Shown: positions 1-64,000 of the stretch, in pieces | Layout: every line of letters starts with the position of its first letter | Numbering within the stretch: the first letter of the stretch is position 1 | Origin: Alphaproteobacteria bacterium | GTDB lineage: Bacteria > Pseudomonadota > Alphaproteobacteria > UBA9219 > RGZA01 | NCBI GenBank assembly: GCA_028278105.1 | Contig: JANQEX010000043.1 | Location: 1,055 to 65,054, forward strand | DNA: 64,000 nucleotides | Direction of reading: 5' to 3' | Notes under the pieces: model-generated | The model's database searches: none | The model's input: the letters and a program-made list of their open reading frames with translations, nothing else | What the model was told of the DNA's origin: nothing | Made by a program: the position numbers and the translations under genes

Positions 1-498
1 ATAGACGAAGCCGCCTTCCGAACCGATCAGCGCCGCCACCTGCGCGCCCGCCTTGTCGCTGATCTCCGGAAGCCCGGAGGGGATCGTGGAATAGACCATG
101 AAGCGCCATTTCTGGTCCGTCACATCCAGCTTTTCGATCATCACCCTTATCTGGTGGCCGAAAGCATCGTAATAGGTATTGCCGGAGCCTTGCGCAAACG
201 TCGGCGACAGCAACCCCACGTTGGAATCCGTCATATAGGAAAGCGGAAGATCGGCGGGCACATCGACCGCATAGGAGGCGGGGTCAAAGCTGCCCACCGC
301 GATGCCCGGCGACAGAAGGCGCCGGGTGGCCTCCACGACCTGGCGGTATTGCTGCGCGGCCGACTGGGCCTGGAGCTGGGCGTTGCCGCTGCTGATAAGG
401 TTCCACAAGCCGCCAAAGATCAGGCCGCTGATGCCAAGAACGATCACAAGCTCCAGAAGCGTGAAGCCGCGTTCACGATGGACACGAAAAAAAGGCAT
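1..498 (-). CDS. Type IV pilin-like protein (minor pilin/PilV-like), partial. The start codon is at 498 and the C-terminus lies beyond the window start
   Basis: Reverse-complement translation from ATG at 498..496 gives MPFFRVHRERGFTLLELVIVLGISGLIFGG..., a class III prepilin signal (G|FTLLE). No stop codon occurs before position 1. The provided ORF track does not list it because it runs off the window edge. Confidence 0.6.
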   Translation of the reverse strand, partial: MPFFRVHRERGFTLLELVIVLGISGLIFGGLWNLISSGNAQLQAQSAAQQYRQVVEATRRLLSPGIAVGSFDPASYAVDVPADLPLSYMTDSNVGLLSPTFAQGSGNTYYDAFGHQIRVMIEKLDVTDQKWRFMVYSTIPSGLPEISDKAGAQVAALIGSEGGFVY

Positions 499-584
499 CG
501 GACACCTCGTCGCTCTGACTTGCCAGAAGAAACCGGTTACCACCACATCTCCACGTTACGCCATCGGCGCGCCGGGTCAATGAC

Positions 585-1172
585 CTATGGGGTGCATTGC
601 ACCGGGCTGATGATCCCGCTGGCGTTCAAAGGCACCGCGTCGCCGCCGCCGGCCGGAATGCCCGAAACCGTCACGATATAAGACACCCCGTCGTCGCTGA
701 CCGTCACGTCAATCGCCCGCACGCCGCCGTCATCCCGCACCGGGCTGAATCTGTAGTCGTTGCTCCTGAACTGCTTGTGAAACTGCTGCGCCACCTGAGC
801 CGCCGAATAGCCGCCGTATGAACTGCCCGGATTAATATATGTCAGCACCAGCCGCGAAGGGTGCGTGCCGTAAATGCCGTCGAAGACAACCGTTTCCCAG
901 TCAAAGCCCTGATAGTTCGGACGGAGATTCGTGACATCGGAATAGGCGATGGTGCCCGCCGTCGTGCTGAACGTGCCCGTTGCAACGTCGAGCGGCGGGG
1001 TGCAGGCGTACTCGATGGCGATATTCTGCCAGATCAGCAGTTGCCCCCCCACCCCATGCATCTGCGCGGCGAGGAACAACGACAGGGCCCCCACGATCTG
1101 CAGGAACAGACCGATGATGGCGATAAACAATACGGCGAAAGCGAACATGAACATCGTGGCGATTATCCCCAA
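585..1172 (-). CDS. Hypothetical membrane protein inside the pilus cluster (two N-terminal hydrophobic segments)
   Basis: 195-aa ORF, N-terminus MGIIATMFMFAFAVLFIAIIGLFLQIVGALSLFLAA. No prepilin peptidase or lytic transglycosylase motif is recognisable. It sits between the major pilin and the minor pilin. Confidence 0.35.
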   Translation of the reverse strand: MGIIATMFMFAFAVLFIAIIGLFLQIVGALSLFLAAQMHGVGGQLLIWQNIAIEYACTPPLDVATGTFSTTAGTIAYSDVTNLRPNYQGFDWETVVFDGIYGTHPSRLVLTYINPGSSYGGYSAAQVAQQFHKQFRSNDYRFSPVRDDGGVRAIDVTVSDDGVSYIVTVSGIPAGGGDAVPLNASGIISPVQCTP

Positions 1173-1177
1173 ACGCC

Positions 1178-1228
1178 TTTAACAAAAACATAACAAAAGG
1201 GGCGCCTTTCTCGAAGGCGCCCCTTTAC
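1178..1228 (-). terminator. Rho-independent terminator downstream of the major pilin gene
   Basis: Perfect palindrome aaggggcgcctt-tctcg-aaggcgcccctt at 1196..1226. On the minus strand it is followed by TTTTGTTATGTTTTT. Confidence 0.5.
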
Positions 1229-1249
1229 AGTCACACACTGTTCAGCCGA

Positions 1250-1831
1250 TTAACCACGCAGGCTGAAAACAAAGAAAGGCGCGGCCTGATCGGTGCAGGT
1301 GATCGACGTGTTGATGTCCGACGAATTGGCGATCAGGTTCAACACTTCCGCCGTTCCGCTGTTGACGACCAGCAAGCCCGATCCGCGAGCCACGTTGGCG
1401 CTGCGGGTCAGGAAATTGCGGCAGGCGTCGGCCTTCATGCTGTTGAAGGTCACGCGGAAAGACGCGATGCCGTAAGTGGAGGTCGTGTCGTTGACATCCA
1501 CGCCACCGCCCCATTGGTGGCGAAGGATCTTGGCGCTGCCGGTATCCACCACCATGTCGGCGGGAAGCACGCCAAGATTGTACAATTCGCTAACGTCCTC
1601 CGTGATGGTGTCGCTGGGGTTCTGGGCGTAAAAGCCGCGAATCCCCTGCACCAGGGCCAGCAACTGCTTGGCGGCATTCTGCTGGCGCATATTCTCATAG
1701 GCAGACCCGGCGGCGGCCCAGATGCCGCCCACGATCAATCCTACGATGCCCAGCACGATGGCGGCTTCGATCAGGTTGAACCCTGCCTTGCGCGCGATGC
1801 TGCGTATGGAAATTTTTTGAACATTCATCAT
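1250..1831 (-). CDS. Type IVb major pilin (PilS-like prepilin with long leader)
   Basis: MMNVQKISIRSIARKAG|FNLIEAAIVLGIVGLIVGG, a type IVb prepilin with cleavage motif G-F-x-L-I-E. GGAGGA lies upstream of the ATG at 1831. The ORF track's longer version (to 1987) is an upstream extension. Confidence 0.7.
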   Translation of the reverse strand: MMNVQKISIRSIARKAGFNLIEAAIVLGIVGLIVGGIWAAAGSAYENMRQQNAAKQLLALVQGIRGFYAQNPSDTITEDVSELYNLGVLPADMVVDTGSAKILRHQWGGGVDVNDTTSTYGIASFRVTFNSMKADACRNFLTRSANVARGSGLLVVNSGTAEVLNLIANSSDINTSITCTDQAAPFFVFSLRG

Positions 1832-1970
1832 GACCCATCCTCCGGGATACGGTTTGGCTTCAGACACCAAGGGAAGAATGCGAATCACCATAGAACAAAA
1901 CAGCCCTCCCTTACAGGCTTTTTTATTCACCAGCCTGTGGCGAATCGGAACGAAACCGGCCCCGAATCCG

Positions 1971-3068
1971 TCACCAGCCCCCACCACCCGTGTTCTGCAT
2001 TTCGGTAAGAATGGTGGTGATATTCAAAATCGTCAGCATCGCCCAGGCAATCACGCCGCCCACGCAGAGTAACCCGCCCGTGCGGACGGCTTGCGACTGG
2101 GTATTCAGAACCTCGATCTGCTCTTCAATCCATTCCTTGGTCACGGCGTCGATCACCTGACCCACATCCGACCGCTCGGACAGGATTTCCAGGTCCAGCG
2201 CCACGGTCGGGTCCGGGAAATAGTAGTTGCCGGCGCGCAGGGCCTCGCCAAGATTGCGGCCGCGCAAGATCTCCTCGCGCGCCGAACGCAGCCGTTCCGC
2301 AAGCCAGGGCGTGGCTTCTTCCTCAAGGATTTCCACGGCCCGTTTCAAGGGCACTTGCGCGCGAAGCAGCGCGGACAGGCCCAGCAGGAAGGCCGAGCCC
2401 TGCCAGATGCGGTACCAGGCCCAGGGTGGATAACGGTCGAACCGCACGCGCAGCCGCCCCCGCCAGTAGGGCAGCGTTCCGGCAACCAAAAAGATCACGC
2501 CGGCCACCACGACCACCAGGATCCAGCCCTGCTGGCTGACAAAATCCGACACGCTCGCGATTCCGCCCATGGCTTCCATCACCTTGGGCGGCGCGTTCTT
2601 GCGCATGTTCTCGACCAGATAAACGCCGAACAGATAGAAAACGCCCGACAGCAGCCCCAGCATGAACAGCGGATAGGCCACCGCCATGACGATGGCCGAG
2701 CGCATGCGCTGGGCGCTGTCGCCCACATGCATGATGGCGGACAGGGCGTTCGCCACCTGGCCGGATTCCTCGCCCGCGCGGATCATGTAGAGATCGGCCG
2801 AAGGCACCCAGCCGTTCATCGCCTCGCTGAGCGTTTCGCCCGCGCGGTCCTTTTGCAGCCATTCGCGCAGGGCCAGCGCCTGCGGCCTTTGCGGCGCGCG
2901 CCCCATGTCGGACGCGTTGTACCACAAGCGCTCCAGGGCCCGCGACAGCGCCTCGTTCTGCGCCAGCATGCCCTGAAGCTTGCGGTAAATCCGAAAGCGC
3001 ATCTTGCGGTCATTGCGCATGACAAACCGGGCGTATTTGCGGCGGTAATTTTCCATCAGAGCACCCAT
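1971..3068 (-). CDS. Type IV pilus inner-membrane platform protein (GspF/PilC/TcpE family; R64 PilR-like)
   Basis: 365 aa with three hydrophobic blocks and GspF-like repeats. Position between the ATPase and the pilin is typical. An alternative start at 3056 would abut the ATPase stop. Confidence 0.7.
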   Translation of the reverse strand: MGALMENYRRKYARFVMRNDRKMRFRIYRKLQGMLAQNEALSRALERLWYNASDMGRAPQRPQALALREWLQKDRAGETLSEAMNGWVPSADLYMIRAGEESGQVANALSAIMHVGDSAQRMRSAIVMAVAYPLFMLGLLSGVFYLFGVYLVENMRKNAPPKVMEAMGGIASVSDFVSQQGWILVVVVAGVIFLVAGTLPYWRGRLRVRFDRYPPWAWYRIWQGSAFLLGLSALLRAQVPLKRAVEILEEEATPWLAERLRSAREEILRGRNLGEALRAGNYYFPDPTVALDLEILSERSDVGQVIDAVTKEWIEEQIEVLNTQSQAVRTGGLLCVGGVIAWAMLTILNITTILTEMQNTGGGGW

Positions 3069-5167
3069 TTATCGCGGCGGCCCAAACGCTCTTCCACCAT
3101 GCGCACGTCCTTGACCGTGGCGCACGGCCCGGCCTCGGTTTCGGCATCGATGGGAGAAACATTGCCGTCGCGGATTTTTTCCAGCGCATGCCAGGCCATC
3201 GTGATGCCGTTGAGGCCGAAGGGCGAGAGCCAGTACCGCGTGGCTTCTTCCAGGCGGTTGTCGGCCAGATAGGCCATCAGCTTGGCGTCCGTTGCAATGA
3301 CTTCCGCCACAATGGTACGGCCCAGGCGTCCCTTGTAGCAATGGCGGCAGCCTTCCGCATTGACGAAATGCACGTTGCCAAGATCGGGCTCGTGCAGGTT
3401 GTCGTACGGATCAACGCCTTCCCTGGGCAGGCTGCGCGACGCCTGCATGACCGCCAAACCGGCCCGCACGCGGCGGATGATCGGGGCGTAGGCGGGATCG
3501 TCGGCCACCTTCGCCGCGGGGATGCGGCAATAGGGGCAAAGACCGCGCAACAGGCGCTGGCAGATCATGCCGCACACAAGGTGGTGATCGTAAACAAGAT
3601 AGGGCTCCGCGCCCAAATCCCGCAGGCGCTGGGGAATGGCCATGGCCGAATAGACGTGCAAGGTGGTGTAGACCTGGCGGCCCGTGAGGGCGAGGCGGAA
3701 AATAAAGCGCGCCGTCTGCAAATCGCGCGTCTCGCCCAGCATCACGATGTTGGGGTCCAGACGCAGGATGCAGCGCATGATTTCGGTAAAGCTGCGCTCG
3801 CGCTGCTCGTCCTTGACGGTGGCGGACACGCCGATCTGGCTGGCGCCCAGCACGCCGCCTTCGGGCGGATCCTCAATCATGTAGCATTTCTGCTCCATGC
3901 CGGTTTCGGCCATGTGCCGGTTCAGCATCACGCGCAGCGTGGTGGTTTTGCCCTGGTTGACGGGACCGGCAAAAATGCGCATGCCGCCCGGCACGCGGCG
4001 CAGGAAACGGATCAGCTCGGTCTGTTCCTGGTTGAAGCCCAGATGGTCCACATCGGCCTGGGCAAAGGATTCGCCAAAGATGCGCGCCGAGTCATATTGC
4101 AGGCGCATGTTCAGGTAACGGCCGCCGTCGGTCAGGGGCACCCACTGGCAACGCACGGCGATCACGCCTTCGGGCAAGGCGATGGTGTCGGGACCGGACC
4201 CCGGCGTGAGCATCGCGGCCTGCGGCTCCAGCCAGTTGGCGGTGGCGCCCGACTGGCCGGACGAATGGGAATAGACCGCGGACAGGAACTGCTCGCCTTC
4301 CTTCTGCGTCCAGGTTTCCCACTGGCGCATGATCCCGTCCACGCGGAACTCCAGACGGGTCCGGCCGCCGCTGGCTTCGATATGAATGTCGTTCGCGCCG
4401 GCATCGACCGCGGCCCGGATCGTGCGCACAATCTGCCGGCGCACCGCGTTCTCGTCGAGACGCAACGAAGAAATCTGCCGCTCGAAATAATTATAGGCCG
4501 AGCGGATCACATCCGGCGTAACCAGCCGCGCCGGACTGACCGGAAAGCCCATGCGCCGCGCCGTGGCGGCGACCGATGTCACCAGCGGCGAGTTGCGATG
4601 GCTGGAGCTGACCAGCCACAGCCCGCTATCGAACAGGGCGCACAGATTGCGCGATTCTTGCGGAATCTTGATCGGTCCGCCGATGGCCGTCAGCAGATTG
4701 CCCTCAAAAACGATCTGGGAGGAATCGTCTTCGGGAATTCCGGATTCTTCCACGGTCGCCTGCGTGCGCAAGGCGGGTTGCCCGGCGCCATTTTTATCCT
4801 TGGCGCCGGGAGCCACCGCCGAAGCAAGGGGGACCCGCCGCCGGCGGACGGCCTCGGCGGACGGCATGGGGGCGGAGCGATGCTCGCCGCCATGCTGGGG
4901 CTGCCTGGACATGGGCTTTTGCGGCGGCGCACCGGGCGCGGCTCCCTGTCCGCCGGGCGGAGGCGTGGACATGGAAGGTTGCTTGGGGGGGCCGCCGGCC
5001 TGACTCATATGTAGGACGTCCTTTACATCTTTCCCAGCCGCCGTTTCGCCATTGTCCCGCGGAAACAGCGTCTCAAACGGATCATCTTCCAGAGCGGATA
5101 ATTCGGATGGCTCAGGACCTTGGCCGCCCAAATGATCGATGAAACGGGCGAGAATTGACTCGGCCAT
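3056..5167 (-). CDS. Type IV pilus assembly ATPase (GspE/PilB family; R64 PilQ-like) with Pro-rich N-terminal extension
   Basis: Walker A GPVNQGKTTT, Asp box and His box. C-terminal tetra-Cys CPYC...CRHC. The start ATG overlaps the stop of the upstream gene by 1 nt. Confidence 0.85.
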   Translation of the reverse strand: MAESILARFIDHLGGQGPEPSELSALEDDPFETLFPRDNGETAAGKDVKDVLHMSQAGGPPKQPSMSTPPPGGQGAAPGAPPQKPMSRQPQHGGEHRSAPMPSAEAVRRRRVPLASAVAPGAKDKNGAGQPALRTQATVEESGIPEDDSSQIVFEGNLLTAIGGPIKIPQESRNLCALFDSGLWLVSSSHRNSPLVTSVAATARRMGFPVSPARLVTPDVIRSAYNYFERQISSLRLDENAVRRQIVRTIRAAVDAGANDIHIEASGGRTRLEFRVDGIMRQWETWTQKEGEQFLSAVYSHSSGQSGATANWLEPQAAMLTPGSGPDTIALPEGVIAVRCQWVPLTDGGRYLNMRLQYDSARIFGESFAQADVDHLGFNQEQTELIRFLRRVPGGMRIFAGPVNQGKTTTLRVMLNRHMAETGMEQKCYMIEDPPEGGVLGASQIGVSATVKDEQRERSFTEIMRCILRLDPNIVMLGETRDLQTARFIFRLALTGRQVYTTLHVYSAMAIPQRLRDLGAEPYLVYDHHLVCGMICQRLLRGLCPYCRIPAAKVADDPAYAPIIRRVRAGLAVMQASRSLPREGVDPYDNLHEPDLGNVHFVNAEGCRHCYKGRLGRTIVAEVIATDAKLMAYLADNRLEEATRYWLSPFGLNGITMAWHALEKIRDGNVSPIDAETEAGPCATVKDVRMVEERLGRRDKWVL

Positions 5168-5943
5168 TAGTCCATAGCTTCCGTTCCGCCCCGTACGATG
5201 TAATTGTCTGACGGAATCGTTAGAACTTTTCTTTTGCCCTTTTTCACAATGGAAACGCTCGTCAGGGTAATGCTCTTGACCCTGCTTCCATCCGGCAGTT
5301 TCTCACCGGGGCCAACGTTGAGCGTCCTTTTGTCCGACTCGATCAACGCCTTATAGCTCCCGTTGGCTCCCATGATCCGGCGCACCACATACTTGCCGGA
5401 CGCCGGGGGCGGCGGACGCTTGGTCACCCGCGGCCGGGGCATGATCGGCGCGGAAGAATTGGCTCGCACCGGCGGCAGTTTCAGCACCGAAGCCGGAATG
5501 CCTTTGCCGATGCCCAGTTGTCTCCGGGCCGGTTTCTTCTTCTCATCACGCAGTTTTTTCAGCTCAACCTGCCTCTTTTCGATATCAAGCAGCAAATCAA
5601 GACGGTTGATGGCATCCTGCGCGCGAATCATGTCGTCCAGATTGATGGGATCGGTTTTTTGCAGGGCCTTCACCGCATCCCTTACGATCTGCGGCTCCTT
5701 GGGCGATGTGGTGAGGTTGGACTTATCCCCGGCGCGGGATGACGGCCGGGCCATTCCCGCGGGAGACGCCGTATGGGACGTCATGGGCGGCGCGCTTCCC
5801 GCAATGGGAAGCGGCACGGTGGCCGTCGCCGGCGGGAGGTCCCTGGCCAGAACCTCCGGCCTTTCGGCGGCGAGCGCCCCCGGCATGCCCAGCCCCAGAA
5901 GCAGGGTTCCCGCCATGACGGCGGTCAGGGTTTTCTTGCGCAT
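5167..5943 (-). CDS. PilP-like pilus biogenesis protein (signal peptide, Lys-rich linker, C-terminal beta domain)
   Basis: MRKKTLTAVMAGTLLLGLGMPGALAAE signal peptide. Position between PilO-like and the ATPase. ATG at 5943 lies 1 nt after the upstream TGA. Confidence 0.4.
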   Translation of the reverse strand: MRKKTLTAVMAGTLLLGLGMPGALAAERPEVLARDLPPATATVPLPIAGSAPPMTSHTASPAGMARPSSRAGDKSNLTTSPKEPQIVRDAVKALQKTDPINLDDMIRAQDAINRLDLLLDIEKRQVELKKLRDEKKKPARRQLGIGKGIPASVLKLPPVRANSSAPIMPRPRVTKRPPPPASGKYVVRRIMGANGSYKALIESDKRTLNVGPGEKLPDGSRVKSITLTSVSIVKKGKRKVLTIPSDNYIVRGGTEAMD

Positions 5944-5944
5944 A

Positions 5945-7198
5945 TCAACCTCCCCTTTTCTCGTAAATGGTCGCATCCATCGACCAGCTTATTCCGTCCC
6001 AAATAATTTTCCGAATGATCAGACCCGGCATGTCCTTGAACAACCCGATATAATCCCATGGCGGAACCTTGCCGCTGTAACGCACGCCGCGCTTGCGCCA
6101 GGGCGGCGGCGGCGGCGGCGGGGGGTTTTTGACCCTGGACGGCGGCTGCACGACCGGTTTGTCGTCGGGCAGGCGCGAAAGCGAAACCGGCCAGGCTTTG
6201 GTCAGGACAAGATGGGTCACTTCCTTTTCCTCCAGAAGCGCTTCGGCGCCGCGCGGCTGCAGGGTTCCCGACCGGAAAAGCTGCGTGGCGTTCACGCCCT
6301 GAACATTCAGCAAGGCCTTGTCGGGAATCGCGGCGAGCTTTCCGGAATCGCGCCGCCAGATCACGCTTAAGCCGCCGCCCTGACAGGTGGAAATGCCTTT
6401 CTTCCAGCCATACTGGCTGGCCGCCGCCGTTTCAAAATTCTGCCGGCACGCCTCGAACGCCTCGGACGCCACCGGTTTTTTCTCCCAGACCTTGGCATAG
6501 ACTTCTTCGGCCGGCGGCCATTTCCATTCTTCCACCATGCCGCCGATAACGCCTTTTTGCTGGGCGCGCTGGGCGGCCAGGCGTTCCCTTTCAACACGAT
6601 CCTGCTCCGCCTGGTATTGAAGGGCGATAAAGACCAGAAGCACAATCGCCCCGACCGCCGCCGCCGCATAGACCAAAAGCTTAAGCGGCAAATGGACCGG
6701 CTGCAGGCGGCAATCGGTGCGGTCCTGCAGAAGAAGCGGCAAGGGCGTGGGATCCGAGCCGGGAATTGACCAGCCGTCCGGCGCGTAGATGCGTTGCACG
6801 CCGCCAAGGGATATTTCCTGGAGCAGCCGCTCGCGCGCGGCCTCGTCGCTGTCGAAAAGAAGGTCACCGTCGGGCGCAACAAGATCGTCGCGCACCACCG
6901 TGACCCAGGTTCCTTCCCGCAGGCGGAACGCGCCCGCCCAGGAGCCCGGCTGCACATTGGCCAGCGACGCCGCCAGGGTCGGCATGCCCACCTTGTGCCC
7001 CAGACTGGATTGGGCCAGGCCATATTGCGGGACGGAAACCGACTTGCTGACTCCGCGAACGCAATAGAAATCCGCCTGCTGGCCGGGCTGAAGCGCCGCC
7101 TCACGCGCCGCCTGCGCCACGCGGCCGCTGGGCGAAGGCTGCCAGTACAGGCCCACCGCATAGGTGCGCCGGCCGACTTTGACAACGCCAGAGGCCAT
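5945..7198 (-). CDS. PilO-like type IVb pilus accessory protein (bitopic: cytoplasmic N-domain, TM, periplasmic domain, poly-Pro tract)
   Basis: N-terminus MASGVVKVGRRTYAVGLYWQP resembles the R64/PAPI-1 PilO family. Single TM LLVYAAAAVGAIVLLVFIAL. Overlaps the secretin stop by 1 nt. Confidence 0.5.
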   Translation of the reverse strand: MASGVVKVGRRTYAVGLYWQPSPSGRVAQAAREAALQPGQQADFYCVRGVSKSVSVPQYGLAQSSLGHKVGMPTLAASLANVQPGSWAGAFRLREGTWVTVVRDDLVAPDGDLLFDSDEAARERLLQEISLGGVQRIYAPDGWSIPGSDPTPLPLLLQDRTDCRLQPVHLPLKLLVYAAAAVGAIVLLVFIALQYQAEQDRVERERLAAQRAQQKGVIGGMVEEWKWPPAEEVYAKVWEKKPVASEAFEACRQNFETAAASQYGWKKGISTCQGGGLSVIWRRDSGKLAAIPDKALLNVQGVNATQLFRSGTLQPRGAEALLEEKEVTHLVLTKAWPVSLSRLPDDKPVVQPPSRVKNPPPPPPPPWRKRGVRYSGKVPPWDYIGLFKDMPGLIIRKIIWDGISWSMDATIYEKRGG

Positions 7199-8883
7199 TA
7201 GTCATTCTCCGTCCTCGGTAGCGAAATTTCCTGCGGGGTCATCGCAAGGAACAATATCTGCCGGACCCTGCTGTTCCCGACGCCGCCGCCGAGAAGATAG
7301 TTATAGGGATTGCCGATGCCCGCCGAGTTCTGGGTGATCTGGTCCTGGTCATAGCCGGCCAGAACCAGCGTGGAGCCGGAACGCAGCATGGATTGCTGCA
7401 CGAAGATGCGGCTGGCGGTACGCGGCAACTGGATCTGGTTATCGCCCGACGAGAAGCTTGAGATTTCCAGAATGTCGATCAGCGACAGCGAGTATTGCAA
7501 AAGAACGTTGCCGTTCTCCATGATGCGCGGCGTCACCTGGATGGAGAAGCCGTCGCGGATGATGCCGGGCGTCAGCGTGGTGTTCTGGAAGGTCTGGCTG
7601 GTGTTGGTCTGCACCGACGCCAGATAGGTGCGGTCCTGACCCACGCGGCGCGACACCGGCCGGTTGTTGAGCGTGGTCATGGGGAAGGCCGCCACCCGCA
7701 CCGTCTTGCCCACCGTGGACAGCAGGTCGAACATGCTGGTGATCTCGCCGACCGTTTCCGGATTCAAGACCGCAATCGAGAGCGAACCCAGCGAGGGAGT
7801 CGTGACCTGGGAGGGCGCGCCCGGCGAGGTGAAATTCGCGCCGAAATTCGTCAGGCGGCGCAGGGCCGTGTCGAAGCTGGTGTTGAAATCCTCGCCCTCG
7901 TTGATGTCGACCGTATAGACCTCGACATTGATGGCCACCTGCCGGGAGAGGCGACTGTTTTCCTGTTTGATGTAGTCGGCCACCGTGCGCATGATGGACG
8001 GCGTGGTGATGACCGTGATGGTGCCGCTGCTGGGCGCCAGCGAATAGCTGCCGGTGCCGTTCAGGATGACTTCCAGCGTTTTGCCGACTTCATCCCAGAA
8101 CTTGAAGTCGATCTCCATCGACGACGTCTGTTGCGCGGCCTGCTGGCTGATGGTGGTGATCTGCGCGCTGCTGGACGACGACTGGCTGTCGCTGTCCGCT
8201 TCCCTCATGCCGTCGGACACTTTCTGGGTTCCGGGCAGGGACTGGATCACGAAAACCCGCGTCTCGTATTTGGAGATGACAACCGCGCCGTTTTCATACT
8301 TCCACGTCACGCCAAAATGGCTGGCGGCGCGGTTCAGCAGGCCGGAAAGCGGTCCCTCATAGGCGATCTGCATGCCCGGCCGGGCGTTGCGCCGCGCCGC
8401 GGATTTCGACCGGACAGGCCGCCTGGATTTTTTCGAGGCGGCGGCGGGCGCCGCCGTCCGAACCGAAGCGATCAGGGCGTCATCCTCGTCGGGACCGTCA
8501 TCGGCTTCCTTGTCGAGGCGGACCGGAATGCCCGTCTGGGCGGAAATGGCGTTGGCAATGCTGCGCAGCGACATCGGCGTGGCGGAGATCAGCGCCACGG
8601 CCCGGCGCGATTCCACGCGCCGCGGCAAGGGCACGCCATGGCGCATGCGAATGGCCGTGCCGCCGCCCCAGATGGAATCGGTCACGGTCAACGGATTATA
8701 GCTGCGCTTCGGCGCGGGTGCGGCTCCTTCCCGAACACGCTGTTCGGCCACGGCCGCTTTTGCCGAAATGGTATTGCGGTATTCTTCGGTATGGCATCCC
8801 GTCAGCGCCAGGGCCATGAGGACGGCGCCTCCCACCAGAGGCAGCGGATTCCTGTTTATACGATGCTGCGAGAGAAAAGCCAT
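7198..8883 (-). CDS. Secretin lipoprotein of the type IVb pilus (R64 PilN/BfpB-like)
   Basis: Lipobox LALTGC after a signal peptide. C-terminal secretin domain with VRVAAFPMTTLNNRPVSRRVGQDRTYL...STLVLAGYDQD. Start set at the internal Met (MAFLSQ...) 1 nt after the upstream TAG. Confidence 0.75.
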   Translation of the reverse strand: MAFLSQHRINRNPLPLVGGAVLMALALTGCHTEEYRNTISAKAAVAEQRVREGAAPAPKRSYNPLTVTDSIWGGGTAIRMRHGVPLPRRVESRRAVALISATPMSLRSIANAISAQTGIPVRLDKEADDGPDEDDALIASVRTAAPAAASKKSRRPVRSKSAARRNARPGMQIAYEGPLSGLLNRAASHFGVTWKYENGAVVISKYETRVFVIQSLPGTQKVSDGMREADSDSQSSSSSAQITTISQQAAQQTSSMEIDFKFWDEVGKTLEVILNGTGSYSLAPSSGTITVITTPSIMRTVADYIKQENSRLSRQVAINVEVYTVDINEGEDFNTSFDTALRRLTNFGANFTSPGAPSQVTTPSLGSLSIAVLNPETVGEITSMFDLLSTVGKTVRVAAFPMTTLNNRPVSRRVGQDRTYLASVQTNTSQTFQNTTLTPGIIRDGFSIQVTPRIMENGNVLLQYSLSLIDILEISSFSSGDNQIQLPRTASRIFVQQSMLRSGSTLVLAGYDQDQITQNSAGIGNPYNYLLGGGVGNSRVRQILFLAMTPQEISLPRTEND

Positions 8884-8884
8884 G

Positions 8885-9940
8885 CTAGTCCCCATAGTGA
8901 TTGCCCGAAGCCTCGACGACCAAAGTCGATTGGCCCGCGGCCGGGTTGTAATGCAAACGGCCATACGGAATGGGTTTGGCCGTGTTAAATCCGGAAAGCA
9001 GCGTGCGCACCGCATCCTCGAACGATCCGGTCATGTTCATCGACGCCATCACCGGGTAATCGAACTCGGCCTGCCAGTTCAACTCGGTGCCGGTGCGCGC
9101 GCACCATTCCTGCAGCGTTGTCCGCAGGGTCTGGCCGGGGCGCGCTTCCCAGGTCTGCGCGCGGAACAGGGGCGGCGTCTCAATCTGCAAGGGATGCGCG
9201 CCCATGAATGAAGCCTGCGGCGGCATCGCATGGGGCTGCATCATCATCGGCGGATAGGGCTGCGCCGCCATGGCCATGCCGGGCTGATAGGGCGGCACGG
9301 CGCCCGTGTCCTGAATGAAAAGCGGCTGGGAGGGCGGCGGCGCAGGCACGTAATTCTGGGCGACCGGAGGCGCGGCCAGAGGCGCCACGGGCGGCGCGCC
9401 GGAAACCACCATGGGCGCCGCATGGGGGTTCGACACGGTCACAAGCCGGTCATGAATCTGATAGGCAAGCCCGGCGGGACCCAGCATTTCCGTCAGGACC
9501 GTTTGCCAGGGACGTCCGCCGCGCCAACTCACGAACTGGCCGGGATTGACGCCATCGCCAAGAGCATAGCCAAAGCCCTGCGGCAGAACCTCCTGCAACG
9601 CGATGGTCAAGGGAACCTGATCGGCAAAGCCTTCCACAATGCCGGCGGCGGCCGGGGGCATGGGCGAGCCCTGAATGACGACCGGCTCCTGCGCGGGCAA
9701 GGCGCCGCGCGTTTCGAACGCGATGCTCGTTCCCGCCATCGGCGCGGAAACTGTTTTCGCCGCCCATTCACCCGCCGTTTCACCTGCCGTTACCGATGGC
9801 ACGGGCTTCACGACGTTGACCGTGGAAAACCCGGCATGGGACGGCATTGTGGGCAAAAGCAGCGCAACTGTGGAAATCGTAAGGAGGAACGCTTGCGCCG
9901 TCCCTCCCGTATGTTTCTTGTTTTGCTGTAGGTTTCGCAT
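8885..9940 (-). CDS. PilL-like pilus biogenesis protein with TcpQ-like C-terminal domain and Pro-rich middle
   Basis: Signal peptide MRNLQQNKKHTGGTAQAFLLTISTVALLLPTMPSHA. First gene of the pil block, immediately upstream of the secretin as in ICE/R64 pilL-pilN. Confidence 0.45.
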   Translation of the reverse strand: MRNLQQNKKHTGGTAQAFLLTISTVALLLPTMPSHAGFSTVNVVKPVPSVTAGETAGEWAAKTVSAPMAGTSIAFETRGALPAQEPVVIQGSPMPPAAAGIVEGFADQVPLTIALQEVLPQGFGYALGDGVNPGQFVSWRGGRPWQTVLTEMLGPAGLAYQIHDRLVTVSNPHAAPMVVSGAPPVAPLAAPPVAQNYVPAPPPSQPLFIQDTGAVPPYQPGMAMAAQPYPPMMMQPHAMPPQASFMGAHPLQIETPPLFRAQTWEARPGQTLRTTLQEWCARTGTELNWQAEFDYPVMASMNMTGSFEDAVRTLLSGFNTAKPIPYGRLHYNPAAGQSTLVVEASGNHYGD

Positions 9941-10093
9941 GGCCTGTCCTGCTTCATGAACTGGGTTCTGATCTGGGAGTATTTTTGTCCACATGCCCTT
10001 ATTTCCGGGATTATCTGAACAGAGGGAGCGTAAGAATCCGGAGTGATTCGCCTGCAACAAACCCTGTGTACACAGTCATTTGTTACCAGACCC

Positions 10094-10564
10094 TTAACGG
10101 CTTTTGGGTGCGGGACCGGAAGAAGCCTTTGTGGATGCTTGTTTTTCCGGGGTGTTGCGCGCGGATGCAAGGCTTGCGCCGGGCTTTCTGGCGCCGGCGG
10201 CGGGGTTGGCGCTGGCGCCTTCTTCCTCCTCGCCTTCTTCGAGGGGTTTATCGACGAATTTGAGCGGCCAGGGCTCCCAGGCGTAATCGACCATGCGGTG
10301 GCGGTCGCTATGCTTGATATTGGGCCTTTTCCGGGTCACGAACCACACGCGCAGCGCGCGCAATGCCGCGTCGAAGCTCATGCCGCGCTGCTCCAGGATG
10401 ACGAAGATCATGGTGGTGATCGCCGCCATGACCAGCGTGTACCAGCGTAAATGCAACAGTGTAAAAACAAATGGCACCGCCGCGCGCGCGTCCATGAAAA
10501 AGAATCGCGCCGGCTTCATGCTGTTGCGCCAATGCGTATCGCCGCCATAAACCGGTTGGGTCAT
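10094..10564 (-). CDS. IcmT/TraK-family T4BSS protein with low-complexity C-terminal tail
   Basis: GDTHWRNSMKPARFFFMDARAAVPFVFTLLHLRWYTLVMAAITTMIFVILEQRG recalled from memory as the IcmT/TraK motif. Position after dotB mirrors R64 traJ-traK. Confidence 0.5.
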   Translation of the reverse strand: MTQPVYGGDTHWRNSMKPARFFFMDARAAVPFVFTLLHLRWYTLVMAAITTMIFVILEQRGMSFDAALRALRVWFVTRKRPNIKHSDRHRMVDYAWEPWPLKFVDKPLEEGEEEEGASANPAAGARKPGASLASARNTPEKQASTKASSGPAPKSR

Positions 10565-10650
10565 GGGGGCCAGTTTCCTAAAGAATGGTTAAAAAAGCTT
10601 TATTGCATCATGCCGAATTGAAACAAACCGCGCTGCGTCCCTGAAAATCA

Positions 10651-10737
10651 TTCTTTCTCGCCCTCCTCGCCGAAGCCGCGGGAGAGCATCAGGTAATGGC
10701 GGCGGTCGATCTGGTTTTCGGAACAGGCGGCGTTGGC
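10651..10737. repeat. Direct repeat copy A: duplicated 3' end of dotB including its stop codon
   Basis: 87 bp, about 94% identical to 11438..11525. Its minus-strand translation ANAACSENQIDRRHYLMLSRGFGEEGEKE* equals the DotB C-terminus. Confidence 0.8.
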
Positions 10738-10738
10738 T

Positions 10739-11101
10739 TCACTTTTTCTTCAAGCCAGAAGCTATGGCCAACTCCGCGCGGCACGCTTGCTCAAGAAGCG
10801 GCAAATCGTCCCGGACAAGCTTCCAGAGTATGTCGGGGGCGAGGCGTTCATAGTCGTGCCGCAACACATTGCCGATCCCGGCGACCTTGTGCCACGGGAT
10901 CGCGGGATGGCGCGCCTTGATGCTGTCTGGAATGTGCCGGCTGGCTTCAGAAATAATTTCCATGCCGCGCTCGACAAGCCAGCGCTTCTGCCAGTCGCTT
11001 TCGAAGGCTTCGATGCTCACGCCGTCCATGACGGCGCGAACATGCCCGGCGGCCTCAACCATGTCGTTCAGCCGCAAAGAGACGTTACGCGGCTTCATCA
11101 A
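10739..11101 (-). CDS. hepT: HepT-family (DUF86) toxin of a HepT/MntA toxin-antitoxin pair
   Basis: 120 aa. Overlaps the upstream mntA-like gene by 4 nt. Confidence 0.75.
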   Translation of the reverse strand: MMKPRNVSLRLNDMVEAAGHVRAVMDGVSIEAFESDWQKRWLVERGMEIISEASRHIPDSIKARHPAIPWHKVAGIGNVLRHDYERLAPDILWKLVRDDLPLLEQACRAELAIASGLKKK

Positions 11102-11391
11102 AAAACCCGCACGGCCGAATCCTCAATGTCCCGCTTCAGCAAAGGATGAAGGCTGGCGCGGGTCATGATGTCGGTTTTCCCGCCAAGAATGGCGGCCGTT
11201 TTTTCCTTCACGTCCATCAGTTCATACAGGCCGAGCTTTCCTTTTTCATGATCAAAAAAAAGATCAATGTCCGAATCCGCGCCCGCCGCGTCGCGCGAGG
11301 CGGATCCGAACAGGTAAAGCTTCATCACGCCCAGCTTTTTAAGCTCGGCTTCATGGTCCTGAAGCAGATGAATAATGTCTTTACGCTTCAT
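11098..11391 (-). CDS. mntA: MntA-family minimal nucleotidyltransferase antitoxin
   Basis: 97 aa with LFGSASRDAAGADSDIDL (GSxxRG...DxD nucleotidyltransferase motif). Confidence 0.75.
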   Translation of the reverse strand: MKRKDIIHLLQDHEAELKKLGVMKLYLFGSASRDAAGADSDIDLFFDHEKGKLGLYELMDVKEKTAAILGGKTDIMTRASLHPLLKRDIEDSAVRVF

Positions 11392-11434
11392 GACGGCACA
11401 TTACCACGGTTTGCAAAATATTTCCAGAAACGGG

Positions 11435-12616
11435 TTATTCCTTTTCGCCTTCCTCGCCGAAGCCACGGGAGAGCATCAGGTAATGGCGGCGGTCGATCTG
11501 GTTTTCGGAATAGGCGGCGTTGGCCGCTTTCTGCATGGTCTTGCCGTATTTTTCCAGAAGGTTCTGCGTCTCCGAACTCCAGCTTTCCAGGGGCGTGGCC
11601 AGAAGATGCTCGCGGATATGCTCGTCGAAAATCAGGAATTCGCGCAAGGCGATGCGTCCCCCGCCCACGCGCGGCAGAAGCGCCTGCGTCACGATAAGGC
11701 GCGTCGTTTCGATCAGCGCCACGGCGCGCTCCAGCCGCTCCCCCGTGTCGAAGGTGCTGACCAGGCGGCGCACGGTGGCCGCCACGCCGATGGTGTGCGT
11801 GGTGGAATAGACAAGATGGCCGGTCTGTCCGGCCTCAATCGCCGCCGAAACCGTCTCGCGGTCGCGCGCCTCGCCCACCAGGATCACGTTCGGCTTGCGG
11901 CGCAGCGCGTTGCGCACCCCGGCGGCGAAATTCGGCAGATTGCGCGGGATTTCCGACTGGGCGATCACGCTGTGCGGCCCCAGGATCTGGTCATACACAT
12001 ATTCAATCGGCGCTTCGTAGGTCAGCATCTTGCCGGCCCCTTGCGGCCGCTCGATCAGCATGCGCGTGCCGGCGGCCAGCAAGGTGGTTTTGCCCGAACC
12101 CGTGGGCCCGGTCACGAACACCAGCCCCTGGCGCGGCGCCCAGGCCTCGATCAGTTCCGGCTCGATGCCAAGATCGGTCATGCGCGGCGGCAGGTTGGGC
12201 AGCACGCGCATGCTGATGCACACGCCGTCGCGCCCCTTGCTCATGATGGCGGTGATGTTGACGCGAAAGCGGAAACGGGTGTTGCGGTCCACCCGGATTT
12301 CGTAGGACAGGTCCAGGTCCTTGCCCGCCGTCAGGGCCGCCATGGCGTCCAGCCCGTACATTTTGGTGACGAAGGCGGCGATATCGGCCGAGTCAATCGA
12401 GCGGCGCGTGACCGCGAACAGCTTGCCGTCCACCTCGATATAGGTTTGCCGGTCGGACTGGATGGTGATGTCGCTGGCGCGCTGCAGCACACACCACAGG
12501 ATCAGGTCGTCGACAACTTCGATGCGGATACGCGGCGGCTCATCCGGCCACATGTCCATTTCAACGGCGCCGCCCTGGGTGCCCTGGCCGGACGCTAGCG
12601 CGGAGCCGTGATCCAT
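11435..12616 (-). CDS. dotB: DotB/TraJ-like T4BSS ATPase (PilT/VirB11 superfamily)
   Basis: Walker A GPTGSGKTT, Asp box, His box TTHT. Order dotD-dotC-dotB as in Legionella and R64 traHIJ. The start may be an internal Met (~12559) because 12616 overlaps dotC by 22 nt. Confidence 0.7.
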   Translation of the reverse strand: MDHGSALASGQGTQGGAVEMDMWPDEPPRIRIEVVDDLILWCVLQRASDITIQSDRQTYIEVDGKLFAVTRRSIDSADIAAFVTKMYGLDAMAALTAGKDLDLSYEIRVDRNTRFRFRVNITAIMSKGRDGVCISMRVLPNLPPRMTDLGIEPELIEAWAPRQGLVFVTGPTGSGKTTLLAAGTRMLIERPQGAGKMLTYEAPIEYVYDQILGPHSVIAQSEIPRNLPNFAAGVRNALRRKPNVILVGEARDRETVSAAIEAGQTGHLVYSTTHTIGVAATVRRLVSTFDTGERLERAVALIETTRLIVTQALLPRVGGGRIALREFLIFDEHIREHLLATPLESWSSETQNLLEKYGKTMQKAANAAYSENQIDRRHYLMLSRGFGEEGEKE

Positions 12617-13497
12617 TGCTCGCTCTTCGGATTCAGGAGGGCGGGCGCGGTGATGTTGAGCCCGCGGTTGCCGACGCGCATTTCGGCGCCGCCGCCGGTG
12701 ATGCCGCGGTCTTCCTGCGCGGCATAGGGCGGGGTCATCATGCCTTGCGCCAGCAACTCGCGGTAACGGATCATGCCCTTGTAGTCGGTGTTCAGCTTGT
12801 CAAGATTGGCCTCGAAGATTTCGTCGGCCTGCTGCACGCCTTCCTCCCAGCCCACGGCGACCCATTTGCGCCATTCGGCCAGCTCTTTCTGGTTCTTGGG
12901 CTGCAAAAGCCTGGGCGGCGGGTCGACAAGGCCCCAGTCGCGTTCCAGATAGCTGCGCCAGTCGCGCGGGGCCGTGACAATGCGCGCGGCGCGGTTGATG
13001 CGGTAAACGCGGTCGGCCACGGCGGCGTTCTGCCCGCCCACCGCCACGATCACGGCGCGCTGCGCCTCGCTGACCACCGGCGGCTCCACCAGCAGGCCCG
13101 ACGGCGCCGCGATCAGCAAAAACCCGAAATTATAGACGCGGCTCAGGCTGCCTTCACTCTCGGCCAGGCGGCGCTGGATCTGAAAGGTGCGGAATGCAAG
13201 GCCGGCGCGCGCGCCATAGGAAAGCGCCGCTTCCTTCATGGCGTCGCTGCGGATGCGGCCGCCGATATTCTGCTTTTCTTTTTCCTTCAGTTCTTCCTCA
13301 TCCTCCTGCACCCGCAGCATGGATTGCACCTGGGCCATGCTGGGCGGCGGCGGCGACGGCGGCGGCGTCTGGCGGCCGGTATCGGCGTCGATAAAATCGG
13401 CGGCATGCGCCGGCGTCCCCGCCAGAAGCAGGAACGCCGCCAGCGCAATAAACAAAATGGTTCGTTTAGTAACGCAGAACGCCATCGGTCGGAGCAA
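12595..13497 (-). CDS. dotC: DotC/TraI-like T4BSS outer-membrane-associated protein
   Basis: 300 aa with signal peptide. Size and position between dotD and dotB. Confidence 0.5.
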   Translation of the reverse strand: MLRPMAFCVTKRTILFIALAAFLLLAGTPAHAADFIDADTGRQTPPPSPPPPSMAQVQSMLRVQEDEEELKEKEKQNIGGRIRSDAMKEAALSYGARAGLAFRTFQIQRRLAESEGSLSRVYNFGFLLIAAPSGLLVEPPVVSEAQRAVIVAVGGQNAAVADRVYRINRAARIVTAPRDWRSYLERDWGLVDPPPRLLQPKNQKELAEWRKWVAVGWEEGVQQADEIFEANLDKLNTDYKGMIRYRELLAQGMMTPPYAAQEDRGITGGGAEMRVGNRGLNITAPALLNPKSEQWITAPR

Positions 13498-13993
13498 ATC
13501 GCAGGTGAATGGCCTGGTTGCCGAGATCGACGATCACGTCGGCCCGGCGCCCGGCCTGAAAGCCGATATCACGCAACACCGCCGCAATCGGCTGCTGGTA
13601 GGCGTTGACGCCGACCACCAGCGGAACCGGAGGCGGATTGCTGATGATCTTGAAGGTATAGCCGCCCATTTCGGCCAGGGTGCGCGTGATCTGCTCAATC
13701 GGCCCGGTCCAGGTCATCGTGACGGGCTGCTGCAACGCCGGGTCTTCGATATCCGCCCCGGCATCGTTGGGCATGGGGGTGCGGAAAGCCTCGATCCTGG
13801 AGAGCCGGACAAGCGCTTCGCTTGCTTCCTCGGCGGCATGGGCCAGACGCAGCGCGGCCGGATCAGGGTCGACCGCCGAGGCCTGCACAGGCATGAGGGA
13901 GGAGTGCGCAGCCATGGGATCATCGGCGCAGGCGGCCAAAAGCCCCATCAACAGACAGGTTCCGGCGAGACGAAGCGTCTTTCTGACAGGCAT
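13466..13993 (-). CDS. dotD: DotD/TraH-like T4BSS lipoprotein
   Basis: Lipobox LLAAC after a signal peptide. 175 aa. First gene of the dotDCB triplet. Confidence 0.55.
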   Translation of the reverse strand: MPVRKTLRLAGTCLLMGLLAACADDPMAAHSSLMPVQASAVDPDPAALRLAHAAEEASEALVRLSRIEAFRTPMPNDAGADIEDPALQQPVTMTWTGPIEQITRTLAEMGGYTFKIISNPPPVPLVVGVNAYQQPIAAVLRDIGFQAGRRADVIVDLGNQAIHLRFAPTDGVLRY

Positions 13994-14148
13994 GGGGCTT
14001 GAAATCCCGCATCAAGTACGAAGGGCTTACGGGACAAGATACCCGCAGCCAAAGACGAACCGGTTGATTCGCTTGGGAAAACTATGGCAAGCCGCTCCCT
14101 GTCCGGCAAGGGAGGCTTGGGGCCGACTCGGACAACGTTACTTTTTTG

Positions 14149-14463
14149 TCACGGCCTGAGGCTGGAGACCTTCAAATAATACCAGGCAAAGCCCGCAAGG
14201 CAAAACGTGGGAATCAACAGGATCAGTCCCGTAAACCACATTTTGCTGAAGAGATAATAAACGGCCAGCACGCCAAATCCGGCCGCCGCCGCGCCGTAAA
14301 CGGCGACCGCCCGTGGCAGGGGCACGTTGCCGTCGCCGGGAGGCGGCTTTTGGTAACCCGTGCTCTTGGCAAGCGGCCCCACCGAATAGACGGAAACCGA
14401 GTTTTTTTGCGCCGCCTTGTCAAGCGCGCCTGGGCCTTTGAAGAAATCCAGAAAATTGCCCAT
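14149..14463 (-). CDS. Small hypothetical membrane protein (two C-terminal TM segments)
   Basis: 104 aa, ...AAAAGFGVLAVYYLFSKMWFTGLILLIPTFCLAGFAWYY. Sits 4 nt after the stop of the upstream trbB-like gene. Confidence 0.35.
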   Translation of the reverse strand: MGNFLDFFKGPGALDKAAQKNSVSVYSVGPLAKSTGYQKPPPGDGNVPLPRAVAVYGAAAAGFGVLAVYYLFSKMWFTGLILLIPTFCLAGFAWYYLKVSSLRP

Positions 14464-14466
14464 GGT

Positions 14467-15435
14467 CTAGCCTCCCCCGATGTCGTTCATGATAACGTCG
14501 GCGCTTTTCGGCTCGCCGACAACAAGGCGGATTTTCCCGGACCGGCCGCGATAAAGAAGATAGGGCGTGTGATCCACTTTCCATTTCTGGATGAGCGTGG
14601 TGTTGCCGGCCAGCGCCGTCATGTGTTCGGGAGCGGGCATCTTGTCCTTGAAGATTTCCGTATCGCCTGCCATGTATTTTTTCCAGGCGGACACCGGATC
14701 TTTCAGGCCAAGCCAGGCGGCTCCTTCCATCTGCGATTTCGCCCCCATGGCCGCGATGGGAAACAGCGTCACGCGCAGCTTGCCCTGATCCACAAGCGGC
14801 GCCAGCTTCTTCCAGGCGTTGTGACAGTGATGGCAGTTGACATCCATGATCATCACAAGCCGCGGCGCCTTGGGCGGCCCCAGGGTCACCGTCCGGCCGG
14901 CAAGAAGCTCGGCATAGAACTTCTCGGCCCCGCCGGAAGGCGCGGAAGCCTGTGGGACAGGCTGTCGCGGCACGGACGCGGCGGCCGGCATGCTCTCCCC
15001 TTTCAGAATGGCCTGAATCTCAGGCCGGCCATTGGCCAAGGCCAGAATCTGCTGCTGCGAGATATTCGCTCCTTCCGGCGAAAGCAGCGCCCCCACGATC
15101 AGCGCCTTTTGGCCGGGGGTGGTGTAGAAGATCTGCACCTGCCCGTCCTTTACCGCGAACCAGCCGTCAAGTCCGAGCGCCGGACCCAGGTAGTAAATCG
15201 TCGTTCCGGCGCGGCGCAGATTCTGCATGAACAGGATCGATGACGTATCGGGAACGCCCGTCGCGGCAGGCGGTTTTTCGGTCTCCACCGGCAAAGGCTC
15301 CGGCGCGGCGGCCTTTTCCGGCGAAGGCGGCGCGGCAGTAACGGGAGAGGCCGGCTTTTCCGCCTTTTTTTCCCCGGCCCACGCCGGCGCGGCCAGCAAA
15401 AGACTTGCAAAAGCAGGTATTAGAAAAAATCTCAT
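14467..15435 (-). CDS. Thioredoxin-fold thiol:disulfide interchange protein (TrbB/DsbC-like conjugal transfer protein)
   Basis: Signal peptide MRFFLIPAFASLLLAAPAWA and CxxC active site VNCHHCHNAW. Start set at the internal Met. The longer ORF-track version translates through a MITE copy. Confidence 0.6.
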   Translation of the reverse strand: MRFFLIPAFASLLLAAPAWAGEKKAEKPASPVTAAPPSPEKAAAPEPLPVETEKPPAATGVPDTSSILFMQNLRRAGTTIYYLGPALGLDGWFAVKDGQVQIFYTTPGQKALIVGALLSPEGANISQQQILALANGRPEIQAILKGESMPAAASVPRQPVPQASAPSGGAEKFYAELLAGRTVTLGPPKAPRLVMIMDVNCHHCHNAWKKLAPLVDQGKLRVTLFPIAAMGAKSQMEGAAWLGLKDPVSAWKKYMAGDTEIFKDKMPAPEHMTALAGNTTLIQKWKVDHTPYLLYRGRSGKIRLVVGEPKSADVIMNDIGGG

Positions 15436-15620
15436 GAACCGAGTCGCACAGAACCCCGTCACCCCCGCGAAGGCGGGGGTCCACGTTTTAAAACTTTTTA
15501 TTTTTGATAAAGGATCTGTAGCGTGGATGCCCGCCTTCGCGGGGGTGACGGTTCTTCTTGTAGAATGTGCCGGCCCAAAGAGCCCTTGGCATAACAGCAG
15601 TTTCCGCATGAAATTTCCCG
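15424..15620. mobile_element. MITE-like element copy 1 (28-bp near-perfect terminal inverted repeats GTCACCCCCGCGAAGGCGGGGGTCCACG)
   Basis: Arms at ~15458..15485 and ~15524..15551. Conserved flanks aaaaatctcatgaa... and ...ttcttgtagaatgtgcc...gcatgaaatttcc shared with the copy at 17170. Confidence 0.6.
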
Positions 15621-15668
15621 CTCCCGTATCCGATGGGGAAGTCACGGCGCGCCGGAGCGGAGGAAGGA

Positions 15669-16133
15669 TCACCGCCCGGCCACGCGCATGTTGCGTTTTC
15701 TGGAACGCGCGTCGCCATCATATTCAATCAGGCCCTGCCGGTCCATGGCGGCGATGACCTTATACGCATAGGCCGAGCCCAGCTTCGGCGTGGCTGAATG
15801 ATAGCGGGCGATGCCACCGAACAGGTTGCCGCCCGCGGCGTTCAGTTTTTGCTTCAGGATCCACGCCGCCACATGCAGGTTCACGCAGCCATCGTCGCGG
15901 ACCCATTTGCGGGCCGTTTTCCGGTCGACCTTCCAGTAGCGCGACAACTGGGGCAGCCAGTGGGTGTTGACCTGCATGGGACCAAGATCGTAGGTGCCGT
16001 TTCCATTCGGGCCCACTTCCTGGCCGATATGCCCGCCTTCCACGTTCAGAATGCCCACCATCACCTGCGGCGGCACGTCGTAGGCGCTGGACGCCATCAG
16101 GAGGCAGGCGGCGAAGACTTGAAGGGGAGTCAT
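15669..16133 (-). CDS. Lytic transglycosylase (SLT domain), specialised T4SS/pilus peptidoglycan hydrolase
   Basis: Signal peptide MTPLQVFAACLLMASSAYDV and GPMQVN motif. Start set at the internal Met to avoid overlap with the upstream gene. Confidence 0.7.
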   Translation of the reverse strand: MTPLQVFAACLLMASSAYDVPPQVMVGILNVEGGHIGQEVGPNGNGTYDLGPMQVNTHWLPQLSRYWKVDRKTARKWVRDDGCVNLHVAAWILKQKLNAAGGNLFGGIARYHSATPKLGSAYAYKVIAAMDRQGLIEYDGDARSRKRNMRVAGR

Positions 16134-16161
16134 GGGGCTTGGTCCATCCTCAGGGTTATTT

Positions 16162-17049
16162 CTAATTGTCCATGGCCTGCTCATCAAGCCGCGCCGATGA
16201 CGGCACATCAAGATAAGTGATCAGTGTGGCCAACATGGCCATGCGCTGGTCGAAGGACTGCCAGACAAAGGTTAACGGCGGGATCTGGTCATGCTCCTTG
16301 AAATAGGCGTCCCGCTCGTCCTTGTCCATGTAGAGCAGCCGGTCGGCCTCGGCGAAATGGCAGTCGGAGTAAAGGAAGCCGGCCGCCTGCAAGACGCTCC
16401 AGCACAAGAGACGCCAGTCGCGCGGTGTGCATCCGGCCGGGGCCAGCCCGCGCGTGACCTGGTCGGCCGTGCGCAAAATGCGCTCCGACACCTGCGCCAG
16501 CATCAGATGCTCGGCCCGGCCGAAGGAATATTGCGCCACGGCGTTCACCACCGGCACCAGCGCCTCCAGCATACGGGCGCGGAAGGTGCCAAGCGTGTTG
16601 GGCGCGTTTTCGCCCGGAGCCACGGCCTGGCTCTGGAATTTCTCTTTCGTCTCGAACACCGCCTTGGCCAGCGTGGCGGCCTCGTCGGGCGTGGGCGGCT
16701 GGCTCGTGGCGCGGAAACGCGCCGCCACCGCATGGGCGCCGGCCGCGATGATGTTCCAGCGCACGGCGTCCTCCACGGCTTCCCCGCCTTCGTTCAAGGC
16801 TTCCAGCGTGGTCTCGGCCAGGGCCAGGGTGGCTTCCACCAGCCCGGACAGAAGCTGGGATTCCTGCTCCGGCGAGGGCGGCTCGGCCGATTTCGCGGCG
16901 CGATGCGCCTCGGCGATCACCTGAAGCAACGGGGTAATCACATGCTTCATCACCGCGACGCGCGCATGCAGCTCCGCCCTGGAGCCGGAGACGGGCTTGC
17001 CTTCGGTATTTTCGTCGGGCTTGATGCTTTGAGCGGCGGGGTCGGTCAT
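16162..17049 (-). CDS. Hypothetical cytoplasmic protein (295 aa) in the T4BSS island
   Basis: Start MTDPAAQSIKPDE at 17049. No recognisable motif. Immediately preceded (minus strand) by the GAACCT/GGTTCGA repeat array. Confidence 0.4.
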   Translation of the reverse strand: MTDPAAQSIKPDENTEGKPVSGSRAELHARVAVMKHVITPLLQVIAEAHRAAKSAEPPSPEQESQLLSGLVEATLALAETTLEALNEGGEAVEDAVRWNIIAAGAHAVAARFRATSQPPTPDEAATLAKAVFETKEKFQSQAVAPGENAPNTLGTFRARMLEALVPVVNAVAQYSFGRAEHLMLAQVSERILRTADQVTRGLAPAGCTPRDWRLLCWSVLQAAGFLYSDCHFAEADRLLYMDKDERDAYFKEHDQIPPLTFVWQSFDQRMAMLATLITYLDVPSSARLDEQAMDN

Positions 17050-17060
17050 CAGGGAGGTGT

Positions 17061-17126
17061 GGAGGTTCGGAGGTTCAAAGGTTCGGGGGTGCGAGGGTAC
17101 GGGGGTTCGAAGGTTCAAGGGTTCAT
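17061..17126. promoter_or_regulatory. Array of GGTTCGA/GGTTCAA direct repeats immediately upstream of a minus-strand gene start
   Basis: ggaggttcggaggttcaaaggttcgggggtgcgagggtacgggggttcgaaggttcaagggttc. The same motif array recurs upstream of the icmL-like operon at 39383..39440. Confidence 0.4.
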
Positions 17127-17169
17127 TCTCCCTGAATATTATTAAGTTCCGGCTTCTTCCTGCCGAATA

Positions 17170-17350
17170 ATACCAAAAATCTTATGAAATGACTCACGGC
17201 TTGCACGAACTGTCACCCCCGCGACGGCGGGGGTCCACGCTTTAAAACTTTTGTTTCGATGGTTTTCCAGCGTGGCTGCCCGCCTCCGCGGGCATGACCT
17301 TTTTTCTTGTGGCATAGGTCCGTTCATAAGGCCGTTGGCATGATTTCCAG
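17170..17350. mobile_element. MITE-like element copy 2
   Basis: ataccaaaaatcttatgaaatgactcac...gtcacccccgcgacggcgggggtccacgc...gcgtggctgcccgcctccgcgggcatgac...ttcttgtggcat... Confidence 0.6.
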
Positions 17351-17379
17351 TTTCCAATCCATGCTTGGCTCAAGGGGTA

Positions 17380-17415
17380 AAGAAAAAGTTAAGGGCGGCT
17401 GGAGCCGCCCTTTTT
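17380..17415. terminator. Bidirectional rho-independent terminator
   Basis: gggcggctggagccgccc stem with TTTTT on the plus side and AACTTTTTC on the minus side. Confidence 0.5.
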
Positions 17416-17423
17416 AAAACACA

Positions 17424-17499
17424 GGGGACACAATAAAATGCGCAAGGACAGAGGCGCCCCAAAAGCAGCACACCCGCCGGCGCATTTTATTGTGTCCCC
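17424..17499. repeat. Perfect 20-bp inverted repeat with 36-bp spacer
   Basis: ggggacacaataaaatgcgc (17424..17443) and gcgcattttattgtgtcccc (17480..17499). Confidence 0.7.
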
Positions 17500-17509
17500 G
17501 TCGCTTCTA

Positions 17510-17550
17510 TTGCCCCCAAAAATTAGGGCGGCTTCCGCCGCCCTTGAACC
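17510..17550 (-). terminator. Rho-independent terminator after the 580-aa gene
   Basis: gggcggcttccgccgccc hairpin. The minus-strand reading is followed by TAATTTTTGG. Confidence 0.45.
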
Positions 17551-17572
17551 ACGCGCCCATGGCAGAAACGCG

Positions 17573-19315
17573 CTACCGCCCCGGCGCGGAAACAAGAATG
17601 GCCTTGACCTGCGGCATATAAGAAGGCTCCTCGACCTCCGGGGCCGAGGCACGGACCACGGCCGGGCGGCCATTGTCATCGTCAACAAACCCGTCGCCCG
17701 GCACCGCCACGGCGGGGATAATGCCGCCCTTCATGCCGACGCCCGCCATGGCGAACATCTGCGCGAGCGAAGCGGATCTTTCGAAGGATTCCGGCGCGGC
17801 CCAGCCACGGCCCGAAGCCGGGCTCTCCCCCGGCCTGCCGCTATCGGCGTACATTGTTGTCCCGTCGCCGTAGAATTCATGGATGACTTCCGCAATGATC
17901 CTGTCCTGTTCGGCATGCCATTCATGAAGCTTGCCGCGCACGGCAAGGCGCAATTTCTTGAATTCAGGCGATTCAAGCATGGCGATGAATTTGGGGTCTT
18001 CAAAGCGCCAGAGCCGGGCCATATTCACGCCAGCACTCAACCCTGCCCCTAAGGCTATACTTCCCCCCCCGGCAATCGAATTAAGTATATCAAGGTTCTT
18101 TTGAGCATAGGAAGCTGCCGCATTGTTTTTTGCGAAAGCCTGCCCTTTTCCTGACTCCGGCGCGTTTGAATTGTCGGCATATCTATTCATGGCCGCAGTG
18201 GCCTCGGCCAACTCGCGGTTGGAACGGCATTTTTCCTTGCTTGCCTTGTATCCAACGCTTTTACGCATATCCTCCGCATGCTGGTGTGACTTGTCGCATT
18301 GTGGCAAGGAGAAATCATCTATTAGAGCATCAACTATGTTATTAATGACTCCTGCGCAATAGGTCCTGTGCATAAGTCTTGCATAATTTTCAGTTTTACC
18401 CATGGGAGTTTTCGCGCGGTCATCCCAATTTAAAGACCCCGTGGGGGGGCACCGCCCCGCAGCCGCAGCCAAGACCGCGCTCAATTTCTTTCCGCCTTTT
18501 AGCGGAATATTCTTTCCCTTCGCAAGGCTGGGATTAATACCCCAAAGCTTCACGCTGTCTTCCCCATCACCGCCACTGCCGCTATCACCGCCTTCCAGCT
18601 TGGCTATGTCAAGCGCCTCTCCGGCATCCTCAACAAGCTTTGCCCATGCTATTGCAGTGCCATCCGCGCTTTCTTTGTGTGAATTTAATTCCTCGAAAAT
18701 TCTAGTTAAAGATTTGTGTACAGCTGCGGGGATATTCATGTTCTGCTGCGCGGCTTTCGTCATGGTGCGCGCGCGGGATTCCGCCGGGTGGTCCGTCTTG
18801 CCGCCGCCGGTTGCAACCAGAATGAGCCCCGCGGGCGATATCAGCCCATGCGTCTCGATATTGGCAAAACCACCACCGCCATCGTTGTAAGGCAGCTTGT
18901 AGGTCTTGGCCAATTCATAACTGCGCGTGCGCATCAACTCGTGACGTTCGTTGTCCTGGGCGTATTCCAGCCGCTCGCCCTTCATCTGGGCATCGGCCAT
19001 GATCTGGGAATTGGTTGAAGCGTGCCCGCGGGGTTGGTCATCTGTATTCGTGTTCAATCTCGAAACGGTAGAATCCGTATTTTCTGAAATGGTGTTCAGA
19101 AGCTTTATCATCTCTGCCTGCGATGGCAGCGTGGCTGGAGGTCCTGCCAACGGGCGACCTTTATATTTACCATGGGGATCACCGTTTCTCTCTGTATACC
19201 CTCCATGGCTCCCGGCGCGGCTTGCCAGCAACGTTTCAGGCAGGGCAAGTCCGGCAACAAGAACGATTACAACGGAAACGCGCACGTAAATACGAAGAAG
19301 GGCGGATTTTTTCAT
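17573..19315 (-). CDS. Hypothetical N-terminally membrane-anchored protein (580 aa), large secreted or periplasmic region
   Basis: MKKSALLRIYVRVSVVIVLVAGLALPETLLA signal anchor with GGGAGG RBS. A low-GC stretch lies inside (~18050..18420). No recognisable family. Confidence 0.4.
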   Translation of the reverse strand: MKKSALLRIYVRVSVVIVLVAGLALPETLLASRAGSHGGYTERNGDPHGKYKGRPLAGPPATLPSQAEMIKLLNTISENTDSTVSRLNTNTDDQPRGHASTNSQIMADAQMKGERLEYAQDNERHELMRTRSYELAKTYKLPYNDGGGGFANIETHGLISPAGLILVATGGGKTDHPAESRARTMTKAAQQNMNIPAAVHKSLTRIFEELNSHKESADGTAIAWAKLVEDAGEALDIAKLEGGDSGSGGDGEDSVKLWGINPSLAKGKNIPLKGGKKLSAVLAAAAGRCPPTGSLNWDDRAKTPMGKTENYARLMHRTYCAGVINNIVDALIDDFSLPQCDKSHQHAEDMRKSVGYKASKEKCRSNRELAEATAAMNRYADNSNAPESGKGQAFAKNNAAASYAQKNLDILNSIAGGGSIALGAGLSAGVNMARLWRFEDPKFIAMLESPEFKKLRLAVRGKLHEWHAEQDRIIAEVIHEFYGDGTTMYADSGRPGESPASGRGWAAPESFERSASLAQMFAMAGVGMKGGIIPAVAVPGDGFVDDDNGRPAVVRASAPEVEEPSYMPQVKAILVSAPGR

Positions 19316-19326
19316 GGCTGGCCTCC

Positions 19327-20298
19327 CTATCTCTGCCAGGGCATGCCGGTTGCTTCCGGCGAAACTGTTACCGAGACCGGCCATGCGATGATCGGAGCCA
19401 TACCATCCGGCCCGGACACGTTCTTATATTGAGGCGGCTTGATCCATTTATTCGATGAAGCGCTGCCGCCGCCGCATTTGAACCAGAATTCCTGCGTCTC
19501 GCATTCCTCGCCTTCGCGTTGTTGAACCTTTTTCACCTTGCTTTTGTTTTGCCCGCCCTTGTTGGGACGTGTTTTGACTGATTTCGGCCCATCCAATTGT
19601 TGCTCGTCGCGCGTTTGCGCCAGCTTCTTCATGCCCTTGGTGACTTTTTTGGCCGATTCATCACCACGGCAGTTTGCGCCATGGACCGCGCCCTTGCAGG
19701 TCCTGTCCATGTGGTTGTCTCCGTCAGAAAAACCACCCAACGCCTTCATCAATGCCCCCATCGCTCCCTGCACAGGAATATATAATTGCCTGTCGGGTTT
19801 TACGGGTCCGGCATCCGGGCGGAAAACCACCTTTTCAAAAACCGCTTTGGCACGCGGCGCATCGGTCTTCGTCCTGACCACGCAAGCCATGACCTGGCCA
19901 TCGCCAAGGCTGGCTTCAACATAAGCGGGCGCGCTGTTTCTGTTGCCGTTGAACAGGCCCTTGAATGTCGTCAGAATTTTTTCAAGTCCGGAATCATAAT
20001 CCGCAACCATGATTTCCTGGTTGCCATTGGCCGGGCTTTTTCTTGACGATCCGTCCACCCCGGTAATTTCTTTTTCCGTGCCACCATCCGCGTCCTTCCT
20101 TGAGGGATAGGCCGCGAACATTTTCGCGGCAAAATTCACCTCTTTCTTATAGGCTTCCTTAAATGCGCTATTGATGGCTTGGGACTCCTCACTATCTATG
20201 CCGGGGCCCCCAGCAAAAAGCGGGGGAGGAGTAAAGGCGGCGATGCAAAAAAAAGCGGCAAAAAGGGCCAGGAAGGCGAAAGACGGTTCCTTCTTCAT
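19327..20298 (-). CDS. Hypothetical secreted protein with Lys-rich C-terminal region
   Basis: MKKEPSFAFLALFAAFFCIAAFTPPPLFA signal peptide. The whole gene sits in a low-GC segment. Confidence 0.4.
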   Translation of the reverse strand: MKKEPSFAFLALFAAFFCIAAFTPPPLFAGGPGIDSEESQAINSAFKEAYKKEVNFAAKMFAAYPSRKDADGGTEKEITGVDGSSRKSPANGNQEIMVADYDSGLEKILTTFKGLFNGNRNSAPAYVEASLGDGQVMACVVRTKTDAPRAKAVFEKVVFRPDAGPVKPDRQLYIPVQGAMGALMKALGGFSDGDNHMDRTCKGAVHGANCRGDESAKKVTKGMKKLAQTRDEQQLDGPKSVKTRPNKGGQNKSKVKKVQQREGEECETQEFWFKCGGGSASSNKWIKPPQYKNVSGPDGMAPIIAWPVSVTVSPEATGMPWQR

Positions 20299-20499
20299 GA
20301 AAACCCCCTGCAATTTTAATAAATCTCGATGAATTTGCTACCAAACCGTTAACAACCGCTTAATTTACTTGCAAGGATTCAAGGCTTTCTGGCGGGGGTT
20401 ATCCACGGGAAAAAATGGGTGAAAGCAGTGACAAGGAAAAAAACCGGTAAACCCGGCTTTCACCTTCCCGCCTTCTGATTTCCGGCCTCTGACTTCTGA

Positions 20500-22011
20500 T
20501 TACTGAACCGGGAAGTCCTGCCGGATGGGAGGCAGCATGGCGCCGGGGGAGGCATGGGCGGGAGCGGGGCCGGAAGGCGGCGCGGCATCCTTTGCTTCGG
20601 ATTCCGGACCGGATTCGGTCAGCCGCGCCGCGACGCTTTCCGCCCGCATGTTGGGCTGATGCTTCCGCTTCCTCGCCCGCGCTTCCAGCGCGCGGGGCAG
20701 TTTCTCCGACGCCGCTTCCAGCGCGCGCGTCAGCCTGCGGATTTCCTCCATCAACTCGCGCGTGGTGTTTTCGGAAATTTCTCCCTCTCCCACCGGCCTG
20801 TCGCCGCGGCGCGGCACAATATCATAATCATCTTCCTTCGCGGCCAGCGCAGCGGCATGCAAAATCTTGTTGTGCTCCGCGATGCGCGCGTCAATGCGCT
20901 CCTCAAGCTCCAAACCAAAAAGCTCCAGCTCCGGGGGCGTTCTTTCGCCTTTCGTGCCCAATTGGGCCCTGCGGTCACGAATATTCATCCCGACATTGCG
21001 CTGCCAGCGGCTGAGGCAATAGCCCTTGGGCGGCCGCTCCATGCCATGCCCGTGCGTGAATACGTTCAAAAGCTCCTCGTAAGACCCGGCGTTGTTTTTT
21101 CCACAGTCTTTCAAAATCTTGTCCGAGGGACACATGTGCCAGCTAAGCGCGATGAGGATCGGGTTGATTTTGGCTAGCATGCCCGTCATGGCGCTTAGAA
21201 TACCCGTGTCGTCCCTGATGCCGCCGGCCGTATCCAGCTTTCTTCCGGCGGGGCGGGGCTCATGCAACTCCATCCTCAGGCGTATGTGCAAAAGCGCCAC
21301 CATCATCTTGCGCATGTGCGGGTCGGAAATCTTGTATTCGTCCTTGGTAAGAAAATTGTGCAGTTCGACCTTGATTTTTTCGGGATCATACGGGAGGCAC
21401 CAGGTATCCAGAATCGCGCGCGTGAGCGATACATCGGCGCCTTCAACATCGTTCCATGGCTGGTTTGGATTTGTCTTTATCTCAACATCACAGCCGTCGC
21501 GCTTGCCCATGGCGCCCAGATTGCACAGGGCCTTTCGTATTTTCCGCGCGCCAATCGCGGTTCCCGAATCGGGGGATGAAAACAGCCCGACGGCGAAGAA
21601 GTGCGCCACCTGATTCCGGAACTTCTTTTCCAAGGCGTCGCGCGCCACATCGTCCCGGCCCCAGGTTGCGAGCGCGCAGGCGTAATTCGATCCCGGCCCA
21701 AGTTTGGCGCGAAGCGCCGCCGCCGCAGCCTTGCGTTCCGCCTCGTCGATGGCGTCAATGGTGGCGCTTGTGCTTCTTTCCATCATCCCGGCAAGGGTTT
21801 TCATTCCGCTGACCGTGGCGGCCGTGTTCGAATTGATGCCCTGAAACAACTGGTTTACGGCGCCGATCAGGCTGCCGAAGATGCTGTTCAACGTTCCCAG
21901 CAACGCGCCCACGGCATTGTCGGCCCGCGCCGGCGCCGGCATGGCGCAGGCCAGAAACACGCCCAGAACCACCGCCGCCACGCTTCCCGGACCATTCGTG
22001 CGAAACATCAT
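20500..22011 (-). CDS. Hypothetical secreted protein (503 aa)
   Basis: Signal peptide MMFRTNGPGSVAAVVLGVFLACAMPAPARA. Several conserved-looking Cys residues. No family recognised. Confidence 0.4.
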   Translation of the reverse strand: MMFRTNGPGSVAAVVLGVFLACAMPAPARADNAVGALLGTLNSIFGSLIGAVNQLFQGINSNTAATVSGMKTLAGMMERSTSATIDAIDEAERKAAAAALRAKLGPGSNYACALATWGRDDVARDALEKKFRNQVAHFFAVGLFSSPDSGTAIGARKIRKALCNLGAMGKRDGCDVEIKTNPNQPWNDVEGADVSLTRAILDTWCLPYDPEKIKVELHNFLTKDEYKISDPHMRKMMVALLHIRLRMELHEPRPAGRKLDTAGGIRDDTGILSAMTGMLAKINPILIALSWHMCPSDKILKDCGKNNAGSYEELLNVFTHGHGMERPPKGYCLSRWQRNVGMNIRDRRAQLGTKGERTPPELELFGLELEERIDARIAEHNKILHAAALAAKEDDYDIVPRRGDRPVGEGEISENTTRELMEEIRRLTRALEAASEKLPRALEARARKRKHQPNMRAESVAARLTESGPESEAKDAAPPSGPAPAHASPGAMLPPIRQDFPVQ

Positions 22012-22020
22012 GCCCGGCTC

Positions 22021-22557
22021 CTACGGTATGCCCGGAGTGGAAAAATAATCGCCCGCGCCACCGGTATAGGGCGTTCCATAAGAAGGCGTCACCGTGATGA
22101 GCTGCATTCCCTCGCAATAGCTGCTCTTGGTGGACAGGTTGAAGTCAAAACTCGGCATCGTGAAATTGGGAATGCAAATCTCGCTGGCCGCGTTTTGCAG
22201 CGGCTGCAGCGCCGCCTGGCACACCTGGCCCAAAACCTTGTTAATCGCGCTCTGGATCAGATTGTATAGCCCGGATGAAAACATGTTTCCGATGGAGTCA
22301 AAATTGCCCATGAGCGACGGGATGCAATAGAGCGAGGAAAAGTCGAACGGCTTGTTCCAGTTCCTCCCGAAAATGTTCATCGTTCGGACGGCGGCGTTGT
22401 GCCGAATGTCATTCATGTGCTTGAGGTCGTGATCATCGCAATAAAAATCGTCGCCGGAAGTGGTTAATCCACCCGCCGCCATGGATGGCACAAACATGGC
22501 AAGCGCCAAAACAAACATCCACGCGGCAGGGCCAAGGCATCGCCGGAAATCTGTCAT
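22021..22557 (-). CDS. Hypothetical secreted Cys-containing protein (178 aa)
   Basis: Signal peptide ...AWMFVLALAMFVPSMAAGG. Cys-rich mature region. Confidence 0.4.
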   Translation of the reverse strand: MTDFRRCLGPAAWMFVLALAMFVPSMAAGGLTTSGDDFYCDDHDLKHMNDIRHNAAVRTMNIFGRNWNKPFDFSSLYCIPSLMGNFDSIGNMFSSGLYNLIQSAINKVLGQVCQAALQPLQNAASEICIPNFTMPSFDFNLSTKSSYCEGMQLITVTPSYGTPYTGGAGDYFSTPGIP

Positions 22558-22699
22558 AAGGCCAGTCCTTCTCTATCTCCCGATACGGTTTCCACAGCTA
22601 CCAAACCCGCTTTAACGAAGGCTTAACGCGCGTTAACCACGCCTCGCCGCGTTGCTTTTAAAGCCCCTCCCTCTGGAAGAGGTAATTGGGGGGCATGGG

Positions 22700-22768
22700 G
22701 GGTCGCAAGGGTCATGAGGGTCTTCTTTTGTTGACCCTGATGACCCTTCCGGCCCTCTCGACCCTTAC
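22700..22768. repeat. REP-like hairpin of the GGGTCATGAGGGTC family
   Basis: aagggtcatgagggtcttcttttgttgaccctgatgacccttccggccctctcgaccc. Relatives at 49036..49105, 60085..60180 and 60243..60310. Confidence 0.6.
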
Positions 22769-25200
22769 TCCGCCTCGCCGCTCTTTTCGCCGAACAGCGC
22801 CTGGGAAAGATGCCTGGCGCCTTTTTGCAACTCGGCCACCGCTTCGGGCGGCAGGTCTTTCAGCGCCGCGGCCTCATGCGGAAGCACCGTCACATCCTGC
22901 GGCTTGATCGAGGCGATGTCTTCCGGCCCCACGCCCATCTTGTTCAGGCGGCTGGTCGCCCGCGGGCGGTAATCGAAGGGATCGGTGAAAATGCTTCCCT
23001 CATCCATTTCCTCTTCCGGCAGAGGCTCTTCTTCCGGCAGGACGGCAGCAGCCTCTTCCTCCCCTTGCGGAACGCGCGGCGGAGCCGCCGCCTGCGGCGC
23101 CTCGGCCGCGAACGCCTCTTCCTCCTCGCTCATCGTCACCGAACCGCCGGATGCCATGCCCTGCCCTTCCTCGCGCGCCTTTTCGGCCAGGTCCGAGATG
23201 CCGGCCAGCGCGGCGACGCCCGCCCGCAAGGGATCCAGCTTCGCCCCCAATGCCGCCTCGAAACCCTTGGCAAGCTGCACCACTTCCGGCGCGGGCACGG
23301 TGGGCGAGCCCGCGCGCGCCGCCGACCAGTCGCCGTCCTCCAGCTTGCGGGCCAGACCCTCGATGGCGCGCTCGCGCGCGGCGGTGGCGGTGGTGGACGG
23401 CGGCACGGGCAACAGCTTTTGCACGCGCAGCGCCTGGACCCGCTTCGGCGCGGCGTGATAGAGCTGCGCCATCACCAGGAATTCGTGGAAAAGCATGTGC
23501 ACCTGGCCCTCGCGCTGCCGGCGCAGGTGGTCGTAGCTGGCGCGGGAGCGAAGGGTCACGCCCCCGGTGGCACGGTTGTCGATATAGGGCGTGTTCAGGA
23601 AAAAGCTGGACAGCAGGCTGGTCGGCGCGTTGAAGCCCTGCGTCTCGTAAACCCAGGACGTGCCCACATGGTCCTCGAAGAATTTCTTGGATTCAATCGG
23701 GTCTTCCAGCTTGCCGAAAATTTTCAGGTTGCAGTTGCCGAGGATGGACTGCGCCTCCTGCTTCACGCGCTTTTCCATGGCGGGCAGGTCCTGCGCGGCG
23801 AACACCAGCGAGAAACCCAGGGAGCGCGCCTGCGCCGCCATCACCGCCATGCCCTGCGCGGTATAGTAGCCGACTTCATCGAACACCGTCATATAGGGCG
23901 AGGGCGCGCGGGTGGCCTTGCTTTCAATCGCGTCCTCCCAGGCGCCTTCCACGGTCGCGCCCAGCGTGGCGCCCATCATGCCTTTCAGCGAGGCGGCGAT
24001 GATCTTGCCGAGGTTGGCCGCCTCGTCGCCCGATTTTTCCAGCGATGGAATAAGGCCGATCAGGATGCGCCGTTGCAGCACCACGTCGATCACATCCACG
24101 TCGGCAAGCTGCGCGCGAAAAATATAGCCGTATTCGTCGCCGAGAGACTGCATGGCGCGGGTAAACTGCATGGACAGATAGCCGTGCTGCTGGCGCGCGA
24201 TTTGCAGGTCGTACATGGGCGCGTCGGGGCTGGGCGGCTTTTCGTTGCCGTCGTCGTCAAAGGCTTCGTCCACATAGCCGGGAAGCGTGGCGAGATAGCC
24301 CTGCAGGCCGCGGATGATGCGCTCCGGCAAGGTGGAATCGCGCGACAGGCGCACGATGGGCTTCAGCTCGATATTGTCGCGCACCACGCTGATATCCAGA
24401 AGCTTGCCCTGCTTGTCGCGCTGGAAGGTCAGGGCCGGCATCAAGGCGAACATCAGGGCCACGGCGCGTTCTTTCCACATGGCGTTGTCGCCGCCGGCGT
24501 CGGGCATCAGGCTGACCAGCATGTTGGACAGGAACGAGGCCGAGCCCGTGGCAAAAGGGTTCATGGTATTGGACAGCGAGCCGTCGTCGCTGTTGCCGGT
24601 CATGTAGTTCAGTACCAGCAAATCGTCGTCGCGCCCGAAGCGCCGCGCCAGCGAATAGAGGTTGGCCCAGAGGTCGGTATCCGCCTTGCCATCGACATAC
24701 ACGAAGCCCGATCCCCAGATCAGCGAGTTGGACACAATCGACTTCAGCCCTTCGGTCTTGCCGGTGCCGGTGGTGCCCAGAAACAGGATATGGGTGCGGG
24801 CGTCGGAATTGGTCAGCCACAGCTCCTTGTTCGTTTTCGGATCGCGCTCGTTGCCAAGGAAAAGAATGCCTTCCGCCTTGCCCGCCACGCCGTCCTTGCC
24901 GGGAATGGGGTTCTGCGGGTCCTTCATCTCCGAAAAAGCGGGAAGCTTGAAGGGAAGCTTGAACGCCCTTTTATTGAACCACGTCATGTAAATTCCGGCG
25001 CAAACGGCAATCACATCCACCCAGGCCAGAAGAAAATGCGCGCCCGTCATGGGCAGGAATATCAGCGCCAGGGCCATAAAGAAAAAAGCATTGGCGATGG
25101 TGTTCGGCGCGCCCATGGCTTCCGCCATGCGCTGGCCGGCCGGCCGCACATCGCGGAACTTGCTGTTGAACGGCATTGCAAATTTTTCATGAATCGCCAT
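22765..25200 (-). CDS. dotL: Type IV coupling protein DotL/IcmO (TrbC of I-type systems; VirD4 family)
   Basis: 811 aa. N-terminal TM segments and Walker A LFLGTTGTGKTE. Acidic C-terminal tail. Confidence 0.75.
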   Translation of the reverse strand: MAIHEKFAMPFNSKFRDVRPAGQRMAEAMGAPNTIANAFFFMALALIFLPMTGAHFLLAWVDVIAVCAGIYMTWFNKRAFKLPFKLPAFSEMKDPQNPIPGKDGVAGKAEGILFLGNERDPKTNKELWLTNSDARTHILFLGTTGTGKTEGLKSIVSNSLIWGSGFVYVDGKADTDLWANLYSLARRFGRDDDLLVLNYMTGNSDDGSLSNTMNPFATGSASFLSNMLVSLMPDAGGDNAMWKERAVALMFALMPALTFQRDKQGKLLDISVVRDNIELKPIVRLSRDSTLPERIIRGLQGYLATLPGYVDEAFDDDGNEKPPSPDAPMYDLQIARQQHGYLSMQFTRAMQSLGDEYGYIFRAQLADVDVIDVVLQRRILIGLIPSLEKSGDEAANLGKIIAASLKGMMGATLGATVEGAWEDAIESKATRAPSPYMTVFDEVGYYTAQGMAVMAAQARSLGFSLVFAAQDLPAMEKRVKQEAQSILGNCNLKIFGKLEDPIESKKFFEDHVGTSWVYETQGFNAPTSLLSSFFLNTPYIDNRATGGVTLRSRASYDHLRRQREGQVHMLFHEFLVMAQLYHAAPKRVQALRVQKLLPVPPSTTATAARERAIEGLARKLEDGDWSAARAGSPTVPAPEVVQLAKGFEAALGAKLDPLRAGVAALAGISDLAEKAREEGQGMASGGSVTMSEEEEAFAAEAPQAAAPPRVPQGEEEAAAVLPEEEPLPEEEMDEGSIFTDPFDYRPRATSRLNKMGVGPEDIASIKPQDVTVLPHEAAALKDLPPEAVAELQKGARHLSQALFGEKSGEAE

Positions 25201-25231
25201 GGCAGAGGCCTTTATTCAGTTCAAAATCCCG

Positions 25232-25681
25232 TCATTTTCCACCAAATCTCAAATCCGCGTCGCCCGGCACACCGCCTTGCAGGACAGCGGGCGAAGGTAC
25301 GGAGACCCGCGGCGCGGGCGCGGTCAGCGCGTTGATGAGCGACAGAACAAGCACCAACGCAAGCAAGCCTCCCGCAACGACGCCAAGCCCCATAAAAATC
25401 CCGCGCAGGCTCCAGGCGCAACATCCCGTCAGGCCGCGGCGGACCGCCGCCAGCGCCTGATCGGCGGCGGCGCGGTCGGCAAACAGCGCAATCGTGACAA
25501 AGTGTCCTTCCGCGTCGCAATACCCCAGTGCCGACCCCTGATCGCCGGAGCGCACCTGAAAATAGGCCAGCCGCACTCCGTTCAGGTCCAGCCGCGCCAC
25601 GCCCGGCAGCTTGGCCGCCGAGAGATCCAGCGTCAGCGCGCCGCACCGAAAGCGGCCTCCATGTTTTGAAAAGATGGTCAT
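25232..25681 (-). CDS. Small hypothetical protein with C-terminal TM, translationally coupled to dotM
   Basis: MTIFSKHGGRFRCGALTLDL...GIFMGLGVVAGGLLALVLVLSLINAL. Its ATG overlaps the dotM TGA (ATGA). The ORF track shows it only as part of an over-long 25232..25900 frame. Confidence 0.45.
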   Translation of the reverse strand: MTIFSKHGGRFRCGALTLDLSAAKLPGVARLDLNGVRLAYFQVRSGDQGSALGYCDAEGHFVTIALFADRAAADQALAAVRRGLTGCCAWSLRGIFMGLGVVAGGLLALVLVLSLINALTAPAPRVSVPSPAVLQGGVPGDADLRFGGK

Positions 25682-26916
25682 GCCCTGCGCTCCTTGCGGC
25701 CGGTTTTGGGTTCCTCGCGCGGCGGCACGTCCGGCACGCCGCGTTCGCTCCCCCAGTATTGCGTCATGGCGACCACCGCCGTTTCCAGGCGCGGCACCGG
25801 AAGGGCCTTGCCGGCGGCTTTTTCCGCCATGTAATGCGCCATGGCGCCCGCCGCTTCGGGGTGATAGGTGCGGCGGCCCAGATTGTTCAGCGGATACCAC
25901 AGGGCGCGGTCATGCGCGCGCAGCCAGAGAAACGCGGCCGAGGCGCACACGCCGCCGCGCTCGCGCGCCCATCTCAGGCAACCCAGCATGGCGGTGGTGC
26001 GAAAGGCATGGCGGTTGGCGATCCGCAGCAGCGGCCCGCCCATTTTTTCATCGTTCAGGATTTTGTTGACCTCGCCCATCAGCAGGGAGGAAGGGCTAAA
26101 ACCGGTTTTGTGATTCCAGTTGAGGGCGACGCGGCCCAGGAGCGCGTCGCCTTCCCTTCTTTTCTGCGCGCCCTTCATGGCGAAGGCCGCCATCAGGCAG
26201 CGCTGCGCGGGCGTCAGGCCGTCGAGTCCCGTCCAGCGCGGCCCCAACTGAAGCTGAAAGGCGCGGCGCAGGCCATCGCGGTCGGGAGCCTTGTTGACGA
26301 TGCCGATCTGGTGCCAGGCCACCCATTCTTCCGGCGAGAGGGATTCCGCGAACACCGGCAACTGGTCGGGAACCGGGTCGCCGGGATTGCGCGCGCTGAT
26401 GGACGACGGGTTGAAATCGACAATCGGCGTCACGACGGGCCATTGCCTGGATTGTGCGCGGATCAGCCCTTCCAGGTCGTACCCCGTGCGGAACCTGTTT
26501 TTCTTCGAGAAGAACCCGTAAAAAACACCCGCACCCAGCAAGAACAGGATCACCGGATAACGCGTGTATTCGCCCACCCGGTTCGAAACCGCCCACAACA
26601 CTTCCGGCGCCAGCAGGCCTCCTTCCATCCATGTTTCCAGCGGGATCTTGCGCCGGGCTTCGGAAGCCTGGTCCTTGAGCATGCGGACCGTGTTCTGGTC
26701 ATTCTTCAACGCGAACAGCGTCTCGCGCTCCGCGGCCAGGGAAGGATCGACCAGTTGGAACACCAGCGCCTCGCCGCCCTTGACCCAGCGGATGGCTTCC
26801 ATGACCGGCTGCTTGAAAACGGCCCACATGCCCCACATGAGCACGAAGAAAATGAGGACGAGCATCGCCAGCGTCAACTCGACATCGTCGCCCTTACCGC
26901 CGCCGCCTGCCGCCAT
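25678..26916 (-). CDS. dotM: DotM/IcmP-like (TrbA-like) T4BSS inner-membrane protein
   Basis: 412 aa. Two N-terminal TM helices then a cytoplasmic domain. Located between icmB and dotL as in Dot/Icm loci. Confidence 0.5.
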   Translation of the reverse strand: MAAGGGGKGDDVELTLAMLVLIFFVLMWGMWAVFKQPVMEAIRWVKGGEALVFQLVDPSLAAERETLFALKNDQNTVRMLKDQASEARRKIPLETWMEGGLLAPEVLWAVSNRVGEYTRYPVILFLLGAGVFYGFFSKKNRFRTGYDLEGLIRAQSRQWPVVTPIVDFNPSSISARNPGDPVPDQLPVFAESLSPEEWVAWHQIGIVNKAPDRDGLRRAFQLQLGPRWTGLDGLTPAQRCLMAAFAMKGAQKRREGDALLGRVALNWNHKTGFSPSSLLMGEVNKILNDEKMGGPLLRIANRHAFRTTAMLGCLRWARERGGVCASAAFLWLRAHDRALWYPLNNLGRRTYHPEAAGAMAHYMAEKAAGKALPVPRLETAVVAMTQYWGSERGVPDVPPREEPKTGRKERRA

Positions 26917-26934
26917 GATCTTCCTCCGTTCCGG

Positions 26935-29900
26935 CTACCCGTTGGGCGAAGCCGAACGCGAGCCGCTGCCGGCCGCGTCCTTCTTGTTGCCCGTATCCAT
27001 CTTGCGATCCCTGGCCATTGACGTGGCCTGCTGCACCGACTCCCGGATTTCCTGAATCACGTAATTGGCCAGCTCGTCGACCAGTTCCTGCATCACCGCC
27101 TGCTGGGCGTTGGCGGACAGTTCGCCCTTTTCGGTGCGCACCACCACGCGGCGGCGGATTTCGAACCGCGCCGTGCCGCCCGGAAACACTGTAGCAAGAA
27201 GCTTGCGGGCGCGGATCGCGCCAATCCTTTCATAGAGGCGGTTGCGCACCACCACGTCCTCGGCCGAGGTGGACAGCGCCCATAATTCCACCGGTCCCAG
27301 CGTATTCACCAGATGCTGCTCATAGCGGCCTTCGGTGGTGGACAGGATGAACAGCACCGGCGCGCCGGAAGGCTTCGGACCGGTCAGGCGGTAGCGCATC
27401 ACCCAGCGCGCGGTCTCCGACAGCGAGAAGCGGTTGCCCGCGTCCTGAATGGCGCGCTCGGACGCCGTGGAGCCGCAGATCCAGATGCCGGTGGCGAGGT
27501 CGATCATGTCGGCGGTGAAGTCGGTGAGAAGCTGCGAGGCCAGCACGATCTGCACGCCCCATTTGCGGCCTTCGCGCACGTCGCGGATGAGCTGGGCGCG
27601 CACGGCGAAGCTGTTGGCGGTGCGGTGGAACTCGTCGTAGCAAAGCCGTTTCGGGATTTCGCGGATCTCCTTCAGCCGCGCGTCGTGATAGGGCCGGTAG
27701 CGGGCCGGCACGTTGCGCAGGGCGTCGGGATTCAGCCACCACGCGCGGATCATCACGTGGCGTGCCAGCATGTACATGATGGCGGTCTGGCGGTCGGCCG
27801 AGGCGTCGCCCTGCGGCGAGACTTCCTGCAAATCCACGGAGCAGACGCGCGCCGCGCCCACGTCGAACTTGGTCACCGTGGCCAGAATGGGAAATTCGCG
27901 GATGGCCGAGGCGATCATGCGCTCGAACGCGTGAATGATGCCTTCGGCGCTGGGGCCGATGGCCGTTTCCTCAAGAAAGGCGCGGATCTGGGGCCGCCGC
28001 GCGGCCGTCACGGCGTCCACCAGCGTGGGCACCGCGTGGCGCTGGGCCAGCATGGCCTCGAACACCGCGCCCGCGTCAAACAGGGCGTCCACGACTTCCC
28101 ACCAATAGGGCTCCGGCGGCAGGTTGAGGTTGAGGCGCTTCACCGCGTCGTCCACGCGGGGGTCGATCAGCTCCAGATAGGGACGCGGCTCGGCGCTGGC
28201 CTCGGCGTCGTCGCGCCACCTGAACATCTCGTCGACGCAGAAACCCACAAGCTGCGTCATGCCGTCATAGGGCATGTCCTGGCCCGGCGGCGTGCAGATC
28301 AGCGTGAGCAGCTCCACCAGATAGGCGCGCTCGTCGGGCAGGGGATGGCGGCAGCCCAACTGGGTGTCGAAGGGATTGACGGCGAATTCCGGCGTCATCA
28401 GCAGGCGGAAATGCATCGCCTCCTGACGGCGCTCGGCGGGCAGCGCGTCGCGGATCAGCGAGATCAGCCCCGCCGAGGACGGCCCGATATCCAGAATGGC
28501 CACGAAAGGAAGCTGGCTCATGCCCGCCGACAGGATCGTGCCAAGGTTCATCGCGTTCATCAGCACCGATTTGCCCGAACCCGGCTGGGCGAAGATCAGG
28601 TCGAACCAGGTGGTGGTCAGCGGCGTGCCGGTCTGGTAGGGCCAGATGCGCCCGTCGGGCGTGCGCAGGATCACCGCCCCTTCGGGGAAGGGCGACGAGG
28701 CGCGCTGCCAGGGAAACATCTTCACGCATTCCATCAGCGGCGCCACGCCCGGCGTGGCAGTGGACGAGCAGGAAATGCCCAGGGCCGACGACATCACCGC
28801 TTCCAGCGGGTCGCCGCAATTGATGGCCACCTGGCAATAACCCCAGGATTCCGCCGCCTGCATCAGGTTGGCCAGGCGCGTTTCGATCAGCCGCTTGTCG
28901 TTCTGGTAGGCCGCGTAGTCGCAATAGGTGGCAAAGGACAGGCGCAGCTTCACCACCGGCTCGCTCTTCGAGAGCAGGATCAACTCGTTCAGCGTGTTCT
29001 TGATCTGCCGGTTGACGCTGTTCGAGAACGTCAGAATGGCCGAGGCCAGCTTGCGGAAGGATTCCCCCGCGACGCCGCCGCTTTCGATCAGGAAGGAGAT
29101 GCGAAACGGCATGTCCGCCTCGATCAGGCGGTTGAGGATTTGCGGAAAGGGCGAGGCGTCGGACGGCCCCAGGCTCATGTCGGTGGCCGCCCATACCAGG
29201 TCGCCGACGCGGACGATGTTGGGCCCCAGCACCTCGGCATCCATCGGGCAAAGCTGCTGCGCGATGGAGGGCCAGAGAATATCCGACCAGTCGCGCCTGT
29301 AGCGCGAGCGCCGCGGCGGGATCGGATCGCCCGGCACGCAGGCTTTCCACTTGTCGTTGGACAGCGAGGGATAAACGCTATCACGCACGGCGCGCAAGGC
29401 TTCGTGCACCTCCATCACATTGGCCACGATGCCAAGCTCGAACAGCGATTCCGCGATATTGGCCACGAAGGCCCTGTGCTTCAGGCGCAAGGGCTCCAGC
29501 GCCGCATGCGGAAACTGGGCATTCTTGGCGGGCGGCCATTTGATGTCGCGGCGCAGCTCGCGGGCGCGCTTGAACTCGTTCTTGGTCAGGCCCGAAGGCC
29601 GGGTCCAGAGCGCGATGAATATTTCCTCATAGGCCAGATAGCGGGACAGGTTTATCTTGCGCTCCCGCAGAAGGTCGTCCAGGTTCAACTCAATCGCGGA
29701 TGCCGCGGCGCGGTTGGGAGCCATCAGCTTTTCCAGCGTGGCGCCGATGCGGTCGGGATCGCGCAGAAAATAGAACTGCATCGCGTGGCCAAGGCGGTCG
29801 AACCGCGCGCCGAGTTTCAGCGTGGCCTGGTCGACGATCCATTTGTATTCCTCGCCGCCGATCATCTGGCGCGCGCCGCTCACCCGCAGATAGCTGACCA

Positions 29901-30027
29901 GCGATCCGTCACCCGAAACCATCGACTGGGCGTCGTCGGAGGTCTCCAGTTGAATGAAGGATTCCACCGGCTGCTTCAATTGCAGCAGGAAGGCGGCAAA
30001 AAGTTCATCCAGAAAACTGAGCAGCAT
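26935..30027 (-). CDS. icmB: DotO/IcmB (TraU-like) VirB4-family T4BSS ATPase
   Basis: 1030 aa. Walker A AQPGSGKSVLMNAM. Size typical of IcmB/DotO. Confidence 0.75.
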   Translation of the reverse strand: MLLSFLDELFAAFLLQLKQPVESFIQLETSDDAQSMVSGDGSLVSYLRVSGARQMIGGEEYKWIVDQATLKLGARFDRLGHAMQFYFLRDPDRIGATLEKLMAPNRAAASAIELNLDDLLRERKINLSRYLAYEEIFIALWTRPSGLTKNEFKRARELRRDIKWPPAKNAQFPHAALEPLRLKHRAFVANIAESLFELGIVANVMEVHEALRAVRDSVYPSLSNDKWKACVPGDPIPPRRSRYRRDWSDILWPSIAQQLCPMDAEVLGPNIVRVGDLVWAATDMSLGPSDASPFPQILNRLIEADMPFRISFLIESGGVAGESFRKLASAILTFSNSVNRQIKNTLNELILLSKSEPVVKLRLSFATYCDYAAYQNDKRLIETRLANLMQAAESWGYCQVAINCGDPLEAVMSSALGISCSSTATPGVAPLMECVKMFPWQRASSPFPEGAVILRTPDGRIWPYQTGTPLTTTWFDLIFAQPGSGKSVLMNAMNLGTILSAGMSQLPFVAILDIGPSSAGLISLIRDALPAERRQEAMHFRLLMTPEFAVNPFDTQLGCRHPLPDERAYLVELLTLICTPPGQDMPYDGMTQLVGFCVDEMFRWRDDAEASAEPRPYLELIDPRVDDAVKRLNLNLPPEPYWWEVVDALFDAGAVFEAMLAQRHAVPTLVDAVTAARRPQIRAFLEETAIGPSAEGIIHAFERMIASAIREFPILATVTKFDVGAARVCSVDLQEVSPQGDASADRQTAIMYMLARHVMIRAWWLNPDALRNVPARYRPYHDARLKEIREIPKRLCYDEFHRTANSFAVRAQLIRDVREGRKWGVQIVLASQLLTDFTADMIDLATGIWICGSTASERAIQDAGNRFSLSETARWVMRYRLTGPKPSGAPVLFILSTTEGRYEQHLVNTLGPVELWALSTSAEDVVVRNRLYERIGAIRARKLLATVFPGGTARFEIRRRVVVRTEKGELSANAQQAVMQELVDELANYVIQEIRESVQQATSMARDRKMDTGNKKDAAGSGSRSASPNG

Positions 30028-30243
30028 GACCCACGGCGCCTTGACGGACAGGCCCGGCCGGAAAGCCGCGCATGCCCAAGGGACCCCGGAATCGGGGCCT
30101 TCGATTCGGAAATTTTACCGTAGGGACAAAGCCTTAACTGAAAATGAACGCGGCTTCGGATTGCAAGCCTTGCGTCATCCTCCCTATCAAGGAATCTTTT
30201 AGATAACCATTTGTTAAATAATGATTTTGTGTCCCGTAATACA

Positions 30244-30480
30244 AACAGTCTCATGAAGTGACTCATCCCGAAAGCACGGACCGTCACCCCCGCGAAGGCG
30301 GGGGTCCACGCTTATAATCTTCTGATTTATTTGGATTTAAGCGTGGATGCCCGCCTCCCTGCTTCGCCTTCGGCTACGCAGGGCGCACTTGCAAAAAGGC
30401 CCGGCGTAGCTTTAGCGAAGACGGGTCGCGGGCATGACGACTCTCCCTATGGGATAGATCAGTTTACAAGACCGTTAGTA
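30244..30480. mobile_element. MITE-like element copy 3 (same TIR, with a ~70-bp insertion inside the right arm)
   Basis: acaaacagtctcatgaagtgactcat...gtcacccccgcgaaggcgggggtccacgc ... gcgtggatgcccgcctcc[insert]gcgggcatgacg. Confidence 0.55.
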
Positions 30481-30592
30481 TAATTGTGTACACAAATCGT
30501 GCCCTCTGTATTATCATGATCTTTAGTAGGGATGAAAGAAAAATAGCGCGGGGATGCCCGCCATGTCATTACGGCCTGGAAAGTAGGAGAAC

Positions 30593-30895
30593 ATGGCAAA
30601 AGAAGATACAAGGCGTTATTCAAGAAGCGCGCTCGCAAGGATGAAGGCGCGGGGTGACCTGCGGGCCACGCCGTCCGACGCGCCGGAGATTGAGCTTGAC
30701 GAAGCTTTCTGGGAAAGGGCCCGCATTGTTGAAACGCGCCCGCGCCGCAAGGAATCGGTGCATCTGCGGCTTGACGCCGAAACGCTGGATTTCTACCGCG
30801 CCGCCGGCCAGGGTCATCTGACGCGCATGGCCAATATCCTGAAAGCCTATGCGGAGAGTCATGACAAACGCCGGCCGCGCGATGGCAACGCCTGA
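30593..30895 (+). CDS. BrnA-like (RHH/CopG, DUF4415-type) antitoxin, orphan
   Basis: 100 aa, ...VHLRLDAETLDFYRAAGQGHLTRMANILKAYAES. No BrnT-like toxin ORF is adjacent. Opposite orientation to the surrounding T4BSS genes. Confidence 0.55.
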   Translation: MAKEDTRRYSRSALARMKARGDLRATPSDAPEIELDEAFWERARIVETRPRRKESVHLRLDAETLDFYRAAGQGHLTRMANILKAYAESHDKRRPRDGNA

Positions 30896-30954
30896 GTCTT
30901 AAGCTCTCTCCTGCGCCGGGAACAAAACAGTTATTGTGTTCCCTTTGTTGCGTT

Positions 30955-31650
30955 TCAGGCGTTCGCGGCTTTCAGAAAGCTTTTCAGCGAGAGCCATTTT
31001 TCGGGCGAAAGCTTCCCGAATGGCCCGGATTCGGAAACGTAATATTCGATGATCTGGGGAAAGACATCCGTTTCGCCGCCATTCTGCCAGACCATGCGCC
31101 GGTCAAGCGGCATCAGGCGCAGCCCCTGCAGCTTCGCGCCGCGGGCCTGATAGTTCCTGTCGCTCATCCCCTCAAAAAGGGCCGAGGCCAGCACCGCGGG
31201 ATCGTCGGTGCCGATGCGCCTTTTGGCGTCGCCGCGCGCGTGCAAAAGAACATCATAGGCGCGCTGGGCGCAGGCATGAATGGAATCCGGAATCGCCGCG
31301 CCGAAGGCGCGCGAGGCGTAAACCGCCCGCATGACGTGATTGAGGGCCGCCTGGCCAAGCTCCGGCAACCAGACGAGAACGCCCGAATTCATGGGCGTGA
31401 CGTTTTCGAGGGAAAGGCATTGCTCGCAAAACAGGCAAGCCGTCACCATCTCGGCATCGGCTTCCCAATCCTTCGGAATGACCTTCTGGAACTGTCCTGA
31501 AGTGAAACCACAGTAGCGGCAGGTGAACCCGTCACGCTCCAGCGTCTGCTTGCGCAGTTGCTTTCGTGTGCCCTTGCGGGCGGGCCGGCCGCCGGATTCC
31601 TGGGCGCCGGCGCCGCGCCGGACGCCCAGGGTTATCGGCAGAAGAGACAT
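30955..31650 (-). CDS. icmJ: IcmJ/DotN-like T4BSS cytoplasmic zinc-binding protein
   Basis: Two CxxC pairs (CRYCGF, CLFCEQC). ~230 aa. Position icmC/D-icmJ-icmB as in Legionella. Confidence 0.5.
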   Translation of the reverse strand: MSLLPITLGVRRGAGAQESGGRPARKGTRKQLRKQTLERDGFTCRYCGFTSGQFQKVIPKDWEADAEMVTACLFCEQCLSLENVTPMNSGVLVWLPELGQAALNHVMRAVYASRAFGAAIPDSIHACAQRAYDVLLHARGDAKRRIGTDDPAVLASALFEGMSDRNYQARGAKLQGLRLMPLDRRMVWQNGGETDVFPQIIEYYVSESGPFGKLSPEKWLSLKSFLKAANA

Positions 31651-31668
31651 GAAACGCCAAACCTGTTC

Positions 31669-32046
31669 TTAGCTGATGGGCGTCATCGGCACGAAGGGCG
31701 TCCGTGTCGCGCCTTCGGTCTTCAGCGATGTCGCCACCCAGCCCATGGCCGTCGGCAGAGCCGCGATCACGCCGCCGATGCCAAGGCGGGTCAGGCCCTG
31801 CGCCAGCGGATTTTGCGTTGGGTTGTCGGCGTGTTTCTTCAAAAGGCCCGCGCCGTGCATCATGGTGGCGCCACCGGCAAGGTAGGCCAGGCCCGACAGC
31901 ACGACCGGCATGTTGCCCATGCCTGTCTTCACCTCGTCGACCGACGTTTTCAGGGTTTGCGCCCATGAAACATCGGGGAACGCCGCGGCGATCACTCCGG
32001 CCGCAAGCGCGATCTTAAATACGTCCTGAAAAAAAGCGCGTTTCAT
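31669..32046 (-). CDS. Small secreted/membrane protein, IcmD(DotP)/IcmC(DotE)-like, paralogue of the next gene
   Basis: 125 aa, signal peptide then LSGLAYLAGGATMMHGAGLLKKHADNPTQNPLAQGLTRLGIGGVIAALP. Confidence 0.35.
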   Translation of the reverse strand: MKRAFFQDVFKIALAAGVIAAAFPDVSWAQTLKTSVDEVKTGMGNMPVVLSGLAYLAGGATMMHGAGLLKKHADNPTQNPLAQGLTRLGIGGVIAALPTAMGWVATSLKTEGATRTPFVPMTPIS

Positions 32047-32128
32047 ATTCTGCCTCCATAAAAAGTTAAACCAATGACCTTTCCTTATGTTCCGCCGCCC
32101 GCAACCTCGCGGACCGCGTTTTCATCCC

Positions 32129-32542
32129 CTAACAAAACCCTCCGTAAACCGAGGGCGTACCCATAAGGGACGAAATCTTTTCCATCTTCTTGAAGCCAAG
32201 GGCGTTGTTGCCCATGGCCAGCGAATTGTTGACCCACGCCATGAAAGGCGGCAGGCCCGCGATCACGCCCCCCACGCCGATGCGCACCACGCCGTGCGAC
32301 ATGGGCGTCTGCGACGGATTTTCCGCATGCATCTTCAATTTGTTCGCCCCTCCCAAAACCATCAGCCCGCCGAACGTATAGGCAAGGCCGGAGATGATCG
32401 TCGGCAGATCCTTCATCGCCTCGACCACGGCGGCCGCCGTCACCTGCATGTTCTGCCCATGCGCGAATTCCGGCCACGCCGCGGCAATCACCAGAGCGAG
32501 GCTGAGGCATTTGACGACATTCATGGGAACCCGCCGCATCAT
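32129..32542 (-). CDS. Small secreted/membrane protein, paralogue of 31669..32046
   Basis: 137 aa, ISGLAYTFGGLMVLGGANKLKMHAENPSQTPMSHGVVRIGVGGVIAGLP aligns by eye with the neighbour. Confidence 0.35.
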   Translation of the reverse strand: MMRRVPMNVVKCLSLALVIAAAWPEFAHGQNMQVTAAAVVEAMKDLPTIISGLAYTFGGLMVLGGANKLKMHAENPSQTPMSHGVVRIGVGGVIAGLPPFMAWVNNSLAMGNNALGFKKMEKISSLMGTPSVYGGFC

Positions 32543-32731
32543 GTTAAAAACTTTCCGTTTCCTCCAAAAAATATATCTCGTGAAATACTTTCATCCAATG
32601 TCTTTTAGCAAGACTTAATGATAACGTTGAAGAGATTAAAATTTGGATAAACTTTTATGCGTTTAACTTTCTCAACCATGTTTGGGATGGTTACCGTTAA
32701 AAAATCCTGAACGGAAATTTACCGAAACCGG

Positions 32732-33721
32732 TTAGCTGAGTATCTGGAAGCCCATCGTGCGCTCGATGACCTTGATGAAGCCGGGCATGTTCACCAGCAG
32801 CGTGCCGCCGATGATATGGGTAAAGGCCTGGCCCTTGGTGGCCTGCCCCTGCCCGTCCAGCGCATTGCGCAGCACAATAAAGCCGCGCACGAAGCTCAAG
32901 AGGCCGACAATATAAAGGAAGGTGAATACGGCCGAAACAGCATTGTTGAAGCGATCCATGTTGAAGCTTCCGCCCGGTGCATAGGCGATGCTGCTGTAAC
33001 GCACCACGTCGCGTTGATTCATGCCGTCGCCGAACAGCGTGCCAAGCGAAACGTCCAGCGTCTGCCCGATGGCCAGCAGCATCGCGCCGATCACAAGATT
33101 GGCCAGGATGGGCGTGAGCGTGTTTGATTTGGCGTCCGCGCCAAAGCGCGACAGGCGCACCATGTTCCAGAACACCATCGCCGCGCCGAGAATGATGCTG
33201 ACGAGGCTGATCAGCGATCCGATGGGCCCCTTGATGTTGTTGACGAAATTCATCAGCATTTCGTCAAGCGGCACCGCCGTGCGCGGATCGACGCCGGGTT
33301 CGTTACTGCAGCCGATATTGCTGGTATAGCCCTCCGGCGTCTCATACAGCGACTTGTGCAGGAACTCAATCAACCAGGGCAGCGTGTAAACGAACGCGCC
33401 GACGATAATCCCCAGCAATCCGTCGCGCAGCGGCTTGTTGGGATCGGAAGAGCGTTTGATAAGATCGAACGCGCCGCGCAGGAATATCGCGCCGCCCGCC
33501 ACCCACGCAATCGCCTGTATCAAATGCGGGATGCTGGACGAGTTGCGGAAGGCGTTGCAGAACATCTGCCCGGCCGATTCCGCCTTCACGCCGACATCCT
33601 GGGCGAAGCCGAGAACCGGATAAAAATAGGCAACCACCAGCGCGGCCACAAATACCGGGGCAAGGCTCTCATAGCGAAAAAACGGCGCGCGCATATCCTG
33701 TCCTGAAAAATCCTTCTTCAA
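32732..33721 (-). CDS. Polytopic inner-membrane protein of the T4BSS locus, unassigned
   Basis: 329 aa with at least 6 hydrophobic helices. Confidence 0.35.
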   Translation of the reverse strand: MKKDFSGQDMRAPFFRYESLAPVFVAALVVAYFYPVLGFAQDVGVKAESAGQMFCNAFRNSSSIPHLIQAIAWVAGGAIFLRGAFDLIKRSSDPNKPLRDGLLGIIVGAFVYTLPWLIEFLHKSLYETPEGYTSNIGCSNEPGVDPRTAVPLDEMLMNFVNNIKGPIGSLISLVSIILGAAMVFWNMVRLSRFGADAKSNTLTPILANLVIGAMLLAIGQTLDVSLGTLFGDGMNQRDVVRYSSIAYAPGGSFNMDRFNNAVSAVFTFLYIVGLLSFVRGFIVLRNALDGQGQATKGQAFTHIIGGTLLVNMPGFIKVIERTMGFQILS

Positions 33722-33885
33722 CCAGATTATTCGTTCGATTGTTTAAAACTGTATAAAAAATTACTTTCAAAGAACTGAATGTCGCGCGGGGCGCAAAAAA
33801 TTAGTTTTTGTTAAGCATAATGCGCGGAAAAAGGCTGCCGGAGAACCGCGCGCCGCAAAAAAAGAAGATGATTTGACCTTATGAT

Positions 33886-35163
33886 TTAGCGAACGCTGCC
33901 CTGCGTGCCTTCCACCAGCCAGTGGCCCGCCACCATGCGGATCGACACGATGGTGCCAAGCCCCGGCACCTTGTCGCCGGGAACGATACGGCGCAGATCG
34001 GTGGACATGCCTTCCGAAATCCAGGCCGAGCCGGGCTGGGCCGAACGCAGGATCCAGCCGCCGCCGGCCTTGGGCTTTGGCGCCGGGCGCGCGGGATAAG
34101 GTGTCGCCGTGGGAAGCGGGCCCGGAGCCGTTCCGTAGCTTCCTGTGGAAGGCCGCGCGCCGGATAAGCGGCCCATGCGCGCATTCACTTCGCGCTGGAG
34201 GCGCGAGGCCATGAAGTCGGAACTGGCTTTCTTTTCGCTTTTCGCCCGTGAGGACGCCGTGCGCGTTTTCTTTGATGTCTTTTTCTTGCGCGGCTTTTTC
34301 GCAACCGGCTTGTTCACGCGCTGCTCAAGCCTGGCGATTTTTTCTTCCAGCGCTTGCAGGTTCGCCTTCATGCCGTCGTCCGCGGCCGGCGGCGGAGGCG
34401 GCGCGGCTCTGAGCGCGCGCAATTCGCTGTCGATGCGTTCCTGATTGCCGCGGATTTCGTCAAGCTGCCGGCGCAATGCGGCGACTTCCTGGGTCAGGGG
34501 CGATTCCATCTGTTGCGGGACCGAGGCCGGTGGCAAGGGCGCCGTGCCCATCGTTTCCCGCGCCGGTTCCTGCGGTTGCGCCTGCGGCGCGCCGACGGGT
34601 TCCAGAATATATTCCGGGCCCTTGGTCACTTCCGTTTTCGGCGGCGGCGCCTCCTCCCGCGGCGGCGCCAAAGGCTCCACCTGCGCGAAGGGCGAGGGTT
34701 CCGGTTCTTCCGGCGCGGCCATCATGCCCTGTATCTGCTGCCAGCCCAGCACGCCAAGCACCGTCAACACCGCCAGGCCTCCCGCATAGGGGAGATATTT
34801 CAGATAGGCCGGCTTGTTTCCGTCGGCCATGCCGGGCGGCAGGTATTGCTCGGCCTGCGACCGGGCCTCGCCCATATCCTCGTCCTCGAAATCCGCCGGT
34901 TCATATTCGGCGTCCTGAACGTCTTCCCCTTCCGGGATCTCCCCGGCCTGAGGCTCGGCCAGGCCGGCTTCGTCAGCGTAACCGGGCTCGGAATCCGTAA
35001 AATCATCGACCGGCTGCTGCTCGTCCTGCCAGGACTCCTCTTCCATGGGCGCGGCGGGCTCGCCGCTTTCCTGCGGCGCGAAAGCGGAATCGTCGTCGAA
35101 GCCGGGCTCCGGCTCAAAGCCCGGTTCCTGCGGATGGCGTGTTTTGGGATCGTCATTGTCCAT
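33886..35163 (-). CDS. DotF/IcmG-like bitopic protein (acidic cytoplasmic N-terminus, single TM, coiled coil, Pro/Lys-rich region, C-terminal beta domain)
   Basis: TM LAVLTVLGVLGW. Positional equivalence with icmG upstream of icmE. Confidence 0.35.
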   Translation of the reverse strand: MDNDDPKTRHPQEPGFEPEPGFDDDSAFAPQESGEPAAPMEEESWQDEQQPVDDFTDSEPGYADEAGLAEPQAGEIPEGEDVQDAEYEPADFEDEDMGEARSQAEQYLPPGMADGNKPAYLKYLPYAGGLAVLTVLGVLGWQQIQGMMAAPEEPEPSPFAQVEPLAPPREEAPPPKTEVTKGPEYILEPVGAPQAQPQEPARETMGTAPLPPASVPQQMESPLTQEVAALRRQLDEIRGNQERIDSELRALRAAPPPPPAADDGMKANLQALEEKIARLEQRVNKPVAKKPRKKKTSKKTRTASSRAKSEKKASSDFMASRLQREVNARMGRLSGARPSTGSYGTAPGPLPTATPYPARPAPKPKAGGGWILRSAQPGSAWISEGMSTDLRRIVPGDKVPGLGTIVSIRMVAGHWLVEGTQGSVR

Positions 35164-35210
35164 GGACGGACCTCATGAAATTCGGCCCGGCGAAACGGCC
35201 GGGCGGGGGC

Positions 35211-36605
35211 TTATTGTGCGCCACTATGTATGACGCTTATGCCGCCCTTCGCAAGAGAGGATTGCGTGGCGGCGTCCAGAGGCGTGACCGTCGTACCCCC
35301 ATAGGGATTAACGATTTGGGAGTCCAGGTTGGTATAAGGGTTTGAAGGCCCATAAACCGGGGGAGAAACGCTTCGGATATTCGTTTCCACCGGCGCGCCG
35401 CTTATATTGTCGGTCATCGAATTGACGAAAAACAGCCCCATCGGGGTGCCCGCGGCGACCCGGATCAGGGGCCGGGTGGCCGCCGCCTCGTCGCGGAAGA
35501 AGCTGCCGGCGGTCTGCGCCGCCTCGGACAGGCCGCGATAAATGCCGTCCTTGACCCCCTGCTTGCTTTCCTCGAACACGATCACATTTCCATTTTCGGT
35601 GACCACGCTGTTGCTGGGCGCACTGATGGCCGAGCCGAACCCTTCAAGGAATCCGGCCGCCGCGGGCAGAATCACGCGGGAGAAGTAACGGTTGTCCTTT
35701 TCGGTCACAAGGCCGGGCAGGGTGGAGTTGGGATCAAGCGCCACCGCGTCGATGGAATAATCCTTCCGGCGATAGGTCAGCTTGGTGAACTTGAGGACCA
35801 GGTAATCGCGCGTGGCCTCGAACTGGCCGATCACGCGCGCGCCCGTGAACCGTCCCGACATCACCTCCGCCATGATCGGCCCCGGCGCGTCGGAATTGGC
35901 TTCCACCACGAGCTGGGCGTAGGAGATCGTGCCGGCGGGGATCAGCACCCGTGCGCCCGGCGCCGTCTTGTCCAGCTTGTTGCCGAGGTCCTTTTTCAAG
36001 GTGGCGGGGTCGATCACCTGCACCAGCTTCACCCCGCCCGGCCGCCACGCATCGAACAGCGAGGTCATCTGCTGCTGCATCTTGGCCAGAAGATCGCCGT
36101 CGATCAGTTCCACGGGCTCCTGGCTGGGCGCTTGCGTCACCGTGTTGTCGGGCGGAATGTTGGGACGGAATTCGGCCAGCGGATCATATTGCGATTCCCG
36201 TTCCTCCGGCCCAAGGCCCGCCGTGGTGACATCGCCGGAAACCGGCGTGGGGATGGCGCTCCTCTCCTGGCGGATGGCTTCCTCGGCGCGCTTGCGCGAG
36301 GCGTCGTTCACGGCGTCCACGTAAGCGGGCGGCGCCTTGCTGCCCGGCGTCGCCGTCAGGCCCGGCACGCCGCCCACCGTGATGCCGGCGCGGTCCCCGC
36401 CGTCGCCGCCGGAAAGGAGCGCGATGATCGCGGTGGTCAGCGCCCCCGCGCCCACCACCAGCACGAACAGCTTGAAAAGCGGGCTGCCCTGCCAGGCGGC
36501 CTTGATGTTTCCCGCCACGCCCGGGTTCGGGGCGGCCCGCGGCGCGTCGGGCGGCGCGTCATCCTGAAAATCGTCTTCGAAATCGTCGGGCGGCGGCTGG
36601 GTCAT
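35211..36605 (-). CDS. dotG: DotG/IcmE (VirB10/TrbI-family) T4BSS core protein
   Basis: N-terminal TM, Pro-rich linker, C-terminal VirB10-like domain (...GARVIGQFEATRDYLVLKFTKLTYRRKDYSIDAVALDPNSTLPGL...). Confidence 0.6.
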   Translation of the reverse strand: MTQPPPDDFEDDFQDDAPPDAPRAAPNPGVAGNIKAAWQGSPLFKLFVLVVGAGALTTAIIALLSGGDGGDRAGITVGGVPGLTATPGSKAPPAYVDAVNDASRKRAEEAIRQERSAIPTPVSGDVTTAGLGPEERESQYDPLAEFRPNIPPDNTVTQAPSQEPVELIDGDLLAKMQQQMTSLFDAWRPGGVKLVQVIDPATLKKDLGNKLDKTAPGARVLIPAGTISYAQLVVEANSDAPGPIMAEVMSGRFTGARVIGQFEATRDYLVLKFTKLTYRRKDYSIDAVALDPNSTLPGLVTEKDNRYFSRVILPAAAGFLEGFGSAISAPSNSVVTENGNVIVFEESKQGVKDGIYRGLSEAAQTAGSFFRDEAAATRPLIRVAAGTPMGLFFVNSMTDNISGAPVETNIRSVSPPVYGPSNPYTNLDSQIVNPYGGTTVTPLDAATQSSLAKGGISVIHSGAQ

Positions 36606-36606
36606 C

Positions 36607-37830
36607 CTACTCTTCCTTTGACGCCACGATGCGGGCCCGGATCAAGGACCCCCCATCCGACATCAGCAGCACCGGAGTCTGGTTCAACTCGTAAACCGTC
36701 GTGCCGTCCGCCGAGGAAACGCTGGCGTCCCAGCTTGGCGACAGCATGGTCAGCGGCGTGCGCACGAACATGCGGTCGTTCAACGTCCAGGCCAGGGTGC
36801 GCGCATCGGCCCCGGCCAGCCGCACACGGCGCGCATCGGGCGGCGGCGCGTTGTCGAGGAAGGTCATGATCAGGGCCGAGCCGGCGTCCAGCCGGCGGCG
36901 TCCGATCAGCGACAGCTTGGCGTTGGGCCCAAGCTGGGGGACGCGCGCGTCAAAACGGTAATCCACCGTCGAGCCGCCCGCGGCCAGCTTGAAGATGATC
37001 GGCGTCGACAAGTCCTGCAACAGCACCGACAGGTTGCCATAGCCAAAGCGCGTCAGCGGCATCACGCGCACCACATGGGTGCTGCCCTCGCCGCCGCCGG
37101 TTTTGGTCACCTCGAAATTGCCGCCGATGCCCAGATCCATGATCGGCCAGGGCTGGCCGGTGGCGTCAAGGACGGTGATGGTGGTGACATAGCCCGATGC
37201 GACATTCACCGTGGGCGGATCGCCGCCCGGCTCCAGCGAAAGCGTCTTGATGCGCACCTGCCCGCGCGGCTGGCCGCCGGCGGGCGGAATGGCCGATTTC
37301 TGGGTGCGCTCATAGCGGCTCATCACGTCGCGCACTTCGCTTGGCCCCAGCGGCACGAGGCCCTCATACGCGCGCTCGAAGGTGTCGGTCAGGCGCTTGC
37401 GGCGGCGGTCGTAATAGTTCTGCTCGGCTTCGGTCCGCACCGCGTTCTGCAAGGTCTGGTCCGGCAGGGGCAAGGGCGGCGGCGCGGCATAATAGGTGGT
37501 GGCAAGCTGCGGCGGCGGCGCGCCGTCCTGTCCGGGCTCAAAGGCGGCGGACGGCAGGGGTGCGGGCGCGTTTTGGCCGGCACCGGTGGATGGCAGGACT
37601 TCCGTGGGCGCGGGCGGGGGCGTCAGCGCTTCGCTGGCGGCATCGCCGCCGGCGATGGGACGCGCCAGCGCCGTTGGCGGCGGCAGGGCCGGAACCTCGG
37701 AAGGGGGCGGCAGATCCTCGGCCACTCCCTTCAGCGGAAGGAGCGCAAAAAGGCACAACGCCGCGAAAGACGCAAGGAAAGGCGCGCGCTGCGAAAGAAG
37801 CGGAGCATGAAGGCGGAAAGGGCGAATCAT
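36607..37830 (-). CDS. dotH: DotH/IcmK (VirB9-like) outer-membrane core protein
   Basis: Signal peptide, Pro-rich region and a beta-rich C-terminal domain. Position between dotI and dotG. Confidence 0.5.
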   Translation of the reverse strand: MIRPFRLHAPLLSQRAPFLASFAALCLFALLPLKGVAEDLPPPSEVPALPPPTALARPIAGGDAASEALTPPPAPTEVLPSTGAGQNAPAPLPSAAFEPGQDGAPPPQLATTYYAAPPPLPLPDQTLQNAVRTEAEQNYYDRRRKRLTDTFERAYEGLVPLGPSEVRDVMSRYERTQKSAIPPAGGQPRGQVRIKTLSLEPGGDPPTVNVASGYVTTITVLDATGQPWPIMDLGIGGNFEVTKTGGGEGSTHVVRVMPLTRFGYGNLSVLLQDLSTPIIFKLAAGGSTVDYRFDARVPQLGPNAKLSLIGRRRLDAGSALIMTFLDNAPPPDARRVRLAGADARTLAWTLNDRMFVRTPLTMLSPSWDASVSSADGTTVYELNQTPVLLMSDGGSLIRARIVASKEE

Positions 37831-37922
37831 CTTGCCGGATTACTAGAATCCTGTTCGCGAATCCCGTCAACCCCTTGATTCCGTTTTTCCCTGGCCGGTG
37901 GCGGCGGGGAGACGCACCACCC

Positions 37923-38648
37923 CTATTCCCCCTGATGCCAGCCCTGCCGGACGCCGAGTCCGGCGGCCAGTTCCTCCCAGCCGTCGATGGCCACCCCTTC
38001 GGGATGCTTGAGGGTGGAGGCGCGGATCAGGGTCAGTTGCAGGACCGACCGCTTATGGGCCACTTTCGATCCCGCCTGATAGGTTGTGATGATCGGCACC
38101 TGCACCACCCAGCGGTCGGTGCCGAAATAGGGACCCTCCAGCACCACCACGGCGCCGTCGGTGGCGATGGCGGTGAGCACCTGCTGGTTGTTCTTGATCT
38201 TGTCGAGGCGGCCATACCGCAGATAGGCGCGGGCGAACTTGTTCCAGGCCCGCCGGGTGAAAAGGTGACGGGCGTTCAGCAGGCGCTCGTCGGCGTTGTT
38301 GAAGCCGAAGGTCAGCACCTGCGTCACGACATTCATGGCCATGTTGATGATGGCGGTGTGGGTCAGGTTCGGCTCGTCCAGCGCATGGATGTACTGCACC
38401 CGCTCCGGCAGGGCGTCATGGCCCAGCACCACCAGGTGGTGATAGATGCGCGGCGCGAAGGCGATGGCCGTCAGGATCGTCGTGCCCATCAGGATGGCGA
38501 TCAGGTAGCTTTGCAGCACCACCAGCGCCCGGAAAAATTTCGCCATGCCGGGGGTTGAGCGCGGCTCGTTCTTGGTGGCGGCGAACAGAAGATGCGCCAC
38601 CTGCGTGGGCGAAAGCCGCGTATGCACCTCCGGCCGCTCGGCCTTCAT
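37923..38648 (-). CDS. DotI/IcmL-like (VirB8-fold) paralogue
   Basis: TM LVVLQSYLIAILMGTTILTAIAFA followed by a periplasmic domain. Start uncertain (Mets at 38768, 38648 and 38546). The 38768 start would overlap the upstream gene. Confidence 0.4.
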   Translation of the reverse strand: MKAERPEVHTRLSPTQVAHLLFAATKNEPRSTPGMAKFFRALVVLQSYLIAILMGTTILTAIAFAPRIYHHLVVLGHDALPERVQYIHALDEPNLTHTAIINMAMNVVTQVLTFGFNNADERLLNARHLFTRRAWNKFARAYLRYGRLDKIKNNQQVLTAIATDGAVVVLEGPYFGTDRWVVQVPIITTYQAGSKVAHKRSVLQLTLIRASTLKHPEGVAIDGWEELAAGLGVRQGWHQGE

Positions 38649-38716
38649 CGGCGCCAGTTTCTTCGGGGCGAGCGCGACCGGCGCTTCCGGCGGAGTGGGA
38701 AGCGTGGGCGAAGGGC

Positions 38717-39379
38717 TCATCGTCGCAAGGGGGGCCGGAAGGCGGCGTTGTCCTGGCCGATAATCCACTGGCCAAAGGCGATGCCGTCAGGGATTTCGAG
38801 GAAGTTCACGCGGTCCACGCGCACCTGCAACACGCCGCGCACCGGCTGCGGCGCATCCTGCCCGTCATAGACGATGCTGATGGGCATGCTGAGATACCAC
38901 GAGTAGGTGCCGTTCTTGCCCACGCCCTTCTTGAGCACCTGCGGCGCGCCCTCGATGCGAAGCTGGCTGACCAGCTTCTTCTCCTCGATGGCCTCGATCA
39001 GGCGGGATTCCTTCAAGGCGCTGTGGAAGTCGGTGCGGCCGGTCAGGGTGAAGCGGCTGTTCACCCCGTCCAGATGCGTGCGGTAGTTCAGGTAATCCAT
39101 CTGCATGACTTCGCGCGCGGTCTTGGCGGTCCAGGTAATCACCTGGTCGTCGGCGAAGTAGGGCTCGTTCACCGGCTCGATGGGCATGATCCGCCCGTCC
39201 ACATTGGTGGCGAAGAACACATGCTTCACGCTGGCGGTCAGCACCAGAATGATGACGATGCCGATCAAAACCGCGATCACCGCGCCTTGCACCAGCGCCA
39301 CCTTCAGCAGGCCGCGGTAACCGTCCCGGTAAAAACTGTTCCGGATCATCACGGTTTGTATGGCGTCGCGCTGGTTCAT
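38717..39379 (-). CDS. dotI: DotI/IcmL-like T4BSS inner-membrane protein
   Basis: N-terminus ...MIRNSFYRDGYRGLLKVALVQGAVIAVLIGIVIIL recalled from memory as the IcmL/DotI motif. First gene of the long minus-strand operon. Confidence 0.5.
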   Translation of the reverse strand: MNQRDAIQTVMIRNSFYRDGYRGLLKVALVQGAVIAVLIGIVIILVLTASVKHVFFATNVDGRIMPIEPVNEPYFADDQVITWTAKTAREVMQMDYLNYRTHLDGVNSRFTLTGRTDFHSALKESRLIEAIEEKKLVSQLRIEGAPQVLKKGVGKNGTYSWYLSMPISIVYDGQDAPQPVRGVLQVRVDRVNFLEIPDGIAFGQWIIGQDNAAFRPPLRR

Positions 39380-39382
39380 TGG

Positions 39383-39440
39383 GAGAGGTTCGAGGGTTCG
39401 AAGCTGCGTAGGTTCGAGGGTTTGTGGGTTCGAGGGAGGG
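39383..39440. promoter_or_regulatory. GGTTCGA direct-repeat array upstream of dotI operon start
   Basis: gagaggttcgagggttcgaagctgcgtaggttcgagggtttgtgggttcgaggg. Same motif as at 17061..17126. Confidence 0.4.
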
Positions 39441-39502
39441 TTACGCCTGTTCTCAAGCCCCGGACGTCATTCTCCCCGCAGGCCCGCGCACCCTCGTACC
39501 CA

Positions 39503-39805
39503 CGAACCTTCGAACCTAATTAAATATCGTTACCGAGTGATTAACTTCGAAAGGTTCGAAGGACCGGAGGGACGAGGGTTCGAAGGAAAAACAAGGCCTG
39601 ATTTCGAAGAAGAATCTTCTTCGTCCCTTCGAACCTCCGAACCTTCGAACCTAATTAATATCGCTACCGAGTGATTAACTTCGAGAGGTTCGCAGGTGCG
39701 GAGGGACGAAGGTTCGAAGAAAAAACGAGGCGGAGCCACGAGAAACAAGGCCTGATTTCGAAGAAGAATCTTCTTCGTCCCTTCGAACCTCCGAACCTGC
39801 GAACC
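39503..39805. repeat. Two tandem copies of a ~136/167-bp unit with internal palindromes
   Basis: Each unit: cgaaccttcgaacctaattaa(a)tatcg(t/c)taccgagtgattaacttcga...ggagggacga(g/a)ggttcgaag...aaggcctgatttcgaagaagaatcttcttcgtcccttcgaacctccgaacct. Unit 2 carries a 15-bp insertion. Confidence 0.75.
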
Positions 39806-39810
39806 TTGTT

Positions 39811-40275
39811 TTATATTCCCTTTTCCAGATCCACGTCGGGAAGGCCGGAGCCCTGGCGGTATTCGGGGGAATCCTTGCAGTTCTGGCAAATGCGGTTGTG
39901 GCGGCCCTGACTCTGGAAGCGGCTGAGGCACATCAGGCAGATGCGGTGCGAAAGCGGCGCGGGCGTCGTCTGCAACTGGCTGGAGAGCCGCGCCATGTTG
40001 CGCATATTGGCCTGGTTCATCTCCTCGTAGGAAAGTTTCTTCGGTTTTCTTCCGGGCGCAAAACGGCGCTGAAGGCCAAGACGCGCCGCGCGGGTCATCA
40101 CCGCCGCGACGGAACGGTTCAATACCTGCGCAATCGCGTCGGGCTTTTCGCCTTTCTGCCAAAGCTCGGTCAGCCGCACGTCCTGCTCGGTCCATGAAGG
40201 CATGCCAAGCGTCGGCGATGTCGCGCGCGGCGCGGTTTCCTGCGTCTGGGGTTTATCCGAATCTTCGGGCGGCAA
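39811..40275 (-). CDS. GcrA-like regulator (N-terminal GcrA DNA-binding domain, Cys-rich C-terminus)
   Basis: MPSWTEQDVRLTELWQKGEKPDAIAQVLNRSVAAVMTRAARLGL matches the GcrA N-terminal domain. The start is probably the internal Met at 40203. Confidence 0.5.
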   Translation of the reverse strand: MPPEDSDKPQTQETAPRATSPTLGMPSWTEQDVRLTELWQKGEKPDAIAQVLNRSVAAVMTRAARLGLQRRFAPGRKPKKLSYEEMNQANMRNMARLSSQLQTTPAPLSHRICLMCLSRFQSQGRHNRICQNCKDSPEYRQGSGLPDVDLEKGI

Positions 40276-40431
40276 AATCGTGATCCGTTTTTATTTCGCG
40301 GCCTGTTGATAAGTCGCGCCTTCCTTTATAGCGCTTCTGAAAATAATTGAAACTATAAAGTTATCCTGTTTTGGCTTTTTAGACATTATTTTTTGTACGA
40401 AATAATTAATTTTCTTTTTGTTTTAATATTT

Positions 40432-40767
40432 TCAGGCACTGGCGTTTTCACGCAACTCGTCTTTATCGACGCGCCGGACACGAATTTTTCCGCCCTTGCG
40501 CGCGATTTGCGCCAGATCATATTCCATTTGCAGTTTCACCCATGTTTCGGCCCGGCCGCCAAAAGCCTTGGAAAGCCTGACCGCCATTTCGGGAGAAATG
40601 CCGCTTTTTCCGTTCACAAGATTGTTGAGGGCCTGCCGCGTCACGCCTAAAAGCCGGGCGCCCCTTGTCACGGACAGGCCGAGCGGCTCAAGGCAATCAT
40701 GCCTGACATGACGGCCGGGATGGGGTGGATTTTTCATGCGCATCGCTTTTTTTCCCTTACTTCTCAA
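40432..40767 (-). CDS. HigA-like XRE-family HTH antitoxin, solitary
   Basis: ...LGLSVTRGARLLGVTRQALNNLVNGKSGISPEMAVRLSKAFG. No higB-like ORF is upstream. Only 85 nt separate it from the fhs stop. Confidence 0.55.
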   Translation of the reverse strand: MRSKGKKAMRMKNPPHPGRHVRHDCLEPLGLSVTRGARLLGVTRQALNNLVNGKSGISPEMAVRLSKAFGGRAETWVKLQMEYDLAQIARKGGKIRVRRVDKDELRENASA

Positions 40768-40852
40768 TGATAGTCGATGAAATCCACATCATACGCATCG
40801 CCTGCTTCAAATTCCTCTTGCATACTGACAATTGTCACTTGTCAACCGCTTT

Positions 40853-42517
40853 TTAGAATATTCCGTAAATCTCGCCATCGTCATCCAGCCCAATGCGCTC
40901 GGCGGCGGGCGTACGCGGCAGGCCGGGCATGGTCATGATGTCGCCGGTCAGCGCCACGACAAATCCGGCGCCCGCCGAAAGGCGCACATCGCGCACCGGC
41001 AGCGTGAAGCCTTCCGGCGCGCCCATCCGTTCGGGATCGGCCGAAAAGCTGTACTGGGTTTTCGACATGCAAACGGGGAAAGCGCCGAAACCGTCTTTTT
41101 CATATTGCGCCAGCTTCGCACGCGCGGTTTCCGAAAACGCCACCTCCGCCGCGCCGTAGATCCGCGTGGCCACGGTCTTGATTTTTTCCTCAAGGGGCAT
41201 GTGGTCGGGATAAAGCAGCCGGAACTCCGTTTTCTCCCGCGCCATCTCCCGCACCTTGCGGGCGAGTTCCAGCGCCCCTTCGCCGCCATCGGCCCAATGG
41301 GCGCAGCTTATGGCTTCCACGCCCCATTCCCGGCAGGCGGACGCCAGCGCGTCGAATTCGGCCGGCGTGTCGCCGGCAAAGCGGTTCACCGCCACCACGC
41401 AGCGCACGCCAAAGCGCGCCATGTTGTCCAGATGCCGCTTCAGGTTGGGAAGTCCGCGCGTCACCGCCGCGGCGTCCGCGCGGGCAAGATCCGCTTTCGC
41501 CACGCCGCCATGCATCTTGAGGGCGCGCAACGTCGCCACCACCACCACCGCGCCGGGGACCAGCTTCGCCGACCGGCACTTGATGTTGAGGAATTTTTCC
41601 GCGCCCAGATCGGCGCCAAAACCGGCTTCCGTCACCACGATATCCGCGAGGCGGCGCGCCGCGCGCGTGGCGATCACCGAATTGCAGCCATGCGCGATAT
41701 TGGCGAACGGCCCGCCATGCACGAAAGCCGGCGCGCCTTCCAGCGTCTGCACCAGATTGGGATGCAGCGCGTCCTTCAAGAGCGCCGCCATGCCGCCCAC
41801 GCCCTTGAAGGCTTCCGCTCTTATCCATTCCCCGTTTTTCGCCCGGCCCACCACCATGCGCTCAAGCCGCGCCATTAGATCACTCGCGCTTTCCGCGAGA
41901 CAAAACACCGCCATGGTTTCCGACGCCACGGTAATATCAAAACCGCTTTCGCGGGCCGGGCCGCGGCCTTCCGGCCCCAGGGTGATCCGGCGCAGCGCCC
42001 GGTCGTTCATGTCCATCACGCGCTTCCAGGCGATGGCGCTTTCGTCCAGCCCCAGCGCATTGCCCCAGTAGAGATGATTGTCAACCAGCGCCGCCATCAG
42101 GTTATGCGCCGCGGTGATGGCGTGAAAATCGCCGGTGAAATGCAGGTTGATCTCTTCCATCGGCGCGATCTGCGCCCGGCCGCCGCCGGTGGCGCCGCCC
42201 TTCACGCCAAAGCAGGGGCCAAGGCTTGGCTCGCGCAAGGCCAGCGCCGCCTTCATGCCGAGCCGCCGCAACCCGTCGGCCAGGCCGATGCTGGTGGTTG
42301 TCTTTCCTTCCCCCGCCGGCGTGGGGCTGATGGCGGTCACGAGAACCAGCTTGCTGTCCGGATTTTCCGGCTGCCGCTCCAGCCAGCCCAGATCAACCTT
42401 GGCCTTCACCGGCCCGTAGCGGTAAAGGGCGGATTCCGGTATGCCAAGACCGGACGCCACGCTTTCGATGGGGCGTAATTTCGTGGCGCGGGCGATTTCC
42501 AGGTCGGAAAGCGGCAT
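40853..42517 (-). CDS. fhs: Formate--tetrahydrofolate ligase
   Basis: 554 aa with glycine-rich ATP loop PTPAGEGKTTTSIGL and conserved FTHFS blocks. Confidence 0.9.
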   Translation of the reverse strand: MPLSDLEIARATKLRPIESVASGLGIPESALYRYGPVKAKVDLGWLERQPENPDSKLVLVTAISPTPAGEGKTTTSIGLADGLRRLGMKAALALREPSLGPCFGVKGGATGGGRAQIAPMEEINLHFTGDFHAITAAHNLMAALVDNHLYWGNALGLDESAIAWKRVMDMNDRALRRITLGPEGRGPARESGFDITVASETMAVFCLAESASDLMARLERMVVGRAKNGEWIRAEAFKGVGGMAALLKDALHPNLVQTLEGAPAFVHGGPFANIAHGCNSVIATRAARRLADIVVTEAGFGADLGAEKFLNIKCRSAKLVPGAVVVVATLRALKMHGGVAKADLARADAAAVTRGLPNLKRHLDNMARFGVRCVVAVNRFAGDTPAEFDALASACREWGVEAISCAHWADGGEGALELARKVREMAREKTEFRLLYPDHMPLEEKIKTVATRIYGAAEVAFSETARAKLAQYEKDGFGAFPVCMSKTQYSFSADPERMGAPEGFTLPVRDVRLSAGAGFVVALTGDIMTMPGLPRTPAAERIGLDDDGEIYGIF

Positions 42518-42710
42518 GAGATTCTGTCCTTCTCATCATGAAAACGGAACCGTTTTACCCGTCCCGTCCCCGCCCGTCACCGGATTCTCATGCCGCGCCG
42601 CAACGCAAGGCGGTTGGAATTTGTTAAAACCTTTGGTAGGAGCTAGAATCTGGTCTTGTGAATCCCCGGCTATTTCCAGCCCCCAGTTCCCGGATCCTGG
42701 CCCCTTTCCC

Positions 42711-43295
42711 ATGTCCGACACATCCGGCCCCTCCCCTCCCGACGATCCCGAAAAGCGTGATTTTATCTTCATCACCGCGGGCGCGCTGGGCGCGGTCGGC
42801 GCCGGGACGCTGGCCTGGCCTTTTTTGGCCTCGCTGGGGCCCGCGGCCGACACGCTGGCGCTCTCCACCACCGAGGTTGACGTCTCGAAGATCGCGCCGG
42901 GGCAGGCCATCACCGTCATGTGGCGCGGCAAGCCGGTCTTCATCCGCCACCGCACCGGGGCCGACATCAAGGCCGCGACCGCCGTTGACGGCGATTCCGC
43001 GCAATTCAACGCCCTGCGCGATCCGCAAACCGACGCCGCGCGCACGGCGCAATCCAAAATCAACGGCAAGCCCGCGCCGGAATGGCTGGTCATGGTGGGC
43101 GTCTGCACCCATCTGGGCTGCATCCCCCAGGGGCAGAAACCGGCCGACAGGAAAGGCGATTTCGGCGGCTGGTTCTGCCCCTGCCATGGATCGAGCTACG
43201 ACACGGCCGGACGCATCCGCAAGGGACCCGCACCGAAAAATCTTGCCGTGCCGCCCTATGTTTTTCTTTCCCCTGGCCGGATAAGGATTGGATGA
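42711..43295 (+). CDS. petA: Ubiquinol-cytochrome c reductase iron-sulfur (Rieske) subunit
   Basis: Rieske boxes CTHLGC and CPCHGS. Start at MSDTSGPS (ATG at 42711). Confidence 0.9.
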   Translation: MSDTSGPSPPDDPEKRDFIFITAGALGAVGAGTLAWPFLASLGPAADTLALSTTEVDVSKIAPGQAITVMWRGKPVFIRHRTGADIKAATAVDGDSAQFNALRDPQTDAARTAQSKINGKPAPEWLVMVGVCTHLGCIPQGQKPADRKGDFGGWFCPCHGSSYDTAGRIRKGPAPKNLAVPPYVFLSPGRIRIG

Positions 43296-43554
43296 GTGAA
43301 AAACGACGTGTGAAGAGTGACAAGGTGAAGAGTGAAAAGTGGAAAGCGGAAAACGAACGGCGTCATCCTGGAAACCGCCGCCGGCGGTTATCCAGGACCT
43401 CTTTCCCTTAAAAGCACAAGATTCCGGATAAGGGCTCGCCTCCGCTCGCCCTTTCCGGAATGACGGTTTTGAGACAGGCCCCCAGGCTCCTTCTTTCCGC
43501 TTTCCACTCTTCACTCTTCTCTTTCCACTCTGTCACCCAAACCGCCCCGACCCC
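43296..43554. repeat. Structured intergenic element between petA and petB (long imperfect inverted repeats flanking internal hairpins)
   Basis: Left arm gtgaagagtgacaaggtgaagagtgaaaagtggaaagcggaaaa. Right arm ttctttccgctttccactcttcactcttctctttccactctgtcac. Internal hairpins tcctggaaaccgccgccggcggttatccagga and ttccggataagggc...gccctttccggaa. Confidence 0.7.
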
Positions 43555-44832
43555 ATGAACGACCCCCCGGCCAAAAATCCCACGGGCATTCCTTTTCTCG
43601 ACTGGATCGACGCGCGCCTGCCGATCTTCAGCCTGATGCAAAAGGAATACGGCGCTTATCCCACGCCGCGCAATTTCAACTATCTGTGGAATTTCGGCGC
43701 CATCGCCATGGCGCTGATGTTCGTGATGATCGGCAGCGGCGTGATCCTGGCCATGCACTACACCGCCGACACGGAACTGGCCTTTAATTCCGTCGAGCGC
43801 ATCATGCGCGACGTCAATTATGGCTGGCTGATCCGCTATATTCACATGAACGGCGCGTCGATGTTTTTCTTTGCCGTTTATGTGCATATTTTCCGCGGGC
43901 TTTATTACGGCTCCTATAAGAAGCCGCGCGAACTGTTATGGATTCTTGGCGTCAAAATCCTGTTCCTGATGATCGCCACCGCTTTCATGGGCTATGTGCT
44001 GCCCTGGGGACAGATGAGCTTCTGGGCCGCCACCGTCATTACCAATCTCGTTTCGGCCGTGCCGTTCGTGGGCGAGCCGCTGGTCAACTGGATCTGGGGC
44101 GGCTTCTCGGTCGGCAATCCCACGCTTACCCGCTTTTTCGCCCTGCATTACCTGCTGCCTTTCGTGATTCTCGCTCTGGTATTCCTGCATGTGGCGGCGC
44201 TGCATGTCTGCGGCTTCAACAATCCTCTGGGCATCGACGCAAAATCCCCGAAGGATACCGTGCCTTTCCATCCCTATTACACGGTGAAGGATCTTTTCGC
44301 CCTTTGCGTGTTCCTTCTGCCCTGCGCCGTCCTCGTCTTCTGGATGCCAAACGCCCTTGGCCATCCTGATAACTACGTCCCGGCCAATCCCATGGTCACG
44401 CCCGCGCATATCGTGCCGGAATGGTATTTCCTGCCTTTCTACGCCATCCTGCGCTCTTTCACGGTCGACATCGTGGTGCCGTTCTCGCAGGTGGTGCTTG
44501 TTTCGTCCAAGCTGGGCGGCGTGATATTGCTGCTGGCGTCCATCGGCGTACTGTTCGCCCTCCCCTGGCTCGACCGCTCGCCGGTGCGCAGCGCGCGCTA
44601 CCGCCCCATCTATCGCGTGCTGTTCTGGATTCACCTCCTGGCCTGTCTTGGCCTGGGCTGGCTGGGGGCGCAGCCGGCGGAAGGCATCCATGTTCTTGCC
44701 AGCCAGATTCTGACCGCCTGGTATTTCCTGCATTTTCTTGTGTTCCTGCCGCTTTTGCCGAAGATCGAAAAATGTCCGCCGCTCCCGCCCGGCATTCATG
44801 AATATCTTCTTTCGAAGAAGAGGGAGGCTTGA
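43555..44832 (+). CDS. petB: Cytochrome b
   Basis: 425 aa, ...[26 protein letters not shown]..., a typical cytochrome b. Confidence 0.9.
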
Positions 44833-44834
44833 TC

Positions 44835-45599
44835 ATGCGCCATCTTCTTCCCTTTCTTCTTCTGCCCACCCTTTGCGGCGTACCGGCGCTTGCCACGGAA
44901 GCGGCGCCGCTCCGCTCGCCGGAAGGCGGCTGGCCGCATCACGGTGTTTTCGGCGCCTATGACAAGGCCGCGCTGCAACGCGGCTTTCTGGTGCACAAGC
45001 AGGTTTGCTCGGTCTGCCATTCGCTGAATCTCGTCGCCTACCGCAATCTTGCCGCGCTGGGTTATAGCGAAGACGAGATCAAGATTCTTGCCGCGCAAAA
45101 AACGGTCACCGGCGGCCCGGATGACGACGGCAACATGTTCCAGCGGCCCGCCCGCCCCTCCGATTCCTTCGTGCCACCCTTTCCCAACGACAACGCGGCG
45201 CGCGCCGCCAATAACGGCGCGCTGCCGCCGGACCTGTCCCTGATGACCAAGGCACGGCCGGGCGGCGAGGATTATGTCTATTCCCTTCTCACCGGCTATG
45301 ACGCCGCGCCGCCGCATGACCTGAAATTGTACCCCGGCATGTCCTACAATCCCTGGTTTCCGGGGGGGCAGGTCGCCATGCCGCCGCCTTTGGCCTCGGA
45401 CGATCTGGTTGCCTACGGCGACGGCACGAAGGCCACGCGCGAGCAGATGGCAAGGGACGTGACCCAGTTTCTTGCCTGGGCGGCCGAGCCGCATCTGGAA
45501 GACCGGCACCGCATCGGCATTCGCGTGATGCTGTATCTGTTGCTGATGTGCGGCGTGCTGTATATCGCCAAGCGCCGCCTCTGGCGCAGGGTTCACTGA
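44835..45599 (+). CDS. petC: Cytochrome c1
   Basis: Signal peptide, heme site CSVCHS, C-terminal TM. AGGGAGG RBS 8 nt upstream of ATG 44835. Confidence 0.85.
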   Translation: MRHLLPFLLLPTLCGVPALATEAAPLRSPEGGWPHHGVFGAYDKAALQRGFLVHKQVCSVCHSLNLVAYRNLAALGYSEDEIKILAAQKTVTGGPDDDGNMFQRPARPSDSFVPPFPNDNAARAANNGALPPDLSLMTKARPGGEDYVYSLLTGYDAAPPHDLKLYPGMSYNPWFPGGQVAMPPPLASDDLVAYGDGTKATREQMARDVTQFLAWAAEPHLEDRHRIGIRVMLYLLLMCGVLYIAKRRLWRRVH

Positions 45600-45648
45600 A
45601 CCGGAAACGTCTTTTCCGGCTTCGGGTCCCTGACCCCTGGTTTCCGAA

Positions 45649-47037
45649 TCATTCCAGCCCCGCATGCCCGGTCCTGATCGCCACCAGGGTGGAGGCCAGA
45701 TAGACAATCACCGGCGCGCGCAAGGATTCGTCGGTGCGTTCGGCGGCGCGCAGCGCGGCCTGGAAACTGCGCCGCCAGCGGCTGTCGCTGCCGCCCATGG
45801 CTTTTTCGGCGCGGGCTTTTGCCGCCAGCGTCATGGCCCGCTCGGAATCCTGCAAGGGACCGGTCATCAGGTCCATCAATTCGCCCATCCAGCCGGCCCT
45901 GTTGGGATCGTCCTCCGGCGAAGCCGCGATCAGCGCCGCCAGCGCGACGGCCTTGCGTGACGTATCGCGGGATGCGCCGATCAGTTCATGCGCCACGTCG
46001 CCGTCGCCGCGCCGGGCCAGAAGGGTGATGGCGCCCACGAAAGAGGCCGGGTCCTGTTCCACGTCGCGCGCAAGACGAAGCGCCGCTTGCGGCTCGTCCA
46101 CCATGGCGGCGGCCAGAACCAGCGCGGGCGGCGTGCCGTCCCGCGCGGAAAACATGCCGCCCTGCGGCACGATCCGGTCGTAAAGCGCGCGCGCGTCACG
46201 CTCCATCCCGCCAAGGCTCAGCGCCTGGACAACCATCCCCTTTTGCCAGTCGCAATGATTGGCTTCCGCCTCGTCGCGGATCTGGATGGCAAGGTCCCGC
46301 GCGCCGGCATCATCATCGCGCGCCGCAAGCTGCCGCAGGGATTCCAGCATGAGCGACAGCCGCCCGTCGCAATCGGCGATGCGCGCGCCCACCTGCCGGG
46401 CCTGCTCATCGGCGCCGGTCATCCGCAGGGCGCGGGCCAGCAGGGCGTAAGAATCCGGACCCGGCGCGCCGGCGCCGGCCTGGCGCAGCAACGCCATGAA
46501 CGGCAAAATCATGCTCCGGGCGCGCGCGTGCTGGCCGTTGGCGTCATAGGCCACCGCCACGCCCAGCCAGTCGGCATGGGCCTGCGTCAAAGGCAGATCA
46601 GCCGGCGGAAGCATGTTTTCGAGCCGGTAAAGGAAACAGGCCCCGGTCTGCGGGCCGGTGGCGCTGGTGATGCCGTAGCCGGAGAGGAAATCCTGCACAT
46701 TGTTGCCGCGTTCGCAGGCCAGCGCCCGGACGCGGTTTTCAAACGCGACCACATCGAAATCGCCGATCATCTGCCGGGTGGTGAGCTGCACGGCGATCAT
46801 GCTCTGCGGATGGCGCGTGATGATTTTTTTCAGGAGCTGGTCCGCATTGCGCAACAGGCGCACCGATTCCCGCGTATCATAGGTCGTGTCGGCGCGGCCG
46901 ACCTGTTGTACCGCTTCCACGAACAGGCGGTTGGCTTCGGCGTCGGCATCGGCGGCATGCAAAGGTGCTGGAAGCACCACGGCCAGCAGAAAAGCCGGCG
47001 CCAGAAAGCGCAACGGAACGGGAAAAGGCTCGAACAT
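45649..47037 (-). CDS. Hypothetical secreted protein (helical-repeat-like, Ala/Arg-rich)
   Basis: 462 aa with signal peptide MFEPFPVPLRFLAPAFLLAVVLPAPLHA. Confidence 0.4.
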   Translation of the reverse strand: MFEPFPVPLRFLAPAFLLAVVLPAPLHAADADAEANRLFVEAVQQVGRADTTYDTRESVRLLRNADQLLKKIITRHPQSMIAVQLTTRQMIGDFDVVAFENRVRALACERGNNVQDFLSGYGITSATGPQTGACFLYRLENMLPPADLPLTQAHADWLGVAVAYDANGQHARARSMILPFMALLRQAGAGAPGPDSYALLARALRMTGADEQARQVGARIADCDGRLSLMLESLRQLAARDDDAGARDLAIQIRDEAEANHCDWQKGMVVQALSLGGMERDARALYDRIVPQGGMFSARDGTPPALVLAAAMVDEPQAALRLARDVEQDPASFVGAITLLARRGDGDVAHELIGASRDTSRKAVALAALIAASPEDDPNRAGWMGELMDLMTGPLQDSERAMTLAAKARAEKAMGGSDSRWRRSFQAALRAAERTDESLRAPVIVYLASTLVAIRTGHAGLE

Positions 47038-47090
47038 GCGGCCGGGAAACTACCGGAAATCCGAAAATCCCTCAAGGCCGGAGCAGATCG

Positions 47091-47936
47091 TTACGCAAAC
47101 GGAGGATTGGAGAGAAGATGATCCAACTCCCTGGCCAGCAAGAGGGCAATGCGCCGGCGCTGGGCGGGATTGGACAAAAGGGCCTCATCGGACGGGTTCG
47201 ACAAAAAGCCTGTCTCAATCAGGAGCGAGGGCACGTCCGGCGCGCGCAGCACGGCGAAATTGGCGGCGCGCATGGGATTTTCCAGCAGCCGCCATTTGCG
47301 CGACACGCCACGGACAATGGCGCGCTTTGCCTTCAAGGCGGCGTTGCGGGTGTGGCGGGCGGTCAGGTCCATGAGGATTTTCGCCACATCCGGCTCGGTG
47401 TTCTTCAGATCCACCCCGCCGACCTCGTCCACGCTGTTCTCGCGCCTGGCAAGCTCGCGGGCAAAGTCGTCGGTGCCCTTGGCGGAAAGGCTGTAAGCCG
47501 AAAGCCCGCGGGCGCTGCGGGTCGGCGCGCTGTCGGCATGGATCGACACGAACAAATCGGCGCGCGCCTCGCGGGCAATCGCCACCCGGTCGGCCAGGGG
47601 CAGGAACTCGTCCGTCTCGCGGGTGCGGCGGGTGACGACGCCGGCTTTTTTCTCCAGCGCCGCGGCAAGCCGGGCGGTGATGTCCAGCGTCACGTCTTTC
47701 TCAAGCGTGCCCTTCTTCACGCCAACCGCGCCGGGATCGCGGCCGCCATGACCGGGATCGATCATCAGCAGGCGCGGCGGCTTCGGCTTGTGGCCAGGCT
47801 TCGGGCGTCTGGCCGCCCAGGCAAGCGGCGCCTGAAACAGCATCCCCGCCACCAGTCCGCCGCCAAGAGCCAGTACGCGGCGGCGGGTGACAAGGCGCAA
47901 AGCGCCCCGCGCAAAATCCGGGATTTCGTCAGACAT
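47091..47936 (-). CDS. N-acetylmuramoyl-L-alanine amidase (AmiC-like) with Tat signal
   Basis: Twin-arginine motif LVTRRRVLALGGG. Amidase_3 motifs IDPGHGGRDPGA and LFVSIHADS. The ORF-track start at 48008 adds 24 aa upstream. Confidence 0.8.
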   Translation of the reverse strand: MSDEIPDFARGALRLVTRRRVLALGGGLVAGMLFQAPLAWAARRPKPGHKPKPPRLLMIDPGHGGRDPGAVGVKKGTLEKDVTLDITARLAAALEKKAGVVTRRTRETDEFLPLADRVAIAREARADLFVSIHADSAPTRSARGLSAYSLSAKGTDDFARELARRENSVDEVGGVDLKNTEPDVAKILMDLTARHTRNAALKAKRAIVRGVSRKWRLLENPMRAANFAVLRAPDVPSLLIETGFLSNPSDEALLSNPAQRRRIALLLARELDHLLSNPPFA

Positions 47937-48145
47937 GAACAGCGACCCGAAGAGTCCGGTGATTCGTGCCGATCTTGCCAAGAACGGCCCCTTGCGGCAA
48001 TTCCGCAATCATGCCCGCGAAGCTTGCGGAAATCATGGCGCATGCGACGAAACGCTTCTTAACGCTTTTTTAGCGAATGGCTTCTGTTTTTGCGTGACAA
48101 TTTTTGTTTTTCGCGCGCGGGACCGGCGTGTTGTAATCTGCGCTC

Positions 48146-48949
48146 ATGCGGGAAAACCGAAGCCTCCTCCTTCCTGTCCTGCTGGCGGCGCTGACGGCCG
48201 TCCCGGCATCCCTATGGGCCATCACCATCGGCTGCAACGAATACCGGCCGGCCACCATCGAGGTTCGCCCGGTTTTTCAGGAGGTCGATTACGAATTCCG
48301 CCAGCCCATGATGCGGATCCGCGACATCGCCGACGCGGACCAGGCGGGCGCGCAGCCGGAAAGCTGGCCGGTGGGCCTTGCGACGGGCCAGCTCTACATG
48401 AGCATCACGCAGGACATCTACAAAAGCCGCGCCGCCTATGATCCCAACACCTGCGGCCAGATCAAGGCCATTCGCATCGAACTCGGCTTCATCAACAACA
48501 AGATCTACGTGGCGCGGGAGTTTCCGCGCCGCTCCTGCCCGTACAAGGTCGTTCTGGCGCATGAGGAAAAGCACAAGACCGTCGACCGGGTCCTTCTGCG
48601 CGAATACGCCACCAAGGCAAGAAGTTATTTTGCGGAGGTGGCGAAGGGAATCGGCGTTCTGCGGCATCCGTCCGGCGCCGCGATTGACACGCAGATCGCC
48701 GCGGTGGTCAACGAGGCGATGGACGGCTTCAGCAGCGAGATGGAAAGCGAGCGGCGCCGGCGCCAGAAGGAGGTCGACAGCGACGAGGAATACGCCCGCA
48801 TCACCGCCAGTTGCGACGGTCTGCTGATGCAGGTGGTTCACGACCGCCTGGAACTGCTGGAAGAAACCCTGCCCGGCTTCGGCAAGAACCTGTCGCACCA
48901 CAAGCGCCTGCGCGGCCGCGCCACGGAGGGCACGCAAACGCCGCGGTAG
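48146..48949 (+). CDS. Hypothetical secreted protein with HExxH motif (possible DUF922-type Zn peptidase)
   Basis: Signal peptide. LAHEEKHKTVD contains HEEKH. Confidence 0.35.
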   Translation: MRENRSLLLPVLLAALTAVPASLWAITIGCNEYRPATIEVRPVFQEVDYEFRQPMMRIRDIADADQAGAQPESWPVGLATGQLYMSITQDIYKSRAAYDPNTCGQIKAIRIELGFINNKIYVAREFPRRSCPYKVVLAHEEKHKTVDRVLLREYATKARSYFAEVAKGIGVLRHPSGAAIDTQIAAVVNEAMDGFSSEMESERRRRQKEVDSDEEYARITASCDGLLMQVVHDRLELLEETLPGFGKNLSHHKRLRGRATEGTQTPR

Positions 48950-49035
48950 CTGCTATAACCGATTCCAGAAATATTTTTGCTGCATCAGGAAACCCGCCCC
49001 TCTTCCCACAAGGAAGAGGCAAGGCGGAACGTGAC

Positions 49036-49105
49036 AGAGTCACAAGGGTCATGAGGGTTTTTGTTTACGACCCCCCTTGACCCTTGTGACCCTCATGGCC
49101 CTTTC
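49036..49105. repeat. REP-like hairpin (GGGTCATGAGGGT family)
   Basis: cacaagggtcatgagggtttttgtttacgaccccccttgacccttgtgaccctcatggccc. Confidence 0.55.
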
Positions 49106-49141
49106 GCAAAATCCTGTTTCTTTACTCCCTTCGGTCAGGCC

Positions 49142-49435
49142 TCAGGCCCACACGCCCAGAACCGCCGTGGTTTCCGCCGCCGCAACCGCCTCAACGCCTT
49201 CGGGAAGAACGGGAGCCGTTTCACTGCGAATGCTTATGTAATAATAATCCGGGTCGCCGCAGGCTGGTATCTCCACCGCCTCGCCATCGTCCCCCGTCAG
49301 GGTCATGGCCGGCGTTCCGGCCCGCGGGCCAAGCACATTGGGGTAGGCGGCGGCGAAAGCCAGCGCTTGCAGGTTTTGCGTCTTGGCGTGCGTATCGATC
49401 ATGTTTCCTCCTGAAGCGGTTCCGGGTTCAGGCAT
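49142..49435 (-). CDS. Small hypothetical protein
   Basis: 97-aa ORF with no motif. Coding status uncertain. Confidence 0.25.
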   Translation of the reverse strand: MPEPGTASGGNMIDTHAKTQNLQALAFAAAYPNVLGPRAGTPAMTLTGDDGEAVEIPACGDPDYYYISIRSETAPVLPEGVEAVAAAETTAVLGVWA

Positions 49436-49501
49436 GTTATATGCCCTCGCCTGTTCTTCCGGCAGGGCTTTCCGTTCTGTAAAAAAATTTCTTTAAAAAA
49501 C

Positions 49502-51106
49502 TTATTCCGGCTTTTCCATGAAATCCGGCAGATGGGCGGGCAGCCGGGGCCGCAGCAGGCCGAAAAACGCGGCCAGCCGCGCATCAACCGCCGCCGCTTC
49601 CTCGTCCGGCAATACGGGCGTGGTCAGGCGCAAGAGCGCCGTGTCGGTCCGGCCGGTGGTCAGCGCGTTCACCAGGCTGCGTCCTTTCACCTCCAGGCTC
49701 CGGGCCATGTTTTTTCCGCCCTGCGCGAACCAGTAATAGACGAGTTGACGCTTTTCCCCCTTGCGGATCAGGGCGCGGTTGACCGGGATTTCTTCCCCGC
49801 CCGCCAGTTTCATGCGCGCAACGGAGGAGACAAGAATTTCCCACCCGTCTCCCGGAATGCACATGTCCGGCGAATGAAGCTTGTGGCTGCCGCGCTGCGT
49901 TTCGTAATAGCCGATGAATATCCGCACCGGTGTTTGATTTTGATGACGGTAGGTCCTGTCCAGATAGTCGGAAAGACGCAGAAGCTCGCGCTCGGCCGCG
50001 CTGAGCCCGTGCGCGGTTCCGCGCCAGCCGCCGATCTCCGCCGGGAACGCCGCAAAGGGCAAACGCGGGGGGATCACCGCGTCTTTCGGCGCCAGCATCC
50101 CCGCGGCCTGCCCGGCGGCGATGCAGGAAAACAGGACAAGCAGCGCAAGAAAAACGCCGCCCGTCTTCGGCGGTGATGCAAAAAAAGGCCCGCGCGGCAT
50201 GGACAGCACGCGGGCGTCCAGCCCGCCGCCCCGCGCGCCGATCCGGTGAAGCAGCAAGGCTTCGCCCATGAGCAACAGCACGCAAACCGAAAAAACAACC
50301 CAGCCCTCAAGATCATGCAAGAGCCCTTCCGCCGCGCCGATGCCCCACAGATCGACCGTCGCCCCCACCAGCACGATGCGCAGGACATTCAGCAGCAGCG
50401 CCAGCGGAATGGCCGAAAGAAACACGACCGCGCGTTTCCACAACGCATCCCGAAAACAGTAAGCCACAAGATAGCTGAAGCCCAGCAAGGGAAAGATATA
50501 GCGGAGCCCGCTGCAGGCCTCGACCACCTGGAGCCTGTAAACGCCAAGATCAATGACATTGCCCTCCTGATAGGCCGTGAAGCCCAGGAGTTGCAGCGCC
50601 TCCGTGCCGAGAGCCGAAGAAAATAGCTGAAGTTTCGCCGAAAGGCCGATGTAAAGCGTGGTCGGCAGCGGAATGGCGAAGAACAGATAGGCCAGCACCG
50701 GCAACAGGCGGACAAAAACAGTCCCGCCCAGAACCGTCCAGACCACGCCAAGCAGCGCGATGAAAAACCCGTATTGCGGAAAGACCGTCATGCCGGAAAG
50801 CCTTCCGGCCAGATGCAGGCCAAGGCCAAGCCCCACCAGCGCCAGCCCCCATCCCGATTCCTTCGGCGCCGGGGGTTTTTCGGCCAGGCGGTGCAGCGCA
50901 AGCAGAAGGGCCAGCGGCGGCACCAGCCAGGCATGGCTGTATTCTTCCTTGCCCCATGCGGCGACAATGTCCGCCACGGGTTCCCAAAAAATAAAGCCCG
51001 CCAGCAAGACCGGCAGGGTCGGCACGATGTATTTACAGACGCTATGATGAAAGGGCGACGGGACAGGGCGCACGATCTGGCAGCCTTCTGGAAAGGTTCC
51101 GAACAA
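49502..51106 (-). CDS. Exosortase fused to an EpsI-like C-terminal domain
   Basis: Polytopic N-terminal half with VVEACSGLRY motif and conserved Arg/Asn block LNVLRIVLVG. About 200-aa soluble C-terminal domain. Exact start uncertain. Confidence 0.7.
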   Translation of the reverse strand: MFGTFPEGCQIVRPVPSPFHHSVCKYIVPTLPVLLAGFIFWEPVADIVAAWGKEEYSHAWLVPPLALLLALHRLAEKPPAPKESGWGLALVGLGLGLHLAGRLSGMTVFPQYGFFIALLGVVWTVLGGTVFVRLLPVLAYLFFAIPLPTTLYIGLSAKLQLFSSALGTEALQLLGFTAYQEGNVIDLGVYRLQVVEACSGLRYIFPLLGFSYLVAYCFRDALWKRAVVFLSAIPLALLLNVLRIVLVGATVDLWGIGAAEGLLHDLEGWVVFSVCVLLLMGEALLLHRIGARGGGLDARVLSMPRGPFFASPPKTGGVFLALLVLFSCIAAGQAAGMLAPKDAVIPPRLPFAAFPAEIGGWRGTAHGLSAAERELLRLSDYLDRTYRHQNQTPVRIFIGYYETQRGSHKLHSPDMCIPGDGWEILVSSVARMKLAGGEEIPVNRALIRKGEKRQLVYYWFAQGGKNMARSLEVKGRSLVNALTTGRTDTALLRLTTPVLPDEEAAAVDARLAAFFGLLRPRLPAHLPDFMEKPE

Positions 51107-51195
51107 AAGGACTGCTCACCCCGGTCGCCGGGAAGGCGGGGACCGGAATGAGCAATCTTTGCTTTCCGAATGGGTTTTTCAGCATACCACCCCGC

Positions 51196-52116
51196 CTATT
51201 CCTTCCCTGCCGCGGCTTTCCATTCCGGCCTTTGCCAGACACGCACATAATCCACCAGCATGTCCGACGGCGCATCGCTCGTGCGCGTCTCCGCCTTGCT
51301 ATAGGCAAGGTCCACCAGCATGAAGACCGGCTTTTTGAATTCGGGCAGGGTGCGGAAGCGGAAGACCTCCTTGCGGTCGAAATACATGATGACAAGCTCC
51401 GGCGTGATCTCCGCCCCATAGGTGTGAAACTGCCCGTCGAACAGCCCGCCGGGAATCCGGCGGTAGCAGCCTTCGGACCAATGCTTTTGCAGGGCGTCCG
51501 GCTTCCGGTGTTTTTCGGCGGCGGGCCAAAGATGCACGGCGCCGTGATAGCCGTGCAGGTCGTTGCCGCCATAGGCCTCGATGACGTCGATCTCCACCCG
51601 CGTTTCGGAAGGCGCGGTGTACTGGTTGACCGTCTTCAACCAGAAAGCCGGCCAGTTCGACTGGCCTTTCGGGAACAGCGCCCGCATCTCGAAATAGCCG
51701 TAGCTCTGGGTAAAGCCCTGCCCTTTCGCGTTCACGCTTTGCATCAACCCGGAATACCATCTTCCGTTCCGCTTGCTCATGCGGATTTTCAGATAGCCGC
51801 CGCTGTAGAAAAAAGGGCTGAACGGTTCATCGGGCCGCAGGAATTTCGCGCCGCCAAAACCGCCATGCATCGGCGCATACCAGGGGCCCTTGCCTTCGGG
51901 CGGGGTAATGCTGGGGCGCAGAAACTCATCCTCGAAGGTCACCCGCGCGCCCGAAAGATCCAGCGGCCTTCCGGTCCGCGATTTGTCGCATGCGTAATCC
52001 GCAAGCGCGGCCGGGCCGGTTTCCTGGGCGGCCAGGGCCGGCGCGGGCAAAAATGCCAAACCCGCCGCGAGGCCGGCCAGCATCACAATCACTGCTTTCC
52101 GCTCATATGTTTTCAT
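51196..52116 (-). CDS. Glycoside hydrolase family 16 (secreted beta-glucanase-like)
   Basis: Signal peptide. GH16 catalytic motif EIDVIE. Confidence 0.8.
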   Translation of the reverse strand: MKTYERKAVIVMLAGLAAGLAFLPAPALAAQETGPAALADYACDKSRTGRPLDLSGARVTFEDEFLRPSITPPEGKGPWYAPMHGGFGGAKFLRPDEPFSPFFYSGGYLKIRMSKRNGRWYSGLMQSVNAKGQGFTQSYGYFEMRALFPKGQSNWPAFWLKTVNQYTAPSETRVEIDVIEAYGGNDLHGYHGAVHLWPAAEKHRKPDALQKHWSEGCYRRIPGGLFDGQFHTYGAEITPELVIMYFDRKEVFRFRTLPEFKKPVFMLVDLAYSKAETRTSDAPSDMLVDYVRVWQRPEWKAAAGKE

Positions 52117-53405
52117 GGCGCGGCCTTTGAACGTTTCTCAGGGGACAACAACCGGGGCGCCAGGTTCCTTCCCAGCGCCGCGGCATGAAAGCCGAAAAGC
52201 AGGATGATTGCCAGCATCAGCGAATTCAACGCCTCGGCCGCCATAAAGGGAAGCATGAACACAAGGACATATAAAGGCAATTTATCCCGCGATGCGGCGG
52301 CAAGCCCGCCTTTCGCGCGCACATGACGCATCACATTTCGCGTAACGCAGAAGAAATAACAAAGCGCCACAAGGATGCCGGCAATGCCGTTTTCAACCGG
52401 CACCCGGTTGATTTCGCCGTGAACATTGGACGTCAGGCCATAATTGTTCATGCCGCCGAACTGTTTGGTGGCCCAGGCCTGATATCCCGTGGCCCCCAGC
52501 CCGAAAAGCGGATGGGCCAAAAACTGCTCGCGGGCGTTCCGGTTTACGAATTGCCGGATGGCGTCGCTGTGATAGCCGATATCGCGCTTTGCATACAGTT
52601 CCTCCATCGTCGCCTGTCTTTGCATTTCAAAAACGCTCATCACCCGCCCGCGGACATAATTGTCCTCCGGGCTTGCGATGACGAAAAAAGCGAGCGCCCC
52701 CAACGCCGCCACGGGCACAAGAATTTTGCTGACGGGCTTCGCGTTGGACAGCATGAAAAGCAGCGCCAGCACCGCGTAGGCCTTGCGCTCGCCCGACACC
52801 AGGACGATGCCGGCGAAAGCGCCCAGCATCAGCAGCCAGACGGCCGGACCCCATCGCGCCCGGATCTGGTCTTCCTGCGCGAAAAGCAGCACCGGCAGAA
52901 AGGAGAGGACGATCTTGGTGTGGTAAAGCGTTTTCCAGCCGGTATAGTGGTGGATCGACAGGTGATAGATGACCAGATGCATCAGAACGCAAACCAGCAG
53001 CACGGTCAGCTTGCGCAAAAAGGACTGAACCTGTTCGGGCGGCAGGCGCGAGAAATGCCGCGCCACGGAAAGGCTTGCGAAAAGCAACAGAAAAAACTGG
53101 CTGGCGCGGTAAAGCCCCTCATGCGGGCTCACCTGAAACGCCGTCACGGTCGCAAGCGCCACGTAGAGAATGGCGAAAAAGCCCGTGACCGAATAGTGAA
53201 AGCGGGTTCCCACGGCGCTGAACAGGCCAAGCAGCGCCATGACCGCCAGCAGGGCCACGCCCAAAACCGCCAGCTTGTAGATGAGGCACAGGACAAATCC
53301 CAGGCAGCACCATTCCAGCGCCGAGCCCGCCAGCGTCTTCGCGGGCCGGACCGGAGCCGGACGCGGCGCAGCGCCTCCCCATTGTTTCGTCGAGCCCAAA
53401 AGCAT
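52113..53405 (-). CDS. O-antigen ligase/polymerase-family (Wzy-like) polytopic membrane protein
   Basis: 430 aa with more than 10 TM helices and a periplasmic loop. Confidence 0.55.
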   Translation of the reverse strand: MLLGSTKQWGGAAPRPAPVRPAKTLAGSALEWCCLGFVLCLIYKLAVLGVALLAVMALLGLFSAVGTRFHYSVTGFFAILYVALATVTAFQVSPHEGLYRASQFFLLLFASLSVARHFSRLPPEQVQSFLRKLTVLLVCVLMHLVIYHLSIHHYTGWKTLYHTKIVLSFLPVLLFAQEDQIRARWGPAVWLLMLGAFAGIVLVSGERKAYAVLALLFMLSNAKPVSKILVPVAALGALAFFVIASPEDNYVRGRVMSVFEMQRQATMEELYAKRDIGYHSDAIRQFVNRNAREQFLAHPLFGLGATGYQAWATKQFGGMNNYGLTSNVHGEINRVPVENGIAGILVALCYFFCVTRNVMRHVRAKGGLAAASRDKLPLYVLVFMLPFMAAEALNSLMLAIILLFGFHAAALGRNLAPRLLSPEKRSKAAP

Positions 53406-54529
53406 TACAGCAACCGTCCGGTCAGTCGCGAAAGCTGCCGGCGAACCACTTCTTCCGAATAGCGGGCGGCGATGTTCCGCGCGGCATTTTGCCCGATTTT
53501 ATGCCGGAGTTCCTCGTCACGATAGAGCCTTGTCATTCCGGCGGCCACGGCCCCGGCCGATCCTTCGCTCAGGTGCCAGGCATCAACCCCATGCGTGGAA
53601 TAATCGCCGATACCGCCCACGGGCAGGGCCAGAACCGGCAGGCCCGCCATCATCGCCTCGGCCACGGCAATGCAAAACCCCTCACGCTTGCTGACATGAA
53701 CAAGGGCGTCATATCCGGCCGCGCGCCGCCACCATTGTTCCACAAATCCCTTGAAGACGACGCGGCTGCCGAGACCCAGCGCGCGCACCCGTGTGCGCAG
53801 TTCTTCTTCATCGGGCCCGGTTCCAAAAAGGGTCAGGGTGATATCCAGCCCCTCCCGTTCCAGCCGTTCCAGCGCGCGAAAGACAAGCTCATGCCTTTTG
53901 CTTTTCACCAGCCGCCCCGTCATGGCCAGCCGGAAGGGCGGCGTGAAGCGATAATCATTCTTGACCCAAGCGCCTTCCGTGGCGCGGAACAGGGGCACGA
54001 TGGCGGTAGGGCGTTTTTTGCTGCCGGGGTAAAGCTTGCGCGTTTCTTCAAGCGTGGCATGGCAATCGGCCCAGATTTCGTCCACCCGGAAAGACAGAAG
54101 CCCCAGGAGCGCCTGATAGACGAAGGGGATTTTCTTCTCGTCCAGCCACGCACTGTGCTCGAAACAGATGCAATAAACTTTCGGGAAAAGGCACAGCACC
54201 GCGCGGCCAACGATATTGGACTGCTTCAGGGAAAGGACGGCCAGCTTTGGGCGAAAGCGCATCACCGTGCCGAATAAAATAACGGCGCCGCGCAACAATG
54301 CGCCCACGCTTAACCGCATCCCCTTCGTCCCAACGGTCACCCGGTCCTTGCCCACAAGGCGGGTTATGCGGTCTTCCAGGCCCGCATCGCCTTCCACAAA
54401 GGCGAAGATGCGGAAATCGGCCTCTTTCATGAAGCCCGCTTCCAGCAATGCCGCGAGGCCCAGTTCCGCCCCGCCGGCGTGGAAGCCGTTCAACACATAT
54501 AAAGCCCGGCTTTTTGCGGCGGTATTCAT
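53405..54529 (-). CDS. Glycosyltransferase family 4
   Basis: EGFCIAVAEAMMAGLPV (EX7E-like). Start ATG at 54529 overlaps the upstream TGA. The ORF-track version (to 55174) is a spurious N-terminal extension. Confidence 0.8.
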   Translation of the reverse strand: MNTAAKSRALYVLNGFHAGGAELGLAALLEAGFMKEADFRIFAFVEGDAGLEDRITRLVGKDRVTVGTKGMRLSVGALLRGAVILFGTVMRFRPKLAVLSLKQSNIVGRAVLCLFPKVYCICFEHSAWLDEKKIPFVYQALLGLLSFRVDEIWADCHATLEETRKLYPGSKKRPTAIVPLFRATEGAWVKNDYRFTPPFRLAMTGRLVKSKRHELVFRALERLEREGLDITLTLFGTGPDEEELRTRVRALGLGSRVVFKGFVEQWWRRAAGYDALVHVSKREGFCIAVAEAMMAGLPVLALPVGGIGDYSTHGVDAWHLSEGSAGAVAAGMTRLYRDEELRHKIGQNAARNIAARYSEEVVRRQLSRLTGRLL

Positions 54530-55458
54530 GCCGCCGCCTGCCTGCGCCGGATAATCCGGTCGCGGATGCCGCCAAGCGGAACGCCCGCATAAAGCGCAAG
54601 ACAGGACAGCCATGCCAGAACGGAGAAGGGATTCAGGCTCGCCGCCATGCGGTAATGGCCGAGCGCCTCCTCCCTCTGCCTGTCGCCAATCGCCGCGTTG
54701 CCCAGCTTGCGCGCGGCGCGGGAAAGACGCCGGGGAACAAGGGAAGCCAGGCGGGGATTGCGCGCCGCAATCAAGAATGTCACCTGGGCCTGATGCGCCA
54801 TCATGCCCTGCCGCCGCGCCGTGACGGCGTCCGCATGGCGGCGCTTGTGAACGAGGACCTCGGATAAAAAGGCAAAGCGCGTCCGGCCCGCGAGGCGGGC
54901 ATAAAATTCCGTGTCCTCGAACATGCGCAGCGTTGCGTCGTAGCCTCCCGTCTTTTCGAAGACCGCGCGGTTGACCATGATGGTGGAGGTGATGGGCCCG
55001 TCCCTGGTGAAATAGGCCTTTTCCAGATCGGGCGCGTGCGAAAGATCGGCCACGGCGGCCGGGCGGGGCGTGGGATCCGCCTCGCCAAAATAGGCAAGGC
55101 CGGTATAGATCAGGCCCGCCTCCGGCCGGGCGGCGATCCGCGCCTGTTGCCGTTCCAATTTTTCCGGCAACCACAGATCATCGCCATCCAGCATGGCGAT
55201 CCACTCGCCGCCGCAACGCGCGGCGGCAAGATTGCGGTTGGCGGCCGCGCCTTTTCCTTTTTCATATATAATTTCGATGCGCGGGTCTTTTCGGGCGATT
55301 GCGGCCAGAGCGTCCCGCGTATCGGGCCTTGAGCCGTCGTCCACGATCACGATTTTCTCAATGAGGTCCGCGCGGGTCTGTGTCAGTACGCTGTCCACCG
55401 CGGCTCCGATATAGGGGCCTTCGTTGAAGCAGGTCATGATCACGCCGACGGACGTCAT
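54526..55458 (-). CDS. Glycosyltransferase family 2
   Basis: VIMTCFNEGPYI...IVDDGS...LDGDD motifs. Confidence 0.8.
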   Translation of the reverse strand: MTSVGVIMTCFNEGPYIGAAVDSVLTQTRADLIEKIVIVDDGSRPDTRDALAAIARKDPRIEIIYEKGKGAAANRNLAAARCGGEWIAMLDGDDLWLPEKLERQQARIAARPEAGLIYTGLAYFGEADPTPRPAAVADLSHAPDLEKAYFTRDGPITSTIMVNRAVFEKTGGYDATLRMFEDTEFYARLAGRTRFAFLSEVLVHKRRHADAVTARRQGMMAHQAQVTFLIAARNPRLASLVPRRLSRAARKLGNAAIGDRQREEALGHYRMAASLNPFSVLAWLSCLALYAGVPLGGIRDRIIRRRQAAA

Positions 55459-56615
55459 GCCGCGCGCGCCTTTACGGGCTCCACCCGCGCATAACTCCGG
55501 TCCAGACCGGCGAGCATCGATTCAAACGTCCAGGAAGATACGTTGGTGGCGGCCGCGCCGCGCGACAGGCGCGCGAGGGTGGCGGCGTCTTTCAAAACGT
55601 CCACGGCGGCTTTCGCCACGTCTTCGGCGCGCGGCGAGCGGACAATCCGCCCGTTCATATCGTCCCTGACGATTTCGCCGATGCCTTCCAGGCCGTTGAC
55701 GACGCATGGCCGCTTGCCGGCCAGATATTGCACTACCACGCGCGGCAGCCCCTCGCGCTCCGAGGCCAGGACGCCCAGGTCCGCAAGGGCAACCAGCTTT
55801 TCGGGTTGCGGGTCGTGGTCCAGCAGCACAACCCGGCCGCCAAGGCCAAGGGCGGCGATTTTATCTTCCAGCTTCTTTCTATCCTGCCCGCCGCCCGCCA
55901 GAACAAGGCGGATGTCGTCGCCCGCTTTTGCCGCCCGCGCGAAGCCGTCCAGAAATGCGGATTGCCTCTTGCGCGGCTCGAACGCCGCCAGCATCAGGAT
56001 CACTTTCGGCTTTGGCGCGCCCGCGGCCACGCGCAGCATCGCGCGCCAATTTTCCGGCGGAGCGGCATCCATAAACCGGGCCACATGCATGCCGGAATGG
56101 ACCACGTCATGCGGCCGGTTCTTTCCTATGCCTTCCCGCCGGTAGGCGTTGCGCGTGCCCTCGCTCACATGGATGAACACGCCGGTGCAAAGCGCGGCAA
56201 GATGCTCGGCGGCCAGAAAAGCAATCCGCGCCGCCATTCCCACATTGCTGAAGGGAAGGATATGCACGCCGTGCACAACATGCGGCACGCCGGCCAGCCT
56301 TGCCGCGAAACGCCCCAGGATGCCCGCCTTGCTCACATGAGTGTGCACCACGTCGGGCCTCAGGCGCTTCAAAAGCCCGTAAAGCTCCGCCAGCCCCCGC
56401 AGATCATGCCAAGGATTGATCTTATGCCGAAGGGAAGAAACAGGCTGAAGACGAACATCGTTGCCGATGCTTTTCAAAACATCTTCCGCCAGATCGTCGG
56501 GGCCGTAAAAAAGATGAACCTCATGCCCTCGCCGCGCCTGATGCGCGCAGCTCGTGATGGTGTTTTCTTCCGAGCCTCCCCTGGCCAGGCGCGTGATGAC
56601 ATGAACGATTTTCAT
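55455..56615 (-). CDS. Glycosyltransferase family 4
   Basis: N-terminus MKIVHVITRLARGGSE and C-terminal REGLPRVVVQYLAGKRP. Confidence 0.8.
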   Translation of the reverse strand: MKIVHVITRLARGGSEENTITSCAHQARRGHEVHLFYGPDDLAEDVLKSIGNDVRLQPVSSLRHKINPWHDLRGLAELYGLLKRLRPDVVHTHVSKAGILGRFAARLAGVPHVVHGVHILPFSNVGMAARIAFLAAEHLAALCTGVFIHVSEGTRNAYRREGIGKNRPHDVVHSGMHVARFMDAAPPENWRAMLRVAAGAPKPKVILMLAAFEPRKRQSAFLDGFARAAKAGDDIRLVLAGGGQDRKKLEDKIAALGLGGRVVLLDHDPQPEKLVALADLGVLASEREGLPRVVVQYLAGKRPCVVNGLEGIGEIVRDDMNGRIVRSPRAEDVAKAAVDVLKDAATLARLSRGAAATNVSSWTFESMLAGLDRSYARVEPVKARAA

Positions 56616-56672
56616 GCCGGCTTTGTAAGGCAGAACCGCCCGCCGATCAACCGCGGGGCAAGCGCTGTTTGC

Positions 56673-57038
56673 TTAAACGGACCGTAAAACAAGCCGCAAT
56701 TGACGGTCGGCGCCTTGCGCCACCGGGCTGGCCGCGGCGCCGGAGCGAACGCGCAGATATTGCAGGGAAGAAAACTGCGCCGGGTCCAGCACGAAGCAGC
56801 CTCCGGCGGAAGCCGTCACGGTTATCTCCGCGCCATCCTGATTCTTCAGGTCGGCCCAGGCCGCGCCCGCGTCCGGCGACATCTGGAAAGTCAGGTCCGC
56901 CGCGGTCCAGCCGGACGGCATGACAATGCCGAACAGGCGCAGGCCGCCCAGATCCAGCGTACCGGTCAGCGACGCGCCGTTGGCGATGGTGGCGGGAAGA
57001 ATCTCCCAGGGGGAATTGCAGCTATCCTTGAGTGACAT
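56673..57038 (-). CDS. Hypothetical small protein
   Basis: Start MSLKDSCNSPWEIL at 57038. The longer ORF-track version has an Arg-rich, non-native-looking extension. Confidence 0.3.
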   Translation of the reverse strand: MSLKDSCNSPWEILPATIANGASLTGTLDLGGLRLFGIVMPSGWTAADLTFQMSPDAGAAWADLKNQDGAEITVTASAGGCFVLDPAQFSSLQYLRVRSGAAASPVAQGADRQLRLVLRSV

Positions 57039-57406
57039 GGTTCTCCTCCTGTCGGGTTTTGTTGAATTGCGGTTTACAGGGCGGCGGCCCCATCCCTTCG
57101 CGCCCTTGGACGCAAGGGTTCGCCCGCCGCGACAAGGCAGGCGGGTGAAAATCAAACGGATCGTTCTGGAAATTGCCGGGCTCCGGCGTCTTTCTTCGGG
57201 CAAGGCTTGGGCCCGTCATTGTCAATACGCCCGCGCAAGGCGCCGCGTCAAAACAATAGTTTTTTATAAGAGCGAAAGCGGAGAAAAGGTTAAGGCGACA
57301 AAAATTCGCCACATATTTCGTATTTTTGTAACCCTCCGGCTTGCCGGCACGGGCCCGCCGCCGCCCGCGTGGGACCGGGCATCGAAACCAGAAGGGAAAA
57401 CCGGCC

Positions 57407-57640
57407 ATGAGCAACATAAAAACACAAGACCGCGACATTGAAAAAACCTACGCCACGGCGCAATTCGTGGAAAAGCTCCGCAGGTTGGCCGACTGCCTGG
57501 AAAAAGGCGAACGCTTTGACATTCAGATTGCGGGCGAACGTGTTTATGTGCCGAAAGACGCCATTTTCAATATCGAGCACGAACGCGGCGACGGCGCGGA
57601 GGAAATCGAATTCCAACTCAAATGGAGTAACAAAACCTAG
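57407..57640 (+). CDS. Small conserved hypothetical protein (amphi-Trp-domain-like, 77 aa)
   Basis: MSNIKTQDRDIEKTYATAQFVEKLRRLADCLEKGERFDIQIAGERVYVPKDAIFNIEHERGDGAEEIEFQLKW. Confidence 0.4.
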   Translation: MSNIKTQDRDIEKTYATAQFVEKLRRLADCLEKGERFDIQIAGERVYVPKDAIFNIEHERGDGAEEIEFQLKWSNKT

Positions 57641-57690
57641 CCGCCTTGTTGCTGGAATCCGGCTAAGGCGTCGGGGCCAATCGACAATTA

Positions 57691-57876
57691 ATACCAAAAG
57701 TCTTATGAAATGACTCATCGCGTCACCCCCGCCCCCGCTTTTCCGCCTCCGCAAGCTTCGGCGTGACGAAAAGGTAAAACCTCGGCGTAGCCGCAGGCGA
57801 AGCCGGGCGCGGGGATCGGCTTCGGCGGGGGCCCATCCTTTTTTCTGATTTCTGATTTCCGGCTTCTGATTTCTGA
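57691..57876. mobile_element. MITE-like element copy 4 (variant: conserved left flank, divergent core, ttctgatt tail) abutting tRNA-Ala
   Basis: ataccaaaagtcttatgaaatgactcatcgcgtcaccccc... then ...ttttttctgatttctgatttccggcttctgatttctga. A related tail module occurs at 20440..20510. Confidence 0.5.
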
Positions 57877-57952
57877 ATGGTGGACCCTATCGGGATCGAA
57901 CCGACGACCTCCACAATGCCATTGTGGCGCTCTCCCAGCTGAGCTAAGGGCC
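57877..57952 (-). tRNA. tRNA-Ala (anticodon GGC)
   Basis: Reverse complement GGGCCCTTAGCTCAGCTGGGAGAGCGCCACAATGGCATTGTGGAGGTCGTCGGTTCGATCCCGATAGGGTCCACCA. G3:U70 pair, anticodon loop AUGGCAU, CCA encoded. Confidence 0.85.
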
Positions 57953-58017
57953 CTTGATCCAGAGGCGTTTTATCGCGGCTTTTTGCGCATCTGGCAAGCT
58001 CTTTTCTTGCGCCGCGC

Positions 58018-58854
58018 CTAAACCGGCCAGTTATCGATGAGCCGCGTTGAACCCAGCCGGGCGGCGGCGAAGAGCCGCGCCGGGCGCGCCAGATCGCGCG
58101 CGGGCGCGCAGCTTTCGGCATCGGCGCATTCGAAGTAATCAACCCTGAACCCGGCCTTTTCTAGATTTTCGCGGCCGCCGGCGAGGACGCGACCGATATT
58201 CCCCGGCGCGGCGCGGATGCTTTCGGCGGCATGCTTCAGGTTTTGGCTTATCAGAACCGCCTTGGCCCGCTCCTCTTGCGGCAGATACCGGTTGCGCGAG
58301 GAAAGGGCGAGGCCGTCCGCCTCCCGCACAACCGGCACGCCGATGATCCGCGCCGGAATATCCAGGTCGCGCGCCAGGCGCCTGATGACCTGAAGCTGCT
58401 GCCAGTCCTTCTCGCCGAAACAGGCGGCGTCGGGCATCACGCGCAGCAACAGCTTGGCCACCACCGTGGCCACGCCGTCGAAATGGCCGGGGCGGAAGGG
58501 ACCGCACAGATGGTCCGTGATGCCGCCCACATGCACCGTGGTTGACGCATCCTTCTCATACATGTCGCCGTCGGCAGGCATGTAGAGCAGGTCCACCCCT
58601 TCCGCGCCCAGCAGACGCATATCCTCTTCCGGCGAGCGGGGATAACGGGCCAGGTCCTCGTTCGGGCCGAACTGCGTCGGGTTGACGAAAAGACTGACCG
58701 CCACCCGGCCGCACGCGGCCCGCGCCCGGCGCACAAGGGCCAGATGTCCCTCATGCAAGGCCCCCATGGTGGGCACGAGGCCGACGCTCCGGCCTTCCTC
58801 GTGCCAGTCCCGGCGGGCGGCCCTCAAATCGGCATGTTGGCCAATGATGCGCAT
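58018..58854 (-). CDS. panC: Pantoate--beta-alanine ligase
   Basis: GLVPTMGALHEGHLALV (HIGH-like) and full-length PanC. Confidence 0.9.
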   Translation of the reverse strand: MRIIGQHADLRAARRDWHEEGRSVGLVPTMGALHEGHLALVRRARAACGRVAVSLFVNPTQFGPNEDLARYPRSPEEDMRLLGAEGVDLLYMPADGDMYEKDASTTVHVGGITDHLCGPFRPGHFDGVATVVAKLLLRVMPDAACFGEKDWQQLQVIRRLARDLDIPARIIGVPVVREADGLALSSRNRYLPQEERAKAVLISQNLKHAAESIRAAPGNIGRVLAGGRENLEKAGFRVDYFECADAESCAPARDLARPARLFAAARLGSTRLIDNWPV

Positions 58855-58907
58855 GAAACTTGATTTTCTCCCCTCCTTCCCTTACGAAAGAGCCCGCGCC
58901 CGCGCAA

Positions 58908-58992
58908 GCCCGGATGGCGGAATTGGTAGACGCGCTGGTTTCAGGTACCAGTGATGCAAGTCGTGGAGGTTCGAGTCCTCTTCCGGGCACCA
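58908..58992 (+). tRNA. tRNA-Leu (anticodon CAG)
   Basis: GCCCGGATGGCGGAATTGGTAGACGCGCTGGTTTCAGGTACCAGTGATGCAAGTCGTGGAGGTTCGAGTCCTCTTCCGGGCACCA with long variable arm and CCA encoded. Confidence 0.85.
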
Positions 58993-59089
58993 TTCAGATG
59001 CCAGAGGCCGGGTATTCGATGCCGGGGGCTTTGGTGAGCCTTTGGCGAATAGGTTATTCTGATTCCTGACATCCGACCTCCGGTTTCTG

Positions 59090-59701
59090 ATGATGATCCA
59101 TCTCCACAAAAACGACCTCCCCGGCAACATCAGCCTCGGCCCGTCCGTGGCGGTGGATACCGAGACCATGGGCCTGCATCCGGGGCGCGACCGCCTGTGC
59201 CTGGTCCAGCTTTACGGCGGCGCGGGCGACGCGCATCTGGTGCAGTTCGAGCCCGGCCGGTACGACGCGCCGCGCCTGAAGGCGCTGTTGACCGATTTGC
59301 AGGTGACCAAGCTTTTCCATTTCGCCCGCTTCGACCTTGCCGCGATCATGGCCTATCTGGGCATCATGCCCGGTCCGGTGTACTGCACCAAGATCGCCTC
59401 GAAGCTGTCGCGCACCTTCACCGACCGCCACGGGCTGAAGGACCTGACGCGCGACCTTCTGGGCGTCGAAATCTCGAAGCAGCAGCAAAACTCCGACTGG
59501 GGCGCGGCCGACCTCACGCCTGAGCAGAAAGACTACGCCGCGTCCGACGTGCTTCACCTGCATGCCCTCAAGGAAAAGCTTGATGCGCTTCTGGCGCGCG
59601 AAGGCCGGCTGGAGCTGGCCGAGGCCTGCTTTAATTTCCTGCCGGTGCGCGCGGCGCTGGACCTCGCCGGCTGGGCCGAAACCGACATTTTCGAGCATTA
59701 A
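59090..59701 (+). CDS. RNase D-family 3'-5' exonuclease (DEDDy)
   Basis: VAVDTETMGL (exo I), ...HFARFDL..., and YAASDVLHL (exo III). Confidence 0.7.
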   Translation: MMIHLHKNDLPGNISLGPSVAVDTETMGLHPGRDRLCLVQLYGGAGDAHLVQFEPGRYDAPRLKALLTDLQVTKLFHFARFDLAAIMAYLGIMPGPVYCTKIASKLSRTFTDRHGLKDLTRDLLGVEISKQQQNSDWGAADLTPEQKDYAASDVLHLHALKEKLDALLAREGRLELAEACFNFLPVRAALDLAGWAETDIFEH

Positions 59702-59704
59702 TTC

Positions 59705-60310
59705 CGGAAAAACTGCAAGCTATAACCTCTTTAAACCGGAACTCCCCTCCCCTTGCCCGCTTTCGCTAAAGCTGCGGCGAGGTCCTTGGAGAAAGCTCGT
59801 CCGCCGAAGCTCGCAGAGCGGAAGCGGAAGGGAGAATGCGGCTTTATTCCCCTCCCTCTGGCCCGCCTTGACTCCCCTCCCCTTGAGGGAGGGGTTGGGG
59901 GTGGGGTGAAGCGTTGGTTTTTTCAAAGCCTCGGCATTTACGCTATGGGAAACCGGCGGACCCCACCCCTTGATCCCCTCCCTCAAGGGGAGGGGAAATT
60001 CATCCGCCGAGGCTCCGGCGGGTCCTTATAAGGAAGCTTGTCCGCCGTAGCTCGCAGAGCGGAGGCGGAGAGGGGTTCGGGAGGGCCCGTGAAAAGGGTC
60101 GAGGGGGTCATAAGGGTCAGGAGGGTCAAGGACCCTTTTGACCCTTACGACCCTTTATGACCCTCAGTTATCCCTCCCCCTTCCCCCTCCCAAAGGGAGG
60201 GGGATGTGATTTTTATTCCCCTTCCCTTGTCCGCCTTCGCCGAGGTCATGAGGGTCTTTTTGCAGACCCCATGGACCCTTCCGGCCCTCACGACCCTCTT
60301 GATTGAACCT
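59705..60310. repeat. 600-bp intergenic nest of REP-like repeats between rnd-like and kpsF
   Basis: Three CCCCTCCC-N4-GGGAGGGG hairpins. Two ~35-bp direct repeats gtccgcc(g/t)(a)agctcgcagagcgga(a/g)gcgga. GGGTC/GACCC hairpins at 60085..60180 and 60243..60310. Confidence 0.7.
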
Positions 60311-60330
60311 TTTGCCATAATTCTATATTA

Positions 60331-61365
60331 ATGACGCGGGACGCAGGCCCCTTGCCCTTGCGCTTCAAAAAAATGAAAGCAACGCTCGAACATCAGCCGT
60401 CCTTCGCCCCCTCCGCCCCGCTGGAGGACGCGCGCGCCGTGCTGCGCGCCGAGATCGCGGCGCTGGAAAAACTGGGCGCCGCGCTGGATGGCGCCTTTGA
60501 AAAAGCCGTCGGGATTTGCGCCGGTGTCACGGGGCGGGTGGTGGTGACCGGCATGGGCAAATCGGGCCATGTGGCGCACAAGATCGCGGCCACGCTGGCC
60601 TCCACCGGCACACCGTCCTTTTTCGTGCATCCGGCCGAGGCCAGCCATGGCGATCTTGGCATGATCGCGCGGGGCGACGCGGTGCTGGCCATTTCCAATT
60701 CGGGCGAGGCGCCGGAGCTTGCCGACATCATCGCCTACACGCGGCGCTTTTCCATTCCGCTGATCGCCATCACCGGCAAGCCCGGCTCCAGCCTCGGCGC
60801 GCAGGCCGACTGCACCCTTGCCCTGCCCGACGCCGAGGAAGCCTGCCCGCTGGGCCTGGCCCCCACCAGCTCCACCACCATGACGATGGCGCTGGGCGAC
60901 GCGCTGGCGGTGGCGTTGCTCCGCAAGAGCGGCTTTACCGTCAGCGATTACCGCATGTTTCATCCCGGCGGCAAGTTGGGGCGCAAGCTGCTCCTGGTGC
61001 GCGACCTGATGCACAAGGGCGCGGACGTGCCGCTGGCCACGCTGGGCGCGCCGATGAGCGAGATCATCCTGACCATGACGCGCAAGAGCTTCGGCTGCTG
61101 CGGCATTCTGGACGAGGGCGAGCGGCTCCGCGGCATCATCACCGACGGCGATTTGCGCCGCCACATGAACGCGGGCCTCCTTGGCCTCGCGCCCGAAGCG
61201 GTCATGACGCGCGATCCCAAAACCATCGGCCCGCAGGCCCTGGCGGCCGAGGCGCTGGGCCGCATGAACGAGCGCAAGGTCACCCAGCTTTTCGTCATCG
61301 ACGAGGACCGCAAGGTGCTCGGCATCGTGCGCATGCACGACCTGCTGCGCGAGGGCATCGGATGA
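60331..61365 (+). CDS. kpsF: Arabinose-5-phosphate isomerase (KpsF/GutQ; SIS + tandem CBS)
   Basis: SIS motif VVTGMGKSGHVAHKIAATL and two CBS domains. Alternative start at 60373. Confidence 0.85.
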   Translation: MTRDAGPLPLRFKKMKATLEHQPSFAPSAPLEDARAVLRAEIAALEKLGAALDGAFEKAVGICAGVTGRVVVTGMGKSGHVAHKIAATLASTGTPSFFVHPAEASHGDLGMIARGDAVLAISNSGEAPELADIIAYTRRFSIPLIAITGKPGSSLGAQADCTLALPDAEEACPLGLAPTSSTTMTMALGDALAVALLRKSGFTVSDYRMFHPGGKLGRKLLLVRDLMHKGADVPLATLGAPMSEIILTMTRKSFGCCGILDEGERLRGIITDGDLRRHMNAGLLGLAPEAVMTRDPKTIGPQALAAEALGRMNERKVTQLFVIDEDRKVLGIVRMHDLLREGIG

Positions 61366-62069
61366 CGCCCGCCCGGAAAATCGACTGGCTGACGCCGGCG
61401 GTGCGCGCCCTGTCGCCGGAGCGCCTGCAACGCTACCGCCGCTTTGTGGGCGGGATGAAGCTCCTGCTGCCCGCTCTGGCGGCGGGCCTTGTTCTGGTTC
61501 TGATGATCTGGCCGTCGGGCCATGGCCCGTCCACCAAGCCGCGCGCGCTGACGGCCGCGGATTCCACCATGCAGACGCCCGTCTATACCAGCCGCAGCGA
61601 AAAGGGCGAGCCCTACCGCGTGACCGCGGACAAGGCCCGGCAAAACCCCGAAGCGCCCGGCCTGACCGACGTCACCAATCCCACGGGCAGCATCGTTCTG
61701 GAAGACGGCAGCCACATCGAGGGCGACGCCCGGCGCGCGCAGTACGACCAGAACAAGGGCCTGCTTTTCCTTTCGGGCGACCTGACCCTGCGCCACTCCA
61801 GCGGCGCGGTGTTCAAAACGGAAAAGGCGCGGGTGGACATGAACGCGCGCCGCGCCTCCGGCGACGCGCCGGTGAAAGTGACGGGCGATTTCGGCGAAGT
61901 GGACGCGCAGGGCTTCCGCCTGCGGAACCAGGGCAAGGTGGTGATTTTCACGGGCCCCTCCACCGCCCGCCTGAAAATGGGCGGCACGGGCAAGGGAAGC
62001 GCCAGTTCGCAAGGATTCCTTCCATCCTTCAACCCCGCGCCGCCCCCTTCTTCCGGCGGAGGCATGTGA
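61362..62069 (+). CDS. lptC: LPS export protein LptC
   Basis: MTPARKIDWLTP... with TM LLLPALAAGLVLVLMIW. Its ATG overlaps the kpsF TGA (ATGA). The ORF-track version (60516..) is an upstream artefact. Confidence 0.6.
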   Translation: MTPARKIDWLTPAVRALSPERLQRYRRFVGGMKLLLPALAAGLVLVLMIWPSGHGPSTKPRALTAADSTMQTPVYTSRSEKGEPYRVTADKARQNPEAPGLTDVTNPTGSIVLEDGSHIEGDARRAQYDQNKGLLFLSGDLTLRHSSGAVFKTEKARVDMNARRASGDAPVKVTGDFGEVDAQGFRLRNQGKVVIFTGPSTARLKMGGTGKGSASSQGFLPSFNPAPPPSSGGGM

Positions 62070-63130
62070 TGCGTTTTTCCGGCAGCCGTCCCGTTCGGAC
62101 ATCCCGGCTGACGCCAGACCTGTCATTGCGAGCCCCGCGCAAGCGGGGCGAAGCAATCCAGAAATCCATTCAATTGAAAATACTGGATTGCTTCGTCGGC
62201 CTTCGGCCTCCTCGCAATGACGGCCGGAAATATTTCCGGTCTTTTCTTTTTCTTTCCCTGCTTGTCTTTTCCTTTCCGGCCTGCGCGCAAACGGACGGGA
62301 CGGCATCGCCCTTTTCCCTGCTGGACGGGGAAAGCAAGGCCGGCAAGCCCCAATACCTCAACGTCACCGCCGGGCAGAGCCTGGAATGGCATCAGGACGA
62401 AAACGTCTATATCGCGCGCGGCGATGCCATGGCCACGCGCGGCGACCTGAAGGTGGAGGCCGACATCCTGAAGGCCCATAACCGCAAGAGAGAGGACGGC
62501 GGGCGCGAAGTGTGGAAGCTGGAGGCCGAAGGGCAGGTGAAGATCACCAGCAAGACCCACGTCGTCACCGGCGAAAAGGGCGTTTACGACATTGACAGCA
62601 AGACGGCCTCCCTGACCGGCGGCGATCTGCGCTATGTCAGCCCCACCGACACGGTGACGGCGACGGAATCCTTCGAGTACGCGGAAGCGGAATCCAAAAT
62701 CACCGCAACCGGCGGGGCCACCGCGCGGCGTGAAGGCCGCCGGGTGGACGCCGACCGCATGACGGCCTTCCTTGCCCCCAATAAAGCCGGCGGGCAGGAT
62801 ATCGAGCGGCTGGAGGCCGACGGTCACGTCAAAATCATCACCCCGGATGACGCCGTGGCCTGCGACAAGGCCGTCTACAATCTTGCCAGAAACACCGCCA
62901 CCCTTTCAGGAAATGTGCGCATCACCCGCGGCGCCAACCAGTTGCGCGGCGACAGGGTGGAGGCCGATTTCAACACCGGCGTCTCGCGCCTGGTCAGCAC
63001 CGGCACGGGCCGGGTCTCGGCCCGGATCGTCGGCGCGCCGGAAAAGGGCGCGAAAAAGCCGGGGAAAAAATCCGGCAAGGCGGCGAAAGAGCCGCGATCC
63101 CCCGCCCTCTTCGCCCCGGCCGGCCCATGA
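62066..63130 (+). CDS. lptA: LPS transport periplasmic protein LptA (OstA family). True start uncertain, probably downstream of 62221
   Basis: Signal peptide [21 protein letters not shown] begins only at ~62228. The frame is open from 62066 through the REP element, but no ATG or GTG lies between the element and the signal peptide. Confidence 0.6.
62122..62221. repeat. 100-bp REP-like hairpin element (11-bp TIR gtcattgcgag/ctcgcaatgac) in the 5' end of the lptA reading frame
   Basis: Nested palindromes ccccgcgcaagcgggg, gcaatccag...ctggattgc and ggccttcggcc. Confidence 0.65.
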
Positions 63131-63888
63131 AGCGGCGTCCCGTCCTGCCCGAAATCGCCGAAGACCTGGGCGGGCTCGCCGCCCTCAATCTCGGCAAGCA
63201 ATACAACAACCGCCCGGTGCTGCATGATGTGAGCCTTGAGGTGAAGCGTGGCGAAATCGTGGGCCTGCTGGGCCCCAATGGCGCGGGCAAGACCACCTTC
63301 TTCTACATCATCACCGGACTGATCGCCGCCGACACCGGCACGATCATGCTGGACGGGCACGACATCACCCGCCTGCCCATGTATCAGCGGGCGCGGCTGG
63401 GCATCGGCTACCTGCCGCAGGAGGCTTCGGTGTTCCGCGGCATGAACGTGGAGAACAACCTGCGCGCCATCCTTGAAGTGGGCGAAAGGGACGAGGCGCA
63501 TATTGAAGCCGCGCTCGACAGCCTGCTGGCCGAATTTTCCATCAGCCATCTGCGCCGGGCGCCGGCGCTGGCGCTGTCGGGCGGCGAGCGGCGCCGGGTG
63601 GAAATCGCGCGGGCGCTGGCCACGCGGCCCTCCTTTATTCTTCTGGACGAGCCGCTGGCGGGAATCGATCCCATCGCGCTGAACGATATCCGCGACCTGG
63701 TCCTGCATTTGAAAAAGCGCGGCATCGGCGTTTTGATCACCGATCACAATGTGCGCGAAACCCTTGATCTGGTTGACCGCGCGGCGATCATCCATGAAGG
63801 GCGCGTGCTGATGCACGGCACGCCCCCGGCAATAATTGCCCATGAAGATGTGCGTCGCGTTTACCTTGGCGAAAGATTTCGTCTCTAG
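63127..63888 (+). CDS. lptB: LPS export ABC transporter ATP-binding protein LptB
   Basis: Walker [10 protein letters not shown], signature [15 protein letters not shown], Walker B ILLDEP. Confidence 0.9.
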
Positions 63889-64000
63889 ATTCGGATTGCG
63901 GGAAACGAATCCCGCAACCGCGCACCGGGACGACAACCGCCATGACCGCACCGCTTCATCCCCGCCTTGAAATGCGCGCCGGCGCCGCGATGATTCCGTC

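Follow-up and report, generated by a model that had tools for sequence, protein, structure and literature searches.

A fast-evolving block of exported proteins in a chromosomal type IVB secretion locus, with a putative TraW-family member and a candidate exchangeable gene pair

Background

The closest described counterparts of the genes studied here belong to the I-type conjugation system of R64 and the Dot/Icm system of Legionella. In the table of a 2025 review (PMC12624023), R64 TraW and Legionella IcmX are placed together in the VirB5 row, as a pentamer that caps the stalk, and a cryo-tomography preprint locates IcmX at the periphery of the plug. In Legionella, IcmX is periplasmic, and a truncated form of it is released into the medium. 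In the literature that we searched, nothing was found on what occupies the outward-facing end of type IVB systems or on how their target specificity is set.

Here we analyze a window of 64,000 nucleotides (contig JANQEX010000043.1 of assembly GCA_028278105.1), which carries a type IVB secretion system (T4BSS). The system belongs to Micavibrio-like alphaproteobacteria and is chromosomal: housekeeping genes flank it, no relaxase is found within the window and no integrase is found. Between its genes for DotL and for an SLT lytic transglycosylase lie five genes, which an earlier note had put forward as a candidate novel module of transfer, exclusion or effector proteins.

Layout and composition of the block

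Gene structure, profile-level family membership, synteny, rate differences, composition and cassette recurrence are what the analysis shows directly. The five genes, named G5, G4, G3, G2 and G1 in their order on the minus strand, are confirmed as co-oriented open reading frames with the lengths reported in the earlier note (Table 1). G1 is counted from its ATG, and its reading frame runs back to a TTG at 17118. G5 and G4 are separated by 9 nt and are translationally coupled, G3 and G2 are separated by 11 nt, and terminator-like hairpins stand on both sides of the G3-G2 pair, which suggests ...DotL-G5-G4, G3-G2 and G1-SLT-... as transcription units. The nested palindrome following G2 has a folding energy of -99.4 kcal/mol (z = -7.9); Rfam holds no family for it and gives nothing credible across the whole block.

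Table 1. Positions in the window of the five genes, their neighbors and the predicted signals between them
Feature	Position	Strand	Description
G5	22021..22557	(-)	178 aa; exported, four conserved Cys; probably TraL-like
G4	20500..22011	(-)	503 aa; exported, conserved Cys; putative divergent TraW-family protein
G3	19327..20298	(-)	323 aa; exported; Lys-rich C-terminal region; first in candidate G3-G2 cassette
G2	17573..19315	(-)	580 aa; exported; near-orphan; second in candidate G3-G2 cassette
G1	16162..17049	(-)	295 aa; acidic conserved cytoplasmic protein
DotL	22765-25200		flank of block
SLT transglycosylase	15669-16211		other flank of block
TrbB-like protein, CHHC motif	14467..15672	(-)	context gene
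Terminator-like hairpin	20439..20461	(-)	in G4/G3 gap
Nested palindrome	17385..17550	(-)	right after G2 stop; two terminator-like GC hairpins and T-runs
Sigma-70-like promoter match	17138..17166	(-)	upstream of G1; consensus match only

In accordance with the earlier observation that no domain is recognizable, Pfam and NCBIfam give zero matches for G1 to G5 at E<=1. Each of G2, G3, G4 and G5 starts with a single hydrophobic segment followed by an Ala-X-Ala-like site, and G1 has no such segment, in agreement with the four signal sequences noted before. Strong internal hydrophobic segments are absent from all five proteins, the only two weak windows being both in G4. Cysteines number 8 in G4, 6 in G5, 6 in G3 and 4 in G2. 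The Lys-rich tail assigned to one protein exists in G3 as a Lys-rich stretch near the C-terminus, not at its extreme end.

The low G+C content noticed earlier at ~18.0-20.5 kb is also borne out: it is 0.535-0.541 at 18-20 kb, and outside this stretch it runs at about 0.60-0.69. At the codon level the dip is confined to G3 (GC3 0.61, CAI 0.46) and G2 (GC3 0.60, CAI 0.40), the lowest values in the locus, while all other genes have GC3 of 0.70-0.88 and CAI of 0.49-0.77. GC3 exceeds GC2 in all five genes. Comparable dips in G+C content are also seen at 30-31, 32-33 and 40-41 kb.

Conservation of the block across other loci differs among its members: many loci contain syntenic homologues of G1, G4 and G5, and a few contain homologues of G2 and G3. 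The order G5-family gene, TraW-like gene (one to three copies), G1, SLT, TrbB, o104, DotD, DotC and DotB is common to about 25 loci. Among the plasmids of PLSDB, neither blastn of the block nor tblastn of G1-G5 gives any match. In an annotated Bosea plasmid, the architecture around the DotL homologue is different. Neither the window nor any of the relative loci examined shows a DotA/TraY partner (the VirB6 row), which leaves the stalk model incomplete here.

G4 and G5 compared with TraW and TraL

Curated models and sequence searches do not connect G4 to any described family. None of the 27 G4-family members matches Pfam (E<=0.1) or NCBIfam (E<=10); homologue searches with G4 alone and with a five-sequence G4 alignment recovered only G4 itself; a combined G5+G4+G1 alignment used as query gave no matches; and a TraW HMM built here hits no G4-family member at a significant E-value. 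Sequence and profile searches of the PDB with G4, the BIG family and TraW gave no match either, nor did the TraW profile find an IcmX chain there. By profile-profile comparison, hhalign matches the profile of G4 and 26 syntenic relatives to that of nine plasmid TraW sequences at 95.0% (E 3.6e-8) over 306 collinear columns with the conserved Cys included, a link that passes through the intermediate BIG family; the G4 subfamily alone reaches 0.8% against TraW. The BIG family alone matches TraW at 91.2% and the G4 subfamily matches the BIG family at 94%, while the reversed, column-shuffled and unrelated-family controls of the TraW match stay at <=5%. In addition, the c19 HMM matches G4 at E 1.3e-5. 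These profiles suggest that G4 is a divergent TraW-family protein, detectable solely by profile-profile comparison. Homology to known TraL-TraY/Exc proteins, named earlier as evidence against a novel module, is in this way found for G4, with no likeness to ExcA or TraY.

Like R64 TraW, G4 has a Sec signal, an N-terminal helical region, a conserved 'P..C' motif and a 'C-x(10-13)-C ... D-A-D' motif, with a collinear profile match of about 300 columns, and its gene sits in an I-type T4SS locus. Unlike R64 TraW, to which its identity lies below the reach of HMM-to-sequence detection, G4 is about 100 residues longer, has a distinct conserved C-terminal motif (...QEFPV..Q), comes after DotL and not TraU/TraV, with no TraY/DotA gene nearby, and has relatives with one to three tandem paralogues. 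Its conserved cysteines are C112, C163, C174 and C332. With an N-terminal signal that has an ARA-DN site, later hydrophobicity windows all <=1.66, and a gene lying between DotL and DotD/C/B, G4 has the features of a Sec-exported soluble periplasmic protein encoded within the T4BSS locus, which it is predicted to be. The comparison of G4 made here is with TraW, and the equivalence of TraW and IcmX is taken from PMC12624023. On the model proposed below, G4 would be, like the VirB5-type proteins at the tip of type IVA systems, exported, N-terminally helical, distal, fast-evolving and sometimes duplicated, and the link to VirB5 is drawn from the table of that review (PMC12624023).

Syntenic loci yield 27 members of the G5 family, in which C78, C113 and C148 are invariant and C128 is near-invariant. 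Against the family of R64 TraL, the G5 family profile gives an hhalign match of 65.6% (E 5.8e-5) with short coverage, namely 47 columns around the Cys core. Reversed and shuffled controls stay at <=2.2%, and none of 44 control families exceeds 7.5% with TraL, so that G5 stands out among the 45 families. When the HMMs are aligned, each of the three cysteines of mature TraL falls on a Cys position of the G5 profile. G5 resembles R64 TraL in its signal peptide and in the aligned cysteines, the 'NQvC.A..IN' helix included, and its size is close to that of the longer TraL variants (152-184 aa). It differs in having an additional C-terminal 'C.P.P...C.G' segment, and its gene adjoins the TraW-like gene, whereas R64 traL lies upstream of traM/dotI. 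From this comparison, G5 is probably a TraL-like component of the IncI type.

Divergence between related loci and the G3-G2 pair

The secreted genes of the block evolve far faster than the remaining machine. Between the closely related loci L002 and L047, amino-acid identity is 98.5% for DotO, 92.5% for DotL and 90.8% for G1, then 78.5% for G5 and 51.3% for G4. In the comparison of L001 with L002, the occupants of the G3 and G2 positions have been wholly replaced, sharing 9% and 21% identity, respectively. For G4, dN is 0.43 against 0.02-0.06 in DotO, DotM, DotL, G1, SLT and DotC. The dS values are likewise raised within the block, and the dN/dS of G4 is 0.2 with dS near saturation, so that this ratio is no proof of positive selection.

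A search of 1.84e9 representative proteins finds only three relatives of G2, and a profile of these relatives matches its positional counterpart in L001 (E 1.8e-25). G2 is predicted to be mostly helical; an AF2 model from four sequences has a pLDDT of 33, and PDB searches with G2 gave no match. G3 homologues lie directly upstream of G2 homologues, as seen in L132_330 (E 1.4e-6) and in L001_14990 (E 3e-8 to L132_330), and the G3-like and G2-like pair is found again in L001, L132 and L133, with signal peptides and Cys motifs kept in the alignment of the G3 family. In both the window and L001 the pair fills the identical slot, with the TraW-like gene on one side and G1 on the other, and in L002, L047 and L005 this slot holds other small-plus-large exported pairs. 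Taken with their codon usage, these results suggest that G3-G2 is a rare, compositionally foreign and tightly coupled exported gene pair that does behave as an acquired, exchangeable cassette, in agreement with the secondary acquisition proposed earlier for the low-GC part.

Several assignments tried for the two proteins find no support. As a TraW/BIG paralogue, G2 reaches at best 48.5% by hhalign over 66 N-terminal columns and otherwise <=22%; its profile gives no significant match to G5 or TraL; and as DotA/TraY it is not supported, having no internal membrane segments. For G3 as a paralogue of G5 or TraL, the match to G5 is 60%, most of it over the signal peptide, and that to TraL is 2%.

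G1 and its downstream genes

G1 appears to open a separate transcription unit, G1-SLT-TrbB-o104-DotD-DotC-DotB. Its orthologues are 45-71% identical, occur in 38 loci and always lie directly upstream of SLT/TrbB. No relative of G1 is found in Pfam, NCBIfam, the PDB or plasmids, and no match among the R64 proteins. The AF2 model of G1 from its single sequence is all-helical with a pLDDT of 41, and G1 is described here as a conserved acidic cytoplasmic protein, predicted to be all-helical.

The TrbB-like protein carries the motif VNCHHCHNAW and has no Pfam match; by phmmer, R64 TrbB matches members of its orthologue cluster. It is probably the periplasmic thiol-disulfide isomerase that serves those exported proteins which bear Cys, and whose dependence on it we infer.

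Discussion

Our analysis does not support one novel five-gene module, as G4 belongs by its profile to the TraW family, G5 probably relates to TraL, and G1 is cytoplasmic and in an apparently separate unit. We prefer a reading in three parts, to which we give a probability of about 55%. G5 and G4 would belong to the distal, periplasmic portion of the I-type machine, with G4 as the TraW-family protein of the system and G5 probably as its TraL-like partner. After export by Sec, the two would be oxidized in the periplasm, and the TrbB-like CHHC protein encoded next to them would presumably do this. This part would diversify quickly, duplicate (the one to three tandem copies in relatives) and be replaced by recombination, because it would be exposed to the exterior or to the target cell. 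G3-G2, lying between terminators at the end of the G5-G4 operon, would be an accessory exported two-gene cassette, rare, foreign in composition and horizontally exchanged, whose most likely effect is to add or change a factor, exposed at the surface or released, that acts with the tip module. G1 would be a cytoplasmic helical protein specific to this chromosomal T4BSS clade, heading the next operon. The tip location, the target-contact role and any function of G1-G3 are what we infer from these data.

The alternative that survives best, less probable but to be taken seriously, is that G3-G2 is unconnected with the T4BSS and is an independent mobile exported pair, adhesin- or toxin-like, which landed in a permissive terminator-flanked site. 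In L133 about 1.6 kb separates the pair from an IS1595 transposase, with an HTH gene near, on a 16.6-kb contig where no called gene has a T4BSS Pfam match; besides, the foreign GC3 and CAI, the terminator-like boundaries of its own and the extreme rarity of the family are all as such an origin would have them. However, the window and L001 have the pair in exactly the same slot, and the recurrence there of other exported pairs in L002, L047 and L005 suggests that the slot is selected for a machine-linked function.

It is quite unlikely that the block determines entry or surface exclusion in the manner of TraY/ExcA of R64, diversifying to define exclusion groups. Its position corresponds roughly to traV-traW-traX-traY-excA of R64, and it is hypervariable among close relatives, just as TraY/ExcA vary among related systems. 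However, phmmer and hmmsearch with R64 TraY/ExcA detect no similarity in the block, and the membrane topology is different, TraY being polytopic and ExcA an N-terminally anchored inner-membrane protein, while the block proteins have no internal membrane anchors of these types. The window also has no detectable relaxase, so conjugation itself is unproven. For the exclusion module suggested in the earlier note, nothing in the block resembles ExcA or TraY.

Still less probable is the other proposal of that note, that G2-G5 are translocated T4BSS substrates (effectors). They are indeed fast-evolving, lineage-specific and encoded inside a T4BSS locus, and truncated IcmX is itself released from Legionella; but all four carry Sec-type N-terminal signals and so fit poorly with Dot/Icm substrates, which are cytoplasmic, bear a C-terminal translocation signal and are recruited by DotL/IcmSW, and G4 is assigned by its profile to a structural family. 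That some of the frames, especially G2 and G3 with the lowest CAI and GC3 of the locus and almost no database relatives, are not real genes is hardly credible, given their length, their GC3 above GC2, their protein-level homologues as the same gene pair on independent contigs and their conserved signal peptides and Cys motifs.

Under the preferred three-part reading, the TraW/IcmX-family gene and its neighbors change far more quickly than any other part of the chromosomal T4BSS, which is well conserved apart from them; some relatives have them in duplicate, and in others they are swapped. Annotation pipelines miss the TraW/IcmX and TraL homologues in such systems, and metagenome counts of "incomplete" I-type systems may for this reason be too high. 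Should these proteins touch the target cell, they would be candidates for setting its specificity, which would matter for the secretion system of a little-studied, probably predatory bacterial lineage. A bolder proposal, which we hold to be rather improbable, is that the relaxase-less chromosomal T4BSS of predatory or episymbiotic Micavibrio-like alphaproteobacteria carries an exchangeable, hypervariable tip module deciding prey or host engagement, made up of TraW/IcmX-like paralogue arrays, TraL-like partners and swappable exported cassettes such as G3-G2. If this were true, the tip module would be a type IVB specificity cassette, with the PilV shufflon or the receptor-binding proteins of phages as its parallels.

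Layout and genomic setting of the secretion locus

What looks like a complete I-type (type IVB) secretion locus is encoded on the minus strand of the window; its features are collected in the table below. It begins with DotI, DotI/J, DotH, DotG, a DotF-sized protein and three small TraQ/TraR-like membrane paralogues, and continues with a TraT/DotN-like protein, DotO, DotM and DotL, which are followed by five genes, G5 to G1. Downstream of these are the SLT transglycosylase, a TrbB-like CHHC protein, a small membrane protein, DotD, DotC and DotB, and then a type IVb pilus cluster (PilS/R/Q/O/N-like). The longest membrane paralogue contains six hydrophobic segments and weakly matches TrbC/VirB2 in Pfam. 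R64 TraR matches an orthologue. All three paralogues are probably TraQ/TraR (DotE/DotP)-like.

Housekeeping genes directly flank the locus, among them formate-tetrahydrofolate ligase (FTHFS), cytochrome b/c1, an amidase, exosortase and EPS genes, panC, kdsD-like, two tRNAs and lptA/B. The entire 64 kb showed neither a relaxase nor an integrase. Among DotL relatives, the nearest (48-71% identity) all come from MAGs with the label Alphaproteobacteria, Rhodospirillaceae or Micavibrio, and many sit on contigs of 0.1-2.4 Mb; the best plasmid DotL is ~40% identical, and the G1-G5 block has no match to plasmids at the DNA level. Relaxase-less I-type systems have been noted, without further analysis, in seven marine Micavibrionales genomes (PMC9418006). 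Based on the housekeeping flanks, the lack of relaxase and integrase, the MAG labels, the divergence from plasmids and this report, the system is chromosomal, from a Micavibrio-like lineage, and not an obvious conjugative island. In the papers found, a chromosomal system of this kind, accompanied by an IncI-like thin-pilus cluster, does not appear to have been characterised.

Features of the window and tandem TraW-like genes in related loci (L numbers)
Feature	Sequence	Positions	Strand	Remark
T4BSS	window	about 585-39400	-
HepT-like RNase	window	10739-11101	-	toxin-antitoxin-type; between DotB and pil genes
G1	window	16162-17049	-	295 aa
Nested palindrome	window	17385-17550		~165 nt; in 523-nt gap between G2 and G1
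Inverted arms of palindrome	window	17424-17443, 17480-17499		perfect, 20 nt
G2	window	17573-19315	-	580 aa
G3	window	19327-20298	-	323 aa
Terminator-like hairpin	window	20461-20439		after G4
G4	window	20500-22011	-	503 aa; C-terminus at 20500-20560
G5	window	22021-22557	-	178 aa
Inverted repeat	window	22700-22755		23 nt, 87% complementary, 10-nt loop
BrnA-like antitoxin	window	30593-30895	+	toxin-antitoxin-type; opposite strand, between DotO and DotN-like gene
Three adjacent membrane proteins	window	31669-33721	-	125, 137 and 329 aa; mutual paralogues
FTHFS	window	40853-42517		housekeeping neighbour abutting T4BSS and type IVb pilus cluster
Cytochrome b/c1	window	43555-45599		housekeeping neighbour abutting T4BSS and type IVb pilus cluster
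Tandem TraW-like genes	L004	17682-20905
Tandem TraW-like genes	L088	6123-9599
Tandem TraW-like genes	L096	5055-9222
Tandem TraW-like genes	L102	6763-9679

Relationship of G4 to TraW and probable relationship of G5 to TraL

The earlier note described five co-oriented genes without recognisable domains, four with signals, and low GC at ~18.0-20.5 kb. Our analysis agrees on the open reading frames; G1-G5 have no Pfam or NCBIfam match at E<=1, and GC falls to 0.535-0.541 at 18-20 kb. In each of G2-G5 the N-terminus has one hydrophobic segment and a plausible site for signal peptidase; G1 lacks such a segment.

G4 can be placed at the profile level. It belongs to BIG, a family of 450-620 aa proteins in related loci (E 1.3e-5 to the c19 HMM; hhalign 94%, E 1.4e-7, 221 columns), and its C112, C163, C174 and C332 are invariant or nearly so in 27 sequences. 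Against a TraW family alignment from nine diverse plasmids, including R64, IncK, IncL/M, Rahnella, Xanthomonas and Janthinobacterium, the G4+BIG alignment scores a probability of 95.0% (E 3.6e-8), with 306 columns in collinear order from the signal peptide onward, and BIG alone 91.2%. Controls with either alignment reversed, columns shuffled five times or eight unrelated families from the same loci give <=4.8%, and each of the two alignments stays <3% against 45 other families. The link is invisible to HMM-to-sequence searches, and the five-member G4 subfamily alone gives only 0.8% against TraW; G4 is a TraW-family protein by remote homology established via the intermediate BIG family. A 2025 review (PMC12624023) puts R64 TraW and Legionella IcmX together in the VirB5 row, as a pentamer of the periplasmic stalk/pilus; any likeness of G4 to IcmX would run through TraW and this literature. 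A cryo-tomography preprint locates IcmX at the plug periphery and notes that the protein is released into the medium in truncated form (10.1101/312009).

For G5 the evidence is suggestive of a relation to TraL. The 27 family members share four conserved cysteines as well as a hydrophobic helix that ends in 'NQvCq', and all three mature cysteines of R64 TraL fall on cysteine positions of the G5 HMM. Profile-profile comparison (19 G5 and 9 TraL sequences) gives 65.6%, E 5.8e-5, over just 47 columns, with reversed and shuffled controls <=2.2%; the TraL profile gives 63% to the G5 cluster and <=7.5% to 44 other families. Longer TraL forms of 152-184 aa, comparable to G5, are found in pADAP and IncL/M plasmids.

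G5 and G4 lie 9 nt apart, and in relatives the corresponding genes overlap. Directly after the DotL stop, in the 207 nt that separate it from G5, lies the inverted repeat, a possible attenuator or terminator separating dotL from G5-G4. The G4 C-terminus and its orthologues in L001, L002, L047 and L005 share a terminal motif, L.P[IL].Q[DE]FPV..Q, preceded by ~100 highly variable residues; the motif could be a docking or processing signal.

Conservation and evolutionary rates

In these four loci, the closest relatives, the slot has the same gene order and sizes (about 180, 460-520, 113-296, 547-674 and about 290 aa). Identity to the window is 58-80% for flanking proteins, 67-71% for G1, 24-32% for G5 and 22-27% for G4. 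For the G3- and G2-position proteins, identity is down to noise level. Scanning metagenomes with the G1 alignment added 32 loci, and the wider architecture is an optional ~180 aa gene, one or two G5-family genes, one to three tandem BIG genes, G1, SLT, TrbB, the small membrane protein, DotD, DotC, DotB and pil genes. Some relatives have two or three tandem TraW-like paralogues, and some a long and a short G5-family copy (e.g. L085, L093, L096, L100, L102).

In many relatives (L004, L006, L086, L087, L090, L092, L114), DotL is separated from the G5/TraW-like genes by an insertion of two or three genes: by sequence inspection a GT4-like gene (~345 aa), one with multiple membrane segments (~400 aa) and sometimes a ~260-aa gene. 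This insertion, absent from the window, may hint at glycosylation of exported components or pilin.

Between L002 and L047, DotO is 98.5% identical, DotL 92.5%, DotC 92.2% and G1 90.8%, versus 78.5% for G5, 75.2% and 64.1% for the G2- and G3-position proteins, and 51.3% for G4. Between L001 and L002, DotO is 98.1% and G4 53% identical, and the G3- and G2-position proteins, at just 9% and 21%, must have been replaced. Nei-Gojobori dN is 0.43 for G4 versus 0.02-0.06 in DotO, DotM, DotL, G1, SLT and DotC, and dS is 2.2-2.4 inside the block versus 0.7-1.1 outside, which fits allele exchange from more distant lineages. The G4 dN/dS of ~0.2 is no proof about positive selection, because dS is near saturation.

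A separate G3-G2 cassette

The five genes, taken by the earlier note as one block, divide: G3-G2 is a cassette separate from G5-G4, with terminator-like hairpins, codon usage and relatives of its own. Only G2 and G3 deviate at the codon level (GC3 0.60-0.61, CAI 0.40-0.46, versus 0.70-0.88 and 0.49-0.77 in all other locus genes), and they are 11 nt apart. Besides the terminator-like hairpin after G4, G2 is followed by a pair of GC hairpins, complementary to each other and carrying T-runs, which flank the inverted arms of the palindrome. The whole folds as one hairpin (-99.4 kcal/mol, z = -7.9). It occurs only once in the window, has no counterpart in Rfam, and may act as a bidirectional terminator or represent a MITE-like insert. 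A promoter-like match lies upstream of G1.

Among 1.84 billion representative proteins, G2 has three relatives (E 4e-23, 5e-9, 2e-4), whose profile matches the L001 positional counterpart (E 1.8e-25). Both full-length relatives are preceded by a 330-350 aa gene; on contig L132 this gene's product is a homologue of G3 (E 1.4e-6) and of the L001 G3-position protein (E 3e-8), and on L133 it is only marginally similar (E 0.02). The G2 and G3 families have no significant profile match to TraW, BIG, G5, TraL or G1. On L133 the pair lies ~1.6 kb from an IS1595 transposase. The low-GC part behaves as secondarily acquired, as the earlier note suggested. The main rival explanation is that G3-G2 is unrelated cargo in a permissive site; in its favour, no called gene on the 16.6-kb L133 contig has a T4BSS Pfam match, and against it, the pair's positions are occupied in all four closest relatives. 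We favour an accessory exported pair, which would be horizontally exchanged in the same hot spot as G5-G4.

Proposed roles

G1 is acidic, without hydrophobic segments, and invariably directly upstream of SLT/TrbB. Orthologues share 45-71% identity, and conservation is very high in the C-terminal two-thirds; G1 has no relatives in Pfam, NCBIfam, PDB, R64 or PLSDB. An AF2 model made from the single sequence contains only helices but is unreliable (pLDDT 41). We propose that G1 is a cytoplasmic component, specific to this clade, of the next operon.

The proposals that the block is an exclusion determinant (ExcA/TraY-like) or that its proteins are translocated effectors both fit poorly: R64 TraY and ExcA are unmatched, and G2-G5 carry signal sequences. 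No DotA/TraY-like polytopic protein is found in the window by a hydrophobic-segment scan, with R64 TraY as the sole sequence probe. The simplest reading, in which we infer location, partners and function, is that G5-G4 are distal periplasmic machine parts: a TraW/IcmX-type cap and, as its partner, a TraL-like protein. To fold, these would need the neighbouring TrbB, which resembles a disulfide isomerase, and being exposed to the target cell would push them to diversify, duplicate and be replaced.

Follow-up and report, generated by a model that had tools for sequence, protein, structure and literature searches.

The cytochrome bc1 operon considered here lies within a 64-kb window, by which we mean the whole stretch of alphaproteobacterial DNA that was analysed, 64,000 nucleotides in length. 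Its three genes are read on the + strand. The gene petA (42711–43295), which encodes the Rieske iron-sulfur subunit (194 aa; Pfam UCR_Fe-S_N and Rieske), ends in a TGA stop codon at 43293–43295; petB (43555–44832), which encodes cytochrome b (425 aa, 100% identity to NCBI protein P0001), starts with the ATG at 43555 and has no in-frame start further upstream; and petC (44829–45599) encodes cytochrome c1, its probable start being the ATG at 44835, with GGGAGG before it. The ends of the open reading frames and the Pfam matches confirm that a gap separates the Rieske gene from the cytochrome b gene at 43296–43554, as an earlier note on this DNA had stated, and set its length at 259 nt. Only one promoter-like site was predicted within 42400–43800, by consensus scan only: TTGTTA-17-TAGAAT, at 42621–42649 on the + strand, upstream of petA. 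The site scan predicted neither promoter-like nor terminator-like sites within the gap, and co-transcription of the gap with the operon, as proposed in the earlier note, is plausible. The last five petA codons (43278–43292) are CGG ATA AGG ATT GGA, where the relatives have CGC ATT CGC ATT GGC; they are rare purine-shifted synonyms (codon use of 7% for ATA, 6.5% for AGG and 10.7% for GGA). The petB ATG has no Shine-Dalgarno (SD) sequence, but its value as a special feature of this junction is weakened by the finding of an SD-like motif at only 7 of the 20 gene starts in the window.

The junction was compared in a set of 73 bc1 operons, one of which is that of the window; the 72 others include the five closest relatives in which the gene order is the same. 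Spacing was measured between the Rieske stop codon and a Trp codon that is conserved in cytochrome b, and its median is 64 nt, with a 5–95% range of 45–149 nt for the 73 operons. At 307 nt, the junction in the window is the longest of all and about twice the next longest, the largest value among the 72 comparison operons being 161 nt. The petA-petB gaps of the five closest relatives measure 5, 27, 41, 41 and 41 nt. Thus, the premise that Rieske and cytochrome b genes normally lie close together is borne out by the other operons and by the close relatives alike. The element was not found in the petA-petB junctions of the 72 other operons, the five syntenic relatives included. Since the junction is far shorter in all of them, the element is, as judged from the compared sequences, a lineage-specific gain. 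The spacers of four of the five relatives contain an AAGGA SD motif, and the junction of the nearest relative is a coupled one of 5 nt. A 7-mer of the 3′ arm of the element, CTTCACT, recurs in the spacers of the relatives; it was rejected as evidence of an origin in place, about 0.5 such matches being expected by chance according to our own estimate. In other lineages, smaller REP-like hairpins are seen in the petA-petB junction, for example in locus L156, with CCCCCGCGAAAGCGGGGG. No sister strain or species with >90% cytochrome b identity was found in a collection of 15 billion proteins.

The element has a nested construction, in which outer arms of tandem heptamers surround an inner inverted pair of palindromic units. 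Next to the petA stop codon there is a left spacer remnant, GTGAAAAACGACGT (43296–43309, + strand), which is single-stranded and remains unpaired outside the main helix. It is followed by the purine-rich 5′ arm (43310–43360, + strand), with the heptamers GTGAAGA GTGACAAG GTGAAGA GTGAAAA GTGGAAA GCGGAAA ACGAACG. The first REP-like unit (43361–43400, + strand) consists of a CGTC tag at 43361–43364, one A and a stem-loop at 43366–43397 (TCCTGGAAACCGCCG / CGGCGGTTATCCAGGA). An AT-richer inter-unit spacer containing CTTAAAAGC (43401–43418, no strand assigned) separates it from the second unit (43419–43465, − strand), which is an inverted copy of the first and reads CGTC-A-TTCCGGAAAGGGCGAGC-GGA-GGCGAGCCCTTATCCGGAA on the − strand, its tag appearing as GACG at 43462–43465 on the + strand. 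After the right interior linker GTTTTGAGACAGGCCCCCAGGCT (43466–43488, no strand assigned) comes the pyrimidine-rich 3′ arm (43489–43536, + strand; GC skew −0.43), which is the reverse complement of the heptamers (…TTTCCGC TTTCCAC TCTTCAC TCTTCTC TTTCCAC TCTGTCAC). The right spacer remnant, CCAAACCGCCCCGACCCC (43537–43554, + strand), contains no Shine-Dalgarno motif and has a mean unpaired probability of 0.64.

Both the imperfect inverted-repeat arms and the two internal hairpins described in the earlier note are present. The arms show 90% complementarity over 31 nt (43322–43352 / 43494–43524) and continue at lower identity to about 43310–43360 / 43489–43536, whereas the hairpins occupy 43366–43397, as given above, and 43422–43461 (TTCCGGATAAGGGC...GCCCTTTCCGGAA). 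Tandem Repeats Finder (TRF) detects a period of 7, with 5.1 copies at 43310–43346 and 4.4 copies at 43505–43536, and the arm unit can be written as GYGRARA, repeated 6–7 times, plus its reverse complement. Three such units in a row are matched seven times in the window, always inside the element, versus 0.4 matches expected. The inner units share CGTCAT-YCC-GGAAA-[GC palindrome]-TTATCC-RG and form an inverted pair of 27 nt with 70% complementarity. No target-site duplication was found, the flanks GTGAAAAACGACGT and CCAAACCGCCCCGACCCC having no direct repeat in common. Positions 43295–43306 are a direct repeat of 43345–43356, at the inner end of the 5′ arm (10/12), which by eye extends to 12/15 over 43295–43309 / 43345–43359. 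A simple recent insertion predicts neither this direct repeat around the 5′ arm nor the rare codons at the 3′ end of petA.

RNA structure prediction bears out the description of the element as highly structured. The + strand RNA reaches −117.4 kcal/mol, compared with −79.0 ± 4.8 for 200 shuffles (z = −8.0), none of which was as good, and the − strand RNA reaches −131.4 (z = −6.2). In a 411-nt context, an outer helix of 44 base pairs, running from 43310:43536 to 43360:43489 with an arm pairing probability of about 0.85, is predicted around the two inner hairpins. The base of this helix is 14 nt from the petA stop codon and 18 nt from the petB ATG. Because only one of the 44 outer pairs is G-U and both strands fold well, the predicted structure would fit a palindrome at the DNA level rather than a structure selected as RNA.

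The inner dimer invites comparison with the CGTC REPs. According to Di Nocera et al. 2013 (PMC3733652), these belong mostly to Alphaproteobacteria, come mostly as dimers and are located where the neighbouring genes are unidirectional or convergent. Their definition includes an unpaired CGTC (or TGTC/CCTC) at one end of the palindrome, a stem of 8–9 bp, a loop of 4–5 nt and a 3-nt tail near CCA; in some cases a REP dimer sits within a longer palindrome, as with H. neapolitanus CGTC-1 and A. variabilis GTAG-15 (PMC3733652). For CGTC REPs, no dedicated transposase has been reported in the literature. In the element, an unpaired CGTC tag precedes each stem at a distance of 1 nt, at 43361–43364 for stem 1 and, on the − strand, at 43462–43465 for stem 2, and the tags of the inverted dimer face outward. 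Canonical CGTC-1 REPs (CGTC-ACCCCCGC-GAAG-GCGGGGGT-CCA) occur in the window at 15457, 15524, 17211 and 30282 and agree with the published definition. Inverted dimers whose tags point outward are seen at 15457/15524 and at 17211, the 15457 dimer folding at z = −11.3, and the pentamer CGTCA is common to the canonical REPs and the inner units of the element. A stem of 8–9 bp, a loop of 4–5 nt and a tail near CCA are indeed present in the units at 15457, 17211 and 30282, whereas the inner stems of the element have about 13–15 bp with a bulge or an internal loop, and its tails are CCT and TCT. A MAFFT alignment of the inner dimer with the canonical CGTC-1 dimers of the window is suggestive, but local alignment scores fall within the shuffle distribution, and for this reason homology between them is not claimed. 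Given the non-significant alignment and the stems of 13–15 bp, what connects the element with CGTC REPs is its CGTCA tag and the arrangement of its dimer.

Searches for further copies gave negative results. There is no second copy of the element, of the heptamer unit or of the REP-like unit in the 64-kb window, in 106 kb of the relatives' loci or in plasmids; blastn with the element found nothing in the relatives' loci or in PLSDB plasmids. At the gathering threshold, Rfam returned only two tRNAs for the whole window; at E ≤ 10, its best match to the gap was a plant miRNA model with 19 bits versus a cut-off of 140. A literature search with the arm motif as a sequence string retrieved irrelevant matches only.

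Hairpins of the same general construction are present elsewhere in the window. Six or more others have arms of tandem 8- or 9-mers and are located at unrelated genes, with z from −2.3 to −8.5; they include GGTTCGAR octamer-armed hairpins at 39385–39810 and RGGGTCANN nonamer-armed hairpins at 22692, 49030, 60090 and 60236. Each locus has its own unit variants, and one of the hairpins has kept its position upstream of icmL in the nearest relative (L001). At 17053, 39387 and 43489 a pyrimidine-rich repeat arm lies 3–18 nt upstream of a start codon that lacks an SD. Beyond the window, a scan of GTDB genomes with an 18-nt core of the arm yielded at least 120 loci; among the matches listed, from which the source genome is absent, all are from unrelated organisms and match the heptamer run only. 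Longest-ORF cover was tried for placing these matches inside or outside genes and was uninformative in GC-rich DNA. Heptamer-armed hairpins were observed across several phyla, with the purine-rich arm first in 42 of 43 cases among the matches listed; the pattern-selected loci bearing them come, again among the matches listed, from Planctomycetota, Verrucomicrobiota, Acidobacteriota, Bacteroidales and others, and one hairpin occurs in a gammaproteobacterium. The density of tandem-repeat-armed hairpins is about 4–5 per 100 kb in the window and in the pattern-selected loci among the matches listed, and alphaproteobacterial bc1 loci that were not selected by pattern, 380 kb in total, contained none. 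The outer arms might belong to an undescribed cross-phylum "foldback" class, an idea that we consider less likely than not: near-any units of 7 nt (sometimes 8–9 nt) would be combined with their complement, the purine/G-rich arm always lying 5′, on both strands, and the arms could enclose REP dimers. If such a class is real, it would point to a particular mechanism that generates these hairpins or to a function that they share at the RNA level, for which tunable bidirectional termination or translation control is a candidate, and the petA-petB element would be one case of it inside an essential operon.

In the 64-kb window, both layers of the element belong to repeat types that are found in intergenic DNA whatever the neighbouring genes. 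We think, with a confidence somewhat above even, that a nested palindromic repeat specific to this lineage became fixed in the short spacer between petA and petB, and that it did not evolve as a device of the bc1 operon. The best reading is that of a nested REP/STRR-like palindrome, either selfish or neutral, and a tolerated selfish insertion is most likely, rather than a dedicated bc1 regulator, because both kinds of repeat populate other gene gaps in the window. Among the alternatives offered in the earlier note, the selfish REP/MITE appears the best supported, at the level of repeat class: the CGTCA dimer, the recurrence of repeat hairpins at unrelated genes and the absence from relatives speak in its favour, but no exact copy exists in the window, the relatives or the plasmids. 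This comes near to the lack of operon specificity that the earlier note named among its grounds for refutation, both repeat types being present at unrelated genes of the window, although the exact element is confined to a single locus there.

As for how such an insertion could be tolerated, the element would be transcribed within the petABC mRNA and its RNA would close into one hairpin of about 227 nt. The single-stranded remainder would then consist of 14 nt between the petA stop codon and the helix and 18 nt between the helix and the petB ATG, 32 nt in all, which is within the range of 27–41 nt that the spacers of four relatives span. With the C-rich 3′ arm sequestered, little naked RNA would be offered for Rho loading, and the petB start would stay accessible. 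We infer that the insertion may have been accepted because the element folds shut, Rho is avoided and translation of petB can still begin. A 44-bp helix in which nearly all pairs are Watson-Crick would be the type of substrate that RNase III cuts, and the likely side effects of the predicted structure would be RNase III-type cleavage of this helix and/or a block to 3′-exonucleases that stabilizes the petA segment.

An origin in place, as opposed to transposition into the spacer, would have the same functional consequences as the tolerated insertion; within the ancestral spacer, replication slippage would have built the heptamer array at the stop codon, and fold-back or template-switch copying the complementary arm. 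The rare purine-shifted codons of petA, in which the purine tract begins, and the imperfect direct repeat that brackets the heptamer block hint at evolution in place or at constraint. The heptamer register, moreover, runs from the stop-codon region, with GTGAAAA at 43296 identical to the unit at 43332, and CCGGATAAGG is present in the end of petA (43277) and in hairpin 2 (43424), although each of the short matches with the flanking DNA is by itself close to the chance level. Local birth would also agree with the own unit variants of each hairpin locus and with the statement, attributed to Mrazek 2007 in PMC4679880, that the heptanucleotide is the commonest long simple repeat and results from polymerase slippage. 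However, the octamer and nonamer families occupy several loci with one unit each, which is more like spread than independent birth, and the CGTCA-tagged inner dimer is laid out like the other REP dimers of the window. We consider this origin unlikely. We are a little more doubtful still of an adaptive post-transcriptional element, acting as an RNase III site that splits petA from petBC, as a 3′-exonuclease barrier for the petA mRNA or through stop-start coupling. The almost entirely Watson-Crick 44-bp helix and the short distances from its base to the petA stop and the SD-less petB ATG would suit such roles, and so would the SD motifs and the coupled junction of the relatives, the pyrimidine-rich arms upstream of three SD-less starts, and the heptamer hairpins between hupS and hupL, for which a role in stability or translational coupling has been proposed (PMC2670836). 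Yet the element is absent in every relative with a bc1 operon of the same order, like hairpins lie at unrelated genes, and SD-less starts are common in the window. In addition, only one of the pairs is G-U, and by our own reasoning bc1 has no obvious need for unequal levels of its subunit mRNAs.

The attenuator proposed in the earlier note, or a terminator within the operon, is very improbable. The structure is certainly very stable, its 3′ arm is U/C-rich, hairpin 2 is followed by GACGGUUUUG, and the order of purine-rich and pyrimidine-rich arms (42/43 among the matches listed) resembles the A-tract/U-tract logic of bidirectional terminators; but no stem in the gap is followed by a U-tract, the helix giving way to CCAAACCGCCCC / CCAAACCG, and no terminator-like site was found in 43296–43554. 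Furthermore, petB and petC should be needed in amounts equal to petA, by our own reasoning, and petB has no promoter-like site before it. There is even less reason to expect a small basic protein from the 39-codon ORF (MSEKRRVKSDKVKSEKWKAENERRHPGNRRRRLSRTSFP) at 43292–43411 on the + strand, despite the overlap of its ATG with the petA TGA (ATGA), which would couple it to petA, and an AAGGA motif that ends 4 nt upstream of the ATG. Purine-rich heptamers would yield its K/E/R/S composition whatever the reading frame, the small ORFs of the gap have no significant Pfam match (best E = 0.09 for the 39-aa ORF), the sequence is absent in the relatives and the ORF crosses the hairpin stems; we judge it to be a by-product of the purine-rich repeats and not a gene. 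The least probable explanation of all is an assembly artefact, in the form of a fold-back chimera. The source is a single contig of a metagenome-assembled genome (MAG), with no second sample, but the arms are imperfect (74–90% complementary) and contain indels, they enclose a unique, asymmetric interior, the flanks meet the syntenic petA stop and petB start exactly, and similar elements are found throughout the window.

A tightly packed, essential respiratory operon can, as the element shows, carry a self-folding insertion of 227 nt between two subunit genes, and the element offers a natural test case of how hairpin repeats escape polarity and keep downstream translation. Existing knowledge of bc1 function is unchanged. 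The window and the arm-motif loci suggest that hairpins with heptamer arms, which in cyanobacteria go by the name of STRR, are far more widespread than described, that their polarity is constant and strand-symmetric, and that they can nest REP dimers. Taken together, these points would link simple-sequence repeats and REPs, which have so far been separate repeat classes.

Several known systems share features with the element. The FB foldback transposons of Drosophila have long terminal inverted repeats made of short tandem subrepeats; they resemble the element in their inverted arms of short tandem units around a variable middle, with no relationship implied, but they are eukaryotic, of kilobase scale, and sometimes contain transposase genes. 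The REP between malE and malF of E. coli and the intercistronic puf hairpin of Rhodobacter capsulatus can block 3′–5′ decay and set the ratio of upstream to downstream mRNA. Like the element, they are stable hairpins between genes of one operon, but they act where unequal amounts of subunits are needed. The TAACTGA direct repeats of Beggiatoaceae, Cyanobacteria and Bacteroidetes form arrays just upstream of starts without canonical ribosome-binding sites (MacGregor 2015, PMC4679880). They share with the element the intergenic heptamer arrays near SD-less starts and a patchy phylogenetic distribution, but they are direct repeats of one fixed heptamer, with one indirect repeat in BOGUAY, whereas the element has another unit and pairs the array with its complement.

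REPINs mobilized by RAYTs (Bertels & Rainey 2011, PMC3116915) are described as non-autonomous intergenic elements in which two inverted REPs and a spacer form one hairpin, those known so far being GTAG-tagged, RAYT-associated and present in tens to hundreds of copies per genome. The two inverted REP-like units of the element, with their spacer, can fold in the same way, but their tag is CGTC. The element also resembles a MITE in its imperfect terminal inverted repeats of 44–48 nt and its length of 227 nt, within the range of about 100–400 bp, but not in its lack of a target-site duplication. Its likeness to CGTC REPs extends to the unpaired tag, the inverted units with a spacer of about 20 nt, the alphaproteobacterial host, the unidirectional flanking genes, the position of the dimer inside a longer palindrome and the canonical CGTC-1 units in the same window. 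The differences are the longer, bulged stems, the loops and tails that do not fit, the non-significant similarity to canonical units, the single copy within the 64 kb searched and an enclosing palindrome built of tandem heptamers.

Between hupS and hupL of cyanobacteria, STRR heptamer repeats can form a hairpin for which a role in stability or translational coupling has been proposed (PMC2670836). The petA-petB element likewise has intergenic 7-nt tandem arrays of at least three copies, which form a hairpin with a complementary array, and both lie between co-transcribed subunit genes of one redox enzyme. STRR heptamers reportedly also occur inside the RNase P RNA gene, as Vioque is said to have described in 1997. 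The cyanobacterial units are CCCCAGT, TTGGTCA and CAACAGT, as against GYGRARA in an alphaproteobacterial MAG, and they are abundant genome-wide, whereas GYGRARA is found at a single locus in 64 kb; moreover, the arms of the petA-petB element enclose a REP-like dimer.

The gap between petA and petB in the bc1 operon extends from 43296 to 43554, and its 259 nt agree with the approximately 260 bp claimed in the earlier note. It lies on the + strand between the TGA stop of petA (43293-43295; Rieske protein, with Pfam UCR_Fe-S_N and Rieske domains) and the ATG of the cytochrome b gene petB (43555), for which there is no in-frame start further upstream. The contig comes from NCBI and was assembled from a metagenome; it belongs to an uncultured alphaproteobacterium, for whose cytochrome b no relatives with more than 75% identity were found. 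Five relatives share with the window the order FTHFS (opposite strand), petA, petB, petC and a TPR gene (opposite strand), and their petA-petB gaps are 5, 27, 41, 41 and 41 nt. The distance from the Rieske stop to a conserved Trp codon of cytochrome b was used as a spacing measure independent of the start codon, with a comparison set of 72 operons (the five relatives and 67 metagenome loci). It is 307 nt in the window versus a maximum of 161 nt in the comparison set; adding the window to that set gives 73 operons with a median of 64 nt (5-95% range, 45-149). The two genes are normally close together, as had been stated. Hairpin-bearing spacers of 60-110 nt occur at this junction in other alphaproteobacterial lineages (comparison loci L156, 2348-2509; L141, 2354-2512; L136, 2422-2536; L202, 2243-2368), so palindromes have been accepted there more than once; that of L156 holds a REP-like GC hairpin, CCCCCGCGAAAGCGGGGG, which resembles the REP core of the window's element. 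The junction is far longer than in the relatives and the other comparison operons, and a few lineages carry smaller hairpins. The element is therefore a gain specific to this lineage, larger than anything else seen at this site, which has occasionally taken smaller hairpins.

The gap contains the expected imperfect inverted repeat, the best part of which (43322-43352 / 43494-43524) covers 31 nt with 90% complementarity. The structure prediction proposed in the earlier note yields a stable fold, with −117.4 kcal/mol for the + strand RNA of the gap compared to −79.0 ± 4.8 for shuffled sequences (z = −8.0), and the − strand folds well too (z = −6.2). When 411 nt of sequence are folded together, the outer helix comprises 44 base pairs, from 43310:43536 to 43360:43489, of which a single one is G-U; the arms have a pairing probability of about 0.85. 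The 20 nt upstream of the petB start codon are largely single-stranded (unpaired probability, 0.64). Because G-U pairs are nearly absent and both strands fold well, the predicted structure agrees better with a palindrome at the DNA level than with selection acting on the RNA. The arms are formed by tandem heptamers (TRF period 7; 5.1 copies at 43310-43346 and 4.4 copies at 43505-43536). The left arm reads GTGAAGA GTGACAAG GTGAAGA GTGAAAA GTGGAAA GCGGAAA, and the right arm is its reverse complement. The 3' arm is C-rich (GC skew −0.43). Three successive units of the degenerate pattern GYGRARA give 7 matches in the window, all within the element, versus 0.4 expected.

The two internal hairpins that had been described are also present (43366-43397 and 43422-43461), and they are two inverted copies of one unit. 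The first reads CGTC-A-TCCTGGAAA-CCGCCGCCGGCGG-TTATCCAGGA on the + strand and the second CGTC-A-TTCCGGAAA-GGGCGAGCGGAGGCGAGCCC-TTATCCGGAA on the − strand; in each, the CGTC tag stands one base ahead of the stem, and the tags face outward. REPs comprise GTAG- and CGTC-tagged superfamilies (Di Nocera et al., PMC3733652). The CGTC REPs are mainly alphaproteobacterial, with stems of 8-9 bp, loops of 4-5 nt and a CCA-like tail; they form inverted dimers for the most part, lie mostly between unidirectional or convergent genes and, in some species, within longer palindromes, and have no known transposase (PMC3733652). The window holds textbook CGTC-1 units, CGTC-ACCCCCGC-GAAG-GCGGGGGT-CCA, at 15457 (+), 15524 (−), 17211 (+) and 30282 (+), in sites (15457-15550, 17211-17300 and 30282-30308) that fit this published definition. 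The dimers at 15457/15524 and 17211 are inverted, with outward tags and a similar TTTAAAACTTTT spacer, and the former folds into a single hairpin (z = −11.3). The CGTCA head and the arrangement as a dimer are common to these REPs and the petA-petB units. However, their stems have 13-15 bp instead of 8-9 bp, and local alignment of the inner dimer with the CGTC-1 dimers of the window is no better than with shuffles; hence, judging from their sequence, we consider them CGTC-tagged and REP-like, not members of a described family.

Hairpins armed by tandem repeats are common in the window, with units other than GYGRARA and z from −2.3 to −8.5. GGTTCGAR octamers form hairpins at 39385-39520, 39548-39656 and 39682-39810, and a single-armed array at 17053-17124. 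RGGGTCANN nonamers (16 matches to the pattern versus 1.2 expected) form four dispersed hairpins at 22692-22762, 49030-49106, 60090-60170 and 60236-60302 (z from −2.3 to −8.5). The octamer arrays, folded into three long hairpins, fill the 430-nt gap upstream of icmL (DotI/IcmL; 39385-39810), which contains a tandem duplication with a unit of ~134 nt beginning AATTAA(A)TATCG..GTGATTAAC; an octamer hairpin is kept at the same position upstream of icmL in the nearest relative, L001 (2654-2727). As these hairpins adjoin unrelated genes, the lack of operon specificity envisaged in the earlier note is seen at the level of the class. Other repeats include five tandem TTTCTGA heptamers (57842-57876) directly beside the 3' end of a tRNA gene (57881-57953, − strand), with no complementary array nearby, and a 22-nt inverted repeat without mismatches, TCCCCTCCCCTTGAGGGAGGGG / CCCCTCCCTCAAGGGGAGGGGA, whose arms are 80 nt apart (59873-59996), in a 630-nt repeat-rich gap with two of the nonamer hairpins. 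Throughout the clade, chromosomal Dot/Icm type IVB secretion genes (DotI/IcmL, DotH/IcmK, TrbI) adjoin aconitase, FTHFS and the bc1 operon (window, 37923-39379; upstream regions of L001 and of loci L123-L128), which suggests a host-associated lifestyle.

Among the possibilities initially offered, a selfish REP or MITE is the best supported, since both kinds of repeat recur in the window at unrelated genes; a second copy of the whole element, for which a search had been proposed, was found neither in the window nor in 106 kb from relatives nor in plasmids, and no Rfam family matches it. We think, with moderate confidence, that a nested palindromic repeat of the kinds that populate the intergenic DNA of this genome, namely a heptamer-armed foldback enclosing a CGTC-tagged REP-like dimer, became fixed in the petA-petB spacer. 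It would be co-transcribed with the operon, and its RNA would close into one hairpin. Single-stranded RNA would then be limited to 14 nt behind the petA stop and 18 nt ahead of the petB ATG, and their sum of 32 nt is near the 27-41-nt spacers of four relatives. The petB start would remain open, and the C-rich 3' arm would be sequestered, thus offering little naked RNA for Rho loading. Plausible side effects would be RNase III cutting within the 44-bp helix or an obstacle to 3' exonucleases.

An origin in place by slippage and fold-back copying, which we regard as possible but unlikely, would agree with a heptamer register that begins at the stop codon and with the imperfect direct repeat (10/12) bracketing the heptamer block. 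It would also agree with the last five petA codons (43278-43292), CGG ATA AGG ATT GGA, which are rare, purine-shifted synonyms (ATA 7%, AGG 6.5%, GGA 10.7% usage) where the relatives have CGC ATT CGC ATT GGC. Through these codons, the purine tract seen in the 5' arm continues into the coding sequence, and CCGGATAAGG of the petA end (43277-43286) is exactly repeated in hairpin 2 (43424-43433). An adaptive element for processing, stability or coupling could be related to the absence of an SD from petB, versus AAGGA in the spacer of four of the five relatives, but an SD-like motif precedes just 7 of the window's 20 starts and the element is present in no relative; we find this doubtful. The attenuator suggested in the earlier note is unsupported and very improbable, because the gap contains no terminator-like site (nor any promoter-like one) and what comes after the outer helix is CCAAACCGCCCC, not a U-tract. 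Two small ORFs traverse the repeats, one of them (43292-43411, 39 aa) overlapping the petA stop as ATGA; neither has matches, and a K/E/R-rich product is what purine repeats encode, so a small protein is highly improbable. An assembly fold-back artefact is very unlikely, given the imperfect arms, the asymmetric interior and the exactly syntenic flanks.

A scan of GTDB genomes with an 18-nt arm core gave at least 120 loci; among the matches listed, all belong to unrelated organisms (among them Planctomycetota, Verrucomicrobiota, Acidobacteriota, Armatimonadota, Bacteroidales and a Saanich Inlet gammaproteobacterium) and the heptamer run alone matched. In at least 16 of the 120 loci, a run complementary to it lies no more than 400 nt away, and a long hairpin is formed. 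These 8-kb loci also contain further hairpins with quite different heptamer units; among the matches listed there are 37 hairpins in 873 kb, 31 of them of period 7, and 380 kb of unselected alphaproteobacterial bc1 loci gave none. Examples with varied units, from Acidobacteriota, Planctomycetota, Verrucomicrobiota, Bacteroidales and a gammaproteobacterium, are found in L056 (340-520), L021 (6760-6930), L086 (2640-2760), L010 (2290-2480), L075 (4990-5220), L111 (5670-5840), L116 (3120-3460) and others. Some enclose REPs or other hairpins, and in L116 the heptamer arms surround a GTAG-tagged REP, a nesting like that of the petA-petB element. Among the matches listed, 34 of 35 such hairpins have their purine/G-rich arm on the 5' side, and the window's hairpins agree (8 of 8); this polarity is identical on both strands, and we found no published description of it. 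A conserved motif of ~36 nt, GCGGAAAGCTGAAAGTGGAAAGCGGAAAGCCCGGAA, lies on many contigs of two MAGs (L009, L011, L020, L052, L100, L121 and L122 of CAWGNL01; L014, L063, L071 and L110 of JAPLCU01, Armatimonadota). At L020 and L110, at least, it comes after a homologous gene's stop codon, and it resembles a multi-copy element of that lineage.

In our opinion, heptamer-hairpin foldbacks are possibly a cross-phylum class, which is of more interest than the bearing of this element on the bc1 operon itself. At three places in the window, a short tandem array that is pyrimidine-rich in the mRNA sense ends 3-18 nt upstream of an SD-less start (17053-17124, 39387-39436 (− strand genes), 43489-43536), an arrangement that could either be related to translation initiation or be fortuitous. 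These arrays are similar to the TAACTGA repeats of Beggiatoaceae, where heptamer arrays lie upstream of SD-less start codons (PMC4679880). In several cyanobacteria, hairpin-capable STRR heptamer repeats lie between hupS and hupL, where transcript stability or translational coupling has been proposed for them (PMC2670836). The petA-petB element can be seen as a variant form of repeats already known, REP dimers and hairpins of heptamers resembling STRR, and its location is unusual.
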